Assembly (NCBI GenBank): GCA_013151045.1 | Contig: JAADIY010000042.1 | Coordinates: 20,153-84,152 of the forward strand | DNA: 64,000 nt | Source: Gammaproteobacteria bacterium | GTDB lineage: Bacteria; Pseudomonadota; Gammaproteobacteria; GCA-2400775 | Direction: 5' to 3' | Part shown: in pieces, positions 1 to 64,000 of the stretch | Position numbering within the stretch: position 1 is the first letter of the stretch | Layout: every line of letters begins with the position of its first letter | Made by a program: the position numbers and the translations under genes | The notes under the pieces: model-generated | Told to the model about the DNA's origin: nothing | Databases searched by the model: none | The model's input: only the letters and a program-made list of their open reading frames with translations

Positions 1-37
1 TCTGTTACAACTTACAACCCGCCATTTATTTAAGATA

Positions 38-418
38 TTACGCTAGAACTCCAGCGTATAACCATTTTCCATTTGCGCGCTTGAATAAAGATTTTTCATG
101 ATAAGCCACTTTTTCATCGCCTTGAAGAAAACAAGCCTTAAACTCGACAAAGCCTTCATCTCCTTTTTGCCACTTATCAAGCACGTCTAAACTAACCCAA
201 TCGACCGACTTTACAGATAGTTCTCCAGCATCCAGTCTCATAACATCATCAGTCAACCAGGTTTGCAATAGATACTCACCATAGCCACCTAGTGCGTACG
301 CGCTATAACGAGAACGCATCAGCCGTTCCGGAGATTTAGCAATTTCTTGTTGGTTTAAAAAACGATCACAACACTTTGAAAATAACTTACCACTATTACA
401 AATACATAAATCGCACAT
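38..418 (-). CDS. ychJ: YchJ/UPF0225 family protein (SEC-C motif + NTF2-like domain)
   Basis: N-terminal CxCxSGKxxxxCC, 'LMRSRYSAY', 'VEFKA', 'HEKSLF..W.Y' motifs. Confidence 0.9.
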   Translation of the reverse strand: MCDLCICNSGKLFSKCCDRFLNQQEIAKSPERLMRSRYSAYALGGYGEYLLQTWLTDDVMRLDAGELSVKSVDWVSLDVLDKWQKGDEGFVEFKACFLQGDEKVAYHEKSLFKRANGKWLYAGVLA

Positions 419-542
419 TTAGCAGTATTGAAAACCTGTGAGTTCAATTTGTAATTACCAAGGTAGATTGAATCTATCGATGGTAAGAGAGCAGGCTGCG
501 TTAGCAGCATGACTTTTCTCACCGCCAAACAATAAAAACCCT

Positions 543-1244
543 CTATATTCTCTGAACCAGCTTGCCATCAGCCAAGATAAAAATTTTGTCTGTCTTCTCC
601 GCTAGGCTTAAATCGTGCGTGACCATTAGCAGGCTAGTATTCATTTCTTGATTCAAGTCCAACATTATTTGATAAACTTGATCTGCATTTTTCTTATCAA
701 GGTTACCCGTTGGTTCATCGGCCATGATACATAACGGTTTTGTCACTAATGCACGTGCAATTGCAGTACGCTGACGTTCACCACCCGATAGTTCTGCAGG
801 TTTGTGGCCTAGGCGATGATCGAGGCCAACTCGTTTTAGAATATCTTCTGCCTGCATAGTTGCTTCATCAAGCGATACGCCACGAATACGGAGTGGCATC
901 ACAACATTTTCAACTGCGGTAAATTCAGGTAATAAATGATGCAATTGATAAATGAAACCCAATGCGCGATTACGCAAATAACCGCGTTGTTTTTCATTTA
1001 GACTGACAATATTTTTGCCGTCAATCCAAACTTCTCCTGCTGTCGGTTTATCCAAGCCACCGAGCAAATGTAATAAGGTACTCTTACCTTCACCGGAAGA
1101 CCCTAATATTGCGACTTGTTCACCGCGAGCAATACTAAAATCAATATCTTTTAATACTTCAACATTCAAAGAACCTTCGTTATGTGTTTTAGCTAAATGC
1201 ACACAACGTAAAATATCGGTATGAGTATCAGCTGAACTATTCAT
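543..1244 (-). CDS. lolD: Lipoprotein-releasing ABC transporter ATPase
   Basis: Walker [18 protein letters not shown] signature, ADEPTGNLD LolD motif; likely start MNSSAD at 1244 overlapping upstream stop. Confidence 0.93.
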
Positions 1245-2484
1245 ATTGCAATGCATCAGCAGGTTGTAAACGTGAAGCACGCCACGCAGGATATATCGTC
1301 GCGAGGATAGTCAGGATAAAAGAAACACTCACAATGATCCCTAAGTCTTCCCATCTAAATTCGGATGGCACACCACTTAAGTAATAAATTTCAGACGAAA
1401 ACAATTCGCGTCCGACAAACTCTTCAATTGCTGGAACGATAACTCCAACGTTTGTCGCCAATATAACGCCAACAATCGTACCTAAAATAATCCCCAAAAC
1501 ACCTATAACAGTACCTTGAACAATAAAAATACGCATTACTGTACCAGGGCTGGCACCCAAGGTTCGTAGTATTGCTATATCAGATTCTTTATCTGTTACT
1601 AACATCACCAACGTTGAAACAATATTAAATGTAGCAATTGCTACGATAAAAAACAAAATAATGCGCATAACACTTTTTTCAGTTTCTACCGCTTTAAAAT
1701 AATTGACGTTGGCCTTTGTCCAATCACTGACGTAGTAGACCTCAGGCAAGCCATTGAGTAGTTCTCTAGAAACCGCTGGTGCCGCAAACATATCATCAAG
1801 CTTTAGGCGTACACCACTAACTTTACCCGGTAGCCGAAATAACTTAGCTGCGTCTTCTAAATGCGTTAATGCTATTGAGCTGTCATATTGATAATTACCT
1901 AGACGAAATATTCCTTTAACGGTAAACCGTTTGAGACGTGGCAATACTCCGACTGGGCTTAGCGTCGCTTGTGGTGTAATCAGTGTAATTTTATCTCCAA
2001 CTCTGGCATTAACTGCTCGAGCAAGATCAAAACCGAGAATAATATTAAATTCACCGACAACTAAATCGTCAAGACTACCTTCCAACATACGATCGCCAAA
2101 ATCAGAAACAGTAACCTCTTGGCTAGGTAGAATGCCTCTCACGAGCACGCCGTTGACCTTACCACCAGTGCTAATCATGCCCTCACCACGAACATAAGGC
2201 GCTGCGCCTTCGACATGGTCAAACTGTAGTGATTGCTCGACGAGTGATTGCCAGTTAGATAGACGACCCTCAATACCACTAATCGTTGCATGTGACGTCG
2301 CACCTAAAATTGTGTCGCGTATTTCTTTTTGAAAACCGTTCATTACTGAGATAACAGTAATCAATACGATGACACCAACAGCGAGGCCCAATATAGAGAC
2401 CAGCGATATCGCTGAGATGAAATGATTGCGGCGCTTTGCCCGTGTATAACGCAGCCCGACGTAGAGTTCTAGTGGTAATGCCAT
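1237..2484 (-). CDS. lolE: Lipoprotein-releasing ABC transporter permease LolC/E family
   Basis: '[14 protein letters not shown]', 'SVMNGF', 'IAILRTLGA', '[12 protein letters not shown]' motifs; directly upstream of lolD. Confidence 0.88.
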
Positions 2485-2564
2485 GGATTGTAATTAAACC
2501 CTATTTGCTAGCAATGCATCATATCTGTTAAGACCTTATAAATTAAAAAATATCTTAAAGATAT

Positions 2565-3491
2565 CTAACGTCTACCGCGTCCTGCTACAGTCGGTTTTGA
2601 TTTGCCTTTATATACAGAGTTTTTTGTTTTCTTTGGATTGAGCTCAACTGTATCAATATGTTTAGCTGATTGTTTTACAGGATTTGACCGCGATCGACTT
2701 TTCTTCGCTGGCGCTCTACCACCGCGTTTTTGACCCCCTACGCTGTGCTCGGGCAAATCGAGTTTTATTGAGCTATAGAGTTTTTTAACTTCATTTGGAG
2801 CTAGCTCTCGCGTCTTATTCGCGCGCAAATCACGTGGTAAAATTGCCCTACCGTATTGAATACGAATTAAGCGACTGACCCTAAAGCCTAGATGTTCCCA
2901 AAGCCGCCGCACTTCGCGTTGGCGCCCTTCTCTTAAGGTCACGTTATACCAATGATTAGCGCCTTCGCCACCACCATCAGTAATATGATCAAAGTACGCT
3001 GGTCCATCATCAAGTTCTACACCTTCTTTTAACTGAGCAATATCTTCATCAGTGACGTCACCAAGGACACGCACTGAATAGACACGATGCACTTCAGTTG
3101 AGGGATGCATTAAACGGTTTGCCAATGCTCCATCAGTGGTGAATAACATCAGACCAGAGCTATTTAAATCGAGTCTGCCCACCGCCACCCAACGTGAACC
3201 GACCACTTTGGGCATTGCTTCATAAACACTAGGTCGCCCTTCAGGGTCTTTGCGACTACAAATACGTCCTTCAGGTTTATTGTAGAGGAGCACGCGAGGC
3301 GCATCAGGGCCATTACGTTTAAATCTTATTAGACGCGAGTCAACGGTGACTTTATCGTCACTAGTAATGGAATCACCTAACTTTGCTGTACGACTATTGA
3401 CGCGAACGCGGCCTTCTTTGATCCAGCCTTCTATCTCGCGACGTGATCCCATGCCGGTCTGTGCCAACACTTTTTGTATACGATCAGCCAT
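2565..3491 (-). CDS. rluB: 23S rRNA pseudouridine(2605) synthase
   Basis: S4 domain (RIQKVLA..GSRRE), catalytic GRLD, 'EGRQREVRRLW'; follows scpAB. Confidence 0.92.
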   Translation of the reverse strand: MADRIQKVLAQTGMGSRREIEGWIKEGRVRVNSRTAKLGDSITSDDKVTVDSRLIRFKRNGPDAPRVLLYNKPEGRICSRKDPEGRPSVYEAMPKVVGSRWVAVGRLDLNSSGLMLFTTDGALANRLMHPSTEVHRVYSVRVLGDVTDEDIAQLKEGVELDDGPAYFDHITDGGGEGANHWYNVTLREGRQREVRRLWEHLGFRVSRLIRIQYGRAILPRDLRANKTRELAPNEVKKLYSSIKLDLPEHSVGGQKRGGRAPAKKSRSRSNPVKQSAKHIDTVELNPKKTKNSVYKGKSKPTVAGRGRR

Positions 3492-3496
3492 CTGGT

Positions 3497-4363
3497 TTAC
3501 GAACTAGCTGCGTGATCTAACGCAGGCTCATTATCGTCATCTAACGATGCAAGATCTTCGTCACTTTCTGCTACGGCTTTTTGACTATCACTATTTTCTA
3601 TATCGTCAGCAACATCGTCGACGTTGTCATTAATAGATTGCTCATCAAGATCATCAGCGACCTGGTCAAGGTCTTCGCTGACATCGGTTTTGTCACCTTC
3701 TACCATTGCCACTGATGCAACAGCAATGGCTCCATCACTGTTTTCAGCATCAGCACTGTCGTTTGATGAATCCGAATTTTCATCTTTTTGGATTAAGTCT
3801 AATTCACCGGGGATTTGATCGATATCACGTATATCAGCTAACGGTGGTAACTCATCGAGTTTTTGCATATTTAAATCATCAAGTAATTTGCGTGTCGTTC
3901 CATAAATTGCTGGCTTACCTGGCACATCCCGATGCCCAACGAGTTTTATCCAGTCTCTATCAAGTAGCGTGCGAATAATATTTGTGCTGACTGCGACACC
4001 ACGTACGTCTTCAACTTCGGCACGAGTAATGGGTTGTTTGTAACAAATTAATGCCAGTGTCTCTAGCAATGCGCGCGAATAACGTGGCGCACGCTCTTCA
4101 AACATACGGTTAATCCATTCCCCATAGGTTTGGCGTACTTGATAACGATAGCCAGTGCTAACATGTACTAACTCTAAGCCACGGTCTTCACACTCAGCTT
4201 GTAGTGTTTCTATGGCGTCTGCAACTTCTTGCTTTGTCGGTAATTCTGCGTGCCCTTGGGGTGCATCAACATGAAACAAACCCAATACACGGTCTGCCGA
4301 CAACGGGCGCTCAGATGCGAACAATGCCGCTTCAATAATTGATTTTAGTTTTTCAGGCGTCAA
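3497..4363 (-). CDS. scpB: SMC-Scp complex subunit ScpB with acidic C-terminal tail
   Basis: 'IEAALFAS', 'SRALLETLALI.YKQPITR', 'PGKPAIYGTT'. Confidence 0.95.
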   Translation of the reverse strand: MTPEKLKSIIEAALFASERPLSADRVLGLFHVDAPQGHAELPTKQEVADAIETLQAECEDRGLELVHVSTGYRYQVRQTYGEWINRMFEERAPRYSRALLETLALICYKQPITRAEVEDVRGVAVSTNIIRTLLDRDWIKLVGHRDVPGKPAIYGTTRKLLDDLNMQKLDELPPLADIRDIDQIPGELDLIQKDENSDSSNDSADAENSDGAIAVASVAMVEGDKTDVSEDLDQVADDLDEQSINDNVDDVADDIENSDSQKAVAESDEDLASLDDDNEPALDHAASS

Positions 4364-5192
4364 CGTCTATTTCCTTTATCTCTTTTACTTTGACATGAAT
4401 CGGGGCATAAGGCTCTGTTTGAACAATATCAATTAAACCGCCTTTTAATAATTCTAGAATAGCGAGAAAGCTTACGATCATGCCTTGTCTGCCCTCTTCA
4501 ACGGTAAACAGTTCTATAAAACTAATGAATGACCGCGCATTCACTTCAGATAAAATAGAAGTCATACGCTCACGTACCGACAAGGGCTCCATCACTATAT
4601 GGTGATGCGCATACTGATCCGCGCGTTTCATGACATCGTTGGCGGCGTGAATCAAATCTTGCAATGTGATTTTCGGTAATAATTTTTCAGTCACGGCGGG
4701 TGGTCGCGCTGCAACATCAAATACATCGCGACCCATTCGAGGCAAGGCATCAATATTTTGCGCTGCATCTTTAAAACGTTCATATTCTTGCAAACGTCTC
4801 ACTAGCTCGGCACGCGGATCATCTTCATCGTCCACTTCAACTGGACGTGGCAATAATAAACGTGACTTTATCTCAGCCAACATGGCTGCCATAACCAAAT
4901 ATTCGGCCGCTAGCTCAAGCTTCATCTCTTTCATTATTCCAATGTAATCCATGTATTGGCGAGTGATTTCTGCCAACGGAATATTGAGAATATCGAGATT
5001 CTGCCGTTTGATAAGGTAAAGAAGTAAATCGAGCGGGCCTTCAAACGCATCCAAAAACACTTCTAGAGCGTCGGGTGGAATATACAAATCTTGTGGGATT
5101 TGTGTCATCGGCTCACCAGCTACCATCGCTAGTGGTAAATGTTCCTGTGTAGGAACGGTATTGGGCGCTGGGCTTACTTCAGTTTCAGACAT
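4353..5192 (-). CDS. scpA: Segregation/condensation protein A (kleisin)
   Basis: 'FEGPLDLLLYLI', 'IKSRLLLP', 'FLAILEL'. Confidence 0.95.
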   Translation of the reverse strand: MSETEVSPAPNTVPTQEHLPLAMVAGEPMTQIPQDLYIPPDALEVFLDAFEGPLDLLLYLIKRQNLDILNIPLAEITRQYMDYIGIMKEMKLELAAEYLVMAAMLAEIKSRLLLPRPVEVDDEDDPRAELVRRLQEYERFKDAAQNIDALPRMGRDVFDVAARPPAVTEKLLPKITLQDLIHAANDVMKRADQYAHHHIVMEPLSVRERMTSILSEVNARSFISFIELFTVEEGRQGMIVSFLAILELLKGGLIDIVQTEPYAPIHVKVKEIKEIDVDA

Positions 5193-5243
5193 GAGCCATT
5201 ATAGCCAAATTCAGTCCTGCCCGCCCAGACTTGGGGCGCAAAC

Positions 5244-6461
5244 TTAGCGATAAGAAAGCCCCATTGCTTTACGCACATCAACCAGCGTCTCACGCGCCAC
5301 TTCACGTGCTTGATCACAGCCCTCATTAATGATATTACGCACAAGACGCGGGGCGTCTTCAAATTCTTTGGCGCGGGTAATAATGACTTCCTGCTCGGCA
5401 ATGATCGCATCAATCAGCGGTTTTTTGCAATCCAGGCAACCAAATGTCGCGCTACGACAACCTTCCATCACCCATGATTTAGTTTTTTCATCAGAATACA
5501 CCTGATGCAGGTCCCAGACTGGACACTTTTCAGGATTGCCGGGATCGGTCAATCTCACCCGCGCTGGGTCAGTAGGCATAGTCTTAAGCTTCTTAACAAC
5601 AGAATCTGGTGCCTCGCGAAGGCCAATGGTATTACCGTAAGACTTAGACATTTTTTGGCCATCTAGTCCCGGCATTTTCGACGTCTCAGTTAACAAGGCT
5701 TGCGGTTCAGGTAATATAATTTTGCCGCCTCCCTCAAGAAAACCAAGTAAACGCTCACGATCACCAAGCGTAATATTTTGTTGTTCTTCGATAAGAGCCT
5801 GGCCTTTTGCTAGGGCCTCATCATCACCTTCTTCTTGATATTTACGCTTTAACTCTTTGTATAATTTATTGTTTTTCTTTCCCATTTTAGCAGATGCGGC
5901 TTCTGCCTTCTCGTTAAAATCAGGGTCACGACCATAAAGAAAATTAAAGCGGCGAGCGACTTCGCGTGTTAGTTCAATATGCGCAACTTGGTCTTCGCCA
6001 ATAGGCACTTGGCCTGCTTTATAGGCCAAAATATCGGCGCTTTGCAGCAAGGGGTATCCCAAAAAACCGTAGGTATCGAGCTCTTTTTCACGTAACTTTA
6101 GCTGCTGATCCTTATAGCTAGGCACACGCTCCAACCAGCCTAGCGGCGTCATCATCGACAACAGTAAATGTAATTCAGCATGTTCCTGAACCTGTGATTG
6201 AATAAACAACACAGCAGAGCTCGGGTTTATGCCTACCGCCAACCAATCAATCACCATATCCCATACCGCAGCATCAATCTTGGACGGGTCATCGTAATCG
6301 GTTGTTAAAGCATGCCAGTCGGCAACAAAAAAGAAACATTCGTACTCGTTCTGCAGCTCTAGCCAGTTTTTTAGCACACCATGATAGTGTCCTAAATGTA
6401 AGCGTCCTGTCGGTCGCATGCCTGATACGACTCTTTGGTTTTGCGGTGCAATCGAGTTCAA
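5244..6461 (-). CDS. trpS: Tryptophan--tRNA ligase (long form with insertion)
   Basis: SGMRPTG.LHLGH (HIGH-like) and KMSKS motifs. Confidence 0.97.
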   Translation of the reverse strand: MNSIAPQNQRVVSGMRPTGRLHLGHYHGVLKNWLELQNEYECFFFVADWHALTTDYDDPSKIDAAVWDMVIDWLAVGINPSSAVLFIQSQVQEHAELHLLLSMMTPLGWLERVPSYKDQQLKLREKELDTYGFLGYPLLQSADILAYKAGQVPIGEDQVAHIELTREVARRFNFLYGRDPDFNEKAEAASAKMGKKNNKLYKELKRKYQEEGDDEALAKGQALIEEQQNITLGDRERLLGFLEGGGKIILPEPQALLTETSKMPGLDGQKMSKSYGNTIGLREAPDSVVKKLKTMPTDPARVRLTDPGNPEKCPVWDLHQVYSDEKTKSWVMEGCRSATFGCLDCKKPLIDAIIAEQEVIITRAKEFEDAPRLVRNIINEGCDQAREVARETLVDVRKAMGLSYR

Positions 6462-6534
6462 ACTGTTTTACTCCAGAATAATGAAGGGGGTGATGGTATC
6501 AATAGCGCTGAGATGTGCCAACGTTTATGAAGAC

Positions 6535-7164
6535 TTAATCTAAATTGAGCGCTGCAATATCGCCCTTGCCTTCACGCACTAAGGTCGGCTCATCCTCTAA
6601 CCACTCAACCACAGTTGTTGGCTCGTAGCCACAGGCACCACCATCAATAATCATATCAATCTGATTGCCTATACGATCACGAATTTCTTCTGCATCTGCT
6701 AACGGTAGCTCTTCACTTGGCAGCATTAAGCTTACACTCATCAGTGGCTCACCCATGACATCTAACAAAGCATTACATATTTTATTATCCGGAACACGTA
6801 TACCGATGGTACGACGACGCGCATGCTGCAACCTGCGTGGCACCTCACGTGTTGCCTGCAATATAAAGGTATAGGCGCCTGGCGTGACTGATTTAATCAT
6901 GCGGTAGGCGGTATTACTCACTCGTGCATAGGTCGCAATCTCAGACAAATCACGGCAAATGAGTGTGAAATTATGCTTATCTTCCAACCCACGTAAACGA
7001 CGAATAGCATCCATGGCCGCTTTATCACCAATATGACAACCCAAGGCGTAGCATGAGTCAGTGGGATAGGCGACCACCCCACCTTTGCGTAACACGGTCG
7101 CAGCCTGAGCGATCAACCGCGGCTGTGGGTTGTCTGGGTGAATTGATACAAATTGAGCTGACAT
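6535..7164 (-). CDS. yciO: Sua5/YciO/YrdC family protein
   Basis: 'IHPDNPQPRLI', 'YPTDSCYALGC', 'TIGIRVPD'; conserved position next to PHP and trpS. Confidence 0.9.
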   Translation of the reverse strand: MSAQFVSIHPDNPQPRLIAQAATVLRKGGVVAYPTDSCYALGCHIGDKAAMDAIRRLRGLEDKHNFTLICRDLSEIATYARVSNTAYRMIKSVTPGAYTFILQATREVPRRLQHARRRTIGIRVPDNKICNALLDVMGEPLMSVSLMLPSEELPLADAEEIRDRIGNQIDMIIDGGACGYEPTTVVEWLEDEPTLVREGKGDIAALNLD

Positions 7165-7182
7165 AACAATGAGTTATAACAA

Positions 7183-8031
7183 TTAATTAATTTTATTTAA
7201 AGATAAAGAGCTGTGCTGCCAAATCGGTACACACTGCTCAGGCAATGGTGCCACATGGCCTAATTCTCTACGGCCTTTTTCTGGGTCGTGAAAATCTGAG
7301 CCAACAGATGACATAAGACCATACTCCGTGGCTAAGGCTGTGGTAATACGAATATCGTCGTCATTATGACCACTACCAATAACCTCTATACCTTCGCCAC
7401 CATATTCAACAAAGTCTGCCAACATTTCCTTCATTTTTGTCATGGTGAGTTTGTAACGTGCCGGGTGAGCGACTACTGCCACACCTCCGGCTGCTTTGAT
7501 CCACGATACCGCATCAGCCAAAGGAGCCCATTCACTATTAACGTAACCAGGCTTGCCATTAACCAAATAGCGCTTAAAGACTTGCTTCATATCCTTGGCA
7601 TAGCCCTTATCGATAAGGAAACGCGCAAAATGGGTACGACTTAATAAGCCTTCCTTAGAATATTCCTGAGCGCCCTCATAGGCTCCTTCAATACCATGTC
7701 GCGCTAAATCTTTGGCCATACGCTGCGCACGCTCTGAGCGTGCATTTTGCATTTGCTTCAAACCTGCCGCCAACTCAGCGTTATTCGGATCCACACCCAA
7801 ACCAACGATATGCAATAAGCGCTTTGACCAGGTAGCTGAGATTTCGACACCATTAACCAGCTGCACACCATTATCATCAGCGATTTTGCGCGCCTCTGCC
7901 AAACCGTCAGTATTGTCATGGTCAGTCAACGCCAGCACATCAACGCGCTTATCTGCTGCGCGCTGCAATAACTGAGTAGGCGTCAATGTGCCATCAGAAT
8001 AAGTAGAATGAGAATGAAGGTCGTATTTCAT
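7183..8031 (-). CDS. rnm: PHP-domain 5'-3' exoribonuclease (YciV/TrpH/RNase AM)
   Basis: DLHSHSTYSDG, ALTDHD, AHPARY, GSDFH; likely start MKYDLH at 8031. Confidence 0.85.
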   Translation of the reverse strand: MKYDLHSHSTYSDGTLTPTQLLQRAADKRVDVLALTDHDNTDGLAEARKIADDNGVQLVNGVEISATWSKRLLHIVGLGVDPNNAELAAGLKQMQNARSERAQRMAKDLARHGIEGAYEGAQEYSKEGLLSRTHFARFLIDKGYAKDMKQVFKRYLVNGKPGYVNSEWAPLADAVSWIKAAGGVAVVAHPARYKLTMTKMKEMLADFVEYGGEGIEVIGSGHNDDDIRITTALATEYGLMSSVGSDFHDPEKGRRELGHVAPLPEQCVPIWQHSSLSLNKIN

Positions 8032-8124
8032 GATTTCCTGTAAAGCATTTACACGGCTGGCAATCAATCGCTATTAATTGCCTATATAATGGCTGACTTT
8101 TCCGCGTATGCGAGCTGTATCACC

Positions 8125-8709
8125 ATGAAACTGCTGTTAGATTTTTTTCCCATTATACTGTTTTTTATCGCTGCTAAGGTATATGACATCTATGTCGCCA
8201 CCGCTGTCGCCATCGCCGCCTCGGTAATACAAGTCGCCTACCTCTATTTTCGCAATGGTCGCGTCGAAAAAATGCATCTCATCACCCTCGCTGCAATCGT
8301 TATTCTGGGTGGCAGCACCTTGTTATTGCAGGACGAACAATTCATTAAATGGAAGCCTTCGGTCGTCAATTGGCTCTTCGCCGTAGTCTTTATTGGCAGC
8401 CAATTTATTGGTGAGAGACCCGTTATTCAACGTATGATGGGTAACAACTTTATGCTACCCAACACCATGTGGACTAAGCTCAATCTAATTTGGGCCGCAT
8501 TTTTCATTTTTCTTGGCGTAACAAACCTTTACGTCGCCTATAACTTTGATACTGACACTTGGGTTAACTTCAAGCTATTCGGCATGCTTGGACTAACCCT
8601 CGTATTTATTATTGTGCAAACCATTTATATCTCTAAGCATGCAATACCCGTCGAGAACGGTGATGGTGATACTGACGAAGACGAAGACGAAAATAAGGAT
8701 AAAGATTAA
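8125..8709 (+). CDS. yciB: Inner-membrane protein YciB (IspZ/septation protein A)
   Basis: '[14 protein letters not shown]', 'FIKWKP', 'WVNFKLFG'; likely start at 8125. Confidence 0.93.
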
Positions 8710-8711
8710 CT

Positions 8712-9011
8712 ATGCTTTACGTAATTATCGCCGAGGATGTAGATAACAGCCTCGAAAAACGTTTAGCCACTCGCCCTGACCATCTAGCACGGCTACAAGC
8801 CTTAAAAGACGCTGGCCGACTGACTCTCGCAGGCCCTTGTCCGAATATAGATAACGAAGACCCCGGCCCAGCAGGATTTAGTGGCAGCGTTATTGTCGCC
8901 AAGTTTGATTCACTTGCCGCAGCCAAATCCTGGGCCAACGCTGACCCTTATGTTGCCGCAGGCGTCTATTCCAATGTCAGCGTCAAACCCTTTAAGTATG
9001 TACTACCATGA
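8712..9011 (+). CDS. yciI: YciI family protein
   Basis: 'RPDHLARL', 'AGP.P', 'WANADPY'. Confidence 0.93.
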
Positions 9012-9283
9012 GTGATCGCATAGCAATGATTCGCCAACGGCTGACAGACAAGCTGTCTCCAAGCTCGCTGGAAATTATCGATGACAGCCATAAACATGTC
9101 GGCCATGCCGGTGCAGCCGGTGGTGGTGGCCATTTTACAGTCAATATTATCGCCGCAGTCTTTACCGGAAAATCGCTGATTGAGCGCCATCGCGCTATCT
9201 ACGATGCACTCGGTGATGCTATGGAAAGTGAGATTCATGCATTGAGCATTAAGGCAAAAACCCAAGCTGAAGCTGACTCATAG
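9008..9283 (+). CDS. bolA: BolA family protein
   Basis: '[13 protein letters not shown]', 'RHRAIYDAL', 'IHALSI'. Confidence 0.92.
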
Positions 9284-9509
9284 TAAAGGGTCAGCAATAC
9301 GCAGTAATTAAGCAAAAGATATTCATATTAATATCTTTTAATTCAAATGCTTAAAAAATTAGCTTTAGGCCTATACGTGTTGAAAGTACTAGGCATTGTG
9401 CTTCTTCTAAATCAAGATGCAAGATGGTAAACTACGCGCTCAATTATTAAGCTTCATGCACTATAGGGGCAGCACAGTGGATTTTTTGACAATAGAGTTC
9501 ATTACCGAC

Positions 9510-9611
9510 ATGGTACTTTGGATCAGCATTCTAGTAAGCGCGCTGTTAAGTGTTTTAATCATCATGATTTACTTCAAAGATAACTGGTTCGAGCCAAACA
9601 AAAAAAACTAA
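9510..9611 (+). CDS. Candidate 33-aa single-TM small protein
   Basis: MVLWISILVSALLSVLIIMIYFKDNWFEPNKKN is one hydrophobic helix with a charged tail, followed by a GC-rich hairpin; weak RBS. Confidence 0.35.
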   Translation: MVLWISILVSALLSVLIIMIYFKDNWFEPNKKN

Positions 9612-9745
9612 GTTTTCAGTTAGCGCCGCCCTAGCCGCGGCGCTCTAACATTGTGTGCTTATCTATACAGCACATAGCTAATAGGTTTTTGGCTTTGCTT
9701 TTTGTAGCACTCGCCACTATTCCTGCTTTATTCTTTTTACCCCAA

Positions 9746-10345
9746 CTACTGCTTTATAAACTGTAGCAACCTATTGTTCGCTGGCATTTCGTGGTCTTCA
9801 GTCAAAGAAAAGCTGTAATCAGCTGCTAGCTGCACCACCTTCTCGCACTCTCTTATACCGCTGCCTGGGTAAATCGATTTTGCCCAAGCATCTAAGTTGG
9901 CATTGCCATCAGAGGTAAATTGGCCGTCATAGTTAAACGGGCCATAAAGACAAAAATAGTTATCTGCGTCCAATAACTCACCAATACCAGAAAACATCGC
10001 TTCGACAGCTTGCCATGGTGCAATATGCGCAATATTAGCGGCGAACACACCATCAGCTTTTTCTAGTGGCCACGGTGTATTCATCACATCCAACTGCAAA
10101 GGAGCATTAATATTACTAAGACCAGACTTTTGTCGATACATCTCGACACTAGATAATGTCTCACCCATATCGCTGGGCTGCCAACAGACATGAGGTAACA
10201 TCGCCGCCATATGTGCCGCATGCTGCCCACTGCCGCTACCGATCTCTAATACTAAACTTGGAGCGATAAATATGGTTCGCAAGACATCCGAGATTGCAGT
10301 TTTATTATTTTCACACGCCTGCGAAAATAATTGCTGAGAATTCAT
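9746..10345 (-). CDS. DUF938 family SAM-dependent methyltransferase
   Basis: 'FSQACENNK', 'VLEIGSGSGQHA', 'WQPSD', 'YGPF', 'MPANN'. Confidence 0.9.
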   Translation of the reverse strand: MNSQQLFSQACENNKTAISDVLRTIFIAPSLVLEIGSGSGQHAAHMAAMLPHVCWQPSDMGETLSSVEMYRQKSGLSNINAPLQLDVMNTPWPLEKADGVFAANIAHIAPWQAVEAMFSGIGELLDADNYFCLYGPFNYDGQFTSDGNANLDAWAKSIYPGSGIRECEKVVQLAADYSFSLTEDHEMPANNRLLQFIKQ

Positions 10346-10360
10346 AATAAATTATTAAAC

Positions 10361-10900
10361 CTAATTTTTAAATAGATGAATTTCATTTAGACGATAGGCA
10401 GAGAATACAGCCACTAACGCCAATAAAAATAAAAAAACTACAACCAAGAAGATACTTTACTCTTCTATAACGGCGCTAACAGCACCAACAATCAGGAGTG
10501 CTATACCAATGATGCTATTACTCAAGGCCACATAATCTGCTCTATTTTTTACATCGCCATATCAACGAGATACGTCTGGCGACCTATGTGCACACCTGCA
10601 TGAGTGATAACAAATATCATGAACAACCGTGTATAACACTAAAAACCTAATTAACCATTAAGTAAACCGAATAGAAAAACAACAACCCCACATAGACCGA
10701 CGACCATACCAGCCATAATTAATACTAAACAACTAGAGCAATCATCCAACCTCCCCCAAATTAGTGCGCTTAAACTCCCGGCGACACCACTAACAACGAT
10801 AAGTATACCAAGCTCTCGAACACTCGCTAATTCATCACCAATCTAGGTTGCGATTAAACTAAGCAAGTGGAGAAAATAATTGCGCGCAGAAACCGCTGTT
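10361..10900 (-). pseudogene. Degraded MFS transporter remnant
   Basis: Manual translation gives pieces RNYFLHLLSLIAT*IGDELAS / LGILIVVSGVAGSLSALIWGRLDDCSS / THAGVHIGRQTYLVDMA / NRADYVALSNSIIGIALL with stops and frameshifts. Confidence 0.65.
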
Positions 10901-10964
10901 TTAGTCACAACACCGATGCCAACCTAAAAATTGATAGTATTGGTAGCCTGCGAAAATATCGTGA

Positions 10965-11169
10965 TTAATCGTTGAGAATAAATGTGACTTTACATTGTGA
11001 CGCGGTATTCAGTGATCTTTCCATTAGCAACAATCATCTGCTGATCTTGAACCCATGCACCTTTAACATTATCTAATGTTTTGCTCGCGCGCTTAATACC
11101 TTTCTTACAAGCATCTTCAAAGCTTTTACTTGAACCGGAAGTAATTTCTATAATACGTGCAACGGCCAT
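10965..11169 (-). pseudogene. Dodecin (flavin-binding) gene with a 1-nt insertion
   Basis: AGGAG RBS, MAVARIIEITSGSSKSFEDACKKGIKRASKTLDNVKGAWVQDQQMIVANGKITEYRVTM* (stop 10990-10992); the family C-terminus KVTFILND* follows one base out of frame. Confidence 0.8.
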
Positions 11170-11240
11170 GACGCTCTCCTTATTATGGTTTAAATACTTC
11201 AGTCATAATAAAGAGAATTACAATGAAATGGCAGTGCTTT

Positions 11241-11750
11241 TTAGTTCTCGCTTGCCAACTTGCGCTCTGCCAAAGTATGGCGTAACAAGCCTACGAGACG
11301 ATCTCCTGTAAGACGATGAGAACGCGCTAAATCACCACGAAACCCAACTCGTCTAACCTTATCACCATCTTGGAAACGAATGGCTAGCCAAGTGTCACGG
11401 CGCATGGCAACCAGACCACGAGGCACAGGGACAGTTAAACGTTTGACACTGACAATATCGTCATAGCTGATGACGATTTCATCTGAATTATTGGCGTAAC
11501 TAAGACCTTCCTCACCAAATACTAGAGTACCCGTATTAGTGAAACGTATCGATGCATCAAAAGTACCGTGACGCGTATAGAGAATATACTTAAATTCTTG
11601 GGGAATCGTTGTTTTATAGTTTGCGCCTAAATAAGTATTAACATCAGGGTCGCTCGCATCAAGATTGGGGTTTGGCGAAGCACAACCGGCCAATACAATC
11701 ATCAAGCTCATGACAAGTATTGCTTTTGATAGATGAGGAAAAATCAGCAT
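11241..11750 (-). CDS. Hypothetical lipoprotein
   Basis: Hydrophobic signal ending in lipobox LAG-C; likely start MLIFPH at 11750. Confidence 0.65.
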   Translation of the reverse strand: MLIFPHLSKAILVMSLMIVLAGCASPNPNLDASDPDVNTYLGANYKTTIPQEFKYILYTRHGTFDASIRFTNTGTLVFGEEGLSYANNSDEIVISYDDIVSVKRLTVPVPRGLVAMRRDTWLAIRFQDGDKVRRVGFRGDLARSHRLTGDRLVGLLRHTLAERKLASEN

Positions 11751-12063
11751 GCCAAGTACTCCCTTAAACAAATCATTAATATTTAAAAACACATCGATTT
11801 AATATCAATAATGTCACTAAAAAACAGTCGTCTAATAAAAACTTTAAACTATAAAATAGCTAAATTTTTATTTACTCTTAACCGACCGAATCACTTTTTA
11901 TGACACCTGGTTTTTCACTTAATTCAATTAATTTAGCGGCATCATAAAGCGTAGCATAACGCTGTAGTTAAACTACAGTTTTGCTGTCCATCCAGCATCA
12001 AGCAATTAATAGCGTTCTAAAACTGATGACATATAAGTCATCATAGAGCTTTTAGCAAAGATC

Positions 12064-12273
12064 GTGGATTCAAGCCGTTAGTGTAACATTAGGTTTAATC
12101 TCGAAAAACACCTCATTGGGTATTTTAAATACTAAGACATTTTCTGAGCAATTGTTTAATTTATCCATTACCTGCTCAACGTGCAGTTCGGCGATGGTCA
12201 TAAAATCATGTTTCTTAGTCAAGTATTACCGAAGGGCCCCATTAGTCTTCTCATTAAGGCCTCTTTTTCAGCT
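12064..12273 (-). mobile_element. IS30-family transposase 3' remnant with right end
   Basis: Translation S*KRGLNEKTNGALR*YLTKKHDF...MDKLNN...FKIPNEVFFEIKPNVTLTA* matches the IS30 C-terminal WERGxNENxNGLxRQYxPK...LNNRPR...TPxEVF pattern; ends ...TTGAATCCAC. Confidence 0.8.
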
Positions 12274-12729
12274 GTTTTCCGAACCGTCTTGGCAATGAGT
12301 GTCAAACAAGATTTTTGTTCGAAAAAAATATTTTGTATCAAGGCAGTAGCCTAAAAATTTCTTAATGAAAAATCAAAACAAAAAGAATTAGTCTCAGGCT
12401 AAATATCTCTATCACTCTGCAAAAATCTGTACATTACAGAGCTAGCGATAATTTTAAAATAGACTTTGGAGCCAAACAGACAGCTGATTAGCACATAGTT
12501 TTGGATAGAAGCCAGTAGGCTCAATTAAAGGCCGTTAAGTGTATTGACTGTACATCTGATCACTATAAAGACAACATATATATTATGTTTTTATGAAGAT
12601 AAGTACCCGTTATTGTCAGCTAGCGTCTTTGCGTCCCTATCTGAGAACAAACCGGGCTCAGCCCTTGCTGCAATCAACGTGTTAAGCGACAAATAAAAAC
12701 CATAAATCGCTAAAAAAATAGCAAAATAT

Positions 12730-15699
12730 CTACTCTGTCACTAAAGCTATTCTCACTGCGTCTAACTTTAATTGCGCACCCTCTAGATAAGCTTGCATTT
12801 CTTGGCTCGCATGTTTGAGATAATCAATTTCTTCACTACGAATACTCGCATTCACCTTAGCCAATGCTTGCAAACGCTGTAGCTCGGCCTGCTGCTCTGT
12901 TTGCATCCTTTGCTTTGCTTGTTCAACAACACTGTCTTTATCAGTAATCGCTAGCGCTTCAGCACGTTCAACCATACTACTAATTTGTGAGCGTGCTTGA
13001 TTTACTAATTCCTGAGCACTGCGCTTATGAACCTTTTGTCCGAGCTTATTTAGATGAACAGACGTCAGCACTTTACTCAAATCGATGTGGTCATTATTCA
13101 CTACCACTCTAACTGTACTTAACGGTAAATAGCGCTCAAGTTGTAAGCTCTTAGGTGCCGCACAATGCACCACAAAGACCGCCTCAAGCAGCAAAGTCCC
13201 CGTCTTTAGAGCAGCGAGTTTTAGAGTACAAAACGCAGTATTACCAAAATCACTGCTTAGCACCATATCCATAGCACCCACTACCATTGGGTGCTCCCAA
13301 CTTAAAAACTGTATATCCTCTCTTGATAAAGCCATCTCGCGCGAGAACGTTGCTGTCATGCCATCGCCACTCAAACTGGGGAAGGTATGATTTATCATAT
13401 GATCACCAGGACGCAGTATCACCGCAGCAGCGCTGTGGTGTTCTTGCTCTACACCAAATTGGTCAAACACGTTTTCCATATAGTTTGACAACTCATGGCG
13501 TCGTTCTTCCTCCATCATATTCTCAACAATGCTATCTGCTTGCTGGTGATTACAAGAATTAAGCTCTAATAAGCGGTCTCTACCTTGTTGTAAATCTTCA
13601 ATAAGATTAGAGGTTTGTATTTTTGTATCAGTAATCAACTTCTCGAGCGCTTGATCATCGCTGGTTTGCTGCATACAAGCAGCAAGTGATTGTTCAAAAG
13701 TACGGTATAGCGCCAAACCAGCTGGGCAAGTATGCTCAAAGGCATTAATCCCATCACGATACCAACGCAATAATACTTCTTGAGCATAGCCCTGATAATA
13801 CGGGACATGAATCTCAACCGTGTTACGTTGGCCGATACGATCTAAACGACCAATTCGCTGCTCGAGCAAATCTGGGTTTAACGGCAAATCAAACAGCACT
13901 AAATGGTGTGAGAACTGAAAGTTACGCCCTTCACTACCAATTTCAGAACAAATAAGAACCTGCGCGCCGTCTTCATCTTCAGCAAAGTAAGCCGCAGCTC
14001 TATCGCGCGCGATAAGAGAAAGTCCTTCGTGAAATACTGAAGATTGCAGGCCAATACGCAGACGCAAATACTCTTCTAATTCCAAGGCTGTTTCAGCTCG
14101 AGCACAGATCACCAATATTTTTTGGTCGCGATGTTGCTTTAACCAATCGGTTAACCATTCAACACGAGTGTCTTCTGCTAACCATTGCCGGCCTAATAAT
14201 AATTCTGGCGCCAACAGCTCATTAATATCAGCATTGCTAGCCGCTGCTTTGTAGCTATCTGGAACAGTCAGCGGATAATCATGTAGTTGCCGCTGAGGAA
14301 AGCCAGGGACTGAAGAACGTGTATTGCGAAATAGAACTCGACCGGTGCCATGGCGGTCAAGTAGATCACTGATAATTGTCTTAATTAATTGTTTGAAGCT
14401 CTCAGCCTTATCAGAAGATTGATCTTCATAGGACTCCACCGCATCACTAAGCGACTTTGCAATATCATCACCCAAATACGTACGTAGCTGCTCAACGAAA
14501 ACAGGTTGTTGTTTCAGTTGGTCAACCACGTCTTCTGCTAACAATACTTGCACTAAAGTATTGACAGGCCGATGGTTTTTTTCTTCTTCTATAAATTTAG
14601 CAACATCGTAATAACGATCAGGGTCGAGTAAGCGCAAACGGGCAAAATGACTTTCTACACCAAGCTGTTCAGGCGTGGCGGTAAGTAGCAATAAGCCTCG
14701 TGCTTGTGCTGCCAAACCTTCAATACATTGATAAGCAGGACTCGCTTCTGCCTCACTCCATTGTAAATGGTGTGCCTCATCAACGATGAGCAAATCCCAC
14801 TCAGCCGCCATCGCCTGCGCATGATGCTGCGGGTTATCTTTTAAAAATGACAGCGTGCACAGAACCAACTGCGCGCTTTCGAACGGATTGGCAAACGGGC
14901 CGTCATTTTCATCTTGCTGAGTTTCTGACCCAGGTTCAGAACCCTCATCAAACACATCATCCTCGTCTTCATCCACAGCAGCCAAAGCTTGGCAGCGCTC
15001 TTCGTCCATAATGCTGAAAAAGAGATTAAACTTGCGTAGCATTTCCACCAGCCATTGGTGCAATAAGCTATCAGGAACAACAATCAATACCCTATTTGCG
15101 CGACCACTAATTAATTGCTGGTGCAATATCAAACCCGCTTCAATAGTTTTACCCAAACCTACTTCATCGGCGAGCAAAACACGTGGCGCATGACGATTAG
15201 CCGCTTCGTGGGCAATAAACAACTGATGGGGTAATAACTGCACTCTCGGACCCAGCAAACCGCGTACCGGAGATTGCTGCTGGCGTCGAATATGCTCCAA
15301 GGTTTCGCAGCGCAATTGAAAAGCTTTGATTTTATCAACTTGCCCTGCAAACAAACGATCTTGTGGCTTACTAAATTGAATAAAGCTATTGAGCTCAAGC
15401 TCAGGCACAACAACAGGATTAACATCAGCATCGATACACTGATAGATATAACACCCATTGTGTTCCACAACATCGGTAACAGTCAGTATTTGCTTTGCTT
15501 CGGTCTCAAGCTCCTGACCCACCTCATAATAAACGCGGCTAATCGGCGCATTATCAATCGCATAAGTCCGTCTCTCACCCGACGCAGGAAAACTAATTTC
15601 CACCCGACGATTAAAAGTATCTACCACAATACCCAAACCCAGCTCAGATTCGGTACTACTTACCCAGCGTTGACCAGGGACAAAATTCTCTATCGACAC
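12730..15699 (-). CDS. rapA: RNA polymerase-associated SWI/SNF ATPase RapA
   Basis: 'GQRWVSSTESELGLG', LLADEVGLGKT, DEAHH, 'EGRNFQF', 'EQRIGRLDRIGQ'. Confidence 0.97.
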   Translation of the reverse strand: MSIENFVPGQRWVSSTESELGLGIVVDTFNRRVEISFPASGERRTYAIDNAPISRVYYEVGQELETEAKQILTVTDVVEHNGCYIYQCIDADVNPVVVPELELNSFIQFSKPQDRLFAGQVDKIKAFQLRCETLEHIRRQQQSPVRGLLGPRVQLLPHQLFIAHEAANRHAPRVLLADEVGLGKTIEAGLILHQQLISGRANRVLIVVPDSLLHQWLVEMLRKFNLFFSIMDEERCQALAAVDEDEDDVFDEGSEPGSETQQDENDGPFANPFESAQLVLCTLSFLKDNPQHHAQAMAAEWDLLIVDEAHHLQWSEAEASPAYQCIEGLAAQARGLLLLTATPEQLGVESHFARLRLLDPDRYYDVAKFIEEEKNHRPVNTLVQVLLAEDVVDQLKQQPVFVEQLRTYLGDDIAKSLSDAVESYEDQSSDKAESFKQLIKTIISDLLDRHGTGRVLFRNTRSSVPGFPQRQLHDYPLTVPDSYKAAASNADINELLAPELLLGRQWLAEDTRVEWLTDWLKQHRDQKILVICARAETALELEEYLRLRIGLQSSVFHEGLSLIARDRAAAYFAEDEDGAQVLICSEIGSEGRNFQFSHHLVLFDLPLNPDLLEQRIGRLDRIGQRNTVEIHVPYYQGYAQEVLLRWYRDGINAFEHTCPAGLALYRTFEQSLAACMQQTSDDQALEKLITDTKIQTSNLIEDLQQGRDRLLELNSCNHQQADSIVENMMEEERRHELSNYMENVFDQFGVEQEHHSAAAVILRPGDHMINHTFPSLSGDGMTATFSREMALSREDIQFLSWEHPMVVGAMDMVLSSDFGNTAFCTLKLAALKTGTLLLEAVFVVHCAAPKSLQLERYLPLSTVRVVVNNDHIDLSKVLTSVHLNKLGQKVHKRSAQELVNQARSQISSMVERAEALAITDKDSVVEQAKQRMQTEQQAELQRLQALAKVNASIRSEEIDYLKHASQEMQAYLEGAQLKLDAVRIALVTE

Positions 15700-16118
15700 A
15701 AAAAACCTGCTAAATACTAAAAATGGAAGCTTACGCTAAGGCGTTGGATGGTAAGGGGTTATAGACCAGTGAACAAGGGTAAATAGGGTATAAAACTGTT
15801 TTTTTGGCAATTTATTTCAGTCCTTGTTTGCGTATAGGACTACTCTAAGCAGACAAAATAACGAAACACGGTCAGACTAATAACCTAATATGCACCCAAC
15901 AATCTTAATTAGACGATTGTTCTTTTTCAATATTTTGATATTTAATCGTATTCGATATCAAGTTTTCGCTGATGAGTGCAACGCGACTCCTTCGTGAATT
16001 CAATTTCCCTCGCTGATCGCCAAGGAAAGCGATAGTATATTTTGACACGTAACGTCAAGAAAATGAATCAACATTACGTTGATCCGTTCGTGTTGTTAAC
16101 TCGACTTGTTTAGCGAAT

Positions 16119-16967
16119 TTAGTTCGCAGGTTTTACAAACTTAAGCGTAAAACGATCACTTTCGCCAATCGCTAAATACTTTTCTTTGTCTTTATCTTCT
16201 AATTTCAAACGTGGTGGCAATGTCCATACACCTGCGGGATGATCTTTATCATCTTTGGCATTAGCATTCACTTCTGAGGTTTCTAGTAATTTAAAACCTG
16301 CTTTTTCAGCTTGCGCAATCGCTACATCTTGATTGACGTAACCCGAACCCGCTTTAGGGTCTTGTTCTGTGTCGGGGTTACCCCGGTGTTCTACCACGCC
16401 CAAAATGCCACCGGGCTTTAAGACTTTATACATTGCAGCATACACGTCATCGGTTGTGCCGTTACTCATCCAGTTATGAATATTACGGAACGTTAACACT
16501 CTATCTACCGTACCGGCTGGCGCAATTTCTGTCTTTTGTGGTGGTGCGAACGGAACAATTTTTACATTGCTGTATACGTCATTCGATTGCATCTTATCTT
16601 TAAACTTTTTCGCTGTTTTCTGAAAATACTCAATACTCGACTCTGGATCCGCGCCGGCAGCATAGAATTTACCTTTGTCTTTTAAGTACGGCGCCAATAC
16701 TTCGGTATACCACGCTCCGCCACCTGGTGAGATCTCAACCACTGTCATGTCAGGCTCTATGCCAAAAAAAGTCAGGGTTTCCAATGGATGCCGATATTGA
16801 TCACGCGCTTTGTTTTTGTCTGAACGGTTATCTCCCGCTAACACGCTCTGCAATAGGTCTTCACTCTCGCTATGATCATGAGCGAATACTGACGATGCAA
16901 GCAACATCCAGCCCACACTTAATATTATTGTCTTACTGATCATTTTCTTAGCTCTGTTTTCAATCAT
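16119..16967 (-). CDS. Exported predicted class I SAM-dependent methyltransferase (COG4798-like)
   Basis: Signal peptide (..SSVFA/HDH), 'RDQYRHP.ETL.FFG', 'VVEISPGGG.WY', 'TFRNIHNW', 'GESDRFTLKF'. Confidence 0.8.
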   Translation of the reverse strand: MIENRAKKMISKTIILSVGWMLLASSVFAHDHSESEDLLQSVLAGDNRSDKNKARDQYRHPLETLTFFGIEPDMTVVEISPGGGAWYTEVLAPYLKDKGKFYAAGADPESSIEYFQKTAKKFKDKMQSNDVYSNVKIVPFAPPQKTEIAPAGTVDRVLTFRNIHNWMSNGTTDDVYAAMYKVLKPGGILGVVEHRGNPDTEQDPKAGSGYVNQDVAIAQAEKAGFKLLETSEVNANAKDDKDHPAGVWTLPPRLKLEDKDKEKYLAIGESDRFTLKFVKPAN

Positions 16968-17023
16968 GATTATCTCTCGGTTCGCATAAGGTGACTAACT
17001 ATGACTTCAGCTATTGTTCTATA

Positions 17024-17213
17024 GGGTGGCTCTAAAAATGAAGATTTTTTCGTGAGCGCAAGGAAGCGCCATGCGCAGAGTCGTACTGAGATCCCTGCGG
17101 CATCATTAAGTACTTCTTCTCGTTGTTCAGGTCGCACTGACTGCGTGATACATGAGGATTCAAGCACGGAGCTGACGCCGCTATCGCGGAAAAAGACCAT
17201 TTTAGAGGTGCCC
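17024..17213. mobile_element. 190-bp MITE-like element
   Basis: Imperfect terminal inverted repeats GGGTGGCTCTAAAAATG / CATTTTAGAGGTGCCC, flanked on both sides by TATA; GC-richer than flanks; no real coding capacity. Confidence 0.65.
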
Positions 17214-17503
17214 TATATATTACACTCTGAATATCGTATAAGTATTACAAATATTATGATTTATTTGTGCGTGCTGCCAGCTTCTTGCGTAGCGATAAAA
17301 TATTTGGGCTTAGAGACAAATAGCCTCTCCTAATATTTATTTTTAGCTTATCTAATAATAGATAAAATAAGTAGGCTCACCTTACTCAGGATGACGTCCT
17401 TAGAAAGTGAAGACACACGCCTTAATTAAATAAAGGAGCGTTCTTCACTATTTTGATGTTGTGCAGGCATTTAAACTTCTAAATAGAATAAAAAAATCGC
17501 TAA

Positions 17504-17701
17504 CTAATCTGGCCAGCAGCGCGATGACAGTAAGAGTGATGACGTGTTTTCAGATGATGCTGTTTTACGTGGGCTTGCTTTCGCCTTTGTCGCCGGCTTA
17601 GCTAGTGGTGTTGCTGTATCTGTAGTTTGCTGTGTTTTAGCGCGGCGTAGACTCTGCGCCAGTTTAGAACCTGCATTAGAGCCAGTCTTAGAATCGGTCA
17701 T
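17504..17701 (-). CDS. mcdB: Alpha-type McdB carboxysome-positioning adaptor
   Basis: Short Lys/Ala/Thr-rich disordered protein ending RCWPD; ATGA overlap with upstream ParA gene. Confidence 0.8.
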   Translation of the reverse strand: MTDSKTGSNAGSKLAQSLRRAKTQQTTDTATPLAKPATKAKASPRKTASSENTSSLLLSSRCWPD

Positions 17702-18330
17702 AATACCTCCTTAATAATTTCATCAATTTCTTCTGCGGCGGCTTCACCTCGCTTACCCATATCATAAACACTTGCGCCTTCTATCGCTGCATTACGATAA
17801 ATCGCTCTGCGGCGGATGCCATTTTTCAGTGCGGGGATATCAAACTCTGTTAACGCTTCTTGCATTGATTTTGACAAGGCACTGCGAGGTTCTAGTTGGT
17901 TTATGATGATATGCGCTTTCAATGCTCGGTTACGCATTTTCGCCTGTTCAATTGCATCAACTAAGCGAATACTCGCCCACAAATCGACTGGCGAGGGTAA
18001 TACGGGAATCAATACCGTATCTGCGGTAGCTAATGCCAACGACATCGTGTCAGTTTCTAAGGTAGGCGGACAATCCATTACGACAAAATCGTAGTCTTGA
18101 CTGAAGCGCTGTGCTTCTCGCGCTAAATTACCGCCAATGGCGATGACTGATACAGGAAACTGCCTCTCATCGGGCGCCAAGCTACTCCACTGCCCTGCTG
18201 AACCTTGTGGATCAGCATCGATAACAAGCACACGGCCCCGCTTTGCCAAACCAGCGGCAAAATTCATACTGAGCGTGGTCTTTCCGGTACCACCCTTTTG
18301 ATTTGCTATTGCAAAAACACGCGCTGACAT
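17698..18330 (-). CDS. mcdA: ParA/MinD-family ATPase McdA
   Basis: Deviant Walker A KGGTGKTT, DADPQ, DCPP; coupled to mcdB at the end of the carboxysome locus. Confidence 0.85.
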   Translation of the reverse strand: MSARVFAIANQKGGTGKTTLSMNFAAGLAKRGRVLVIDADPQGSAGQWSSLAPDERQFPVSVIAIGGNLAREAQRFSQDYDFVVMDCPPTLETDTMSLALATADTVLIPVLPSPVDLWASIRLVDAIEQAKMRNRALKAHIIINQLEPRSALSKSMQEALTEFDIPALKNGIRRRAIYRNAAIEGASVYDMGKRGEAAAEEIDEIIKEVL

Positions 18331-18561
18331 GCTGCGTTCCTATTATTTTTGGCTAATTCTAGCATGCTGCTGAAGGTTCTACTAAGTGCACCAGTAATAA
18401 GAAGTGAATAAAAGGAGAATAAATACCGTTATAATCTATCATGCATCGAGCATTGATATATCATAGATAATTACAAATGATCAACATTGAACATCAGAAT
18501 GCCTCTTTTGCCCTGTTTTCGAGTAATCTAGTCCTTATTTTCTCAATAATTCTTTAGTTTT

Positions 18562-19110
18562 ATGCACCGCCAAAAAGTCCTCAAATTACTCGATAACTAC
18601 AAGACGCCTTTTATGGAAGAAATGGCTATGGTCCAGCGTGCGCAGCAGTTTGCTGAACTACACCCCAATTGCTTTGATCGTATCGATGAAGGTCACTTTA
18701 CCGGTTCGGCTTGGGTACTCAATCCTGCGCGTACCCACACTATGATGTTGCTTCATGCAAAACTGAATATGTGGCTGCAACCTGGTGGTCACGCCGACGG
18801 CGATTCAGACATTACGCGCGTTGTGATGAAGGAGATTTCTGAAGAATCTGGTGTTGATATCGAAAACATTCATTTAATAAATGAGCAGATTTTTGATGTT
18901 GATATTCACACCATTCCTGCCAATCAGCATGACCCTCGTCATCAACATTTTGATATTCGTTTTTTGGTCGAAATTGACGATGCTTTAGATATACCCGGCA
19001 ACCATGAGTCGCATCAAATTGGTTGGGTGCCACTTGAGCAAGTACCGCAATTTAATAATGCGCGTTCGTTCTACCGGATGTTGCAAAAAACCAGGCAAAT
19101 ACGTAACTAA
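18562..19110 (+). CDS. NUDIX hydrolase
   Basis: 'HFTGSAWV', 'WLQPGGHADGDSDITRVVMKEISEESG' Nudix box variant, 'HQHFDIRF'. Confidence 0.88.
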   Translation: MHRQKVLKLLDNYKTPFMEEMAMVQRAQQFAELHPNCFDRIDEGHFTGSAWVLNPARTHTMMLLHAKLNMWLQPGGHADGDSDITRVVMKEISEESGVDIENIHLINEQIFDVDIHTIPANQHDPRHQHFDIRFLVEIDDALDIPGNHESHQIGWVPLEQVPQFNNARSFYRMLQKTRQIRN

Positions 19111-19185
19111 AAAATTCCGGATTAAGCTCGAAAATCAAGCAGTTTTGTCTCTCTTATCCTGAGCATAAAATAACGTTTTATACTG

Positions 19186-19220
19186 CCGGCTTACATTGCG
19201 CAAGTCGGCTTTTTATTTTT
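19186..19220 (+). terminator. Intrinsic terminator after NUDIX gene
   Basis: GCCGGCTT...AAGTCGGC stem followed by TTTTTATTTT. Confidence 0.6.
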
Positions 19221-19278
19221 AGTCTTGTAACAACTAACTATCTATTAGATAGCTTAATTTATAATTTCAAACCAATCA

Positions 19279-19605
19279 CTAATTTTTAAACTTCACCATA
19301 CGAGTCACTTGTATATCTGAAATAAAAATAACGCCTGAGTGTTCATTATAGAAAGGCGCTAAACCCTCTAGGATAGGATCAACAAGCTCTTCTGGTACAG
19401 CAGCAATAATCATCACCAACACATCATCTTCGTTGAACATGATATGTCCTTCATGAAAGCCGTGACGCCCCTTACCTGATAAATTGTTAACAATGGTATA
19501 ACCCTTGACGCCCGCACGATCGAGCATGTCAGTGGCAAACCCTTTATGTTCCCCATCTAAGATAATTTCAAGTTTCTTAACTGGGCTTAAATTAAGGTTT
19601 TTCAT
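19279..19605 (-). CDS. PII-like (SbtB-type) regulator coupled to dabA
   Basis: 'KKLEIIL', 'GVKGYTIVNNLSGKGRHG', 'SGVIFISD.QVTR'; ATGA overlap with dabA. Confidence 0.8.
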   Translation of the reverse strand: MKNLNLSPVKKLEIILDGEHKGFATDMLDRAGVKGYTIVNNLSGKGRHGFHEGHIMFNEDDVLVMIIAAVPEELVDPILEGLAPFYNEHSGVIFISDIQVTRMVKFKN

Positions 19606-22600
19606 GATGCGCTGGACTCCTCAAGTAAGGTCTGTTCATTAACTGTGCTACACGGTTGGCTACGCCACTCGTCATCATCACCGTCATAAATATGAATTTC
19701 AGCTGTTTCTGGATCAACCACCATTAAACGAACCCAGCCATTACGTACTAGATGTTTAACTGAAACAACGGCGTCTATCGCACGTTTGGCATGAGTAAGA
19801 GGCGCCTCTATAAGAGTAATAAGCCGTATCGGCTCATGATAAGGCAACCCTTTATCAAGCACCGTTTGTGATGGTAGACCTGTACGTAGATCACTTAGGT
19901 TACCGGTCATAACGCCAAAACGGCCAGCAACATTATGGTATGCCTTACTGCCGCTACCAAAGCCTTCATTGTCGACGGCTGAAAAGTAATGCTCCATATT
20001 AATCCACTGACCAACGACCAATGGTCCAGTGATAATGTTCTCTAGCAATCGACGTTTTGGATCGATCCGATAATCGTATGAATGAAGAAAAGCTCTGCCA
20101 TCCAAGTTTGCATCCTGAGTTAACTCACGACGCCCGACAATGAAATAGGCATTACGCGATAATCCCCATTCCGGACGCACTTGCGACCAATCCACAGAGT
20201 TCCTTTGCGCCTTACGATAAGCCTCTATTGCATCCATAGGCACCGGCTGTTGCTGCAAAGTAGGTAAACGTTCCTGCGCGCAAAGGTGTGACGCCGACGT
20301 TAGACCTTTGCGCAAGCGACCAAGATAAAATAAATGTGAAGGTGGTATTTGGTCAAGATCAAATAACTCTATTTCGTCAGTCGTTGTATTGTGTTGCGCT
20401 GGGACAAAGCAAGCGTCATCTGGGATATCAATACCTTGTTTGTGAAGGCGCCGACGCACTTCTGACTTATTACCCATTTGCGCTATCACCCGCGCACTAA
20501 CTATGCCATGACTACCACCACAAGCGCCGCAATCTAGGGCTGATTCATAGGGATTATTGTCCGAGGTGCTACCGTGACCAACTACCAAAATAAAGCGTGA
20601 AAAACCATCGGTCAAACCAATTGAGCTGAGTGCCTGAGCAACAAAATTAGTCTGTTCATCAAATGTAAAACCAATGCGGCCAAGCTGCTCAAGCTGAGAA
20701 TCGGCGAATGAATTATTAATTTGATATACATCACGTAGGCGTTCAACAAGCGTCTTAGTGCGGGTCGTGTCTGTGCCAAGCAATTGAGTAAGCTCGGTCA
20801 AATCCTCGCAGTTTCCTAGCGCACATTCGCGCAATCGGCGAATAATACTATCAGTGATATTTTCAGGCTTAAAATCGAGCTCTTGCTCTAGTGCTTTAAT
20901 AATGACAGTACGTTGAACCGTACGCACTACTGAATCAGCTTGCTCTAAGGTAAGCTTATCTAACAGTAATAAGGTAGGTGGTTTCGTATGATCAAAGCGC
21001 TTACGCCAAGTATTGTAGGCTTTGGGTGCAAGGGTTTTACCTATCATATCCAAGCCAAACAATAGGCCAATCGCTTCTACCGTAACAAACGGCGTTAAGA
21101 TAGATTCTTTTAAGTCGTGTAAAGCTTTTTCAAGCGTGCTCAATGCTGCCGCATCATTTGACGGAGCCGAAGGCGTCACTTCTAATACTAAGTTTTTCGG
21201 TGTCAATATGACAGGACAAAGATGGCTTTCACTGCCTTTACCTAACTCCATAAAACTCAACGGCACACCAAAGAAACCCGCTATACCAAAGGTCTGATAA
21301 TCACCTACACTCTCTAAAACCCGCCGAATACGCTCAGAACGCACATCAATACAAAATAGCGACTGTACAAAGGGGCGTTTTTCACGCTTGATCGGTGGCG
21401 CAAGCTTAATATCGTCGGTTAAGCGCGTGATGGCACATTCTTCCATACCACGAAGCCAACACATACCTTCTTGCTTTTCAAATTCACGCAAGGACTCTAA
21501 CAGCATCGACAGGTCTTCGCCTGACAATGTCATCAGCGCGTCCTTGTTGCCAGCTTGTTGCGCCAGTTGACGTAAACGTTCAGCCTGACGCGTTGCCTCA
21601 TGTTGACGTTTCACTTGAATATATTCGTCAAAGACTTGCGCTATTTTTTTCTCAGCTTGTGTGGACAGTGCCATTTCGACTTTGTGAGCCATTACCGGCA
21701 AAACCTGCCCACTGTGCATTTCATGGCTCAGATAAATTTCCTGCACCCGCGTTTCCATGGCTGAATTAATCGTGCTATTGGTATAAGCAATACGGTGCTT
21801 ACCTTGCTCTTGCAATAAAGCCAGCGCTAGCGTCATGCGTATCGCGATGAAGTCGACCAAATCTCCAGGGTACTCATTACTCCAGTGGTAATGTTTAGCG
21901 CTAGAACGCCAGCGAATAAACCCCGCCCAACCATGTAAGCGTGCAAGTTCGCGGGTAAAATAACTTGTCCAGCATTGTTCAGGAATTTCTAAAGCCTGCA
22001 TTACATGGCTGATAACCCCCTCTGGACTATCATCAACATCGAGTATTTCTTTTATGTGCAGTCGGCGCAGGAAGAATCTGACGTTGCGGCGAGCCACATG
22101 TCTCCAAGCAGCAAAAAAACCACGTTTACGCTCTGGCATAGACCAAACTGACTGCCCTTCATCAAAGAAATCAAGACAACTTTTCACCATTAACTCATCG
22201 AGGTCAGCACTAATCTCGGTGCCATAAAGCGCGTCTACCGATTCATAAACAGGTCGATCGCCCAATAATTGTTCACGCAATTGCTCAACAAGAAATTCTT
22301 CGCTAATATTAGCGCTACTTGAGAGCGCAACACCTGACAAGACAGCTTGCACATCATTGGCATCAGTCAATGTGTTTGCAAGCATAACTGGGTTTTCAGT
22401 CTTGGTAATTAGGGTGAGCAGCCAATGCTCAAGGTTTATTCCTGGGATATCAGGACGCGCTTTGACAAAGTCAGCAATAACCAGTTCGAGTTTCTTCTGA
22501 TCAATTTTCCCCTTCGCCAGATAATCTTGATAAATACGGCGGTGTAGAAAACTATCAGCATGAAATATTTTGCTGCCTTTTTCCACTGCTTCAGCAAAAG

Positions 22601-22733
22601 GCAGATGCTCCAAACCATGCAATGGATTGTGATGAATAAATGAGCGCATAGGCCAGAAAAAAGGTACTGGCTCTGCTGCCACATAAATCATGGAGCGTAT
22701 TTTTAATTTTTCACCTAAGGCAAGACTCATCAC
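19602..22733 (-). CDS. dabA: DabA / DUF2309 inorganic carbon transporter catalytic subunit (beta-CA-like)
   Basis: 'FIHHNPLHG', Zn ligands in CIDVRSE, GHGS and LDCGAC; 'WSQVRPEWGL', 'FLHSYD', 'WINMEHYFS'. Confidence 0.93.
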   Translation of the reverse strand: MMSLALGEKLKIRSMIYVAAEPVPFFWPMRSFIHHNPLHGLEHLPFAEAVEKGSKIFHADSFLHRRIYQDYLAKGKIDQKKLELVIADFVKARPDIPGINLEHWLLTLITKTENPVMLANTLTDANDVQAVLSGVALSSSANISEEFLVEQLREQLLGDRPVYESVDALYGTEISADLDELMVKSCLDFFDEGQSVWSMPERKRGFFAAWRHVARRNVRFFLRRLHIKEILDVDDSPEGVISHVMQALEIPEQCWTSYFTRELARLHGWAGFIRWRSSAKHYHWSNEYPGDLVDFIAIRMTLALALLQEQGKHRIAYTNSTINSAMETRVQEIYLSHEMHSGQVLPVMAHKVEMALSTQAEKKIAQVFDEYIQVKRQHEATRQAERLRQLAQQAGNKDALMTLSGEDLSMLLESLREFEKQEGMCWLRGMEECAITRLTDDIKLAPPIKREKRPFVQSLFCIDVRSERIRRVLESVGDYQTFGIAGFFGVPLSFMELGKGSESHLCPVILTPKNLVLEVTPSAPSNDAAALSTLEKALHDLKESILTPFVTVEAIGLLFGLDMIGKTLAPKAYNTWRKRFDHTKPPTLLLLDKLTLEQADSVVRTVQRTVIIKALEQELDFKPENITDSIIRRLRECALGNCEDLTELTQLLGTDTTRTKTLVERLRDVYQINNSFADSQLEQLGRIGFTFDEQTNFVAQALSSIGLTDGFSRFILVVGHGSTSDNNPYESALDCGACGGSHGIVSARVIAQMGNKSEVRRRLHKQGIDIPDDACFVPAQHNTTTDEIELFDLDQIPPSHLFYLGRLRKGLTSASHLCAQERLPTLQQQPVPMDAIEAYRKAQRNSVDWSQVRPEWGLSRNAYFIVGRRELTQDANLDGRAFLHSYDYRIDPKRRLLENIITGPLVVGQWINMEHYFSAVDNEGFGSGSKAYHNVAGRFGVMTGNLSDLRTGLPSQTVLDKGLPYHEPIRLITLIEAPLTHAKRAIDAVVSVKHLVRNGWVRLMVVDPETAEIHIYDGDDDEWRSQPCSTVNEQTLLEESSAS

Positions 22734-23485
22734 AAGTTACCAATTGAATAAGTTCCACTAATCACTAACAAAATTAGTATTACCGAATAGACCCATGTGC
22801 CGTTTAGACTAAGATCCGTTTTTACTTCATCTTGAGCTGGGCCAACTATAATGCCCTGCAGCAAGCGCGCGCCGGCCCAGCTCCATAGCAACCATATCAC
22901 CGCGACAGTCACCGCCGCGAAAAATGAGTGAGGACTCAACCCTATAATTGCTGCCATCATGACCGAAAATCCCGGAAAAAAAGGTGTCGCAACAATCGCC
23001 AATACCACAAACACCAACACCCCACTGAGGCGCGGCAGACTTAATGCCAATCCACCGTACAAGCCGGTATAAGCTGCACCAAATCGCTTTTCCAACTCAC
23101 CACTAAGCAGGACTAACAATGCAAGTGGCACACTCAATGCCAAGGCATATAACGCTACCTTAGAGAAATCAGTCTGTCCATCCATTAGCAACCAAAGAAT
23201 TGCCCAAGTAGAGGTGGCGATAAAACTCGTCCAAACCCCCACTTCACGCAATGCTAAAGCTCTAAAAGCGTAAAGTAGCGCGCTACCCAATGCCCAAAAA
23301 ATCACCCAGTCTGGTATCTCGACACTGGCAGTATGTGCGATAACAAGACCAATCTGAGGCCAAATTAATAACAATACCACTCGCAAATTAGCAATACGTA
23401 TGCGCTGAAACACCTCATTAAAAACCATACTTAACGGAAATAGGGGTAAGAATAACCCGACAAGCAGCAACAAACCTTCAGTCAT
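22730..23485 (-). CDS. Multi-pass membrane protein resembling a NuoM/MrpD half-module; putative DAB subunit
   Basis: About 7-8 hydrophobic helices; 'YGGLALSLPRL', 'ATPFFPGF' resemble antiporter-like subunit motifs; coupled to both dabB and dabA. Confidence 0.65.
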   Translation of the reverse strand: MTEGLLLLVGLFLPLFPLSMVFNEVFQRIRIANLRVVLLLIWPQIGLVIAHTASVEIPDWVIFWALGSALLYAFRALALREVGVWTSFIATSTWAILWLLMDGQTDFSKVALYALALSVPLALLVLLSGELEKRFGAAYTGLYGGLALSLPRLSGVLVFVVLAIVATPFFPGFSVMMAAIIGLSPHSFFAAVTVAVIWLLWSWAGARLLQGIIVGPAQDEVKTDLSLNGTWVYSVILILLVISGTYSIGNL

Positions 23486-23486
23486 G

Positions 23487-25169
23487 CTAACGCCACCTCA
23501 ATAGAATATTGAGCCGTGAGGAGGCTTTGAGCAACATTCGCGTTAAGCTTGCGTAAATATCGATCATGTAGAACTCTCTAGAAACTAACGCATAAAAGCT
23601 AGTCCACAGTTGGCCTATTCTTTCTTGACCAGGCTTGCCATTTTGTTCTGAATAATATTTCCGTAACCAGCCGCCGACAATAACCACTGTAGTAAGAACA
23701 ACCAACACATCAAACCAGAATATATCGATGCCCGCAGCAATATACATTTGCGAACTGAATTCCGGATCTGGGTATAAAAACGAATCAAAGGCGTGACTGA
23801 TCAGCGCGTAGCCCAAAACAATGACCGCGAAAGACAAGACAATCACTCCCACCAAACGCCAAACATTTTGTGCACCCATACGATAGGTAGTAAATAGCAA
23901 TTGCGCACCCGTTACCCAACCAAAAAAGAGCAATACGATTGCACCCTGTTTTTGGAAGAAGTCTTGAGCAACCAACCAATGAGCGAAAATTAATATGATA
24001 ATCGGAACGATGAGGGTGATTCCCGCCATGAGCAACCAGGGCTGGTAACGCTTGGCAATACGGTGTTCTACAACAAAGGTATAAAGCCCGTCTTTAGGCA
24101 CCCCGTCGCTTTTACGTGCCTCATTGATGACAGTACCGGCACCAAGAAACAAGGTGCCTTTGAATAGTCCATGAGCGATCAAATGATAAATGGCTAGCGA
24201 AAATGCGCCAACGCCACATTCCATAATCATAAAACCCATTTGGCCCATGGTGGAATAGCCAAGTGCTTTCTTGATGTCATTTTGCGTCAGCATCAACACC
24301 GAACCAATGATCGCGGTCACCAATCCCACCACAAACAGCAAGTGCAAAACACTGTCAGTATGAATAAATACTGTGGCAAAACGATTAATGAGAAACCCAC
24401 CAGCGTTAACAATACCGGCGTGCATTAGCGCCGACACTGGCGTCGGGCCATCCATGGTGTAAGGCAACCAGGTATGGAGGAAAAACTGTGCAGAACGAGC
24501 AAACGCTGCGATTGCCAGTAATATTCCGACAAGCTCTTCTAGGGCAAAACCGAAATACTCATGGGCACCTGGGTTTTCCGTAATTTGGGCAAAAATATCC
24601 GCTAGCGTCCAAGTACCAAAAGCATGGAACAACAATGCGGCAGCCAATACCAGAGCAATATCACCAATACGATAGGTAATCAATGTCCAGAAGGCATAAC
24701 GGTAGGCGGTTTTACTACTCGAGTCGAAACCCAGCAAAAAGTACAGCAACACACCCACTAAGTGCCAAGCGACGATTAGAGTAAGCAAATCACCGGCGGC
24801 AACCATAATCAAAAGGCTTGCCGTCATTAGGTCCAGCAGCATAAAGAAGCGGCCGTAACCTTGTTCCTCAATCATATAGCGCACGGAGTACATCCGCACA
24901 ATCAGACTGATACCAGCGATAAGCAGCCCCATCAATGTGCTTAATGGATCGGCAAGTAAAATGCCCCAGGTGCCGCCAATGGCAACTTGGTTAGCATCGT
25001 TGCCACTCATGGCTTGCGCCAATAACACCGCTGCTATAACAAACGAGAATACTGCAAACGTTACGCTTAGTTTGGCCACTCGTTGGCCAAGTTGGCCGTA
25101 AGCAAGGTGATTAATTAAAGCTGCTAGTAGCGGCAACGTCGGTACTAAAATAATTAATAGTTGTTCCAT
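23487..25169 (-). CDS. dabB: DabB NuoL/MrpA-like membrane subunit
   Basis: 'YRIGD', 'SAQFFLHTWLP', 'PTPVSALMHAG', 'YSTMGQMGFM', 'HLIAHGLFKGTLFL'. Confidence 0.92.
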   Translation of the reverse strand: MEQLLIILVPTLPLLAALINHLAYGQLGQRVAKLSVTFAVFSFVIAAVLLAQAMSGNDANQVAIGGTWGILLADPLSTLMGLLIAGISLIVRMYSVRYMIEEQGYGRFFMLLDLMTASLLIMVAAGDLLTLIVAWHLVGVLLYFLLGFDSSSKTAYRYAFWTLITYRIGDIALVLAAALLFHAFGTWTLADIFAQITENPGAHEYFGFALEELVGILLAIAAFARSAQFFLHTWLPYTMDGPTPVSALMHAGIVNAGGFLINRFATVFIHTDSVLHLLFVVGLVTAIIGSVLMLTQNDIKKALGYSTMGQMGFMIMECGVGAFSLAIYHLIAHGLFKGTLFLGAGTVINEARKSDGVPKDGLYTFVVEHRIAKRYQPWLLMAGITLIVPIIILIFAHWLVAQDFFQKQGAIVLLFFGWVTGAQLLFTTYRMGAQNVWRLVGVIVLSFAVIVLGYALISHAFDSFLYPDPEFSSQMYIAAGIDIFWFDVLVVLTTVVIVGGWLRKYYSEQNGKPGQERIGQLWTSFYALVSREFYMIDIYASLTRMLLKASSRLNILLRWR

Positions 25170-25319
25170 AACGCTAAACTATACCCAGTTAAAAAACTGT
25201 GTGAAATTTACAAACGCATAACGCCAATGTATTAGCCTATTGCTACTATATTGCTGTGCTTCAGCCATTATCATTACCTACATATCCGTCCAACCTAATA
25301 TATTAGGTCTTATTTTTAT

Positions 25320-25934
25320 TTAAATTCCTGATAAGTTTTCTATCGCACGAATTGCTGCTTCTGCTGCCGCATCAATGTCTGCTTCTTTTCCAGCCAAGGT
25401 CAGCCGTCCAAATGCTCCCACCGCTTTCGCATCAACCAGCGTTATATTAGCAGCCTTTTCAGCTTCGTTGGCGGCGTATACTATATACCCTGCTGGTTCA
25501 GTTTCAAGTATGAACATGCTCTGGCCTGGCAAAATCATTGATCCACGACGCTCTTGGCGATTAATCAATACGGCATGGTCAGGCGTGATAGAACGTACAA
25601 TTTCTTTCCAGGCGATACGACATTTTTGTCTTTGGTTTTCTTCCGTGCGTAAACGGCCTAATACCGCACGACCCGCTTCGATCACATCGCTCTGGTCACG
25701 GTGATGAAAAACCATAGAACCAAACGCGCGCTCGATAACCTGTGAACCTAAGTGAACACGTGTTGCTTTTAAGGCCACGTCTGTCAATTGATGTACTGAC
25801 ATACCTGGCGCAACTTCCATCCATAAACAGGAATCACCTGGAATAGGTAAGAAACCTTGTGAGACGGTTCCCATATAGACGGCGAGCTGCGGCTGCAACG
25901 AGTCTATGTAAACATATGTGCGTAACTTAATCAT
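25320..25934 (-). CDS. csoS1D: Tandem-BMC shell trimer CsoS1D
   Basis: '[15 protein letters not shown]', 'ERAFGSM', 'LETEPAGY', '[10 protein letters not shown]'. Confidence 0.93.
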
Positions 25935-25935
25935 A

Positions 25936-26964
25936 CTACGTCGCTGAACCCTGACCTCTAATCGGCTTCTTATGTACCGATAGCTCGTTTAATAATGATT
26001 GCATACGAGCACTAATAATAGGCTCACTAGATAGAGCAAACTCTAAGAAAGTTTTTGCAATGAGTGACAACTCTTTGTCTTTTGGGTGCACAATGTACCA
26101 TTTACGCTGAATAGGAAACCCTTGTACATCTAACATTGCTATCGGACCGCTAGCACCTTCTAATGTTAAGGTGTGTAACGATGAAATCGTTAATCCTAAA
26201 CCACCGACTACCGCATGCTTAATCGCTTCATTACTGCCAAGCTCCATACGCACATTGGGGACAATGCCATGCTCTGCAAAAACTTTCATCGCAGCATCAC
26301 GAATTCCTGAGCCAACTTCACGAAAAACAAAGGTTTCTTTCGCCAATCTTTCAATCGAAATATTGGTCTCTTTACATAAAGGATGATCTTTCGGTGCCAT
26401 AACCACCAATGGATTTGGCGCGAAACAATGCGCTTCGATGTGCGACTCTAATTTAGTCGGCAATTGACCCAGTATATAAAGATCATCTTCATTGTTTTGA
26501 ATTCTCTCTATTATTTCATCACGATTAGGCACTTTTAACGTCACATCAATCGCATTATGTTTACGACAAAAATCACCTAATATTTCTGGTGTGAAATATT
26601 TTGCAGTTGTAACAACTGCTAAACGCAAGCGACCTCGTTGCAGACCTTTAAGCCCAGCTAAACGCGTATCGAGATCGGATAAACAATCAAAAATTTGTCT
26701 AATCGCTTGGTATAAATCATTACCTGCATCAGTCGGTTTAATAGAACGACCTGATTGATCTAGCAAAGGCAGGCCCATCACATTAGTGAGCTTCTTAATC
26801 TGCGATGAAACAGTCGGCTGTGTTAGGAAGAGCTCTTCAGCTGCACGTGTAAAACTACCTAATCGCACAATCGCTTCAAAAATCTGCATCTGCCGAAAAG
26901 TGGTATGACGAATGAGATAGTCTGGAAGACCACCTTTAAATCGCAAGTTATTATTATCCGTCAT
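25936..26964 (-). CDS. cbbR: LysR regulator CbbR (CmpR/NdhR/RbcR-like)
   Basis: HTH '[17 protein letters not shown]', 'VVTTAKYF', 'REVGSGIR', '[10 protein letters not shown]'. Confidence 0.88.
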
Positions 26965-27007
26965 AGTTAGTATTCACACGCGCTTAATAGGTTTCAAAAG
27001 ACCCAAG

Positions 27008-27328
27008 CTAGCGCATACGCTCATCAAATTTTTCAGGTGAAAGCACATCAATATCAACGATAAACACAGTGAGGTGATGGCCTTTTTTTATTTTTCTTTC
27101 GAGACTATCTAACATTGCCGGTAAGCGATCAGGCGGGATAATCACTTTAATCATGATGTTAGCATCAAAACCAGTCATATCTGAGCGAATACCTGACGAT
27201 CCTTCTCCTTGAGCTCTTAATACCGTATAACCGCTAGCGCCATATTTTCTAAAAGAATCAACTAGCTTTCCCTCTAGAGCATCAATAGTAATAATGTTCA
27301 GTAGTTTTTCTGGAAACAGTCTATCCAT
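27008..27328 (-). CDS. sbtB: PII-like SbtB protein
   Basis: 'GASGYTV..AQGEGSSG', 'VLSPEKF'; directly after sbtA; GGAGG RBS before MDRLF. Confidence 0.8.
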   Translation of the reverse strand: MDRLFPEKLLNIITIDALEGKLVDSFRKYGASGYTVLRAQGEGSSGIRSDMTGFDANIMIKVIIPPDRLPAMLDSLERKIKKGHHLTVFIVDIDVLSPEKFDERMR

Positions 27329-27354
27329 TGTTACCTCCATTCTTTATTTTCACT

Positions 27355-28374
27355 TTAAGCTGTAACAACTTGGGCTAGTTTGTGAAACAAAGGAATGCCA
27401 ACAATCACATTAAATGGGAATGTGATACCAAGAGAAAGTGTCAAATAATAAGACGGGTTGGCTTCCGGCACAGCCAGACGCATAGCTGGAGGAACAGCAA
27501 TGTATGATGCACTAGCTGCCAAAACAGCGACTAAGGTTGTTCCACCGATACTGAAACCGAGCATATACGTGCCGACATAAACGCCGATGACTCCGCCAAT
27601 AAGCGGCATGACAATACCGAATAAGGCTAAGAGCACCCCTACCTGACGTAAATCACCTAAACGTTGGCCCGCGACATGACCCATCTCGAATAAAAATAAA
27701 CATAACACACCCATGAAAATTTCTTCGATGAATGGCTCTAATTTATCCATGCTTGACGGTATAGCAATTGCGCCAATGATCATTGAACCCATCAAGATCA
27801 CAACACTACCATTGGTAAAGGCATCCTTTAATAAATGGCCAAAACTATTATCATCACCATCTATATCATCAGTAGCATCTTGTACGATACCGGCTTTTGC
27901 TTCTCGCGCTGCAATAGTCTGTCGTGCTTTAGCTGCAAGTAATAGCCCGACGACAATTGCGGGCGTCTCCATGATTGCCAGCATAATCAGCGGATAGTTT
28001 TCGTATTCGATACCAGCATGATCAAGATAAGCAATAGCGGTAAGAAAAGTACCTGCACTCACCGAGCCATAATGCGCCGAGATTGCAGCCGCATCGAGCA
28101 AACTGACTTTTCTACTAACCAATAAAATAACATAACCAATTATAGGCAGCGAAAAACCCATAATCAGCGCCCACATAACAGAGTTTAAGGCAATGAAAAG
28201 ATCTGCATTGGCTAAGGCATAACCACCATGCAAACCAATAGCCATGAGCAAGTATATTGATAATACTTTGGCAAGATCTGGAGGAAAGCGTAAATCGGAT
28301 TTAACAATACGTGCTACCACGCCAAGCACAAAAAAGAGTACTGCTGGCAATAACAAATTACTTAAACTTGACAT
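27355..28374 (-). CDS. sbtA: Sodium-dependent bicarbonate transporter (SbtA/DUF897)
   Basis: 'KSDLRFP', 'AHYGSVSAGTF', 'ASASYIAVPPAMRLAVPEAN', 'GITFPFN'. Confidence 0.9.
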   Translation of the reverse strand: MSSLSNLLLPAVLFFVLGVVARIVKSDLRFPPDLAKVLSIYLLMAIGLHGGYALANADLFIALNSVMWALIMGFSLPIIGYVILLVSRKVSLLDAAAISAHYGSVSAGTFLTAIAYLDHAGIEYENYPLIMLAIMETPAIVVGLLLAAKARQTIAAREAKAGIVQDATDDIDGDDNSFGHLLKDAFTNGSVVILMGSMIIGAIAIPSSMDKLEPFIEEIFMGVLCLFLFEMGHVAGQRLGDLRQVGVLLALFGIVMPLIGGVIGVYVGTYMLGFSIGGTTLVAVLAASASYIAVPPAMRLAVPEANPSYYLTLSLGITFPFNVIVGIPLFHKLAQVVTA

Positions 28375-28499
28375 TGCTTACCTCAATCTATCGTTAAATA
28401 AACGCAGTTATTGCGTATATTTAATCCTGTAGGAAAATCTGGATTTGCATGTCAGTGTAAAGCCCATATCGAATCACCACACAGAAAACCTAATCTAGA

Positions 28500-28682
28500 T
28501 TAGTCCGGCCATACACGGCGTGAGCTAAAACCTAACACTGCATGCCTAGAAACTAATTTTGAACTCACTGCCTTCGCTGCCGCAGGCTTTTTTTCCTTTA
28601 CAGTAGACCCAGCTTTAGATTGGGTTCTCGGCTGCGCCTTGGTGTTAGTTGTACTTTTTATCGTCTTCTTAACCGTTGTCAT
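28500..28682 (-). CDS. Second McdB-like protein inside the cso operon
   Basis: Lys/Thr-rich disordered 60 aa ending SRRVWPD; ATGA overlap with acRAF. Confidence 0.75.
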   Translation of the reverse strand: MTTVKKTIKSTTNTKAQPRTQSKAGSTVKEKKPAAAKAVSSKLVSRHAVLGFSSRRVWPD

Positions 28683-28969
28683 CTCAACTCCTCATCTGCA
28701 TCGTTTAACGATGCAGGCACAATATCGTCAATCAGTTGTGCAAAACGTATTAGCTTTTCACCCAGCTCTGTCTCACCGTCTTCTAAATGCAATGCAATAG
28801 AAACGTGCGTTCGACTAAAACTCAAGTCTGGGTAACAATTTTCCGCCTCAGAAATTTCTGCTGACCGATCTAAAAAATCTCGAGTCTGATCATAATCACT
28901 AAATTCGATTCGACGTTCTAAACGCAACGGGCGCTTACGTTCGATCCAATTTTCGCTAATTACTGACAT
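28679..28969 (-). CDS. acRAF / pterin-4a-carbinolamine dehydratase-like Rubisco assembly factor
   Basis: 'W.ERKRPLRLERRIEF..Y..TRDFLD', 'YPDLSF'. Confidence 0.88.
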   Translation of the reverse strand: MSVISENWIERKRPLRLERRIEFSDYDQTRDFLDRSAEISEAENCYPDLSFSRTHVSIALHLEDGETELGEKLIRFAQLIDDIVPASLNDADEELR

Positions 28970-28988
28970 ACTCTTTACTCACTATGAG

Positions 28989-29444
28989 CTAGTTGCTGGC
29001 AGTTTGTTGCCACCAACTCTCAAAACACTCCGCATGCACTTGCTCTTCTTTCAATAACTCTTCAAAGAAAATGCGATTATCATCGTCCTTAGTCGTTACG
29101 CAGTGGCGAACCGCCTGCGTATAGAACCCGACAATTTCGTTTTCAAACCGCTTACAATACTGCATTAACTCAGGCAGTGAACCATCTAAGTGAGTAGCCC
29201 TTAAATTACTCGCATTCGGTGCGCCACCTAATGCCAACATACGGCCAATTATTCTCTCCACATGCTGCATTTCTTCGCCAGCTTCTTCGCGAAATTTATC
29301 GCTAGCAGACTTCATTCCACGCGCTTCCATTAACTTAGCCAATGCAGTGTATTGCTGCACAGCAGAGAGCTCAAAACTCAATGCGCGGCCAAGGAAACCT
29401 AGAATTGCCTGTGAATTAATCGACGAATCAATCAAGTGGATCAC
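28989..29444 (-). CDS. bfr: Carboxysome-associated bacterioferritin-like protein
   Basis: 'RALSFELSAVQQY', EExxH twice (EEMQH, EEQVH). Confidence 0.82.
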   Translation of the reverse strand: MIHLIDSSINSQAILGFLGRALSFELSAVQQYTALAKLMEARGMKSASDKFREEAGEEMQHVERIIGRMLALGGAPNASNLRATHLDGSLPELMQYCKRFENEIVGFYTQAVRHCVTTKDDDNRIFFEELLKEEQVHAECFESWWQQTASN

Positions 29445-29482
29445 TCATGCGGATAAATACTGTTAGTAAACGAATTAGAGTC

Positions 29483-29525
29483 CGGCATGGCTGGGTTACG
29501 AATTCTCGCCGCCCAGGCCATACCG
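29483..29525 (-). terminator. Stem-loop after csoS1 genes (partial terminator or mRNA stabiliser)
   Basis: CGGCATGGCTGGG ... CCCAGGCCATACCG imperfect stem without a U-tract. Confidence 0.45.
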
Positions 29526-29540
29526 CGCCTCGCCATCGTA

Positions 29541-29834
29541 TTACGCCGCGGTATTACCTAGTACTGGTTCCACTTCTTTGTGTGGACGCGCGATAATATG
29601 AGCAGCAACAAGACCGTCACCCACTCTTTCACAAGCATCCGCACCAGCACGAACTGCTGCGTTAACCGCACCGGTTTCGCCACGTACTAAAACAGTGACA
29701 TAACCACCACCAACAAATTCACGTCCGATAAGACGAACTTCTGCTGCTTTAGTCATCGCATCTGCTGCTTCAATAGCAGGAACCAGACCACGAGTTTCAA
29801 TCATACCTAATGCAATACCATATTCATTTGCCAT
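29541..29834 (-). CDS. csoS1: Alpha-carboxysome shell hexamer CsoS1
   Basis: 'GIALGMIETRGLVPAIEAADAMTKAAEV...FVGGGYVT...IIARPH'. Confidence 0.97.
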   Translation of the reverse strand: MANEYGIALGMIETRGLVPAIEAADAMTKAAEVRLIGREFVGGGYVTVLVRGETGAVNAAVRAGADACERVGDGLVAAHIIARPHKEVEPVLGNTAA

Positions 29835-29870
29835 GGATGTATCTCCTCTTGATAAAATAAATCGTTAAAA

Positions 29871-30185
29871 TTAAGAACGAGCTGTGTTGGCGCTACCAGC
29901 CATATCCAAAACAGGTTCCACTTCTTTGTGTGGACGAGCAATAATGTGAGCTGCAACAAGACCATCACCCACTCTTTCACAAGCATCCGCGCCAGCGCGA
30001 ACCGCTGCGTTAACCGCACCAGTTTCACCACGAACCAAGACGGTGACATAACCACCACCAACAAATTCACGCCCAATCAAACGCACTTCTGCTGCTTTAG
30101 TCATGGCATCAGCTGCTTCGATCGCAGGAACTAAGCCACGAGTTTCAATCATGCCTAATGCGATTCCGTAGTTACCTTCACTCAT
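29871..30185 (-). CDS. csoS1: Alpha-carboxysome shell hexamer CsoS1 (paralog with longer tail)
   Basis: Core identical to neighbour; likely start MSEGNY after GGAG RBS. Confidence 0.95.
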   Translation of the reverse strand: MSEGNYGIALGMIETRGLVPAIEAADAMTKAAEVRLIGREFVGGGYVTVLVRGETGAVNAAVRAGADACERVGDGLVAAHIIARPHKEVEPVLDMAGSANTARS

Positions 30186-30233
30186 CGTTATATCTCCGTC
30201 TTTGTTACTCAATAATAATAGTTACTAACTAAG

Positions 30234-30527
30234 TTATGCTTTTATCACTTGCTCTTCAGGCATGCCTTTTGTCTGCCCGGTTTCTTCATCCCAATAATCA
30301 ATAATGCCGTTAATCGTCAGGTCTGTTAGGGTTTTAGGATTATCGCAAGCAAAACGTGCCGCGGAACCTGTTGAAACAAACACCCAATTACCTGGTCGTG
30401 CACCACAAGGATCTGCTGCCACTTGTAACTTGCCACGACTATCACGCAGTATGCGCAAACTGCTTTGCAACAAACCAGGATGACGGCGTGTGCAAACCAA
30501 TGATGCTACAACACGCATAATATCCAC
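30234..30527 (-). CDS. csoS4B: Shell vertex pentamer CsoS4B
   Basis: 'MDIMRV...TRRHPGL...GNWVF..GSAARFA...LTDLTI.GIIDYW'. Confidence 0.9.
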   Translation of the reverse strand: MDIMRVVASLVCTRRHPGLLQSSLRILRDSRGKLQVAADPCGARPGNWVFVSTGSAARFACDNPKTLTDLTINGIIDYWDEETGQTKGMPEEQVIKA

Positions 30528-30820
30528 TAATCTTTCTGCCCTGCTTGTTCGGTTTTTTCTTCCTCAGCTTCAGACTTTTCTTCGTCCCAGTAATCAATAA
30601 TCCCAACAATGGTTAGATCACTTGGATACTCTTTACTGCCTGCTGCCTCACGTGCTGCCGAACTACCCACACAAATCACCCAATCACCCGGGATACAACC
30701 AACTGCATCCACTGCAACTAAGCGTGACGAGCCATCTAATACCACTTGCAAATGCTTATGGTTCATCGTTGCAATACGATTAGTCGCCACCAAAGGCTTC
30801 TCAACTTTACAAATCTTCAT
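30527..30820 (-). CDS. csoS4A: Shell vertex pentamer CsoS4A
   Basis: 'VEKPLVATNRI', 'VAVDAVGCIPGDWVICVGSSAAREAAGSK.YPSDLTI'. Confidence 0.93.
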   Translation of the reverse strand: MKICKVEKPLVATNRIATMNHKHLQVVLDGSSRLVAVDAVGCIPGDWVICVGSSAAREAAGSKEYPSDLTIVGIIDYWDEEKSEAEEEKTEQAGQKD

Positions 30821-32403
30821 CAGTGTGTCTCCTGATTAGCAGGCAACAAAGAACAGCCAACCATCTCTGCTCTGCCATCTGACGAACAATCACGCACCAT
30901 TAAAAGCGTATGTAACAACCCTTTTTCAGCGTAATCGCTATAACGACTGCGTAACGCTGCATCTAGTTGCTGACAGCGCGCTTCTGCACGCTCTCTCGCA
31001 GCCGGTACCTTGCTGTGGTAATCATTACGAATCACCACCGGAATAGGTAAACCACGATTTGCGTTTAACTTAGTAAATATCTTTATTCCTACGTCCATAT
31101 CTTGAGCACCTTCTTCTACCGTACTCAAGTAGGCAAAATAGGTTAAGTTGCGTAAACGCACCTCTTCAAAACCTATACCCATACCAATAAAACATTCTTG
31201 ATGGCCAATATCGCTATAACAGCCTTGATGATATTGACGCACATAATCAATTTGCGAAATATTTTTACAAAGTAAATAAGCTGCTAACTTTTTCATACCC
31301 TCATCAGGTAATGAAGCACCCTGCTCTGCACTATGCTTTTCTATATAACTTGTTATGCATGCCTGTGCATTACTAGCAGATTCGTTATACGTTGCGTCGT
31401 ACAACTCAGCCGCATCGACATAACGACTCGCATCAATATCGCCGTTAGCGTCAGGCAAGTGCAAACGCAATACATCGTTATCGGTGTCGATACCGACCAG
31501 CAATAAGTCAATCGATGCGCCACAACAAAAACTATTTTCAACACCTTGGCGAAAATCCTCTAAACGGCCAATGGCTGCTTGAGCTGCGCGCTGCACATCA
31601 CTACCGTGCGCTGCACAACCTTCTGTATCTGGATGTGATGAACTAAAATGATAAGCTGCCACTTTCAGATAACGCGTTGGCGCATCTGCTGCATTAGGCT
31701 TACCTTCGCGATAGCGAAGCATCTCAGTCTTAACCCATTTTTGCAGGCTGTCATCAACATCAAACATAGCACCAGCATAGGACTTACGTCTTACCACCTT
31801 ATGTGGCAAACGTAATACATAGCGAATAACGTGTGCTAAACGCCCATCTGCACAAGGCGATACGTCCATCAAATGGAAACCACATTGCTCAAGAAACGTT
31901 TGAAATTCATTATCATCTGACGCACTTAACGGACTATTCATAAAGAAGTCATCCGACATGTGACGAAACGTCTCAAATACACACCAGCAATACAGTGAGC
32001 CAATATCTAGAGGCTTCACCCAACTATCTTCTAACAAATGTTCAGGCAACTCAAAACCAAGCTTATTACGCGCAAGCTGCTGCGCACGCTCAATAAAACC
32101 TGAATCGTGTTGCACTGAGGATATTTCCTGCAATACAACTTCAATGTCAGAAAAAGATCCTTTTATCTTCTGCTCATAACTGTATAAATGCTTATTTTCA
32201 TCATTACGTGAAAACGGATGCCCTGTTCTATTTGAAGCAACTCTACTGCTAGTCGTCCCATTTGAATTACCAACTGAATTATCGGAGAACAACGCCTGCG
32301 CACCAGCATAAGAAGCTGCGCCCTGTTGCCGAGGCAACATGGCGCGTTTCAGCGGTACTGCTCGCTGCAACGTGCTTCTATTTTTTACTCTGCTGTTGAA
32401 CAT
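30820..32403 (-). CDS. csoS3: Carboxysomal beta-carbonic anhydrase CsoSCA
   Basis: 'SPCADGRL', 'HFSSSHP..GCAAHGS', 'NLTYFAYL.TVEEGA.DMDVG'. Confidence 0.95.
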   Translation of the reverse strand: MFNSRVKNRSTLQRAVPLKRAMLPRQQGAASYAGAQALFSDNSVGNSNGTTSSRVASNRTGHPFSRNDENKHLYSYEQKIKGSFSDIEVVLQEISSVQHDSGFIERAQQLARNKLGFELPEHLLEDSWVKPLDIGSLYCWCVFETFRHMSDDFFMNSPLSASDDNEFQTFLEQCGFHLMDVSPCADGRLAHVIRYVLRLPHKVVRRKSYAGAMFDVDDSLQKWVKTEMLRYREGKPNAADAPTRYLKVAAYHFSSSHPDTEGCAAHGSDVQRAAQAAIGRLEDFRQGVENSFCCGASIDLLLVGIDTDNDVLRLHLPDANGDIDASRYVDAAELYDATYNESASNAQACITSYIEKHSAEQGASLPDEGMKKLAAYLLCKNISQIDYVRQYHQGCYSDIGHQECFIGMGIGFEEVRLRNLTYFAYLSTVEEGAQDMDVGIKIFTKLNANRGLPIPVVIRNDYHSKVPAARERAEARCQQLDAALRSRYSDYAEKGLLHTLLMVRDCSSDGRAEMVGCSLLPANQETH

Positions 32404-32489
32404 GACGTTAATCCGTTCTCCAAAAATTCGCTTGTAAATGCTCTAGGATTGATGCTTTAAGTTAATAAACCGTGTCTAGCCAGTTACTA

Positions 32490-34334
32490 TTAACCTCGAG
32501 CACCTCCAGACAATGTGACTGGCGCACCGCTATCAGTATTACCATGGCTTCCAGTAACATTAAGCTCAGCAGGTGCAACATCAACATTACGTTTATTATC
32601 AACACCTGGCATTGCACTGATCGGGCCACGACGAGTTGGGTTTCTCTTCGCTGAAGATCTTCCCTCTGTACCCGTTACACGCTCATTACGATCCCAATCA
32701 TCACCGGTGATATTCATACCGGTCTCCATACCTTCGCCCGTCACACCACGAGCTGGTTTGACGATCTCTACAGGTGCGTTAACATTGCCTGTAGTGTTAT
32801 TAACACGATCACCAAAACGCGCTTCTTCAGTACCGGTTAACTTACCTTCTCCCAATGAGAAAGCACCGCTAACGCGACCTTGCTCATAACGAGAACCCGT
32901 TACAGCATTATGCTCGGTTGTCGTTTGGCTGGCGTGATTAGGTGCGTCAACACTAAAGTTACCCCATGGGGCGCCAGCTAGCGGCTTTGGGAAATCAGAT
33001 TCCCCGATTTGCGCTGGTACTGCACCACATACTTGCTGGTGATCAGTCGCACCAATATATGAAGTACCGGTTAGAGGCTTACATACGCCTTTAGCAGCAC
33101 CGGTTAAATTACCCAAACCAGGTTGAATACCCGTAATATCACGACCTTCATTACCGCGACGTAATTCACTACGTGCTAAAGCAACTTTTGCTTGCCTAGG
33201 CTCACAATACTTTTCATATTGCTCTGAACCAGCATAAGGTGTACCGGTCACCGCTTTACAGGTGCCCGCTTCATCACCAGTTACGTGTTCTGATCGCGCA
33301 GGTTTTGAACCTGATACGATTGTGCCGCGACTGGTTTGTGAAAAACTAATTTTTGCTGGACCAGTGTCTGGCTTAACACCGCAAAACTGTTCAAAGTGTT
33401 CAGTACCAAGATACTCCGTACCTGTCACGTTTTTGCAACTACCGCGCTCATCACCAGTAACACTATCACTACGTCCAATAGAACTCGCCGTTGTAATATT
33501 ACCGCCACGTGCCAAAGCGCTAGTTAGCACTTTTGACGGCACATTAAACTGCTTATTATCACTTTGACAATAACTCGCAAAAACATCATCTGACAAATAA
33601 TCTGTACCAGTAACTGAACGGCATAAACCAATTTCGTCGCCGGTTGTCTTAGCACTATGTGCCACCTGCGTACCCGTTACTTCTTCAGTGACTGCAGGTT
33701 TTGGACGGTTACCGCGAATAGGTGTCGACTTTGCTTTCACTGCACCACCACCTTTAACACTACGTTGTGCTCGCACACTACGTGCCAGATCACGGCTTGA
33801 GATATCTGGGTTTTGTGAACGCGCTACCTGCGCAGAACTCACTCCACTACTCATAATCTCTACACCTTTTTTACCATGTGCGGCCAGCGCATGGCGACGT
33901 GCACGTGAATTCATACGGCCTGAGTTGCTTGGCGATACGACGTTCACTTTTTTCATTTGTGTTGGCACTGATGCTGGCTTAGTAAATATTGCTGCTGCTG
34001 ATGCCGCACCAGCTTTACACTTGCCTTCACCATTGCAACCGCAACCACAACCTTTAGCTGTAGCCACTTTCGCTTTCGCACGTGCCACACGTTGACGGTC
34101 TGGCGCTGCCACACCGGCTTTACCTTTTGTCGACATTTGTCGACGTCGAGCCAGCGATTCTTGACGGCAGCTACCGAAAGTGCTTGAAGAAGCGCTAGCA
34201 CTACGACGCGGAGCAGGAGCAGCAGATGCGATTGCAGCGACGGGTGCGCTAGCGATTGCATTGCTTTTACCTTGAGTCTGAGCGTTGCGTCGTGCTCTTG
34301 CAGCACTGCGTCCTGACAGATCTTTAATGGCCAT
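32490..34334 (-). CDS. csoS2: Carboxysome scaffold CsoS2 (614 aa)
   Basis: Four Arg-rich N-peptides, (V/I)TG...C M-repeats, C-terminal VTLSGGARG. Confidence 0.95.
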   Translation of the reverse strand: MAIKDLSGRSAARARRNAQTQGKSNAIASAPVAAIASAAPAPRRSASASSSTFGSCRQESLARRRQMSTKGKAGVAAPDRQRVARAKAKVATAKGCGCGCNGEGKCKAGAASAAAIFTKPASVPTQMKKVNVVSPSNSGRMNSRARRHALAAHGKKGVEIMSSGVSSAQVARSQNPDISSRDLARSVRAQRSVKGGGAVKAKSTPIRGNRPKPAVTEEVTGTQVAHSAKTTGDEIGLCRSVTGTDYLSDDVFASYCQSDNKQFNVPSKVLTSALARGGNITTASSIGRSDSVTGDERGSCKNVTGTEYLGTEHFEQFCGVKPDTGPAKISFSQTSRGTIVSGSKPARSEHVTGDEAGTCKAVTGTPYAGSEQYEKYCEPRQAKVALARSELRRGNEGRDITGIQPGLGNLTGAAKGVCKPLTGTSYIGATDHQQVCGAVPAQIGESDFPKPLAGAPWGNFSVDAPNHASQTTTEHNAVTGSRYEQGRVSGAFSLGEGKLTGTEEARFGDRVNNTTGNVNAPVEIVKPARGVTGEGMETGMNITGDDWDRNERVTGTEGRSSAKRNPTRRGPISAMPGVDNKRNVDVAPAELNVTGSHGNTDSGAPVTLSGGARG

Positions 34335-34375
34335 ATTTGTTTATCCCATGCGTTATCGAGAAAACCGAGATGGAA

Positions 34376-34393
34376 GTGGTGCCAAAGCACCAC
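34376..34393 (-). terminator. Hairpin between cbbS and csoS2
   Basis: GTGGTGC-CAAA-GCACCAC perfect 7-bp stem. Confidence 0.5.
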
Positions 34394-34406
34394 ATCAACC
34401 TTCTTA

Positions 34407-34754
34407 TCAAGCAGCCTTACCGCGATACGCTACAAAGCAAACACCTTGGCTTTGCGTGTAGTTGTCATAACCAATCAAACGTACATGATGATCTGGGTAT
34501 GCGCGATGGCACGCTTCTAACTCAGCAACTACGTTACCAAGATCGGTTTCACCGAAGAACGGTAACTTCCACATTGGCCAGTAAACACTACTTACTAGCG
34601 CTGGATCTTCGTGCTCAATTGATGGTGTTAAACCTTGACTCAACATATAGTTAATTTGGGCATAAACTTCTTCTTGCGAAAACGGCGGTAAAAACGAAAA
34701 AGTTTCTAACGTCTGAGCAGTACGGTAATCACCCATTTCTGCATTTGATTTCAT
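34407..34754 (-). CDS. cbbS: RuBisCO small subunit (form IA, carboxysomal)
   Basis: 'ETFSFLPP', 'YWPMWKLPFFGE', 'HHVRLIGYDNYTQSQG'. Confidence 0.97.
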   Translation of the reverse strand: MKSNAEMGDYRTAQTLETFSFLPPFSQEEVYAQINYMLSQGLTPSIEHEDPALVSSVYWPMWKLPFFGETDLGNVVAELEACHRAYPDHHVRLIGYDNYTQSQGVCFVAYRGKAA

Positions 34755-34799
34755 TGCTGTCTCCTGAATATATTGCGAATCTATTAGGGATTAATTAAC

Positions 34800-36209
34800 T
34801 TAGGCGTCAAGCTTGTCTACGGTTTCAAATTCGAAGACGATCTCTTTCCAAGTTTCCATAGCGATTGCGAGTTCTGGGCTATGTTTTGCAGCACCTTCTA
34901 GAATATCGCGACCTTCACGCTCTAGTTCACGGCCTTCGTTACGCGCTTTAACACACGCTTCCAAAGCAACACGGTTTGCAGCAGCACCCGCAGCGTTACC
35001 CCAAGGATGTCCTTGAGTACCACCACCGAACTGAAGAATAGAATCATCGCCGAAGATCTCAACCAGCGCTGGCATATGCCATACGTGGATACCACCAGAA
35101 GCAACAGCAAAGACACCAGGCATTGAGCCCCAATCTTGATCAAAGAAGATACCGCGTTTGCGATCTTCAGGAATAAATGATTCACGTAACTGATCAACAA
35201 AACCTAATGTTGAAGCACGATCACCCTCAAGCTTACCAACAACCGTACCCGTATGGAGATGATCACCACCTGACAAACGTAAGCACTTAGCTAGTACACG
35301 GAAGTGAATACCGTGATGCGGGTTACGATCGATAACTGCATGCATGGCACGATGAATATGCAACAATATACCGTTATCACGACACCATTTAGCCAAACCA
35401 GAGTTGGCGGTAAAACCACCCGTCAAAAAGTCATGCATGATCACTGGCTGACCAAGCTCTTTGGCAAACTCAGCACGCTCATACATTTCTTCAGGTGTAT
35501 TAGCCGTTACGTTTAAGTAATGACCTTTAATCTCGCCAGTTTCAGCTTGTGCTTTTTCTACTGCCGCAGCAACAAACTCGAAACGGTTACGCCAGCGCAT
35601 GAATGGCTGGGAGTTGATGTTTTCGTCATCTTTGGTCAGATCCAAACCACCACGCAAACATTCGTAAACAGCACGACCGTAGTTTTTAGCAGAAAGACCC
35701 AGCTTAGGTTTAATCGTACAACCCAACAATGGACGCCCATATTTGTTTAGCTTGTCACGCTCAACTTGGATACCACTTGGTGGCCCAAGGCACGTTTTAA
35801 CAAATGCGATTGGGAAGCGAATGTCTTCGAGACGCAAGGCTTTAATTGCTTTAAAGCCGAACACGTTACCAACCAATGAGGTCAATACGTTAACAACTGA
35901 ACCTTCTTCAAAAAGATCAATTGGATAAGCAATGAAAGCATAGAAACAAGTGCTATCACCTGGCACATCTTCGATGCGATAGGCACGGCCTTTATAAAAT
36001 TCCATATCGGTCAATAACTCAGACCACACCGTACTCCAAGTACCGGTAGATGATTCTGCCGCTACGGCTGCAGCTGCTTCATTATGAGGAACACCTTCTT
36101 GTGGCGTAACCTTGAAACATGCTAACAAATCCGTATCAAGTGGCACGTAATCCGGAGTCCAGTACACATCACGGTACTCTTTAACACCCGCATCGTATTT
36201 CTTTCCCAT
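34800..36209 (-). CDS. cbbL: RuBisCO large subunit form IA(c)
   Basis: [31 protein letters not shown] active-site motif. Confidence 0.99.
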
Positions 36210-36256
36210 AGTCGATTTACTCCTGCTGTGGTTGTACTTCGAAACTTTGAACGAAG

Positions 36257-36284
36257 ATTATAGGCCTATTAACATTAATTCCAA
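36257..36284 (-). promoter_or_regulatory. sigma70-type promoter of the cbbL/cso operon
   Basis: Minus strand TTGGAA-N16-TATAAT, about 50 nt upstream of cbbL. Confidence 0.6.
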
Positions 36285-36305
36285 TCGATAGTTTGAATGC
36301 ATTTG

Positions 36306-36395
36306 ATAGATAGTTATCTATAATTGTCGCAATATTAGCCTATAAAGCAACAACTAATCCAATATTATCGATGAATAGTATAGATGATTACCTAT
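36306..36395. promoter_or_regulatory. Two ATAG-N8-CTAT LysR (CbbR/NdhR-type) boxes
   Basis: ATAGatagttatCTAT at 36306-36321 and ATAGatgattacCTAT at 36380-36395. Confidence 0.65.
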
Positions 36396-36526
36396 ACTTA
36401 ATCTGACAACACCTCAATTTTTCACCATTTTGCCTAACCACCGGCTATATATAAAAGTATAAAAGAATTTAAAGATGCCTATGGCTAATAACCCAGGAAT
36501 TGAGATTTCATCGCGTCTTATTAGAA

Positions 36527-36649
36527 ATGCCACTGAACCACATGCAGCCAAAAATAAGTGAACTCGACAATATTATTCGTGCAGCGCAGAAAGGTGATGA
36601 AGCTGCGTTCGAAGAATTACTCAATCACCGCTATGAAAGGCTTTGTTGA
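36527..36649 (+). pseudogene. N-terminal fragment of an ECF sigma factor
   Basis: MQPKISELDNIIRAAQKGDEAAFEELLNHRYE resembles the ECF N-terminal region; truncated where the VWA remnant begins. Confidence 0.6.
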
Positions 36650-37320
36650 ACGCAAACGTGATAAAGACATCTTTTTATCAGCCCTAGGTTTTGGCCAAGG
36701 AAATTATAACGACCACACCATGCAATCTTTAGCGCAAAAAATGTTGGTTGATCAGGCGGCAGAAGCGCTATTTACTATCGCCAAAGACGTAAAGATTCAA
36801 ATTGAATTTAACCCTACAACCGTCAGCGAATATCGCCTTTTAGACTATAAAGCTCGCGCTCTCAATCGTGAAGATTTTAACAACGATGCCGTAGATACTA
36901 GCGATATTGGTGCTGGCCATAGTATTACCGCAATCTATAAAATTACAGCCAAAAGCGCCAATTCCGGACTAATTGACGAAAGTCGCTATCAAGCCAAACC
37001 AAGCAGTAGAGATATCACAGGCAAATATGGTTTTCTAAAGATGCGCTATAAACGGCCTGAATCAGATAGTTCTGAGCTTATCACGACAACAATTGCGAAC
37101 AGCAATACAAAAGCAGGTCTACAACTGGCCAACGAGATTCAATTTTCAACTTCTGTTGTGGCTTTTGCACAACTCTTACGCGGCGGTCAATACACAAATA
37201 ATTGGGGTTACGATCATGCACTAAAACTTGCTCAATCTCATCAAAGGCGAAGACCTCTATGGTCATCGCACAGAGTTTGTACAATTAATACCTAAAGCTA
37301 AAATCGCTGACGAATTATAA
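36633..37320 (+). pseudogene. C-terminal remnant of a YfbK-like VWA/DUF3520 protein
   Basis: 'LSALGFGQGNYND..MQ', 'FTIAKDVKIQIEFNP..V.EYRL', 'DFNNDAVD..DIGAGHSITAIY'; N-terminus missing; true C-terminus KGEDLYGHRTEFVQLI is in another frame, ending at 37320. Confidence 0.75.
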
Positions 37321-37387
37321 TCCTAATAAAAATATGTCGAGGGATTTCTGTGCCATTCCCTCGGTATTGCGACCAACAACAACTTCG

Positions 37388-38374
37388 CTAAAAAGGACTC
37401 GGCCTAGGTGTATCAACACCAGACGCAGGTAATGTAGGCAATGGAAATGAAGGTTGTACACCTGTTAAGGTTTTCAGAAACGCAACGACACGAGCAGTCT
37501 CATCGTCGTTAAACTGAATACCTAATTGCACACGGCCCATAGTATTCACTGCTTCTTCCAAAGTTTTAATCGCACCATCATGAAAATACGGATATGTAAG
37601 CTCTATATTTCGCAGCAACGGAACTTTAAAAACATTGTCATCTATCAACTCTCCTGTTATCGCCGATCTGCCACGTGACGGGTGGGTCGTTTTATAAGGC
37701 TCAAACACGCCAAGCTTTTGAAAAGACTGTCCGCCAACACCAGGACCGTTATGACAATTCGTACAACCTACATTTTTAAAAATTTTATAACCAGATAACT
37801 CATATTCGCTAATCGCATTTTTGTTGCCCAACAACCACATATCGAATGGTGAATTAGGAGTAACTAATGTTTTTTCAAACTCCGCTATAGCCGACGCGAC
37901 GCTAGCTATAGTAATAGCTCCATCATCGAATACTTGTTTAAATTCGGTCACATACCCTGGTATCGTTTTTAGCACATCGGCCACCAATACATGAGGTGTT
38001 GCCATTGAAGCAGGATTTTCTATTGAGCTACGTGCCTGCTCCTCAAGCGTTGCCGCGCGGCCATCCCAATATTGAGAAAAATTTAAACTTGAATTTAAAA
38101 CGGTAGGCGTATTGATCCGCCCTTTCTGCCATTTATCACCAATTGGAAACTGTAAATTATCCACCCCGCCTAAGCTTAAGTTGTGGCATAAGTTACAGGA
38201 AAAATGGCCAGACTGTGATAGCCTACGCTCATAGTATAATTTTTTTCCTAACTCAGATTTTGCAAGGTCTATTAATTTAGGTGCACGCACCGGAAATATA
38301 GGCTCTTCCTTCGCAAAGGTTGAGCTTGAAGCAAACAAAACAACTAATAACAGACAAACAATAAGTCTTTTCAT
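37388..38374 (-). CDS. Di-haem cytochrome c peroxidase paralog 2 (degenerate peroxidatic site)
   Basis: Signal peptide, CNLCH and CTNCH, FKVPLLRN, PYFHDG, Met ligand; IGDKW and NPASM replace IGHxW and NPxEM. Confidence 0.88.
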   Translation of the reverse strand: MKRLIVCLLLVVLFASSSTFAKEEPIFPVRAPKLIDLAKSELGKKLYYERRLSQSGHFSCNLCHNLSLGGVDNLQFPIGDKWQKGRINTPTVLNSSLNFSQYWDGRAATLEEQARSSIENPASMATPHVLVADVLKTIPGYVTEFKQVFDDGAITIASVASAIAEFEKTLVTPNSPFDMWLLGNKNAISEYELSGYKIFKNVGCTNCHNGPGVGGQSFQKLGVFEPYKTTHPSRGRSAITGELIDDNVFKVPLLRNIELTYPYFHDGAIKTLEEAVNTMGRVQLGIQFNDDETARVVAFLKTLTGVQPSFPLPTLPASGVDTPRPSPF

Positions 38375-38389
38375 TACCTTCTCCAGGTT

Positions 38390-39382
38390 CTATAAAAACG
38401 GCTCAGGTAGTGGCGTATCTGGCCCTGATGGTGGCAATGTTGGAATATTGAACGACGGTTGCTCGCCTGTGAGTGTTTTCAAAAAAGCGACGACGCGAGC
38501 ATTTTCTTGTCGTGTAAAAGTCACCCCTCTTTGAACACGCGCCATCGTATCAACAGCCTCCTCCAAGGTTTCAACTTCGCCATCATGAAAATAGGGGAAA
38601 GTAAGTTCGATATTGCGCAGCAAAGGCACTTTAAACACATTAATATCTGATACCTTACCAGTGACATCAGCCTTACCTTGCGCAGGGTGATCTGTCTCAT
38701 ATACATCTTTGATACCTAGTCGTTGAAACGATTGGCCACCGACACCAGGACCGTTATGACAAGCAACGCAACCGCTGGTTTTAAACGTTAAATAACCAGC
38801 CAACTCATAATCATTTATTGCCGATGGGTCACCTAGCAACCATTGATCAAAACGAGAGTTAGGGGTAATTAAAATTTTCTCAAATTCAGCAATCGCACTG
38901 GTCACGCGGTCTATCGTTATTTCAGCACTACCAAACACTTGCCTAAACTCAATGACATACCCCGGTATTGTCTCTAATACCTTTATTGCTAATACATGGT
39001 TGGATGCCATCTCTATAGGATTAACAATAGGTGCTTCCGCTTGCTCCTTTAAATCTGCCGCCCTGCCATTCCAAAATTGCGCTAAATTCATACTTGAATT
39101 CAACACCGTTGGAGTGTTAATTCCACCCTTTTGCCAATTGTGTCCAATAGAAAATTGCATATTATCGACACCACCCAAACTCAGGTTATGACACGAGTTA
39201 CATGAAATATGCCCTGATAATGATAAACGCGGATCAAAAAATAATTTTTTGCCTAGCTCCACCTGAGCCAGGTTTATATTTTTAACAGGTTGAATGGGAG
39301 AAATCGGCTCTACTGCCAACGCAGTAGACACGGACAAGAAACAACATACTGTAAAAATTGCATTAGATAATTTATTTTTCAT
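38390..39382 (-). CDS. ccp: Di-haem cytochrome c peroxidase paralog 1 (canonical)
   Basis: Signal peptide, CNSCH and CVACH, IGHNW, QFWNGR, EQA..NPIEM, PYFHDG. Confidence 0.9.
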   Translation of the reverse strand: MKNKLSNAIFTVCCFLSVSTALAVEPISPIQPVKNINLAQVELGKKLFFDPRLSLSGHISCNSCHNLSLGGVDNMQFSIGHNWQKGGINTPTVLNSSMNLAQFWNGRAADLKEQAEAPIVNPIEMASNHVLAIKVLETIPGYVIEFRQVFGSAEITIDRVTSAIAEFEKILITPNSRFDQWLLGDPSAINDYELAGYLTFKTSGCVACHNGPGVGGQSFQRLGIKDVYETDHPAQGKADVTGKVSDINVFKVPLLRNIELTFPYFHDGEVETLEEAVDTMARVQRGVTFTRQENARVVAFLKTLTGEQPSFNIPTLPPSGPDTPLPEPFL

Positions 39383-39409
39383 AGTGATTTATCCTAATAA
39401 AGTTGCATT

Positions 39410-39748
39410 TCAGTCATTGCTATAACGAATTGTTTTAACCGGTAGAACATGTGACGTCGCTGAAATACCATGTAATCTAAGAAGCGTAGACCTATGAAAC
39501 GGCAAACTTTTTGTTATAGATTTTTCTTTGTATTTCGCCCTATGAATTGCTAGTTTAACTTCCACATTAAGCTCAGACTCGGACTGGGCCACCATAAAAT
39601 TTTGTTTTCCCGTAGAACTAGCGCTTACCATCCCGACAATCAGGAACAACAACAATGAGAAAACAATATAAATAACTACATTTACACCTATGACAGAAAA
39701 TATAGTCTTCGTATAGCCTGCAAAATCTCTACTACTTTCATCACCCAT
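39410..39748 (-). CDS. Hypothetical single-TM membrane protein
   Basis: Starts 2 nt after DUF1348 stop; one long hydrophobic segment then a basic tail. Confidence 0.55.
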   Translation of the reverse strand: MGDESSRDFAGYTKTIFSVIGVNVVIYIVFSLLLFLIVGMVSASSTGKQNFMVAQSESELNVEVKLAIHRAKYKEKSITKSLPFHRSTLLRLHGISATSHVLPVKTIRYSND

Positions 39749-39750
39749 AA

Positions 39751-40167
39751 TTAATGCCCTATACGCCTATCGTCCGCTTTAATTTCAATATCACTTGCAC
39801 TGACATCGCGCAGACTCACCAGACCATTACCATCAAATTCCCATTGCTCGCTGCCGTGAGTACGCATCCATTGACCTGACATCGCATGCTGCCATTCGCA
39901 CTCAAAACGTATAGAGATGCGATTGTCGGTATAAGTCCAAAGCTCCATTTCTAAACGGTAATGCAGCTCTCTTAACCATTTACGAGCAAGAAATTCATTA
40001 ATGGCTTCGTAACCACTAAGGCATTCATCTCCAATACGCCATTCAGACTGCTCGCTATATGCCTGCACCACGATCTCAGGAGATCGCGTATTCCAATTCT
40101 CCTGAACTTGTTGCACTTTCATTTGCGCAACTTCATTGGTAAACGACAATTTGAGCAATCCGGTCAT
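39751..40167 (-). CDS. DUF1348 / SnoaL-NTF2-like protein (divergent)
   Basis: 'WNTRSPE.V..AYS..SEWR', 'FLARKW.REL.YRL..ELW', 'RISIRFE.EW', 'GSEQWEFD'; AGGA RBS before MTGLL. Confidence 0.82.
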   Translation of the reverse strand: MTGLLKLSFTNEVAQMKVQQVQENWNTRSPEIVVQAYSEQSEWRIGDECLSGYEAINEFLARKWLRELHYRLEMELWTYTDNRISIRFECEWQHAMSGQWMRTHGSEQWEFDGNGLVSLRDVSASDIEIKADDRRIGH

Positions 40168-40220
40168 ATACATTCCTAAAATTTTGAGCCATGCCTGTAT
40201 TCTTCTTAATAACTTCTATC

Positions 40221-40335
40221 TCATATTTCGTACCAACCTATAAAATCCATGTAAAACAATGAGTTAAGTAACCTCTAAAACCTCAATAATTTGAGTTCCA
40301 CAATTTTTTATGGTTTAATCCTCAAAATATTGGGG
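40221..40335 (-). promoter_or_regulatory. sigma54 promoter with IHF site and three enhancer palindromes
   Basis: TTGGTACGAAATATGA (GG-N10-GA, 40221-40236); IHF-like AAACAAtgagTTA (40254-40266); CCTCAA-N4-TTGAGT-like boxes at 40281, 40298 and 40320. Confidence 0.6.
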
Positions 40336-40342
40336 TCTATTC

Positions 40343-42184
40343 ATGATTAAACCTTCATGCAAGCAACACAAATGGGAGTTTCAAGACGTACCCGCCATGC
40401 TTGCGGTACTCGACGAACAGCTCATTTGCCGTCACGCAAGTTTGGGCTGGCGTAACCACCTTGGTCTGCCAAAAAATGATGGGGCAGAACTACTATTAGA
40501 AGACTTATTACTGCTCGACGATGAAGTTGAACTGACAAATTTACTTACAGATATTTTTACTCACAAAAACTCTGTGCATGACATTTCTGTTTCCCTATTG
40601 GGCAAACTGGGTGTTGCTCAGGGGTTACTCGCTGCCTGCTTAATTCAACAAAGCAATGAGCCCCCTCACCTACTGCTCAACGCGACCTGCGGAGAACAAC
40701 TCGATAAAACACTTGCCGAACTGCGTCGCATACAATCTGAGCACGGCTCTATCCTCAGTGCCGTAGGAGAAGGTATTTATGGACTAGACAAGAATGGCAT
40801 GACTATATTTGCCAATGCTGCATCAACAGAAATCGTTGGATGGAAAATAGAAGATATTCTCGGCAAACCTGCACATGACGTACATCACCACACTCATGCA
40901 GACGGCACACCCTACCCTCGTGACGATTGCCCAGTTTATGCAGCACTAAAGGATGGAAAAATCCATCATGTGGACGATGAAGTTTTCTGGCATAGCAATG
41001 GCTCTGCCGTGCCGGTTGAATATACCAGTACACCTATCCTACAAGATGGTGAACTGAACGGTGCTGTTGTCGTATTCCACGATATTTCTGAACGTAAAGA
41101 AATTGAACGACAACGTGAAGCCGCATACCAAGAAATTAACGCCTTAAAAGAAAAACTGGAATTAGAGCGTGATTACTTACGTGATGAAATTAATGTTACC
41201 TCTGACTTCGGTGAGATTATTGGGGATAGTTCTGCACTGCAACATACCATGGCACAAATCGAAGCCGTTGCATCCACTCAAGCTAATGTATTAATACTGG
41301 GTGAATCCGGTGTAGGCAAAGAAATGATTGCACGTGCCATTCATGCTAAAAGTGAACGCTCAGAAAAGCCTTTGGTAAAAGTAAACTGCGCTTCTATTCC
41401 TAAAGAACTATTCGAGAGCGAATTTTTTGGGCATATCAAAGGGGCATTTACGGGCGCCCATCGCGATCGCACCGGACGTTTACAGCTTGCTGCCGGCGGA
41501 ACAATTTTTCTAGATGAAATTGGCGAAATCCCATTAAGCCTACAAAGTAAGTTATTACGTGCGTTGCAAGAACATGAGTTTGAACGTGTGGGTGATGATA
41601 AAACCATTAAAGTTGATGTACGTATTGTTGCCGCCACCAATACTGATCTGGAAGCTGAAGTAAAAGCAGGACGCTTTCGCGAAGATTTATTTTATCGTCT
41701 CAGTGTGTTCCCTATTAAGGTGCCGCCACTGCGAGAACGTATTAAGGACATTGCACCCTTAGCACAACACTTTCTAAACCGAAGTTGTGCTGAATTAGGA
41801 CGCGATCAAATCAAGCTTTCTAAACAGCAAGTTACAAGACTGCAACAACATAAATGGCCTGGCAATATTCGAGAACTAAAAAATATCATCGAGCGTGCTG
41901 TTATTCTAAGCAAAGGAAACCGAGCAAGACTCGACTTGGTTTTGCCTGACCAATCTCAAGGGGAAGAACCTGAAGATAACAATCAGATACCTGACTCTAC
42001 ATTCGTTACCGATGCAGAATTTCGCCAGCTGGAAAAAACCAATATTATCGCGGCACTTAAATATGCCAACTGGCAGGTATGGGGAGAAAATGGAGCAGCA
42101 GAATTGCTCGGCATCAAACCCTCTACACTAACTTATAGAATGAAAAATTTTGGCATTAACAAAACTAAAACACCTTATGAGTGA
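40343..42184 (+). CDS. PAS-domain sigma54-dependent enhancer-binding protein (Fis HTH)
   Basis: PAS/PAC, GESGVGKE, intact GAFTGA, FLDEIGE, FREDLFYRL, WPGNIREL, C-terminal HTH. Confidence 0.93.
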   Translation: MIKPSCKQHKWEFQDVPAMLAVLDEQLICRHASLGWRNHLGLPKNDGAELLLEDLLLLDDEVELTNLLTDIFTHKNSVHDISVSLLGKLGVAQGLLAACLIQQSNEPPHLLLNATCGEQLDKTLAELRRIQSEHGSILSAVGEGIYGLDKNGMTIFANAASTEIVGWKIEDILGKPAHDVHHHTHADGTPYPRDDCPVYAALKDGKIHHVDDEVFWHSNGSAVPVEYTSTPILQDGELNGAVVVFHDISERKEIERQREAAYQEINALKEKLELERDYLRDEINVTSDFGEIIGDSSALQHTMAQIEAVASTQANVLILGESGVGKEMIARAIHAKSERSEKPLVKVNCASIPKELFESEFFGHIKGAFTGAHRDRTGRLQLAAGGTIFLDEIGEIPLSLQSKLLRALQEHEFERVGDDKTIKVDVRIVAATNTDLEAEVKAGRFREDLFYRLSVFPIKVPPLRERIKDIAPLAQHFLNRSCAELGRDQIKLSKQQVTRLQQHKWPGNIRELKNIIERAVILSKGNRARLDLVLPDQSQGEEPEDNNQIPDSTFVTDAEFRQLEKTNIIAALKYANWQVWGENGAAELLGIKPSTLTYRMKNFGINKTKTPYE

Positions 42185-42254
42185 CACAACGAACTTATAC
42201 GCGCCACAACATATAGATGTTCTATTTTTAGCAACTTTTAAAGCTTGGCCACAA

Positions 42255-45200
42255 TTAATCTACTATCAAATTTCCATTTGACAACAAATTATCAACGATC
42301 TGCTGGTCACTTAGTGATCCCCCTGCTGTCAGGTCAGTACCACTAAGCGTAATTTCTTGCGTTGATTCAAACGTACCAGAACCATCAGTATCAATACTAA
42401 TGACCGTACCACCACTCCCGTCTTGCTCAAAATGCAAATAATCAGTAAGCGTATCGGACTCTTCACCATGTAGCAGATCTGCCAGGTTGAGTTTGTCGCC
42501 ACCTGCACCTGCGGTAAAGTCTGTAATGGTATCGCTTGCCGGATCTGCTAGCGTACCCTCATCATCATTACGCCAGACAAAAGTATCACTATCACTACCA
42601 CCAGTCAGCGTATCATCACCTTTGCCACCATAAAGGAAATCGATTCCTGCACCACCAAGCAACGTATCATCACCATCTTGACCAAACAATTGATCGTCGC
42701 CATTCAAACCATTTATAGTATCGCCAGTATTGCTACCGACCAACCTGTCATTTCCTGACGTTGCAGGATCTTGACCATCTACTGTGCCATCACCATCACT
42801 ATCGGTAGAGATAAAGTCTGCCTCACCATCTCCATTACTATCTGTTGGTACTGTTATTCCACCAGGGCCATAGACATCATCTAGTCCGTCGTTATTAGCA
42901 TCAATTCCGCTTGGTGCGACGTAACTACTGACGGCTTGTGCTTCAACATTATCTAAAATTCCATCGTTATCACTATCAACATCTAAACTATTGATAATGC
43001 CATCATTATCAACATCGTTATTAATAAAAGTGCCTGTACCCGAAATATCAAAACGATAATCCACGCCGTTGACTGCAATAAAGTCTGTACCAGCACCGGT
43101 TACTCCCTGCACAATAAATCCAGGCACTCCACCACCAATATCAACCACCGTGACTGTAACGTTTACAGGGGAAGTCGTCGCTCTAAATATAGAATCTTCA
43201 ACACCGCCATTTAAATCTGTCTGAAGTCCAGTAAACGACGTATTTGCCCCACTACCGTCTGAATTAATGAAAGTAAGATCAAAAAACTCATTTGCGCCGT
43301 CACCATTAATATCACCCCGTGCAAACACGTTATTTATTGTTACTGATGAGCCTATAGCAACACCAAATGATGATAAATTGATTGCCTGAGTTGCAGTGCC
43401 ACTGCCATTTGGTGAAATATTTGAGTCTGACGTAGTGGTAGTAAACAGACTAGTGACAAGCTGGGCATCTTCTATTGTATCGATGATACCGTCATTATCA
43501 TCATCAATATCGTCGATATCACTGATGCCATCTCCATCGCTGTCCACATCAATAAACTCAGCAATACCATTGCTGTCGCCATCAACTGGACTTAAACCAG
43601 CCGGTACATAAGCATCGTCCAAGCCATCATTATTTGCATCGATTCCGCTTGGTGCAACATAACTACCGATTGCTTGTGCTTCTACATTATCGAGTATGCC
43701 ATCGTTATCACTATCAACATCTAGACTATTAATGATGCCGTCGCCATCAGCATCGTTACTAGTGCCTATACCCTCAATATCGAAACGATAATCGACACCC
43801 ACAAAACCATTGAAACTGCCTACAGCACCCGTAGTTGAACCTGCCACACTAATACCAGGCACACCACCACCAATATCAATTACTTGAACATTTAGGTCCA
43901 CTGAATTTGTGACTGGGCTAAACCCAAGATTCTGCGATCCTGTATTAACAGCGCCTGTTGTCACTCCGCCATTAAATAACAAAGTGAATGTCTCAGTACC
44001 GCCATTCAAATCGCCTTGCGCAAATAAATTTGAAATACTAACTGTATCGCCAATAGCTATACCAAATGTAGATAAATTAATATTTTGAGAACTGTTGCCA
44101 CCGTTGGCAGGAATATTCGAATCAGTAGTGGTTGTTGTAAATGGTGATGCAACTAAAAATGCATCTTCAACCGTATCAAGAATTCCGTCATTATCATCAT
44201 CAATATCAATAACGTCGATAATACCATCATTATCAGTATCTAAGCCGCGAACCACTGACAAAGTCACCGTACCATTTGCCTGGTCACCATCACCGTCTAC
44301 GGTTACGAAATTGATAATCTCCTGAATAGAAGTGTTTAGTGCAAGACTGTCATCAGCAGTGTATTGATATTCACCTGTCATAAAATCGAAATTAAGAGTT
44401 CCACCATTACTAGTGACCATATCAAGCATTGCGCCAGATACCACCCCACTGCCATTACTTGGCGTGATCGTATCTGCTGTTGGATCATAATCATAAGTAA
44501 TTCCGTCAATAGTGATGGACATTGTTACACCACCATCGGCACCAAAAGCATTGCTGATTGCACCAAACAAGTTACCACTAGCTGTCGCATCAATGGTCGA
44601 TAGCAAGGTATTAGCCAATATACTTGCGTCAGTTACAATCACACCTGCTCTGTCAGTATCGTTGATACCGTCATAAGCCAACGGATCCAAGAAACCTTGG
44701 TCTGCTGCTGTCAAATCACCACCGAAACCAACAGCGAATGCGTCAATTTCATTAGCCACTAAGAAATCAGTATACGCTGTGATTTCAGCACCCGTTATAC
44801 CCGATGTGCCTTCAGAGCCTCCACCTGTCTGGGGTTCACCATCCGATATAAAATAAGATACATTAGTAACTGTTGGATCACTATCATTCAGCGCTCCCGA
44901 TGCCGAAAAAGAAGATTGGAATTCTGCTACAGCTAAATCATAGTTAGTGCCGCCACCAGTATTGAAAATTGCCGATCTAGAGCCTGAACTACCATCGCCA
45001 ATTAATGCCAATGCTTCTGAAGCACTAACCCAGGTTGATAATGAACTCGACGCAGTGCTAAAGGTTGTAATTTGTACCCGTACGTCACCAAGGTTAGCGT
45101 AAGTTTGAATCACATCACGCACGCTTTCTAACGCCAGTTGCAAGCGCTCAATATTTACGGTACCGCCACTTCCATCATCTACTGCAACCGAACTACCCAT

Positions 45201-47411
45201 ACTGCCTGAGACATCAATCACAAAACTCAAGTTGGTGTTTGATGGAGGTATAACCAGAGATAAATCTAAATTACCACTTATGGGACTATCATCTTCAATT
45301 GATATGTTAATAACATCATCAGCAGAAGCATCACCATCACTGACACGAATACCAACATCAAAATTAAGTACGTTTTCCCCATCATCTGTAGTACCCGGCA
45401 AATTAGGATGATCAAGCGAACCTAGCAATGTCACTTGGTAACCGCCGTCGTTATCGATTTCAAAACGAATAATATCGTTGCCACCAGCAGAACCTGTCAA
45501 TGTTTGATCGCCATTACTTAAGATAAATGTTATGGCTTGCCCGCCTGATGTCAGCCCTGAAGGTCCAGAACCAGTAAATGTAGCCGTCAGAGAAGCACTC
45601 TCAATATCTGTTGCACTATAGGTACCTGTAAATACGGCACTATCAGTCATATCTGCTGGATTACCAACAGTATCAGCGATACCGGCAGCCAAACCTTCTT
45701 CTGATACTACTGCCGAATCTACGGCAGAAATTACTGGAGCATCATTAACCGCATTAACCGTAACGGTTAGGGTCGCCGTATCAAAACCACCCTGACCATC
45801 AGCAATAGTATACGTAACTGTATCAGTGCCGTTAAAATCAGGATTCGGTGTATAAGTGATCGTACCGTTTGCATTAACTATAGCCGTACCATTAGTACCA
45901 TCGGTAACTTGGGTAACTTGCAGTGTGCCACCATCACCATCGCTGTCGTTCGGTAATACAGCAACCGTTACCGCGTTATCTTCGTTTGTCGTAGCACTAT
46001 CATTATTAGCAACTGGTCCATCATTGATCGAATTAACCGTAACACTGACTGTGGCAATTTCAGTGTCACCGGCATCTGTTGTTACCGTATAGGTATAACT
46101 ATCTGTACCGTTAAAGTTTAAATTAGGTGTATAAGTAACTTCACCATTGCTGCCTATAGTTACAGTACCATTAGCGCCCTGAGTGACCCCTGTGATCATC
46201 GCATTCGGTCCAAAACTGTCATTAGTAAGCACATTTAGTGTGCTAGCCATATCTTCATCAGTAGTTAAGGTGTCGTTTACTGCATCTACTACACTGTTAA
46301 TTATAATATTGACTGTTGCTGTATCTGTGCCACCATTACCATCAGTGATTTGATAAGTAAAACTATCGGTACCATTAAAGTCTTCATCCGGGACGTAATC
46401 AAACGTGCCGTCTGTATTTAGAGTCAAGGAACCATTCGTAGGACCACTAACCGGAATAGTATTGACAGATAATGTGTCACCATCAATATCGTTATCTACT
46501 CCACTATCAGTAAGAACATTACCTGATAAAGTGACGTCCTCATTAACAGTAAAGCTATCATCCACCGCATCCGGGCCATCATTCACGCCGCTAACATTCA
46601 CCGTCACCGTCGCCGTATCCGTGCCGCCATTGCCATCACTGATGGTGTAGTCAAACGTCGCAACACCATTGAAATTCGCCGTCGGCGTAAACGTCACCGT
46701 CCCATCAACGTTCAACACCACACTGCCGTTACTCGCGTTACTCACTCCACTGATCGTTAACGTATCTCCATCAAGATCCGTATCATTCGGATCCACAATG
46801 TCCGCAACTCCCAGCGTCAACGGCGTATCTTCGGCCGTACTCGCCGTATCATCCACCGCATCCGGGCCATCATTCACCGGCGGTGCTACAGGAGGTGCAA
46901 CACCGGTAGGTGAACCATCTCCGGCAAGCGCAGGAAGCTCATCAGCCCCGACAATATCCTCGAAGTCGGTAAATTCACGACCAAAAGCAAATGGCGTCTC
47001 ATCTGTATCAACGATACCTTCTCTACCATCACGATCATAAATCGATGCTTGGTTTAACGCGTTTGCTTCACCTTGATTTTGATTGCCTGCGGCCGGTGCT
47101 TCTAAATCAGCAAGGTCAACACCTTCAATGATTGATTGCTGTAACGCTAGAATTTGATCTACTTGGTTATCATCGAAAACACCTAGATCATAAGAGACTG
47201 TCTCATCGAGCAATATTTCAGCTTGCTCGCCTACTGCTAGCTCTCGACCACTATAGAAAGTTACGACTATATTCGTGCCGTCACCGGTAATAAGTACATC
47301 ACCGTCTTTGACAATATCACCAATATTAATAACTCTAATGATGCCATCAGCACTACGAACCTCAGCGCTACCAGCTAATTCAGTGATATATCCAATACTT
47401 TTTGTAGTCAT
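42255..47411 (-). CDS. LapA-like T1SS adhesin (retention module, Ig/cadherin-like repeats, VWA, TSP3-like Ca-binding repeats, RTX, T1SS signal)
   Basis: Retention module with PAAG cleavage site, repeated 'VNDGPDAVDD..FTY.I.DG.GG' units, VWA 'FVIDVSGSM', DxDxDG arrays, GGxGxD nonapeptides, 'DTITDF'. Confidence 0.9.
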   Translation of the reverse strand: MTTKSIGYITELAGSAEVRSADGIIRVINIGDIVKDGDVLITGDGTNIVVTFYSGRELAVGEQAEILLDETVSYDLGVFDDNQVDQILALQQSIIEGVDLADLEAPAAGNQNQGEANALNQASIYDRDGREGIVDTDETPFAFGREFTDFEDIVGADELPALAGDGSPTGVAPPVAPPVNDGPDAVDDTASTAEDTPLTLGVADIVDPNDTDLDGDTLTISGVSNASNGSVVLNVDGTVTFTPTANFNGVATFDYTISDGNGGTDTATVTVNVSGVNDGPDAVDDSFTVNEDVTLSGNVLTDSGVDNDIDGDTLSVNTIPVSGPTNGSLTLNTDGTFDYVPDEDFNGTDSFTYQITDGNGGTDTATVNIIINSVVDAVNDTLTTDEDMASTLNVLTNDSFGPNAMITGVTQGANGTVTIGSNGEVTYTPNLNFNGTDSYTYTVTTDAGDTEIATVSVTVNSINDGPVANNDSATTNEDNAVTVAVLPNDSDGDGGTLQVTQVTDGTNGTAIVNANGTITYTPNPDFNGTDTVTYTIADGQGGFDTATLTVTVNAVNDAPVISAVDSAVVSEEGLAAGIADTVGNPADMTDSAVFTGTYSATDIESASLTATFTGSGPSGLTSGGQAITFILSNGDQTLTGSAGGNDIIRFEIDNDGGYQVTLLGSLDHPNLPGTTDDGENVLNFDVGIRVSDGDASADDVINISIEDDSPISGNLDLSLVIPPSNTNLSFVIDVSGSMGSSVAVDDGSGGTVNIERLQLALESVRDVIQTYANLGDVRVQITTFSTASSSLSTWVSASEALALIGDGSSGSRSAIFNTGGGTNYDLAVAEFQSSFSASGALNDSDPTVTNVSYFISDGEPQTGGGSEGTSGITGAEITAYTDFLVANEIDAFAVGFGGDLTAADQGFLDPLAYDGINDTDRAGVIVTDASILANTLLSTIDATASGNLFGAISNAFGADGGVTMSITIDGITYDYDPTADTITPSNGSGVVSGAMLDMVTSNGGTLNFDFMTGEYQYTADDSLALNTSIQEIINFVTVDGDGDQANGTVTLSVVRGLDTDNDGIIDVIDIDDDNDGILDTVEDAFLVASPFTTTTTDSNIPANGGNSSQNINLSTFGIAIGDTVSISNLFAQGDLNGGTETFTLLFNGGVTTGAVNTGSQNLGFSPVTNSVDLNVQVIDIGGGVPGISVAGSTTGAVGSFNGFVGVDYRFDIEGIGTSNDADGDGIINSLDVDSDNDGILDNVEAQAIGSYVAPSGIDANNDGLDDAYVPAGLSPVDGDSNGIAEFIDVDSDGDGISDIDDIDDDNDGIIDTIEDAQLVTSLFTTTTSDSNISPNGSGTATQAINLSSFGVAIGSSVTINNVFARGDINGDGANEFFDLTFINSDGSGANTSFTGLQTDLNGGVEDSIFRATTSPVNVTVTVVDIGGGVPGFIVQGVTGAGTDFIAVNGVDYRFDISGTGTFINNDVDNDGIINSLDVDSDNDGILDNVEAQAVSSYVAPSGIDANNDGLDDVYGPGGITVPTDSNGDGEADFISTDSDGDGTVDGQDPATSGNDRLVGSNTGDTINGLNGDDQLFGQDGDDTLLGGAGIDFLYGGKGDDTLTGGSDSDTFVWRNDDEGTLADPASDTITDFTAGAGGDKLNLADLLHGEESDTLTDYLHFEQDGSGGTVISIDTDGSGTFESTQEITLSGTDLTAGGSLSDQQIVDNLLSNGNLIVD
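46556..46877. repeat. 31-bp exact direct repeat bounding a 291-bp GC-rich Ig unit
   Basis: TATCATCCACCGCATCCGGGCCATCATTCAC at 46556-46586 and 46847-46877. Confidence 0.85.
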
Positions 47412-47518
47412 AACTCTAATCCATTGATGATTAGAGCAAGAATATGGGGATGTGACGCGATTGTGTATCGTACTAAGGTACTAGAGTGCTACTAAAACCG
47501 AGCTTATGAGCTCGACAG

Positions 47519-48148
47519 TCAAACTATATTAGGTTTATCTTCTCGTCTAAAATTAAATTGATTTAAATAAATCACAAGCGCAACACGGTCTTTTACTCGT
47601 AACTTGTCAAAAATACTGGTCAAATGCGACTTAACAGTACGCTCAACGATTCCGAGTTTTTGCGCTATGATCTTATTACTATCACCATCTGCAACGGCAA
47701 AGGAAATTTCTTTTTCTCTCGCCGTTAATTGACTTAATGCGTTATACGCAGAAGAACGATTTAGGGTTTGCCGCGCAATATTAAATGCCTTTGCCAGTAA
47801 CGGTGGTGGGTACCACGTTTGATCACTTTCTAATAATTTTTGAAGCTGCTTATAGTAAGGTTCGGCCATATGGCTATTACAGTAACCTTTTACACCATGA
47901 TGCGCATAATTCAACATTGCCTCTACATCTGGAATGTCGGCTGCGATAGCAACTGCTACAGGTGTTTCTTCAACAAAGGCATCAACCCAATCAGCTAATT
48001 CGCTTACGTAGGATGAGGCGTGAATAATATGTAATTTTCCATTCTCAATATTTGGCTCTAATAAACGAGAATGAATTACCGGTTCATCACCGAACACTTC
48101 TCTTATGTGTCGATTAAATGAGTTTGATTGGGAACAGATAAATATCAT
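47519..48148 (-). CDS. LuxR/NarL-family regulator with atypical receiver domain
   Basis: 'LTAREKEI...G.SNK.IA..LGI.ERTVKSHLTSIFDKL.VKDR'. Confidence 0.88.
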   Translation of the reverse strand: MIFICSQSNSFNRHIREVFGDEPVIHSRLLEPNIENGKLHIIHASSYVSELADWVDAFVEETPVAVAIAADIPDVEAMLNYAHHGVKGYCNSHMAEPYYKQLQKLLESDQTWYPPPLLAKAFNIARQTLNRSSAYNALSQLTAREKEISFAVADGDSNKIIAQKLGIVERTVKSHLTSIFDKLRVKDRVALVIYLNQFNFRREDKPNIV

Positions 48149-49504
48149 TTAACTTACTGCCGCCTTGTTTAAGCCTCTGTATATAGGCTTAAGTAAATAT
48201 TCAAGAATAGTTTTTTTTGCTGTAATAATATCTGCTTCACTTGTCATACCTACCTTAATTGGCAGTATCGATGAGTCATCACCAACATAAGTCGTATCAG
48301 GCACGACTTTAACCACATAATAGCTCACGCCTTCTTCATCGGTAATGGTATCTGCACTAATTAAACTAACTACACCTTCAACGCTGCCATGAATAGCAAA
48401 ATCATAGGCTGAGAACTTTATGCGTGCCTTCTGCCCTACACTAATATAGGCAATATCTGCAGGTTTAATACGTACTTCTACAATCAGGGCATCTCCACTT
48501 GGAACAATTTCAATGACTTCACCGCCTGGCGTTACAACACCGCCAACAGTGTTGGCATATAAACGTTGCACCACTCCCTCAACAGGTGACCGTAATGTTG
48601 TTCTACGCACTCTATCTTGCAGCGCAGCTTGCGCTTCTACTAATCGAGATAATTCTGCCGAAACTTGATTGAGTTCCAATTTTGCTTTATTACGAAAATC
48701 TAATTTATTTTGTTCTAATGTCCGACGCGCTTCATTAGCGGTTGAGCGAATTCGAGGTATCGAGATACCAACAGACTCTAATTCACCTTCTAATTCCGCC
48801 TCGCGTTGTTGTAGTTGTAGAAAATCAATTTCACTAATAATGCGTCTTTGCATTAACGGTTCTTTAATCGTGATTTCTTGCCGAACCAAATCTAGTGACT
48901 TTCGCAGCTGCCTTTGTTTTGACTGTGCTTCTTGCAAAACAACTTTATGTTGGCTAATTTGTTCTTCATAAATGCTCAGTGTTTGTTTCAATTGCTGTGC
49001 ATTACTCTCATACAGACTTTGTTCAGAGTCCACTAAAGCAGGCACTGTTTTCCCTAGCTCCGCATCCCGAACAAATTTTTCGCCAGACGCCTCTGCCTGA
49101 AGACGAGCGCTCCTAGCTTTAAGTTCATTGTAAAGCAATCGGTTTTCTTCAAAAGACCCAGAAAAAGCAATGTCACTTATTTTTAATAATGGTTGATCTA
49201 AACCAACCTGATCGCCTTCCTTTACTAAAATCTCAGATACTACTCCGCCTTCCAAACTTTGAATAAGTTGCACTTGTCTTGCTGGAACAACTTTACCGTT
49301 ACCTCGTATCACCACATCTATTTGAGCCCAGTTCATCCAGGCAATTGCAGCCGCTATTAACGCGGCGATCAGAAACACGATAATCATCAGATAACGTGGC
49401 GACCGCTGAACAACAGCAGCGGACAAACTACGCATATATGCGATATCTTGGTCGTTGCGCCGACCGCTAGCTATTTGTTTTGAATCATAGCTCACTCTGG
49501 CCAC
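48149..49504 (-). CDS. lapC: HlyD-family T1SS membrane fusion protein (LapC-like)
   Basis: 'QSLEGGVV.EILVKEG', 'LRSPVEGVV', 'PADIAYI', 'LEYLLKP'. Confidence 0.9.
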   Translation of the reverse strand: MARVSYDSKQIASGRRNDQDIAYMRSLSAAVVQRSPRYLMIIVFLIAALIAAAIAWMNWAQIDVVIRGNGKVVPARQVQLIQSLEGGVVSEILVKEGDQVGLDQPLLKISDIAFSGSFEENRLLYNELKARSARLQAEASGEKFVRDAELGKTVPALVDSEQSLYESNAQQLKQTLSIYEEQISQHKVVLQEAQSKQRQLRKSLDLVRQEITIKEPLMQRRIISEIDFLQLQQREAELEGELESVGISIPRIRSTANEARRTLEQNKLDFRNKAKLELNQVSAELSRLVEAQAALQDRVRRTTLRSPVEGVVQRLYANTVGGVVTPGGEVIEIVPSGDALIVEVRIKPADIAYISVGQKARIKFSAYDFAIHGSVEGVVSLISADTITDEEGVSYYVVKVVPDTTYVGDDSSILPIKVGMTSEADIITAKKTILEYLLKPIYRGLNKAAVS

Positions 49505-51656
49505 CTTTTAATGCTTCTAGCACTTTAGCTTTTGGACCATCCATCACCACACGTCCGTCTTCGATCACTACAATCCTTTCAACTAAATCTAGCATTGGCG
49601 CTTTATGTGTAACGAGGACAAGCGTTTTATCACGCGTATAATTAAATAGACGCTTTCTAATCGCAGCCTCCGTTGTATTGTCCATACTATTCGTTGGCTC
49701 ATCGAGAACCAGAATTGGCTCATCAAGTAACAATGCTCGGCCCAACGCTATCGCTTGTCGTTGCCCTCCTGACAACAATACTCCTTGTTCACCAACTGGC
49801 GTATCAAACCCCATAGGCAGTTTATTTACAAATTGATCTACACCTGATATTGACGCCACTTCTAACAAACGATCATCGTCAATGTGTAGATCTTTAAACG
49901 CTAAGTTATCTCGTATACTGCCACGCATTAATTCGACGTCCTGTGAGAGATAACCAATGTGATGACGAAGATCTGCTGGATCAATTTGATTAATATCAAT
50001 ACCATCTATAGAAATAGCGCCTTCAGTTGGTGGATAAAGCCCAACTAATAATTTAGTAATACTGGTTTTTCCTGAGCCAACCCTGCCAATAATGCCAACA
50101 TGTTCTTTTGGTCTAATACTCAATGACACATTCGATAGTGATGCGCGTTTAGCTTCGGGGTATGTGAAACTTACATTTTGGAAACCTATAGCACCTTCAA
50201 AGACTGGTCTGCGAACAAATTTCTTGCCCTCAGGTCTTTCTATATCTCTGTTCATCAAATCATCTAAAGATTTATAAGCAGTACGAGTTTGCTGAAAATT
50301 TGTAATGAGGCTAGCTATCTGACCCATTGGTGATACAGCTCGCGATGACAGCATCACAACAGCTATCAAACCGCCTAGTGACAATAATGAATCACTAATC
50401 TGATAGACACCGAACACTATTAGTCCAACAGTATTGATTTGTACCAGTAAGTTCGTTACTACCGTAATAGAACCCGACAAAATTCGCGCTCGCATTGATT
50501 TCGCGGCAATCTGTCCCGTTGACTCTTCCCACACCCACTGAGAATGATGTGATGCACCCAATGTTTTAATTGTTTGAATTGAACTTAAGCTTTCAATTAA
50601 ATGTGCATTTTTATTCGCTGAAGCCTCAAACGTACTTTCTATACTGTCACGTAATGGTTTGATTAATATCGCGCTGTAGATCAATAACGTAGCTATAATT
50701 ACTAACGGTATAGCGACCATTGGTCCGCCTATATACCAAATTATTACCAAAAAAATTATCGCAAATGGCAGATCGACTAAGGTTGCTATTGTTGAAGCAG
50801 TAAAGAAACTTCGAATACTCTCAAAATCACGAAGATTATTCGCAAACGCACCGACACTGCTCGGCCATTGATCCATGCGCAAATTTAGCACCTGCTCAAA
50901 TAAGATCGATGACATGATGACATCACTTTTCTTGCCTGCTATCTCCAATAAATAATTGCGAATAAAGCGCATTAGAGCATCAAAAGCATAAATAATCATT
51001 ATGCCTATCGCTAACACCCACAATGTCTCTAAGGCATCGTTCGGTACAACGCGGTCATAAACATTCATCGTAAACAACGGTGTTGCAACAACAAATAGAT
51101 TGGCCAATACTGAGGCGACGAGGACGGCAAAAAATATTTCTTTTGAATGAGCTAACGTGCCCCAAAACCAATGACTTTTACGCGCACTAATTAATTTCAA
51201 TGCACGACTACGTTGCTTAAATTCGCGTTTTAATAAAAATGCAAAGCCAGTATGCTCTTCTTCTAACCGGCTAATATCTACCCATTCTTCACCGTCGCCC
51301 ACTTCAGGAAAAATAACTTTAGCCTGACCCTTTTTGTAGTCAACACTCTCAAGAATGCACGCATTACGGTTTTTAAGTACTAATATACATGGTAAAAGCA
51401 AATCTGATAATTCTGACAAATCTCTTTTAATGAGTTTAGAAGCAAAACCTGCGCGCTTAGCGACACGCGAAAATAGTCCTTTAGAACTTTTAATTGAAAA
51501 CATCTCTGGGCCAGCTGCACCAGGCTCTACAGGCAAACCGGAAATCAATGCATCAACGGAAATCGGTCTATGAAACTGTTTGGCAAATATAACCAAACAT
51601 TCCAACAACGGGTCATGCTGGGGAGCGATATCTAATTTCTCATTCACTTCATTCAT
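49485..51656 (-). CDS. lapB: T1SS ABC permease/ATPase (LapB/LssB-like)
   Basis: C39-like N-terminal domain, 'MNVYDRVVP', GRVGSGKTS, LSGGQRQ, LDEPT. Confidence 0.92.
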   Translation of the reverse strand: MNEVNEKLDIAPQHDPLLECLVIFAKQFHRPISVDALISGLPVEPGAAGPEMFSIKSSKGLFSRVAKRAGFASKLIKRDLSELSDLLLPCILVLKNRNACILESVDYKKGQAKVIFPEVGDGEEWVDISRLEEEHTGFAFLLKREFKQRSRALKLISARKSHWFWGTLAHSKEIFFAVLVASVLANLFVVATPLFTMNVYDRVVPNDALETLWVLAIGIMIIYAFDALMRFIRNYLLEIAGKKSDVIMSSILFEQVLNLRMDQWPSSVGAFANNLRDFESIRSFFTASTIATLVDLPFAIIFLVIIWYIGGPMVAIPLVIIATLLIYSAILIKPLRDSIESTFEASANKNAHLIESLSSIQTIKTLGASHHSQWVWEESTGQIAAKSMRARILSGSITVVTNLLVQINTVGLIVFGVYQISDSLLSLGGLIAVVMLSSRAVSPMGQIASLITNFQQTRTAYKSLDDLMNRDIERPEGKKFVRRPVFEGAIGFQNVSFTYPEAKRASLSNVSLSIRPKEHVGIIGRVGSGKTSITKLLVGLYPPTEGAISIDGIDINQIDPADLRHHIGYLSQDVELMRGSIRDNLAFKDLHIDDDRLLEVASISGVDQFVNKLPMGFDTPVGEQGVLLSGGQRQAIALGRALLLDEPILVLDEPTNSMDNTTEAAIRKRLFNYTRDKTLVLVTHKAPMLDLVERIVVIEDGRVVMDGPKAKVLEALKGGQSEL

Positions 51657-53584
51657 AATAAATCTTGTGGCTCCGCAAGCAAATGACCTTGCATTGTTTC
51701 AATACCAAGCTCAATTAACCTGTCGTAATTTTCCTGCGTACTGACTCCAACTGCTATGAGCCTAATATCCAAGGTAGCCACCAACGTTTTCAGTGCTTGA
51801 AATGCAATGGACACGTCTTCAGGCGTCAAATCTATCAGCAGGTTTGCATTAACTTTGATATAACTTGGCCTAATCGACTGCAACACACCTAACGATTCTT
51901 TCAAATCGAAATTATCGATACCAAATTGATGCCCTAATTCACGAAGTCGATCAGCCACTTGCATACACATCAATGGATATTGATTAAACACTGCGTGACT
52001 TGCTTCTAGACACAACCCACCCGGGGCACCTATAAATTTAGCGAGCAAATCGGTGAATTCTTTAGAAATATGACAATGACTATCAAAAAATGACGCTGTC
52101 AAATTTAGCGCAACTGGAACTTCGGGGTCGACCTTCGATACTTTTGAAACTAATTTGAATACTGCTCTATCGATTTCCAAGCCAAAACCTAAAGACAAGG
52201 CCATAGGCATAAACATACCTGCGGATATTGTTGCATCTTGCTCATTCTTCAAACGCACAAACACTTCTTTGTGCACAATACTACCGTCGATATCTAATAC
52301 GGGCTGACTTGCCAAATAGAGCCGATTTTCCAGCAATGCCTCTTCAATCCATGCTCGCCACTGCATCTTGCCTTGAGGCAAGAGCATATTTGAACGTGTC
52401 GTTTCGACAATTGAATAAGAGCTTTTTCCTAGCGCTTGCGTTAAAGCGAAGTCCGCATCTGCCAATACTTCACCGGTTGAAGAATTCGCCTGTAAACGTG
52501 TTACACCAGCGATGAATGTCACCTGATGTGTATCAGAATATCGCTTTGATTTATCTCTAAATTTATCAAAAAATTTATTGATACGTTGATTGACCATCTC
52601 TGGCTCTACACATGCTAACAATGCAAACTCATCTTCACTAAGCCTGGCGCATTTTTCATCCGCATCGATGGAGCAATATTCCCCGAGTAACTCCGCAGCC
52701 AAACATATAATGTTATCTACAGTTTCGTATCCCTTACTATCACGTAATGCCTCTAGACCTTGCAATTTAAATATAACCATCGTGGCATAACTTATCGCAT
52801 CTTCTGAATGACTTTGCTCTAATTGATTAACAATATACTTATGATTCCCTAACCCAGTGAGGGTATCCACGTATAACAAGTCTTGATATCTAGATAATGT
52901 ATGTTGCTGGTCGACGAAAATACCTTGAACCTTAGAAACCATATTATTCATCGCCTCAACCACTCGGCGCAATTCTGGAGTTGAAGGCAATATTTTTTGC
53001 TGAACAAATTGATTTGCTTGTATTGCTTCCGCTTGTTTCTTAACCCTGTCTAGGGGCTGCATAATTTTATGCAATAAAAACCAAAGCAACACCATACCGG
53101 TAACAAATAGTAAGACTGCCCATAAAACGGTGGCTTTTAAACTTTGATATAAGCTTACGTAAGTAAAACCAGGGTGAACCGTTATCAATAACTCGCCTAC
53201 AGGTGTCCATCCTTGCTGAATGCGACTCGTACCCGTAGCCTCTCGTAAAGGCACTAGTGATATAAACCAATCAGGCACTTTACGAATTGATATTTTTTGT
53301 TCTTTTTTATGTACAGTATGTCCAGCCGTATCAATTAACTCAATACGTGTGTAATAACCACTGTCAAATACACTATTAAAGAGCACTTCAAGCGAGGCTT
53401 TATCTTGACTTGCGCCACTATTAGAAATGCTAATACCAAGAGTTGTCGCCATATCTCGTGCTGAGGTCTGCAACTGTCCCTCTAAAAATTCACTCGACCG
53501 GCGGAAATCGCCAATTGTAGTAGCCAATACAAAAATAAAGAACACCACTGACACCAGCAACGCGATCTGCTTAAACAATGTCAT
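51653..53584 (-). CDS. lapD: LapD-like c-di-GMP receptor (periplasmic-HAMP-degenerate GGDEF-degenerate EAL)
   Basis: 'MTLFKQI', 'FDSGYY', 'VPDWF', GW hairpin (QQGWTP), degenerate 'RLSEDEF' and 'KEVFVRL'. Confidence 0.88.
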   Translation of the reverse strand: MTLFKQIALLVSVVFFIFVLATTIGDFRRSSEFLEGQLQTSARDMATTLGISISNSGASQDKASLEVLFNSVFDSGYYTRIELIDTAGHTVHKKEQKISIRKVPDWFISLVPLREATGTSRIQQGWTPVGELLITVHPGFTYVSLYQSLKATVLWAVLLFVTGMVLLWFLLHKIMQPLDRVKKQAEAIQANQFVQQKILPSTPELRRVVEAMNNMVSKVQGIFVDQQHTLSRYQDLLYVDTLTGLGNHKYIVNQLEQSHSEDAISYATMVIFKLQGLEALRDSKGYETVDNIICLAAELLGEYCSIDADEKCARLSEDEFALLACVEPEMVNQRINKFFDKFRDKSKRYSDTHQVTFIAGVTRLQANSSTGEVLADADFALTQALGKSSYSIVETTRSNMLLPQGKMQWRAWIEEALLENRLYLASQPVLDIDGSIVHKEVFVRLKNEQDATISAGMFMPMALSLGFGLEIDRAVFKLVSKVSKVDPEVPVALNLTASFFDSHCHISKEFTDLLAKFIGAPGGLCLEASHAVFNQYPLMCMQVADRLRELGHQFGIDNFDLKESLGVLQSIRPSYIKVNANLLIDLTPEDVSIAFQALKTLVATLDIRLIAVGVSTQENYDRLIELGIETMQGHLLAEPQDLL

Positions 53585-54288
53585 GAGTTCATCTCTTCAA
53601 CATTAGCAAGCAATTTTTCCCATTTGCTGTTTTTTACTTTGTCAGTTGGCAGCGCTTGTCCTAAACCAGCAGATGCATTGGTCAAAAAAAGTGACTTTGC
53701 ATTAAAACTGTATACCGGAAGCAAATCTGTTCGCTTATCTGCCGAAAAGATACGCAATTCGTAATTATCTAAAATTAGTGGAATACCTGTTGGCGTTTCA
53801 AAATAGCTCAACACCATATGTGCGATATTTTCTCTTATTGCCTTCACGTAAGTCAGGTAGAGACGCTCATCATCGATACCTAATGCGCGCAAGGCAAAAT
53901 ATTTAGAAATAACGTAGTCTTCACAATCACCTTGATATACACCGATAAACTCTTCTGGTGTTGCCCAATAATCTTCTACTTTCCATAGCTTAATATCATA
54001 TTCAAACGCAAAGCTATTAAAAAACCGATTCACTTCTAATAATTTTTCAGCAACTGGTTTTTGGTCGAGGTGAGCGAGCAAATTATTTAATGCCACACCT
54101 CTATCTTTTGCTGCACTTTCATAATTTTCAAATAAACGACTGAGCATTGGATCATCGACAAAGGGCTTAGCATATTGTGGAGATGGAAATAAGCTCACAA
54201 CTAAAAATAAAAAGATTAAAACCAAATAACGACGTGATAATCCATAGCCATGGGAAACGTCAATAAATCCATTTATTTGCCAACGCAT
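53581..54288 (-). CDS. lapG: LapG-like periplasmic cysteine protease (BTLCP)
   Basis: 'DYWATP.EF', catalytic GDCEDY, AHMVL, LILDN; 'RTDLLPVYSFN'. Confidence 0.92.
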   Translation of the reverse strand: MRWQINGFIDVSHGYGLSRRYLVLIFLFLVVSLFPSPQYAKPFVDDPMLSRLFENYESAAKDRGVALNNLLAHLDQKPVAEKLLEVNRFFNSFAFEYDIKLWKVEDYWATPEEFIGVYQGDCEDYVISKYFALRALGIDDERLYLTYVKAIRENIAHMVLSYFETPTGIPLILDNYELRIFSADKRTDLLPVYSFNAKSLFLTNASAGLGQALPTDKVKNSKWEKLLANVEEMNS

Positions 54289-54354
54289 AGCCTACCTAAC
54301 AACATTAACACGCCAACTTGAATATTGATGATAGATTGCTCCTCATCGTCTTTA

Positions 54355-56598
54355 CTATTTGTCTTCAACCGCAAGGCTCAGATTTTGACGAAAATGAAAT
54401 TCACCTCTACGATTAATTGCACGACCAGATTTCGTTTTATTGTCCGCAACTGGTTTATTCTCACCAATACCATTTGCTTTTATTCGGTTGCCACTAATTC
54501 CCTTACTAATTAGTAATTCTCGCAAAGCATTTGCTCGGCGTTTAGATAACGAAAGGTTGTAGCTACTTGTTCCTACATCATCGGTATGAGCAAAGATCCA
54601 TGTTTCGACATCAGGTGATTGTTTTAATATTGATATAATTGACTTAACCTTGGTACTCGAACTATTAGTTAATGCCGTATCATTAAATAGAAAATTCACA
54701 AATTGCGGTTTCGACAAATCCATGTCATCCGCCGACGATATATTAAGACTCACTACAGCCGTGGATGAATTACCGTTACCATCAGATACCGTATAGGTGA
54801 ATTTATCCTTACCTATATACCCTTCATCTGGGCGATATATAAGATTTTTATTGTTATCTGATGCTAGCCTTCCATATGTTGGCTGAGAGTAACGTTGAAT
54901 AATTAGGCTATCACTTTCCGCGTCACTATCATTACCTAGCAACATTTCACTAGAAATCGTCAATATACTATCTTGTAAAAGCTCTAACACATCATCAGCA
55001 GCAACAGGCGAGACATTAATTACATCAGAAATTGCATTAGCATCCTCTTGTATTCCAAATGCACGGTACTCTTCGCTAGCTAAAGACACATCAAATGACG
55101 TATATTGGTCAAAATCAATTTCTGATTTATTACCACAACCAAAACCATCTACAGTATCGTTTTCTTTACTATTATCACAATGATCTGTCGGATTGATGAC
55201 CGCGTCATCATCACGATCTATATCATAAGGTAGATTATCTTCACCTTGCGCTTGAATAAGAGAAATCTGTAAATCTTGGCCTGAAATTTTTGCATCCAGA
55301 TTCAATGCTTTAAACAGCCCCCCTACTCCTTCATACATACGAAAACGTGCAGTGACATAATCAAAATAGGCCTCCGCATAACGATTCTGCGAGCTATTCA
55401 ACTCATTCTCAGCATCAAGCACATTGATCAAATCACGCTGGCCAATAAAAAATTCTTCGCGATAAGAACTCAACGTCGCTTCAGATTTAACAACATGCTC
55501 TTTTAAAAAAGCTAGCTGCTTACTAAGCGATTGATCTGCAGCCCAAGACAAACGTAGCGTATTAATAACTTGTCGCCGTGCTCTTGCCGCGAACTGTTCC
55601 CGCTCATGTATAACACTAATCTTCTGTCTTTGTTCAGCGCGATCAGCGCCACCACGATACAAATTATAATTTAGATTAAGTACTAAGCTTAAATCATCAG
55701 TACTACCCTCCAATCCGTTAATGTCCTCACCAATTGCTTGCGCTAAACGTAAATCAATTATTGGCTGGTTTTTGCTGCGAGAGCGGCGGTAGTCTGCTTG
55801 TGCGGCCTCTATATTAAAATCAGCAACTCGCAGCGCCGGATGATTATCTAATGCCTGCGTAGTTAAGTCCTCAATGCTCAATCCAGGATGTTCGGGCAAT
55901 TCTGGTTCTAATAACGTTGCCGGGTCAACATATCGACCTGCAACTTGATGAAACTGCGTAGAAGCATCTTGTAAATTATTTTGCTGCGCAATAAGACTGG
56001 CATGCGCACTAGCGACCCGACCTTCTGTCTGTTCTAATTGAGATCGGCGTCCTACGCCTGACAAACTTCGAATACGTATTTTCTCTAATATCTCTTCGTG
56101 AGACTCTACATTTTTTATCGCCAGCTCATATAAACGCTGCTGTTTTAATACTTCCAGGTACGACTGAGTTGCCTCTAAAGCTATATTGTCAGCAGTATCA
56201 TAAATCTCAAATAAAGCTGAGTTAACCCTGGCATCAGTTTGACTAATCTGATTTTTCGTATCAAAACCATCATATAGGTTTTGCGTGACAGCTAACTCTG
56301 CGCGAGAACTTTCAAAATCTATCGAATTAGGGCCGGTTATCGGTGACTTGCTTTCGAAAGCACCAAACGAAGCGTTTAAATCTACACTAGGACGCCATCC
56401 ACTCTTAGCAATTTCTTTGTCTTGTATATTCTGCCGGAAAATATGAACTTGCTCACGCACATTTGGATGAGCACTGATGGTATCTGCGACAAAACTAGAC
56501 AGCTCAGCGCCATAGCTACTGCTTGCAACAAGGCTAACCAGAACAAATAAACTTATATTTATCTTAAATTGGTTTAATAAAGACCAAGCCAATCGCAT
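54355..56598 (-). CDS. lapE: LapE/TolC outer-membrane channel fused to TSP3-like, Ig/cadherin-like and OmpA domains
   Basis: TolC repeats ('QNLYDGF', 'GQRDLINVLDAENEL'), then 'DRDDDAVINPTDHC', 'GKDKFTYTVSDG', 'HTDDVG..YNLSLSKRRA..NRR'. Confidence 0.87.
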   Translation of the reverse strand: MRLAWSLLNQFKINISLFVLVSLVASSSYGAELSSFVADTISAHPNVREQVHIFRQNIQDKEIAKSGWRPSVDLNASFGAFESKSPITGPNSIDFESSRAELAVTQNLYDGFDTKNQISQTDARVNSALFEIYDTADNIALEATQSYLEVLKQQRLYELAIKNVESHEEILEKIRIRSLSGVGRRSQLEQTEGRVASAHASLIAQQNNLQDASTQFHQVAGRYVDPATLLEPELPEHPGLSIEDLTTQALDNHPALRVADFNIEAAQADYRRSRSKNQPIIDLRLAQAIGEDINGLEGSTDDLSLVLNLNYNLYRGGADRAEQRQKISVIHEREQFAARARRQVINTLRLSWAADQSLSKQLAFLKEHVVKSEATLSSYREEFFIGQRDLINVLDAENELNSSQNRYAEAYFDYVTARFRMYEGVGGLFKALNLDAKISGQDLQISLIQAQGEDNLPYDIDRDDDAVINPTDHCDNSKENDTVDGFGCGNKSEIDFDQYTSFDVSLASEEYRAFGIQEDANAISDVINVSPVAADDVLELLQDSILTISSEMLLGNDSDAESDSLIIQRYSQPTYGRLASDNNKNLIYRPDEGYIGKDKFTYTVSDGNGNSSTAVVSLNISSADDMDLSKPQFVNFLFNDTALTNSSSTKVKSIISILKQSPDVETWIFAHTDDVGTSSYNLSLSKRRANALRELLISKGISGNRIKANGIGENKPVADNKTKSGRAINRRGEFHFRQNLSLAVEDK

Positions 56599-57059
56599 TA
56601 CCTTATTACCTCATATGTTTATGACACTATATCCAGACAACCCGTGGCCAGACTACTACGTGTGACGCTACAAAGCTTAACGGCATTTAAACCGCTAAAT
56701 TTAACCTGCCAGAATAAAAAATTACCTTATAAAATAATCACTTCTATGTGGTTATAGCATTTACAACATTAAATTCAAGCTATACATAGAGAGAACACAT
56801 CAGACATCGGTTTTCGACAAAAAAGACAATTAATTATTGATGAACCAGGTGAACTCTTCTAAAGCTAAGGGCATCTATAATTAAAATACGTTTGTTTGTT
56901 ACCAGCAAAGAAAACGCAAGCTACTTTTTTACATTTCTTAATAATTGCAAAGAGAAGAATTACTCGCCACGCTGACCTTCGGTACTCCAATACGCTAGCG
57001 CACATTGATAAAACCTAACATTGCATCGATCGTTCAAAACTATTCTTTTCTAACAGACA

Positions 57060-57089
57060 CAAAAAAACGAGCTGCTTGCTCGTTTTTTT
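57060..57089 (-). terminator. Intrinsic terminator after tRNA-Ser
   Basis: AAAAAAACGAGC-TGCTT-GCTCGTTTTTTT perfect stem with A/T tracts. Confidence 0.8.
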
Positions 57090-57094
57090 ATTAA

Positions 57095-57187
57095 TGGCGG
57101 AGAGAGAGGGATTCGAACCCTCGATAGAGCTATAAACCCTATACTCCCTTAGCAGGGGAGCGCCTTCAGCCGCTCGGCCATCTCTCC
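57095..57187 (-). tRNA. tRNA-Ser(GCT)
   Basis: GGAGAGATGGCCGAGCGG...CTCCCCT-GCT-AAGGGAG, long variable arm, GGTTCGAATCC, encoded CCA; canonical position after csrA. Confidence 0.97.
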
Positions 57188-57242
57188 TAATTTTTTACAA
57201 TCGCATTTTTTGTGCGCGAAAGATTATAACACTAGAGAGACA

Positions 57243-57428
57243 TTAATCATCAGATTCCTGGTTTTTTTCGTTCTGAATACGATCGTAAATCTCTTCCCGG
57301 TGCACAGACACATCTTTAGGCGCATTTACACCTATACGTACCTGGTTTCCCCTTACCCCGAGCACGGTAACAGTCACATCATCACCTATAATCAGCGATT
57401 CGCCAATGCGTCGCGTCAAAATTAACAT
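57243..57428 (-). CDS. csrA: Carbon storage regulator CsrA
   Basis: [10 protein letters not shown]...[22 protein letters not shown]. Confidence 0.98.
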
Positions 57429-57565
57429 GGATATTCTCCTCATTCCAATTTCTTAAATCAAATAGGGTTGCGCTTGATTCATCCCTGTTCTTTTGCCTTA
57501 TTCCTTATAGTGGCTATCATATTTATCGACAAGATTCACCCAAACTCAAAAATATAGCAAGCTAC

Positions 57566-58804
57566 CTAAGTAGTGTGCTCCAATTCAAACTCCTTATGCA
57601 GTGCACGCACTGCCAACTCCAAATACTTTTCATCAATAACAACCGATATCTTTATTTCTGAGGTCGAGATCATATGAATATTAATACTTTCTTTAGCCAA
57701 CACTTCAAAAGTTTTACTTGCGATGCCTGCATGTGAACGCATCCCCACGCCAACTAAAGAGACTTTAACTATTGAATCATTACCAGCAACCTCACGCGCA
57801 CCTAACTTATTACCGATATTACGCAATATTTCCATTGCATTATCATAGTCATTACGATGTACAGTGAAGGTGAAATCGGTCGCCCCATCAGCACCTACGT
57901 TCTGAATAATCATGTCAACTTCAATGCCCGCATCAGCTACTGGTCCCAGTATTCCGTAGGCAATACCCGGCTGATCTGGTACACCTTGTACGGTGACTTG
58001 AGCTTCATCACGATTAAACGCAACCCCCGATATAACTGCTTGTTCCAACGTGCCCTTAGGGTACATCGATTCATCTTCTCCAGTAATTAGCGTGCCATTA
58101 CCTTCGTCAAATGACGACAAGACACGTAGCGGAACATTGTATTTGCTGGCGAACTCTACAGATCGAATTTGTAAGACCTTTGCACCTAAACTCGCCATCT
58201 CTAGCATTTCTTCATAAGTCAGCCTATCCATCCGACGTGCTGTAGGCACTACACGTGGGTCAGTAGTATAGACACCATCAACATCGGTATATATCCGACA
58301 CTCATCGGCCTTAAGCGCCGCTGCTAATGCAACTGCCGTGGTATCTGAGCCACCTCGACCTAAGGTCGTAATATTGCCGTCTTCATCAACACCTTGAAAA
58401 CCGGCGACGACGACAACTTTACCGTTAGCTAAATCTGCACGAAGCCCCTCAGTATCAATATCCATGATACGCGCCTTATTATGCATACCATCGGTCAAAA
58501 TACCGGCTTGGGTACCCGTGTAAGAACGAGAGGCGACACCTCGCTCTTCAAACGCCATACACAGTAACGCTATAGTCGTTTGTTCACCCGTTGACAGCAG
58601 CACATCGAGTTCTCGTACTGCCGGGCGCGCTGAAATCTCTTTAGCAAGCGATATTAAGCGGTTAGTTTCACCGCTCATAGCAGAAACGACAACAACAATT
58701 TGATCACCAGCCTGACGAGCCAATGAAACTTTATCAGCAATGGCACAAATGCGTTCCGCATTTGCGACAGAAGTGCCACCATATTTTTGGACAACGAGTG
58801 CCAT
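57566..58804 (-). CDS. lysC: Aspartate kinase
   Basis: VQKYGGTSV, GRGGSDTTAVA, two ACT domains, STSEIKIS. Confidence 0.97.
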   Translation of the reverse strand: MALVVQKYGGTSVANAERICAIADKVSLARQAGDQIVVVVSAMSGETNRLISLAKEISARPAVRELDVLLSTGEQTTIALLCMAFEERGVASRSYTGTQAGILTDGMHNKARIMDIDTEGLRADLANGKVVVVAGFQGVDEDGNITTLGRGGSDTTAVALAAALKADECRIYTDVDGVYTTDPRVVPTARRMDRLTYEEMLEMASLGAKVLQIRSVEFASKYNVPLRVLSSFDEGNGTLITGEDESMYPKGTLEQAVISGVAFNRDEAQVTVQGVPDQPGIAYGILGPVADAGIEVDMIIQNVGADGATDFTFTVHRNDYDNAMEILRNIGNKLGAREVAGNDSIVKVSLVGVGMRSHAGIASKTFEVLAKESINIHMISTSEIKISVVIDEKYLELAVRALHKEFELEHTT

Positions 58805-58947
58805 TTACAATAACCATATCTGGCCCTAGCCTGAATACCCATGCTAGAACCGTAAAAAGCCCGTAATTAAACGCTAAATTGAAGTAAATTGGAAGGATTA
58901 ACGTATATCGCGTATAAAAAGAAATTCAATCAGAATTAATTTGTGTA

Positions 58948-61584
58948 CTAACTATTAAGCTTGTTTGCCACCCAGTCAGGAATCAATGCTAGCGCATCGT
59001 CAAGCTCAGCAGGCTTACTACCGCCAGCTTGTGCCATATCAGGACGCCCACCACCTTTACCGCCGACCTTCTCTGCAGCAACGTTAATAAGCTCATTCGC
59101 TGGAAGACGATCAGTCAGCTCTTTGGTCACACCAACTACTAGCTTTACTTTATCACCATCAACCATACCTAAGACAATCGCCGCTGGAGACAGTTGGTCT
59201 TTGAGGCGATCAACCGTATCTCTTAGTGATTTAGCATCAGCGCCATCAACGCGGCTTACTAATAATTTAATTCCCGCAATCTCGACAGCTTGCTCTGACA
59301 AATCACCGCTTGCCTGAGCAGAAAGTTGCTGTCTTAGTTGCTCTAGCGTCTTGTCACTTTCGCGCTGCTTATCGATTAATTGCTTTACTTTTCCAGGCAG
59401 GTTTGGTCTATCGCTTTTAACAATACTGGCAACATCATCAATTAAAACTTCTAGATTAGACAGCCATGCCAAAGCATGGCGACCGCATACTGCCTCTATA
59501 CGTCTTACTCCAGATGCAATACCTGATTCGCTAGTCACCTTAACCAAACCAATATCGCCTGCGCGCGCCACATGCGTACCACCACACAGCTCAACAGAAA
59601 AATCACCAAATTGAAGTACGCGAACAATATCACCGTATTTTTCGCCGAATAAGGCCATCGCGCCCTTCGCCATAGCTTCCTTAATTGGCATCACACCAAC
59701 ATCAGCTTCAGTATTCGCTAAAACTTCACGGTTAACTAAATTTTCTATAGTTTCTAATTCTTGTTTGCTTACACGTTGAGGATGAGAGAAATCAAAACGC
59801 AATCTATCGGCTTCAACCAGAGAGCCCTTTTGCTCAACATGATCACCTAGCACCTGTCTCAGCGCAGCATGCAGAAGATGAGTCGCTGAATGATGGCGCA
59901 TAATATCGACACGGCGCTCCTGATCAACGTTACCGTTAGCCTTATCTCCAACGCATAAGACACCATCTACTACTTTACCAACGTGACCATGCGCCTTTCC
60001 GCCTGCCAGTTTTTGTGTGTCTTCTACCGTAAAGTGACTCTGTGTCCCTGTGGTATCTAACCCAACCACAATTTTACCGCTATCACCAGATTGCCCACCC
60101 GATTCCGCGTAAAATGGCGTTTGATCAAGCACAACAATACCGCTTTCGCCGGCGCTTAACTTATCAATCGACTCGCCTTCTTTAAATAAGGCAACGACTT
60201 CGGCGTCACTAGCCAATTTATCGTAACCAACAAATGTCGTGACCACATCATTGCTGATCTTGACAGATTGGTCTGCGCCAAACCGGCTAGCAGCTCGCGC
60301 TCGCGCTCTTTGCGCGTTCATGTTTTTCTCAAACCCATCCATATCCAAACTAAGCTTATACGATTGCGCATAGTCCGCGGTCAGATCTACTGGAAAACCA
60401 TAGGTATCATAAAGTTTAAAAACTACTTCACCAGGAATCACTCCACCACTAGCACGAGCTTGATTAGCCTCTTCTCCGAGTATCTTCATGCCCTGTTCTA
60501 AGGTCTCAGCAAAGCGTTCTTCTTCAAGTACCAACGTAGAACGTATAGCTTCTTGTTTATTACGCAGCTCTGGATAGGCATCACCCATCACATCAGCTAA
60601 TGGATCAACCAATTCGCTAAAAAATAATTGCTTCTGACCAAGCTCATACCCATGTCGAATTGCGCGACGAATAATGCGGCGTAAAACATACCCGCGCCCT
60701 TCATTAGAAGGCAGCACACCATCGGCAACCAAAAATGCGCAAGAACGAATATGGTCCGCAATTACTCGATGCGATGGCTTATCGGCCTGCCGGGTTTTAG
60801 TGACATCGGCGGTAGCAGTAAGAAGTGTTTTAAATAGGTCAATATTATAATTATTGTGAGTGCCCTGCATCACCGCTGCAATACGCTCTAAACCCATACC
60901 CGTATCAACGGACGGTTTAGGTAAATTGTCCAGACTGCCATCATCAGCACGGTCATATTGCATAAAGACGAGATTCCATATCTCGACGAATCGATCGCCA
61001 TCTTCATCAGCGCTTCCCGGCGGCCCGCCGGCAACATGATCACCATGATCATAAAAAATTTCGGTACACGGTCCACAAGGCCCTGTGGCTCCCATCGACC
61101 AAAAATTGTCTTTAGCACCAATGCGGCGCAAACGTGATTCAGCGACTCCGATTTTATTTAACCAAAGTTCTGCTGCCTCATCATCTTCTTCAAAAACGGT
61201 CACCCATAAACGGTTCGCATCCAGAGCAAGCTCTTTTGTTAAAAATGTCCAAGCAAAATCAATGGCTTCTTCTTTAAAATAATCACCAAAGCTAAAATTA
61301 CCCAGCATTTCAAAGAAAGTATGATGACGTGAAGTAAAGCCGACATTTTCTAAATCATTATGCTTACCACCTGCACGTACGCAGCGCTGAGAACTCGTCG
61401 CTCTAGGGTTCTTACGTTGCTCTCTGCCAAGAAACGCTTCTTTAAACGGAACCATACCTGCATTAGTAAACAGTAATGTAGGATCACTGCCAGGCACGAG
61501 CGAGCTACTCGGCACAATCTCGTGATCTTGCTGCCTGAAATAATCAAGAAAACCTTTTCTTAATTCACTTGTACTACGCATCAT
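58948..61584 (-). CDS. alaS: Alanine--tRNA ligase
   Basis: [51 protein letters not shown]. Confidence 0.99.
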
Positions 61585-61623
61585 CTACCTTTTACTGCTA
61601 AATCATAATGACATTGCATTTTT

Positions 61624-62079
61624 CTAATCATCTTCTGCCATTGCTACGCGGATATGTTCATGAGCAAAACCACGTTGCTGTAAAAATCGCATTTGCTTAG
61701 ACTTTTCTTTAAAGTCACTTGGCAAAGACGCTCCAAATTTTTTTGCTCGCGCCTCAAACGCAAGACCTGTCCAATCACTATAAGTGCCTAATGCTATCGC
61801 AACGTTATCAGTATCAACATGTTTCGCTGATAACGCTTGCTCTATATAACGAGGCCCATAGCCACGCTGCACACGCGAACGCACATAAGCTTGCGCAAAG
61901 CGCGAGTCGCTAATTAAGTCTTGTTGTTGAAATAAAGCAATAAAATGCTCAGACCTACCTTGATCAAAACCACGTTGTGCTAATTTTTGACGCACCTCAA
62001 ACACAGCATGCTCACGCCTAGCCAGCATTCGCGTAATGCAATCGCGGATTTTACTGTCAAATTCCGTCGCCAAAACCAA
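61624..62079 (-). CDS. recX: Regulatory protein RecX
   Basis: 'LARREH', 'SD.RFA', 'GYGP', 'RFLQQRGF'; follows recA. Confidence 0.92.
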   Translation of the reverse strand: MVLATEFDSKIRDCITRMLARREHAVFEVRQKLAQRGFDQGRSEHFIALFQQQDLISDSRFAQAYVRSRVQRGYGPRYIEQALSAKHVDTDNVAIALGTYSDWTGLAFEARAKKFGASLPSDFKEKSKQMRFLQQRGFAHEHIRVAMAEDD

Positions 62080-62121
62080 AGAGTCAAATCAAATGCTAAA
62101 ACCTAGAGGGTTAGTAAGCAA

Positions 62122-63156
62122 TTAAGCTTCGACTAACTCCTTATCACTCTCTGTACTTTCAATGGCCTTAGGCAATAAAGCTGCACGAATTTTGGCATCA
62201 ATCTCATTCGCCATCTCTGGGTTTTCTTTTAAGTAAGTGCGTACATTATCTTTACCCTGACCAATGCGTTCTTTACCGTAGCTATACCATGCACCCGCTT
62301 TATCAACGATACCTTCTTTAACACCGAGGTCAATAATTTCACCTTCACGAGAAACCCCTTCGCCATAAAGAATATCGAACTGCGTTTGTTTGAATGGTGG
62401 AGCCACTTTATTTTTCACAACCTTAACGCGAGTTTCATTACCGACCACCTCATCACCGCGTTTAATAGCGCCAATACGACGAATATCTAAACGAACCGAT
62501 GCATAAAATTTCAAGGCATTACCACCTGTCGTGGTCTCTGGGTTGCCAAACATAACGCCGATTTTCATGCGAATTTGATTAATGAAAATCACTAAGGTGT
62601 TCGAACGCTTAATATTACCGGTCAATTTACGCAGAGCTTGCGACATCAAGCGTGCCTGTAACCCCATGTGGCTATCACCCATATCGCCTTCGATTTCTGC
62701 TTTAGGGGTTAAAGCCGCAACGGAATCAATAACGATGATGTCAACCGCACCGGAACGCACTAACATGTCAGTAATCTCCAGCGCTTGCTCACCTGTATCG
62801 GGCTGAGAAACCAGCAACTCATCAACATCAACGCCAAGCTTTCCGGCATAAAGTGTATCTAAGGCATGCTCGGCATCAACAAATGCTGCGGTACCACCCG
62901 CTTTTTGCGCTTCGGCTACCACTTGTAGTGCCAATGTGGTTTTACCTGAAGACTCAGGACCATAGATTTCTACGACTCGACCGCGTGGCAAACCACCTAT
63001 GCCTAGTGCAATATCAAGTCCCAACGAACCGGTTGAAACCACCTCGATGTCTCGCGGTGCAGTGGAATCACCCATACGCATGACAGAGCCTTTACCAAAC
63101 TGCTTTTCAATTTGACCGAGTGCTGCTGATAGCGCTTTTTGCTTGTTGTCGTCCAT
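62122..63156 (-). CDS. recA: Recombinase RecA
   Basis: [32 protein letters not shown]. Confidence 0.99.
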
Positions 63157-63248
63157 TATTCCACCTGATATTGGTAATGATTAGTTGATTGGGTGATTAT
63201 CCCATAAATCTGTCATTAATCGCACTAGCTTTGATACACCAAGCACTC

Positions 63249-63719
63249 TCATGGCAGAAAATCGAGCAAACCTTGCAAAGAAAATTTCTCGCTTTGCTGC
63301 CTGATGGCCTGGCGATCACCAGCAAACACTTGGCATGCCGTCTTTGTCTCAGTTTCTAGCGCCCATGCAAACCATACTGTGCCGACAGGTTTTTCAGACG
63401 TGCCTCCACTTGGGCCGGCGATACCGGTCACGGCTAAAGAGGCCTGTGCCCGACTGTGAGCCAATGCACCTCGCGCCATTGCAACGACCGCTTGCTCGCT
63501 CACAGCGCCATGTTTTTCAAGGAGTTCTTCGCTAACACCAAGCATTTCCTGTTTGGCTTCGTTGCTATAGGTGATGAAACCACGGTCAAACCAAAAAGAA
63601 CTGCCACTGACAGAAGTTAAACACTGCGCCACTCCTCCGCCTGTGCATGACTCTGCCGTCGTCAACAGCCAGTCGTTATTGACCAAACGTTGAGCTATGC
63701 CTTCTATTAATGCTTTCAT
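63249..63719 (-). CDS. pncC: CinA/PncC NMN amidohydrolase
   Basis: AESCTGG, TYSNEAK, GIAGPSGG..KPVGTV. Confidence 0.92.
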   Translation of the reverse strand: MKALIEGIAQRLVNNDWLLTTAESCTGGGVAQCLTSVSGSSFWFDRGFITYSNEAKQEMLGVSEELLEKHGAVSEQAVVAMARGALAHSRAQASLAVTGIAGPSGGTSEKPVGTVWFAWALETETKTACQVFAGDRQAIRQQSEKFSLQGLLDFLP

Positions 63720-63801
63720 ACATACTCATCTCAGTGACTGCCAACCGTAGCTCAGAATAGCTTGTATACTGCGCCGCATTCCAGAAACGAGCTTTGACAC
63801 T

Positions 63802-64000
63802 ATGTTAGGCGATATTTTTCGTACTTTACCGCAATATCTTATTCCTCATCACGCGCTATCGCGCCTTATATACAAGGTGATGAGAATACGTTGGCCTTTC
63901 TTTAAAAATGCACTGACTTCTTGGTTCGTCAAACAGTATAAGGTTGATATGAGCCAAGCGGTAAACCCAGATGTCAAAGGCTATCCCGACTTTAATCATT
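63802..64000 (+). CDS. psd: Phosphatidylserine decarboxylase, 5' part (runs off window)
   Basis: Manual translation MLGDIFRTLPQYLIPHHALSRL...F..QYKVDMSQA.......Y.DFN. Confidence 0.8.
   Translation, partial: MLGDIFRTLPQYLIPHHALSRLIYKVMRIRWPFFKNALTSWFVKQYKVDMSQAVNPDVKGYPDFNH

Follow-up and report, generated by a model that had tools for sequence, protein, structure and literature searches.

Gene layout and control region

Four tightly spaced open reading frames (ORFs) lie on the minus strand of the 64-kb stretch of DNA analysed here (the window), divergent from a plus-strand gene for a sigma-54 enhancer-binding protein (40343-42184). The first encodes a DUF1348 (NTF2-like) protein (39751-40173; Pfam PF07080, 151.9 bits), whose start is possibly the second ATG at 40167. 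It is followed by a 112-aa orphan ORF (39410-39748) that matches no Pfam family and is doubtful as a gene, and by two cytochrome c peroxidase (CCP) genes, ccpA (38390-39382, 330 aa) and ccpB (37388-38374, 328 aa), with CCP_MauG scores of 191.6 and 171.8 bits, respectively. The gaps between these ORFs are 2, 27 and 15 nt from DUF1348 to ccpB, and 169 nt separate DUF1348 from the activator gene. The activator (613 aa) was assigned by Pfam, motifs, PAS alignment and tree, and consists of an N-terminal region, a PAS domain (PAS_4, 52.3 bits), an AAA+ domain (Sigma54_activat, 251 bits) with the Walker A sequence GESGVGKE at residue 320 and an intact GAFTGA motif at residue 367, and a Fis-type HTH (HTH_8, 29.4 bits). 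Coordinates, gaps and Pfam families thus agree with the initial annotation, which had described four such ORFs divergent from a PAS-AAA-Fis activator with intact GAFTGA. A neighbouring truncated ORF carries YfbK_C only.

The same annotation had placed a -24/-12 element, an IHF-like site and three palindromes in the intergenic gap; all were located, and all fall in conserved blocks of an alignment of four species of the genus. The predicted sigma-54-type promoter, on the minus strand, reads TGGTACGAAATATGAG (40235..40220) or, over the slightly longer interval 40236..40220, TTGGTACGAAATATGAG. Its GG and the spacing of this GG to the TG are preserved in register in the four species, whereas the -12 element is TGA or TGT instead of the consensus TGC; since the consensus GC is missing in all four, the strength of the promoter is uncertain. 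The TGA variant also occurs in the homologous loci L131, L132 and L133, the canonical GC form in L018, L020, L129, L139 and L141, and sigma-54 promoters are equivalently placed in nine related loci. Three 16-bp dyads of the form CCNCA-N6-TGNGG, assigned to neither strand, lie at 40335-40320 (8 nt from the activator start codon), 40313-40298 and 40296-40281, and are likely activator-binding sites; an analogous triple is present in L020. With at most one mismatch, CTCAA-N4-TTGAG has only two matches in the window, both inside the 169-nt gap; the count itself is at chance level (mean 2.38), and it is the clustering that is striking. Between the dyads and the promoter lies TAACTCATTGTTTTA (minus strand, 40266-40252), a candidate IHF-like site; TAAnnnATTGnTT is preserved in alignment A1. 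As rpoN is also present in the genome, a sigma-54 architecture comprising activator, predicted promoter and predicted binding sites is supported.

Activator family and its sensor domain

The phylogenetic tree places the window's activator and its relatives in one family (support 100) as against six paralogues from this genome. Within this family, the genus clade (support 97) sits inside a group of activators that accompany genes for an isochorismatase-like hydrolase, an alpha/beta hydrolase and DUF1348 (support 95 and 99), and the cyn-linked clade (support 94) has another hydrolase-linked clade as its sister. GAF-type activators in L022, L031 and L037 belong to the same family, and AhpD-like CMD proteins, nitroreductases and flavoproteins are among the products of related regulons. 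The activator had initially been likened to CynF, which in Pseudomonas pseudoalcaligenes CECT5344 is described as a divergent sigma-54 activator with a Fis-type HTH, like the window's, and as essential for cyanate-induced cynABDS expression (PMC6627978). This likeness stands at the level of the family, to which the activators found in the published cynF <> cynABDS layout also belong, but not below it, as the window's protein lies in a hydrolase-linked sister clade. The cyn-type activators, which were set by gene context and not by comparison with the published CynF sequence, are divergent from cynA-cynB-cynD-cynS in three loci and adjoin cynS in a fourth, and are ~50-53% identical to the window's activator over the PAS, AAA+ and HTH parts.

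The PAS domain carries His178, His182, His183 and Cys196-Pro197. His178, His182 and Cys196-Pro197 are invariant in an alignment of 27 PAS sequences, and His183 is replaced by Tyr in the cyn-linked L141; cyn-linked PAS domains keep most of the conserved residues, including the invariant ones. The invariant His and Cys-Pro residues hint that the domain may bind a metal or haem. Structural neighbours include the haem/flavin sensors DosP, FixL, LOV and NifL, all of them generic PAS matches. As this PAS subtype is spread over many sensor types (122 of 400 sampled Gammaproteobacteria genomes harbor it), it points to no single ligand.

DUF1348 and the peroxidase genes within and beyond the genus

The DUF1348 protein matches PDB 2IMJ with 114.3 bits, its structural model (pLDDT 92.6) has 2IMJ and then ketosteroid isomerases as closest folds, and it conforms to the family at every one of the 26 columns that do not vary among 46 homologues. 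Its genome-search score is 151.3 bits (139.8 bits in the congener G001), whereas full-length matches from other genera reach ~210-230 bits; judged by sequence, it is a divergent family member. It has the Pfam family and fold in common with DUF1348/PFL_3262 (2IMJ) and Cercospora 71cR, but differs from both in its divergence and in heading a putative sigma-54 operon. We know of no DUF1348 family member with a known function.

CcpA aligns end to end with the Nitrosomonas europaea peroxidase (1IQC, 438.1 bits) and Shewanella oneidensis CcpA (3O5C, 390.1 bits), and retains the haem motifs and the His, Gln, Glu and Trp columns, as expected of a canonical Nitrosomonas-type di-haem cytochrome c peroxidase. 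MauG identity was rejected for both peroxidases, which are of the Nitrosomonas type (CcpA scores ~72 bits to MauG). Unlike its two characterized counterparts, the window's gene is duplicated in tandem under putative sigma-54 control, and the second copy has lost the active-site Glu. The N-terminus of CcpB resembles a signal peptide, and both CxxCH motifs are intact, as are Trp, Gln and the Met region, but the Glu is replaced in 3 of 3 orthologues (S/G/G, with Ser in the window); its distal-His column is Asp, and its branches are longer than those of CcpA. Retention of both haems together with loss of the catalytic Glu suggests a partner of altered function or, alternatively, a copy in decay. 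Clades A and B are sister groups, and a second CCP pair of G001, adjoining an NsrR-like Rrf2 regulator, is basal in each.

The order activator <> DUF1348 ... CCP-CCP was found again in the congeners G007 and G001, with intra-operon gaps of 35-67 nt; in a third congener, G002, the contig ends past DUF1348. A transposase flanks the G007 locus. This synteny and the short gaps suggest that DUF1348 and both CCP genes probably form one transcription unit. What lies between DUF1348 and ccpA varies from species to species: an isochorismatase-like gene is retained only in G007, and no remnant of it was detectable in the orphan ORF stretch, which holds the same position. The alpha/beta hydrolase gene is absent. 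The orphan ORF had been taken as a single-TM membrane anchor belonging to the module, a view we abandon: it has one hydrophobic stretch and the lowest GC content of the four ORFs (0.369), belongs to no family, and occurs in one of nine genus genomes.

Beyond the genus, a CCP of any kind lies within ~4 kb in two of 80 DUF1348 loci, adjacent in neither, and DUF1348 was found beside none of the 80 nearest metagenomic CCP loci. Most DUF1348 genes have neighbours of other kinds: an alpha/beta hydrolase gene is close by in 14 of the 80 loci and a PNPOx-type flavoprotein gene in 13, and over half of the loci lack, within 5 kb, every one of the genes searched for. A match to the window's activator was found at 10 of these loci, five including the AAA+ domain and five covering PAS only (histidine kinases), and regulator plus DUF1348 form minimal loci in L031, L089 and L023. 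The conserved four-gene system proposed earlier was therefore not upheld by the neighbourhood search, since the CCP-DUF1348 link, drawn from three related and mostly draft genomes, is confined to the genus and its middle gene is variable. The module is a mosaic, in which regulator and DUF1348 are widespread and the CCP pair was added locally, within the genus.

Proposed operation of the module and its possible inducers

With a probability of roughly 0.6, we interpret the locus as a sigma-54-dependent operon DUF1348-(orphan ORF)-ccpA-ccpB, switched on by the divergent enhancer-binding protein. The activator would bind the three dyads 45-115 bp upstream of the -24/-12 promoter, probably helped by IHF-assisted looping to reach it, and its PAS domain would read the signal, perhaps through a bound metal or haem. 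Activation would yield DUF1348, as an NTF2-like enzyme in the cytoplasm, and in the periplasm two di-haem peroxidases of the Nitrosomonas type, of which CcpA would be a standard H2O2 reductase taking electrons from c-type cytochromes, and CcpB an altered-function partner or decaying copy. As to the inducer, a reactive small molecule other than those considered below is our tentative first choice, a peroxide-type oxidant comes second, and cyanate or another pseudohalide is the least probable of the three.

A switch in which H2O2 oxidises or displaces a metal or haem at the PAS His/Cys site, lifting autoinhibition and inducing the peroxidases, is possible though somewhat doubtful. Its model is PexR of Myxococcus xanthus, described as a GAF-type activator that senses H2O2 via a His/Cys/Asp Zn/Fe site (His102, His120, Cys122, Asp140), activates ahpC and katB in a sigma-54-dependent manner, and is encoded beside ccp in some myxobacteria (PMC12754779). 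Both systems have a divergent activator, three upstream dyad repeats, peroxide-detoxifying genes and a sensor site rich in His and Cys; the genus outputs are H2O2 reductases, the related regulons contain the AhpD-like proteins, nitroreductases and flavoproteins noted above, the PAS residues concerned are invariant with haem/flavin sensors among the structural neighbours, and a fungal DUF1348 protein has been investigated as a cercosporin-resistance gene (PMC4608573). However, the window's sensor is PAS rather than GAF and lacks PexR's ligand set, its structural matches are generic, PexR sits on a different family branch, and its described regulon is without DUF1348. Moreover, the closest sequence relatives of the window's activator govern hydrolases and not peroxide enzymes, and CynF relatives respond to cyanate.

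Unlikely, and rated below the peroxide switch, is a module in which the activator responds to cyanate, to a species derived from thiocyanate or to a related heterocumulene, as is supposed for CynF relatives, with DUF1348 acting on the compound or its product and the peroxidases handling linked oxidative chemistry. The shared activator family and conserved PAS residues, together with the established role of CynF, fit this idea, and DUF1348 lies inside or beside cyn clusters in six loci (L060, L080, L091, L097, L140 and L141) and ~1.5 kb from cynS in L090; in the class sample, cynS occurs in 16 of 39 DUF1348-positive genomes versus 54 of 401 overall (counted by eye). Yet only three of 42 DUF1348 genes of the sample are within 7 kb of cynS, which was found neither in this genome nor in two congeners of the class sample. 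The operon contains no cyn gene, and no cynS, cynA-like gene or hydrolase partner was found in the genome of the window (G000). The activator, for its part, falls outside the cyn clade, whose members were assigned by gene context alone, its dyads are unlike the TACGAAA..TTCGTA sites of cyn-type loci, and its targets are DUF1348 and two peroxidases.

It is improbable that the adjacency is incidental, with the CCP pair self-transcribed, e.g. from a promoter situated within the 339 bp of the orphan ORF, and the sigma-54 switch governing DUF1348 alone. The pair is movable, as the NsrR-linked copy in G001 indicates, the middle gene differs in each species, a transposase marks the G007 locus edge, and regulator plus DUF1348 stand alone elsewhere; but strand and order are identical in all three genomes having DUF1348 and the CCP pair, and gaps ahead of ccpA are 27-67 nt. 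In addition, sigma-70-like sites were predicted on the minus strand neither within the operon nor in the 169-nt gap, a weak 5-pair stem within ccpB is the sole terminator-like match on that strand inside the operon, and the sequence upstream of ccpA has nothing in common with the upstream region of the NsrR-linked pair.

Least probable is a remnant of an ancestral DUF1348, isochorismatase-like and alpha/beta hydrolase operon eroding in a small genome, with DUF1348 and CcpB under relaxed selection and little function left, to which the missing hydrolase genes, the orphan ORF, the low DUF1348 Pfam score, the long-branched CcpB and the adjoining truncated ORF would be suited, but against which stand intact reading frames in three species, the complete set of family-invariant DUF1348 residues, the conserved promoter and predicted binding sites, and the preserved CcpB haem motifs, Trp, Gln and Met region. 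The CcpB Glu loss, lost hydrolase genes, orphan ORF and G007 transposase do fit decay better than a tuned module.

Under the sigma-54 operon that we favor, the ancestral regulator-DUF1348 pairing would normally drive related genes along with those for isochorismatase-like and alpha/beta hydrolases, the CynF branch, driving cynABDS, would be its sister, and in this genus the pairing would have gained a copy of a tandem CCP pair peculiar to the genus, while its hydrolases were lost. Such peroxidase genes are described as usually being under FNR or OxyR control, and PexR, reported in 2025, shows that peroxide genes can come under sigma-54 control (PMC12754779).

Gene content and control region of the operon

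The five open reading frames (ORFs) of the locus lie exactly where the initial annotation had placed them: on the minus strand a DUF1348 gene (39751..40173), a 112-aa ORF (39410..39748) and the two cytochrome c peroxidase (CCP) genes ccpA (38390..39382) and ccpB (37388..38374), and on the plus strand a divergent gene for a 613-aa protein (40343..42184), with gaps of 2, 27 and 15 nt between the minus-strand genes in this order, and of 169 nt (40174-40342) between DUF1348 and the divergent gene. According to Pfam, the first gene encodes DUF1348 (PF07080, 151.9 bits against a cut-off of 22.1), both 3' genes encode CCP_MauG proteins (171.8 and 191.6 bits), and the divergent gene encodes a sigma-54 activator with PAS, AAA+ and Fis-type HTH domains (PF00158 Sigma54_activat, 251 bits; HTH_8, 29.4 bits), whose Walker A and GAFTGA motifs are at residues 320 and 367, respectively. 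None of the five proteins reaches any NCBIfam model, and the 112-aa ORF has no Pfam match. The latter had been proposed as a membrane anchor, but it is present in the window's genome only, one of the nine genomes of the genus, and we consider it an orphan of doubtful reality rather than a membrane anchor. Its origin as a relic of an isochorismatase-like gene was rejected, as no DNA or protein similarity was detected. The source genome (G000), a 1.95-Mb draft in 62 contigs, harbors rpoN on contig C43 and encodes six other sigma-54 activators.

Genes for the RuBisCO large and small subunits and a CsoS2-like repeat protein (32490-36209, minus strand; recognised by eye) adjoin the operon, an adjacency that is not kept in the congeners G001 or G007. 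Wedged between the RuBisCO large-subunit gene and ccpB is a plus-strand ORF (36558-37295) that matches only YfbK_C (Pfam, 179.2 bits) without the usual N-terminal von Willebrand part, and is probably a truncated gene remnant. The minus-strand gene downstream of the activator (42255-47411) encodes a very large adhesin-like protein (1718 aa), calcium-binding and rich in repeats; the same neighbor is found in G007 (locus L013, 7720-12000), with an extra GreA/GreB-like ORF between the two (by eye).

The window's intergenic sequence was placed in an alignment with those of three congeners, and the corresponding stretch was inspected in related loci. The block TTGG-YAY-N5-NTG-W is in register in all four species, the window's copy being TGGTACGAAATATGAG at 40235..40220. 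Its -24 GG and its spacing fit a sigma-54 promoter and are kept in all four species, with the -12 element reading TGA or TGT, not TGC. Five other related loci (L018, L020, L129, L139 and L141) have the canonical -12 GC, and in L131, L132 and L133, whose activators are related too, TGGCACGCTTAGTGAA or TGGCACGCATAGTGAA stands ahead of the target genes. Since these three share the same -12 variant, we read the window's element as a probably real, though non-canonical, sigma-54 promoter. A broad scan with the sigma-54 consensus allowing 3 mismatches was uninformative (356 matches versus 315 expected). On the minus strand, a simple scan of the operon and the gap found no sigma-70-like promoter, and a weak 5-pair stem in ccpB (38223..38206) is the sole terminator-like match on that strand of the operon.

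Upstream of the promoter are three 16-bp dyads, CCNCA-N6-TGNGG (40335-40320, 40313-40298 and 40296-40281). A matching triple is present in L020, and the cyn-type loci carry different dyads, TACGAAA..TTCGTA. As the first dyad is 8 nt from the start codon of the activator gene, its position suggests that the activator may regulate its own expression. The pattern CTCAA-N4-TTGAG with at most one mismatch has two copies in the 64 kb, both in the intergenic gap; this total is at the chance level (mean 2.38), but the clustering is not. The conserved TAAnnnATTGnTT stretch at 40266-40252 resembles an IHF site by unscored comparison with the consensus. Furthermore, in the hydrolase-type operons of related loci, the first gene after the sigma-54 promoter is a short conserved ORF that encodes a hydrophobic protein of ~75 aa and follows the promoter directly (L018, about 2410-2640; L129, about 4785-5010; L130, about 1800-2000; L020, about 7640-7960; by eye); it is unrelated to the window's 112-aa ORF (by eye).

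The peroxidase pair and its origin

Over its full length, CcpA matches the di-haem peroxidase of Nitrosomonas europaea (1IQC) at 438.1 bits and Shewanella CcpA (3O5C) at 390.1 bits, compared with about 72 bits for MauG, and CcpB is 64-66% identical to CcpA. Scores against the NCBIfam MauG and MbnH models are far below the cut-offs. Judged by sequence, the two proteins are thus ordinary bacterial peroxidases and not MauG-type protein-modifying enzymes. Two CxxCH haem c motifs are found in CcpA, CcpB and all of their orthologues, and the hydrophobic N-termini of both proteins, with Ala-x-Ala-like sites, look like export signals (by eye). Both paralogues also retain the Met region and the columns for Trp and Gln.

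Glu and Gln at the peroxidatic haem are active-site residues of these enzymes, and the Glu is catalytic; our literature search on the roles of catalytic residues returned nothing relevant. In the column of N. europaea Glu102, CcpA has Glu in all three species, whereas CcpB has Ser, Gly and Gly. CcpA has both the Glu and the Gln of an N. europaea-type peroxidase in 3/3 species, and CcpB departs from this type at the Glu. The distal-His column of CcpB reads Asp, Tyr and His. In the 80 nearest metagenomic loci, all 83 CCP genes keep the Glu, as do 128 of the 150 cluster representatives most similar to CcpB; for the metagenomic relatives of CcpB, a scan with the single protein had found none and was repeated with an alignment. 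As the distal-His column varies widely in both sets, only the loss of the Glu stands out. The clearest physiological output predicted for the operon is that of CcpA, which would reduce H2O2 in the periplasm, as enzymes of its class do with a cytochrome c or a cupredoxin as electron donor.

A third, distant di-haem CCP-family gene lies just outside the window (G000:C15:88875-89843; L001, 1375-2343) and is followed by a 368-aa ORF without an NCBIfam match. Its product is 42-45% identical to CcpA and CcpB, with the MbnH family as its best NCBIfam match (178.9 bits, below the cut-off), and such a gene is present in all nine genomes of the genus.

Most of the nine genomes are incomplete. In G007 the activator gene is divergent from DUF1348, an isochorismatase-like hydrolase gene with a signal peptide, and two CCP genes; in G001 it is divergent from DUF1348 and two CCP genes; and in G002 it is divergent from DUF1348, after which the contig ends. 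Thus, of the four-gene order initially described, the association of DUF1348 with a CCP tandem recurs in G007 and G001, but the slot between DUF1348 and the first CCP gene is variable; the CCP-DUF1348 link is seen in three related draft genomes. In G007, transposase fragments lie next to the CCP pair on its 3' side (L013, 2-1241; by eye), which fits a rearrangement-prone region.

Nitrosomonas-type pairs are found in G000, G007 and G001, and a fragment of one in another congener, G003. G001 harbors a second tandem pair on another contig (L225, G001:C9, 410-3120), divergent from a gene for an Rrf2 regulator that, among NCBIfam models, matches NsrR best (150.7 bits, short of the cut-off of 182); the active-site Glu is retained in both CCPs of this pair. 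Part of another Rrf2 gene stands at the start of the same contig. In a quick tree, the clade of A copies is sister to that of B copies (support 100), with the NsrR-linked copies at the base of each clade and the activator-linked B copies on the longest branches. According to the scenario that we propose, a CCP gene would have been duplicated in tandem within this lineage, the whole pair would then have been copied, and one copy would have ended up behind DUF1348. DUF1348 is absent from all the 80 nearest metagenomic CCP loci, and since many of these contigs are short, this absence is weak evidence. One of these loci has a match to an unrelated AAA+ activator, and two (L144 and L161) have tandem CCP genes, both with the Glu.

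The activator family and the partners of DUF1348

Of the best 15 matches to the PAS domain outside the genus, six are activators encoded next to genes of the hydrolase type, and four lie with cyanase. The activator gene is beside an isochorismatase-like hydrolase gene in L129 (80% identical to that in G007, and followed by an alpha/beta hydrolase gene) and L130 (followed by DUF1348); beside alpha/beta hydrolase, CMD and SDR genes in L131 and L132; beside alpha/beta hydrolase, isochorismatase-like hydrolase and SDR genes in L133; and beside a nitroreductase gene in L134. It is divergent from cynA-cynB-cynD-cynS in L139, L140 and L141, the last two of which also have DUF1348, and adjoins cynS in L137. 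The remaining five matches have no recognised neighbor or are not activators. The exported isochorismatase-like hydrolases (L013, 3426-4178; L129, 5042-5788; L133, 10462-11196) are 80-83% identical across different families of Gammaproteobacteria, compared with 54-67% for the accompanying activators, which suggests that the hydrolase may be under strong constraint or may have been transferred recently.

With the six other activators of the source genome as the outgroup, a quick tree search (SH-aLRT support only) places the DUF1348-, hydrolase- and cyn-linked activators in one family (support 100). The clade of the genus (97) is embedded first among L129 and L130 (95), next among L018 and L020 (99). 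The cyn-linked four make up a separate clade (94), whose sister is the L131-L134 group, and a third branch consists of the three GAF-type activators. CynF (BN5_0438), the activator of cynABDS, is required for the cyanate-induced expression of the cynFABDS cluster, and the layout in L139-L141 matches that cluster as published (PMC6627978). The proposed likeness of the window's activator to CynF consequently stands at the level of the family, but the protein itself is nested in the hydrolase-linked clade. Moreover, a CynF-type gene is divergent from cynABDS, whereas the window's activator gene is not, and no cyn genes were found at the locus or in the source genome. The name "CynF family" is given here on the basis of gene context.

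A scan of genome contigs with the single DUF1348 protein found no relatives, and was repeated with an alignment of DUF1348 proteins. The best 80 of at least 599 matches, from many phyla, are ranked by similarity, and the loci are not independent. Within about 5 kb of DUF1348 in these 80 loci, we found genes for a dehalogenase-like alpha/beta hydrolase in 14, a PNPOx-type flavoprotein in 13, an SDR in seven, and an isochorismatase-like hydrolase, an AhpD-like CMD protein, a sigma-54 activator and cyanase (cynS) in five each; more than half of the 80 loci have no neighbor of these types. A CCP gene is near DUF1348 in two of the best 80 loci, one being about 4 kb off and the other a weak match. 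Ten of the best 80 have a match to the window's activator: activators stand beside DUF1348 at five loci (L018 and L020 with PAS; L022, L031 and L037 with GAF), and histidine kinases sharing only the PAS domain at five (L023, L060, L080, L089 and L097). DUF1348 lies between cynD and cynS in Polaromonas (L080) and after cynS in Phormidium (L097). DUF1348 runs in frame into an isochorismatase-like hydrolase in a Woeseiaceae locus (L020, 7985-9164; possibly an assembly error), and an isochorismatase-like hydrolase is fused to an alpha/beta hydrolase in Zixibacteria (L037, 6210-7868). These apparent fusions argue that DUF1348 and the two hydrolases may work together. In an even sample of Gammaproteobacteria, DUF1348 is present in 39/400 genomes and cynS in 54/401, with both in 16 (by eye), and three of 42 DUF1348 matches are within 7 kb of cynS (by eye); each tally includes one genome flagged as unpublished (G315 and G047).

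The DUF1348 model is confident (pLDDT 92.6), and its Foldseek matches are 2IMJ, followed by ketosteroid isomerases, SalBIII and LinA. The 26 columns that are invariant in 46 homologues including the window's protein, many of them Arg, Trp, Glu or Tyr, are consistent with a putative small-molecule pocket. The DUF1348 proteins of the genus are divergent: those of G000 and G001 score 151.3 and 139.8 bits, and in that search the full-length matches from outside the genus reach about 210-230 bits. A homologous-protein search with DUF1348 gave six matches without informative names; we found no DUF1348 function in print, and the literature naming the family is all fungal, including a gene studied for cercosporin resistance (PMC4608573). 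That DUF1348 might be an analogue of iota-class carbonic anhydrases, standing in for CynT, is a remote idea: the iota enzymes belong to other families (COG4337/COG4875) in the portions of the sources available, and no iota-class structure is among the Foldseek matches listed (ranks 1-50). No link of NTF2 with cyanase or cynABD was found in the papers listed.

Sensor domain, candidate signals and implications

The PAS domain (residues about 125-265 of the activator) has matches at E <= 1e-15 in 122 of the 400 sampled genomes (including the unpublished G303), often in large multi-domain sensors, so its presence alone says little. In the numbering of the activator, His178, His182, Cys196 and Pro197 are invariant across 27 PAS domains of this subtype, and His183 and Asp187 nearly so. 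The predicted fold is confident (pLDDT 90.9), and its structural neighbors are cofactor-binding sensors such as DosP, FixL, LOV and NifL, which are generic matches. Sequence comparison with solved structures likewise yielded no more than weak, generic matches (best PA0861, 28.9 bits). Neither the sequence nor the fold search of the PAS domain identified a cofactor; that it binds a metal or haem is a reasonable guess. The GAF-type activators of the same family that lie beside DUF1348 (L031, 6230-7825; L037, 3656-5278) have a four-cysteine sensor motif (C-x2-C ... C ... C).

The closest published precedent is PexR of Myxococcus, a sigma-54 activator that senses H2O2 via a His/Cys/Asp Zn/Fe site, binds three upstream repeats, and is encoded beside ccp in some myxobacteria and other phyla, according to its published description (PMC12754779). 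By that description, PexR has a GAF sensor with a His/His/Cys/Asp metal site, whereas the window's sensor is a PAS domain and the GAF-type relatives have the four-cysteine motif. No other relevant literature was found on cytochrome c peroxidases with RpoN and an enhancer-binding protein.

In the best-supported account, the locus is a sigma-54 operon built on an ancient partnership of the regulator with DUF1348; in this one genus, a copied pair of peroxidase genes has taken the place of the former hydrolase partners. As to the signal, for which cyanate, thiocyanate or reactive N/S species had been suggested, the outputs of the operon and, by analogy, the PexR precedent would favor an oxidant; kinship with CynF and the links of DUF1348 with cyn genes favor a cyanate-like compound; and the hydrolase regulons of the nearest relatives favor some other reactive substrate. 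In a more far-reaching reading, the His/His/Cys-Pro PAS domain that the window's activator shares with CynF-type activators and some histidine kinases would use a metal or haem to sense small reactive ligands, such as cyanate-like pseudohalides or peroxide-type oxidants. DUF1348 would then be the enzyme acting on the sensed compound, which would account for its association with these sensors irrespective of the output domain. The circuit would have been rewired to the peroxidase pair in this genus, with the Glu-less CcpB having a new activity or serving as a dedicated partner of CcpA. We think this reading, taken as a whole, rather unlikely.

The operon is made of known parts in a new combination, and current knowledge is not overturned. 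Judged by gene context, CynF falls within a wider family of sigma-54 activators, most members of which control an undescribed detoxification-type gene set, comprising genes for DUF1348, an isochorismatase-like cysteine hydrolase, a dehalogenase-like alpha/beta hydrolase, AhpD-like proteins, a flavoprotein and SDRs, for which our search found no literature. For DUF1348, present in about one in ten sampled Gammaproteobacteria, a recurring regulatory context is now at hand. The operon also provides a natural peroxidase pair, one with and one without the catalytic Glu, and, after PexR, another possible and independent route to sigma-54 control of periplasmic peroxidases.

Follow-up and report, generated by a model that had tools for sequence, protein, structure and literature searches.

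In an uncultured gammaproteobacterial genus, a canonical di-haem CCP gene (CCP1) is directly followed by a paralog, CCP2, from whose product the Glu and the Pro of the peroxidatic pocket have disappeared. As judged from sequence comparisons, we consider CCP2 to be a peroxidase-impaired di-haem partner of CCP1, which it would join in a mixed dimer or serve by relaying electrons, and we give this reading a probability of about 45%. By textbook account, bCCPs are periplasmic peroxidases that work as homodimers, and the Gln/Pro/Glu of their pocket is strictly conserved. In the mechanism that we propose, one tandem duplication would have generated two co-transcribed periplasmic di-haem peroxidase paralogs, of which CCP1 would be the working H2O2 peroxidase. 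CCP2 has kept the whole electron-transfer scaffold, comprising two c-haems, a His/Met-ligated E haem, the bridging Trp, and the Ca site, around a pocket deprived of the acid-base Glu, the Pro, the Phe, and the distal His lock. It would have been retained as a partner of CCP1 with little or no catalytic activity, supplying the second subunit of a bCCP-type dimer or relaying electrons.

The CCP1-CCP2 gene pair

The features of the locus are listed in Table 1, with positions numbered in the window, i.e., the whole 64,000-nucleotide stretch of DNA that was analysed.

Table 1. Features of the CCP1-CCP2 locus and their positions in the window
Feature	Position	Strand	Description
CCP2	37388-38374	-	328 aa; downstream di-haem CCP paralog; D80 at the distal-His column
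Intergenic spacer	38375-38389	-	15 nt from CCP1 stop to CCP2 start; RBS-like GGAGAAGG
CCP1	38390-39382	-	330 aa; canonical N. europaea-type bCCP; H81, F103, Q114, P118, E124, M125
112-aa ORF	39410-39748	-	possible gene (uncertain); hydrophobic stretch, no family match
DUF1348 (SnoaL/NTF2-like) protein	39751-40173	-	151.9 bits; without signal peptide; first in putative operon
sigma54-type -24/-12-like element	40217-40236	-	TTGGTACGAAATATGAGATA; upstream of DUF1348
sigma54 enhancer-binding protein with PAS domain	40343-42184	+	divergent; Sigma54_activat 251 bits, PAS_4 52.3 bits, HTH_8

CCP1 and CCP2 share 64% identity in a gap-free alignment and are recognised by the Pfam model CCP_MauG with scores of 191.6 and 171.8 bits, respectively (cut-off 25.6 bits). 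The CCP1 translation carries IGHNW and EQAEAPIVNPIEM, that of CCP2 carries IGDKW, EQARSSIENPASM, and QYWDGR, and the segments GGVDNxQF and GPGVGGQSFQ are common to both; all the ORF coordinates and strings quoted in the original prediction match the translations. At each N-terminus, as read from the sequence, a few basic residues precede a hydrophobic stretch and a site of small residues, a signal-like layout resembling that of Sec-exported proteins. No terminator-like site was found on the minus strand between the two genes.

The haem-binding motifs of CCP2 (C60/C63/H64 and C204/C207/H208) are invariant in eight sequences of the clade formed by the downstream copies, and so are the aligned inter-haem W103, the Ca-site residues N88 and T260/P262, and the E-haem ligand M279. 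The roles of the Trp, Ca-site, and Met positions are taken from PMC10094543 and PMC6405878. CCP2 had indeed been described in the original prediction as retaining both CxxCH motifs and these other residues. Across 152 family domains, the first CxxCH was present in 152 and the second in 151.

The P-haem pocket of CCP2 and the loss of Glu

The best matches of CCP2 among solved structures were the N. europaea enzyme (1iqc, E 2.6e-119) and Shewanella oneidensis CcpA (3o5c, E 3.4e-107), both aligned without gaps. In the comparison with 1iqc, which has no gap across residues 23-328, S123 of CCP2 aligns with the Glu of NPKEM, and D80 with the His of IGHKW. Since the alignment is gap-free, the changes are true substitutions, as the original prediction had held when it proposed an alignment to solved CCPs as the check. 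A mere shift in register of the two residues is ruled out by the same alignment.

According to PMC10094543, the conserved P-haem cavity of bCCPs is formed by Phe97, Gln108, Pro112, Glu118, and Met119. All five residues are present in CCP1. The corresponding residues of CCP2 are Tyr102, Gln113, Ser117, Ser123, and Met124, so that three out of five are changed (Phe to Tyr, Pro to Ser, and Glu to Ser). The Glu substitution had been correctly spotted before, and the changes of the cavity Pro and Phe had been missed. Single Glu or Gln variants of a bCCP were inactive (PMC10094543), as was the E277Q variant of BthA in a study that describes bCCPs, MauG, and BthA as having a conserved Gln/Pro/Glu triad in common (PMC6405878). 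With the losses in its pocket, efficient Glu-assisted O-O cleavage is most likely abolished in CCP2.

The significance of the distal His is different. In classical bCCPs this residue is the sixth ligand of the P haem and must leave before peroxide can bind, and the N. europaea enzyme does not require reductive activation (PMC10094543). With Asp80 at this position, CCP2 falls outside the classical, reductively activated bCCP subgroup as defined by the distal His. We aligned and surveyed the CCP domains, 152 in number, of the 150 best cluster representatives (50% identity), some of these proteins having several domains and fragments without the region being skipped. His occupied the distal-His column in 30 domains and Asp in 6; another 83 had Ile or Val there. 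Of the 120 homologs nearest to CCP2, 71 combined Asp with the Glu, 44 combined His with the Glu, and 5 (P0001-P0005) were Glu-less. The distal His is thus a minority feature, which does not define the wider CCP_MauG family. As most of the family does without it and it acts in classical bCCPs as a ligand that has to leave, its loss alone does not suggest a dead enzyme. The original prediction had named both His and Glu as key peroxidatic residues; this holds for the Glu, whose variants are inactive (PMC10094543, PMC6405878), and is not supported for the His, which is a leaving ligand rather than a catalytic residue (PMC10094543) and is found in just 30 of the 152 domains. From the alignments, the real anomaly of CCP2 is the loss of the Glu and the Pro rather than that of the His. 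In the same survey, the Glu was absent from 22 of the 152 domains (about 14%), and the Pro from 32.

Origin of the pair and order of the losses

The host order is represented in our collection by a single genus with nine species-level genomes. Tandem pairs with the same gene order were found at four loci in three of them, i.e., in G000 (the genome of the window), in G007, and twice in G001 (loci a and b), and the upstream copy is canonical at all four. A fragment of one pair lies at a contig end in G003. The tandem pair was not found in the other five genomes (G002, G004, G005, G006, and G008; completeness 75-95%), which carry only a third type of CCP, with 42-44% identity. A CCP of this third type is also encoded in G000, about 5 kb past the edge of the window. 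An unpublished genome, G047, enters tallies only, and no claim depends on it.

In a maximum-likelihood tree of 34 rows, after removal of two rows identical to genome copies, the upstream copies formed one clade (support 100/97) and the downstream copies another (94/99). The two clades were sisters with moderate support (89/46). Compared with 109 background homologs, they share several derived residues, among them His for an invariant Phe (column 57), Phe or Tyr for Thr at column 76, and Asn for Phe at column 247. These sister clades, shared derived residues, and lineage-specific distribution indicate that the pair arose by one tandem duplication within this uncultured genus, in keeping with the local duplication suggested earlier.

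The downstream clade comprises nine sequences, from one genus plus a few metagenome proteins. Its earliest-branching member, at G001 locus b, retains His, Pro, and Glu. The remaining seven downstream rows of the tree form a clade (98/95) in which all members are Glu-less, with S, S, L, V, G, S, and G at this position, and in two of them the Met next to it and the NP motif have gone as well. Most simply, these residues would reflect a single loss of the Glu in the downstream clade, followed by drift at that site. Among the downstream members, Pro117 is lost in six out of eight and Tyr102 is present in four out of eight. The change of the distal His to Asp, that of Ser62 to Leu inside the first CxxCH, and that of Ser77 to Pro are private to CCP2 and the 96%-identical P0001; the downstream copy of G007 has Tyr at the distal-His column. 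Tyr48, Arg50, Thr109, Val/Ile202, and Asp/Glu246 are fixed in all eight downstream members and Glu119 is found in seven of them, from which it follows that these downstream-specific changes are older than the loss of the Glu. Because G001 locus b keeps the Glu in both copies, the pairing of the genes is independent of one copy being dead, which counts against the impaired-partner reading.

The presence of Glu119 in seven of eight downstream members is a further observation that speaks against a partner role, since this residue might, in principle, stand in for the Glu that was lost. CCP2 would then be a stand-alone H2O2 peroxidase, probably a homodimer that is constitutively open for want of the distal His, using Glu119, Asp80, or an ordered water as acid-base catalyst, and the pair would represent two isozymes differing in their kinetics or electron donors. 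Asp at the His column is ordinary among the nearest homologs (71 of 120, with Glu), N. europaea-type enzymes do without reductive activation (PMC10094543), and both copies are canonical at G001 locus b. Furthermore, one of the members with Glu119 still keeps Glu123, which indicates that Glu119 arose before the Glu was lost. Yet a Glu at column 119 also coexists with the canonical Glu in 14 of the 152 family domains, and single Glu variants were inactive in each tested relative (PMC10094543, PMC6405878). The variety of residues replacing the Glu, together with the loss of the Met and the NP motif in two members, looks like a loss of constraint rather than a new catalytic design. We regard a separate isozyme as unlikely, at about one chance in five, and favour the impaired partner of CCP1.

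A metagenome scan with CCP2 as sole query found no relative. With the clade alignment as query it gave 80 loci, all of them generic, N. europaea-type, and at most 62% identical, and the downstream clade was absent from them. Tandem N. europaea-type CCPs occurred at two of these 80 loci, with the Glu in both copies.

Evolutionary rate and selection

In the tree, CCP2 lay about 0.90 from the duplication in root-to-tip distance and CCP1 about 0.42, and the branch leading to CCP2 had a length of 0.42. For the same genome pairs, pairwise dN amounted to 0.21-0.27 for the downstream copies and 0.12-0.16 for the upstream copies, and the nonsynonymous rate of CCP2 was 1.5-1.9 times that of CCP1. The comparison was limited to dN because dS was saturated in 12 out of 12 pairs (pS 0.76-0.91). 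A sliding-window comparison showed that the acceleration was dispersed along CCP2, peaking at residues 107-118 and 287-298, and was not confined to the pocket, which counts against our preferred reading.

We also aligned contigs from four metagenome runs to the region to identify between-strain variants. The figures are for CCP2 only, as the variant sites listed (40 of 198) all lie within 37353-38297. Among these, CCP2 had 38 variant sites, 23 synonymous and 15 nonsynonymous, corresponding to a pN/pS of about 0.19; the deepest contig alone accounted for 19 synonymous and 12 nonsynonymous sites among those listed. No variant among the sites listed affected codons 80 and 123. All nine downstream-clade sequences are full-length, and no stops or frameshifts were found. 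As estimated from these data, CCP2 is under purifying selection despite evolving about twice as fast as CCP1.

These results bear on the idea that CCP2 is a superfluous copy decaying into a pseudogene. Its faster nonsynonymous evolution and longer root-to-tip distance, the loss of its catalytic residues, and the failure to find the pair in five of the nine genus genomes are all what decay would produce. Against this, every downstream sequence is full-length with all cofactor sites intact, downstream-specific changes were fixed early and are followed by present-day constraint, and the low pN/pS and the dN values, far below a saturated dS, make decay very unlikely. The original prediction had described CCP2 as intact and proposed an analysis of selection, and the outcome bears it out. 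The clear purifying selection would of course also be expected if CCP2 were a peroxidase in its own right.

Putative operon and genomic neighbourhood

The order regulator-DUF1348-CCP-CCP is also found in G007 and at G001 locus a, with the DUF1348 gene in the same position. The 112-aa ORF is missing from the related loci: its place is taken in G007 by an unrelated 250-aa gene and is empty in G001. No remnants of the isochorismatase-like gene of G007 were found at 39300-39800 of the window. The -24/-12-like element was detected by comparing the three loci, near-identical copies being present at the equivalent place in G007 and at G001 locus a. Its -12 half deviates from the sigma54 consensus, and a search of the window with a strict consensus gave 78 matches versus a mean of 63 after shuffling, i.e., no excess. 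The host genome contains rpoN. The enhancer-binding protein scored below every NCBIfam equivalog cut-off. Taken together, the arrangement suggests that CCP1 and CCP2 are co-transcribed from a sigma54-type operon.

A first scan for DUF1348 gave no match. A scan with an alignment identified 80 loci in species-representative genomes, of which two adjoin CCPs, both being pairs of the type found in this genus. DUF1348 thus appears to be widespread and its linkage to CCPs lineage-specific. The locus is flanked by an alpha-carboxysome/RuBisCO/DAB locus and by a Lap-type adhesin system, and host DNA was found in vent and marine metagenome runs, with no RNA run among those listed. No molybdopterin oxidoreductase or idrAB-like genes were found among the ORFs at 19602-56598 of the window (37 kb). 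G001 locus b, where both copies are canonical, adjoins an Rrf2 regulator for which NsrR was the closest model (150.7 bits, below the 182-bit cut-off).

Several of these observations would fit a CCP2 that performs new chemistry at its open, Glu-less, Tyr-lined pocket, binding or turning over another small molecule, for which NO, sulfide, hypohalous acids, and organic peroxides are examples, or serving as a sensor, and that is co-expressed with CCP1 in a joint response to stress. The P haem of bCCPs is open to exogenous ligands (PMC10094543), and the pocket of CCP2 has been remodelled in an intact gene, along a long branch (0.42) followed by present-day constraint. The operon stands under a sigma54 activator with a PAS domain, the NsrR-like regulator, although its score is below the cut-off, adjoins the sister locus in G001, and the host has a carboxysome/RuBisCO locus and is represented in vent and marine samples. 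However, the pocket residues vary within the downstream clade, and such variation is not what a single, newly defined active site would be expected to show. Furthermore, no substrate-related gene is linked to the pair, the linkage to DUF1348 is lineage-specific (2 of 80 DUF1348 loci), and idrAB-like genes are absent from the 37 kb examined. We consider such a new function improbable, and just as improbable as a stand-alone peroxidase; a partner of CCP1 impaired in peroxidase activity is the reading that we prefer.

Predicted CCP1-CCP2 complex

Structures of bCCP homodimers have been solved. We predicted the complex of mature CCP1 with mature CCP2, each with its own clade alignment, in three runs and with three controls. 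The ipSAE was 0.89 in the three runs, versus 0.00 for the best control, with a partner pLDDT of 91 and a contact agreement of at least 98%. The ipSAE mark used is reached by 116 of 157 solved complexes and by 2 of 215 mismatched pairs. The predicted interface is symmetric and consists of residues 48-84 and 258-271 and the C-terminal tail (307-328), and it includes W82/W83. As solved homodimers exist, this result shows likeness to them, not binding of CCP1 to CCP2. In bCCPs, Gly72/Trp73 stack across the monomers (PMC10094543), and the interface Trp situated two residues past the His column of our model matches this arrangement; the score may echo the solved homodimers.

Interface columns were somewhat better conserved than the others in the downstream clade (0.76 vs 0.69) and not better conserved in the upstream clade (0.81 vs 0.85). 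Identity between upstream and downstream copies was no different at the predicted interface from elsewhere, which means that a heterodimer-specific signal is absent. Tyr48 and Arg50, which belong to the old downstream-specific changes, sit in the predicted interface. The model is compatible with the heterodimer proposed in the original prediction, though it may do nothing more than mirror known homodimers, and a CCP1-CCP2 heterodimer is plausible. A stricter version, in which the two proteins form an obligate asymmetric heterodimer with a catalytic subunit and a Glu-less, always-open subunit that feeds electrons or tunes activation, appears to us possible but rather doubtful. More broadly, we infer that CCP2 has lost peroxidase turnover and is physically or functionally associated with CCP1.

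Comparison with known systems

CCP2 resembles the N. europaea (1iqc) and S. oneidensis (3o5c) enzymes in its length, its two haems, the Trp, the Ca site, the Met, and the C-terminal tail. It differs from them at the loop His, which is Asp, and in the cavity, which is Tyr/Gln/Ser/Ser/Met instead of the full Phe/Gln/Pro/Glu/Met. MauG and BthA share the superfamily fold and the Gln/Pro/Glu triad with bCCPs, and Glu variants are inactive there as well (PMC6405878); they carry out bis-Fe(IV) chemistry. Their six-coordinate haem has a Tyr ligand, whereas CCP2 conserves Met279. Low scores were obtained with the NCBIfam models for MauG (167.5 bits, cut-off 443.85) and MbnH (137.9 bits, cut-off 362.85), both far below their cut-offs.

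Another tandem arrangement is that of IdrP1/IdrP2, a conserved pair of CCP-like proteins encoded in iodate reductase clusters (idrABP1P2; PMC8692401). Likened by description, these are, as CCP1 and CCP2, adjacent Sec-exported CCP-like genes retained as a unit (PMC8692401). They adjoin a molybdopterin oxidoreductase, whereas the neighbours of CCP1 and CCP2 are carboxysome/RuBisCO genes, DUF1348, a sigma54 activator, and a Lap-type adhesin system. Other Glu-less CCP_MauG proteins, all uncharacterised, belong to other subfamilies. A class-wide census of tandem CCPs, of which 150 of 506 matches were listed, included among those listed a near-tandem pair in G302, from another gammaproteobacterial family, in which Lys and Gln take the place of the Glu. 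Both copies are thus Glu-less in G302, unlike CCP1 and CCP2, which combine a canonical and a Glu-less copy from one young subfamily. A literature search, with subscription journals outside its reach, found no natural Glu-less bCCP beside a canonical one and no bCCP heterodimer.

Significance

The locus provides a natural, selectively maintained CCP that lacks the Pro and the Glu and is always found directly downstream of a canonical copy. Together with the sister locus in which both copies keep the Glu, it offers a comparative series on what becomes of a di-haem CCP scaffold after peroxide cleavage is lost, the candidate roles being electron relay, regulatory subunit, and new ligand chemistry. 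If the obligate heterodimer were true, it would be the first natural bCCP heterodimer, i.e., a bacterial enzyme/pseudoenzyme pair derived from a homodimer, and G001 locus b, with the Glu kept in both copies, would be a living intermediate. For the family as a whole, both the minority status of the His lock and the lack of the Glu in about one in seven representatives matter for the annotation of CCP genes as H2O2 detoxifiers.

Gene neighbourhood of the CCP pair

The DNA flanking the pair, made up of the canonical CCP1 and its downstream paralog CCP2, is occupied by recognizable gene systems (see table). The locus for the alpha-carboxysome and CO2 uptake comprises genes for DabA, a DabB-like protein, a BMC protein, a LysR regulator, an SbtA-like protein, a ferritin-like protein, CsoSCA, a CsoS2-like protein and the small and large subunits of RuBisCO. 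The Lap-type system encodes an RTX-like repeat adhesin of 1718 aa, a LuxR-type regulator, HlyD, an ABC exporter, a LapD-like GGDEF-EAL protein, a LapG-like BTLCP protease and an OEP-OmpA protein. The YfbK_C ORF, which lies between cbbL and CCP2, lacks the vWA part, and stops crowd the frames upstream of it; it is probably the leftover of a truncated gene.

The block upstream of the sigma54-like element is common to G007, another genome of the genus, and is found in part in G001, a further one. It may be a binding site of the sigma54 activator.

One metagenome contig (run X3, depth of about 9) carried a 1-base insertion at window position 38984, inside CCP1. This would frameshift CCP1 in the run X3 strain, but may instead be an assembly error.

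Features located in the window, elsewhere in the same genome (G000) and in other genomes
Feature	Location	Strand	Remark
Alpha-carboxysome and CO2-uptake locus	window 19602-36209	-	appears complete
YfbK_C-only ORF	window 36558-37295	+	C-terminal YfbK_C domain match, 179.2 bits
Upstream block	window 40285-40330	-	TTTGAGGATTAAACCA, then partial inverted repeat
Lap-type adhesion system	window 42255-56598	-	
Third CCP_MauG gene	G000:C15:88956-89834 (L001)	+	about 5 kb past window end
Second tandem CCP pair of G001	L036 410-3120 (G001:C9)		His, Pro and Glu kept in both copies
G007 downstream CCP copy	L034 1298-2335		Tyr in His column (VGYKW), Gly in Glu column
Near-tandem CCP_MauG pair	L120 1664-2734 and 3289-4332 (G302:C9)		different subfamily, unrelated gammaproteobacterium

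Related CCPs and the distal His

The second pair of G001 adjoins a divergent Rrf2 regulator, whose nearest match was NsrR (150.7 bits, versus a cut-off of 182). The same neighbourhood was present in G003 (L037), also of this genus, where it was interrupted by the contig end. The Tyr of the G007 downstream copy, near the P haem, recalls the Tyr-ligated haems of MauG-type enzymes, though in these the other haem is concerned. The catalytic Glu was absent from both members of the G302 pair, which have Lys and Gln in its column.

The third CCP_MauG gene of G000 belongs to a different subfamily (42% identity to CCP2). It has Ile in the His column, retains Gln, Pro and Glu, and lacks the C-terminal tail. 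This third type was found in all 8 other genomes of the genus.

Among the 120 nearest N. europaea-type CCPs (CCP2 homologs), the distal His was replaced by Asp in 71, all of which kept the Glu. We found no characterization of such Asp-bearing, 'lock-less' bCCPs in the literature searched; they look like a large natural class.
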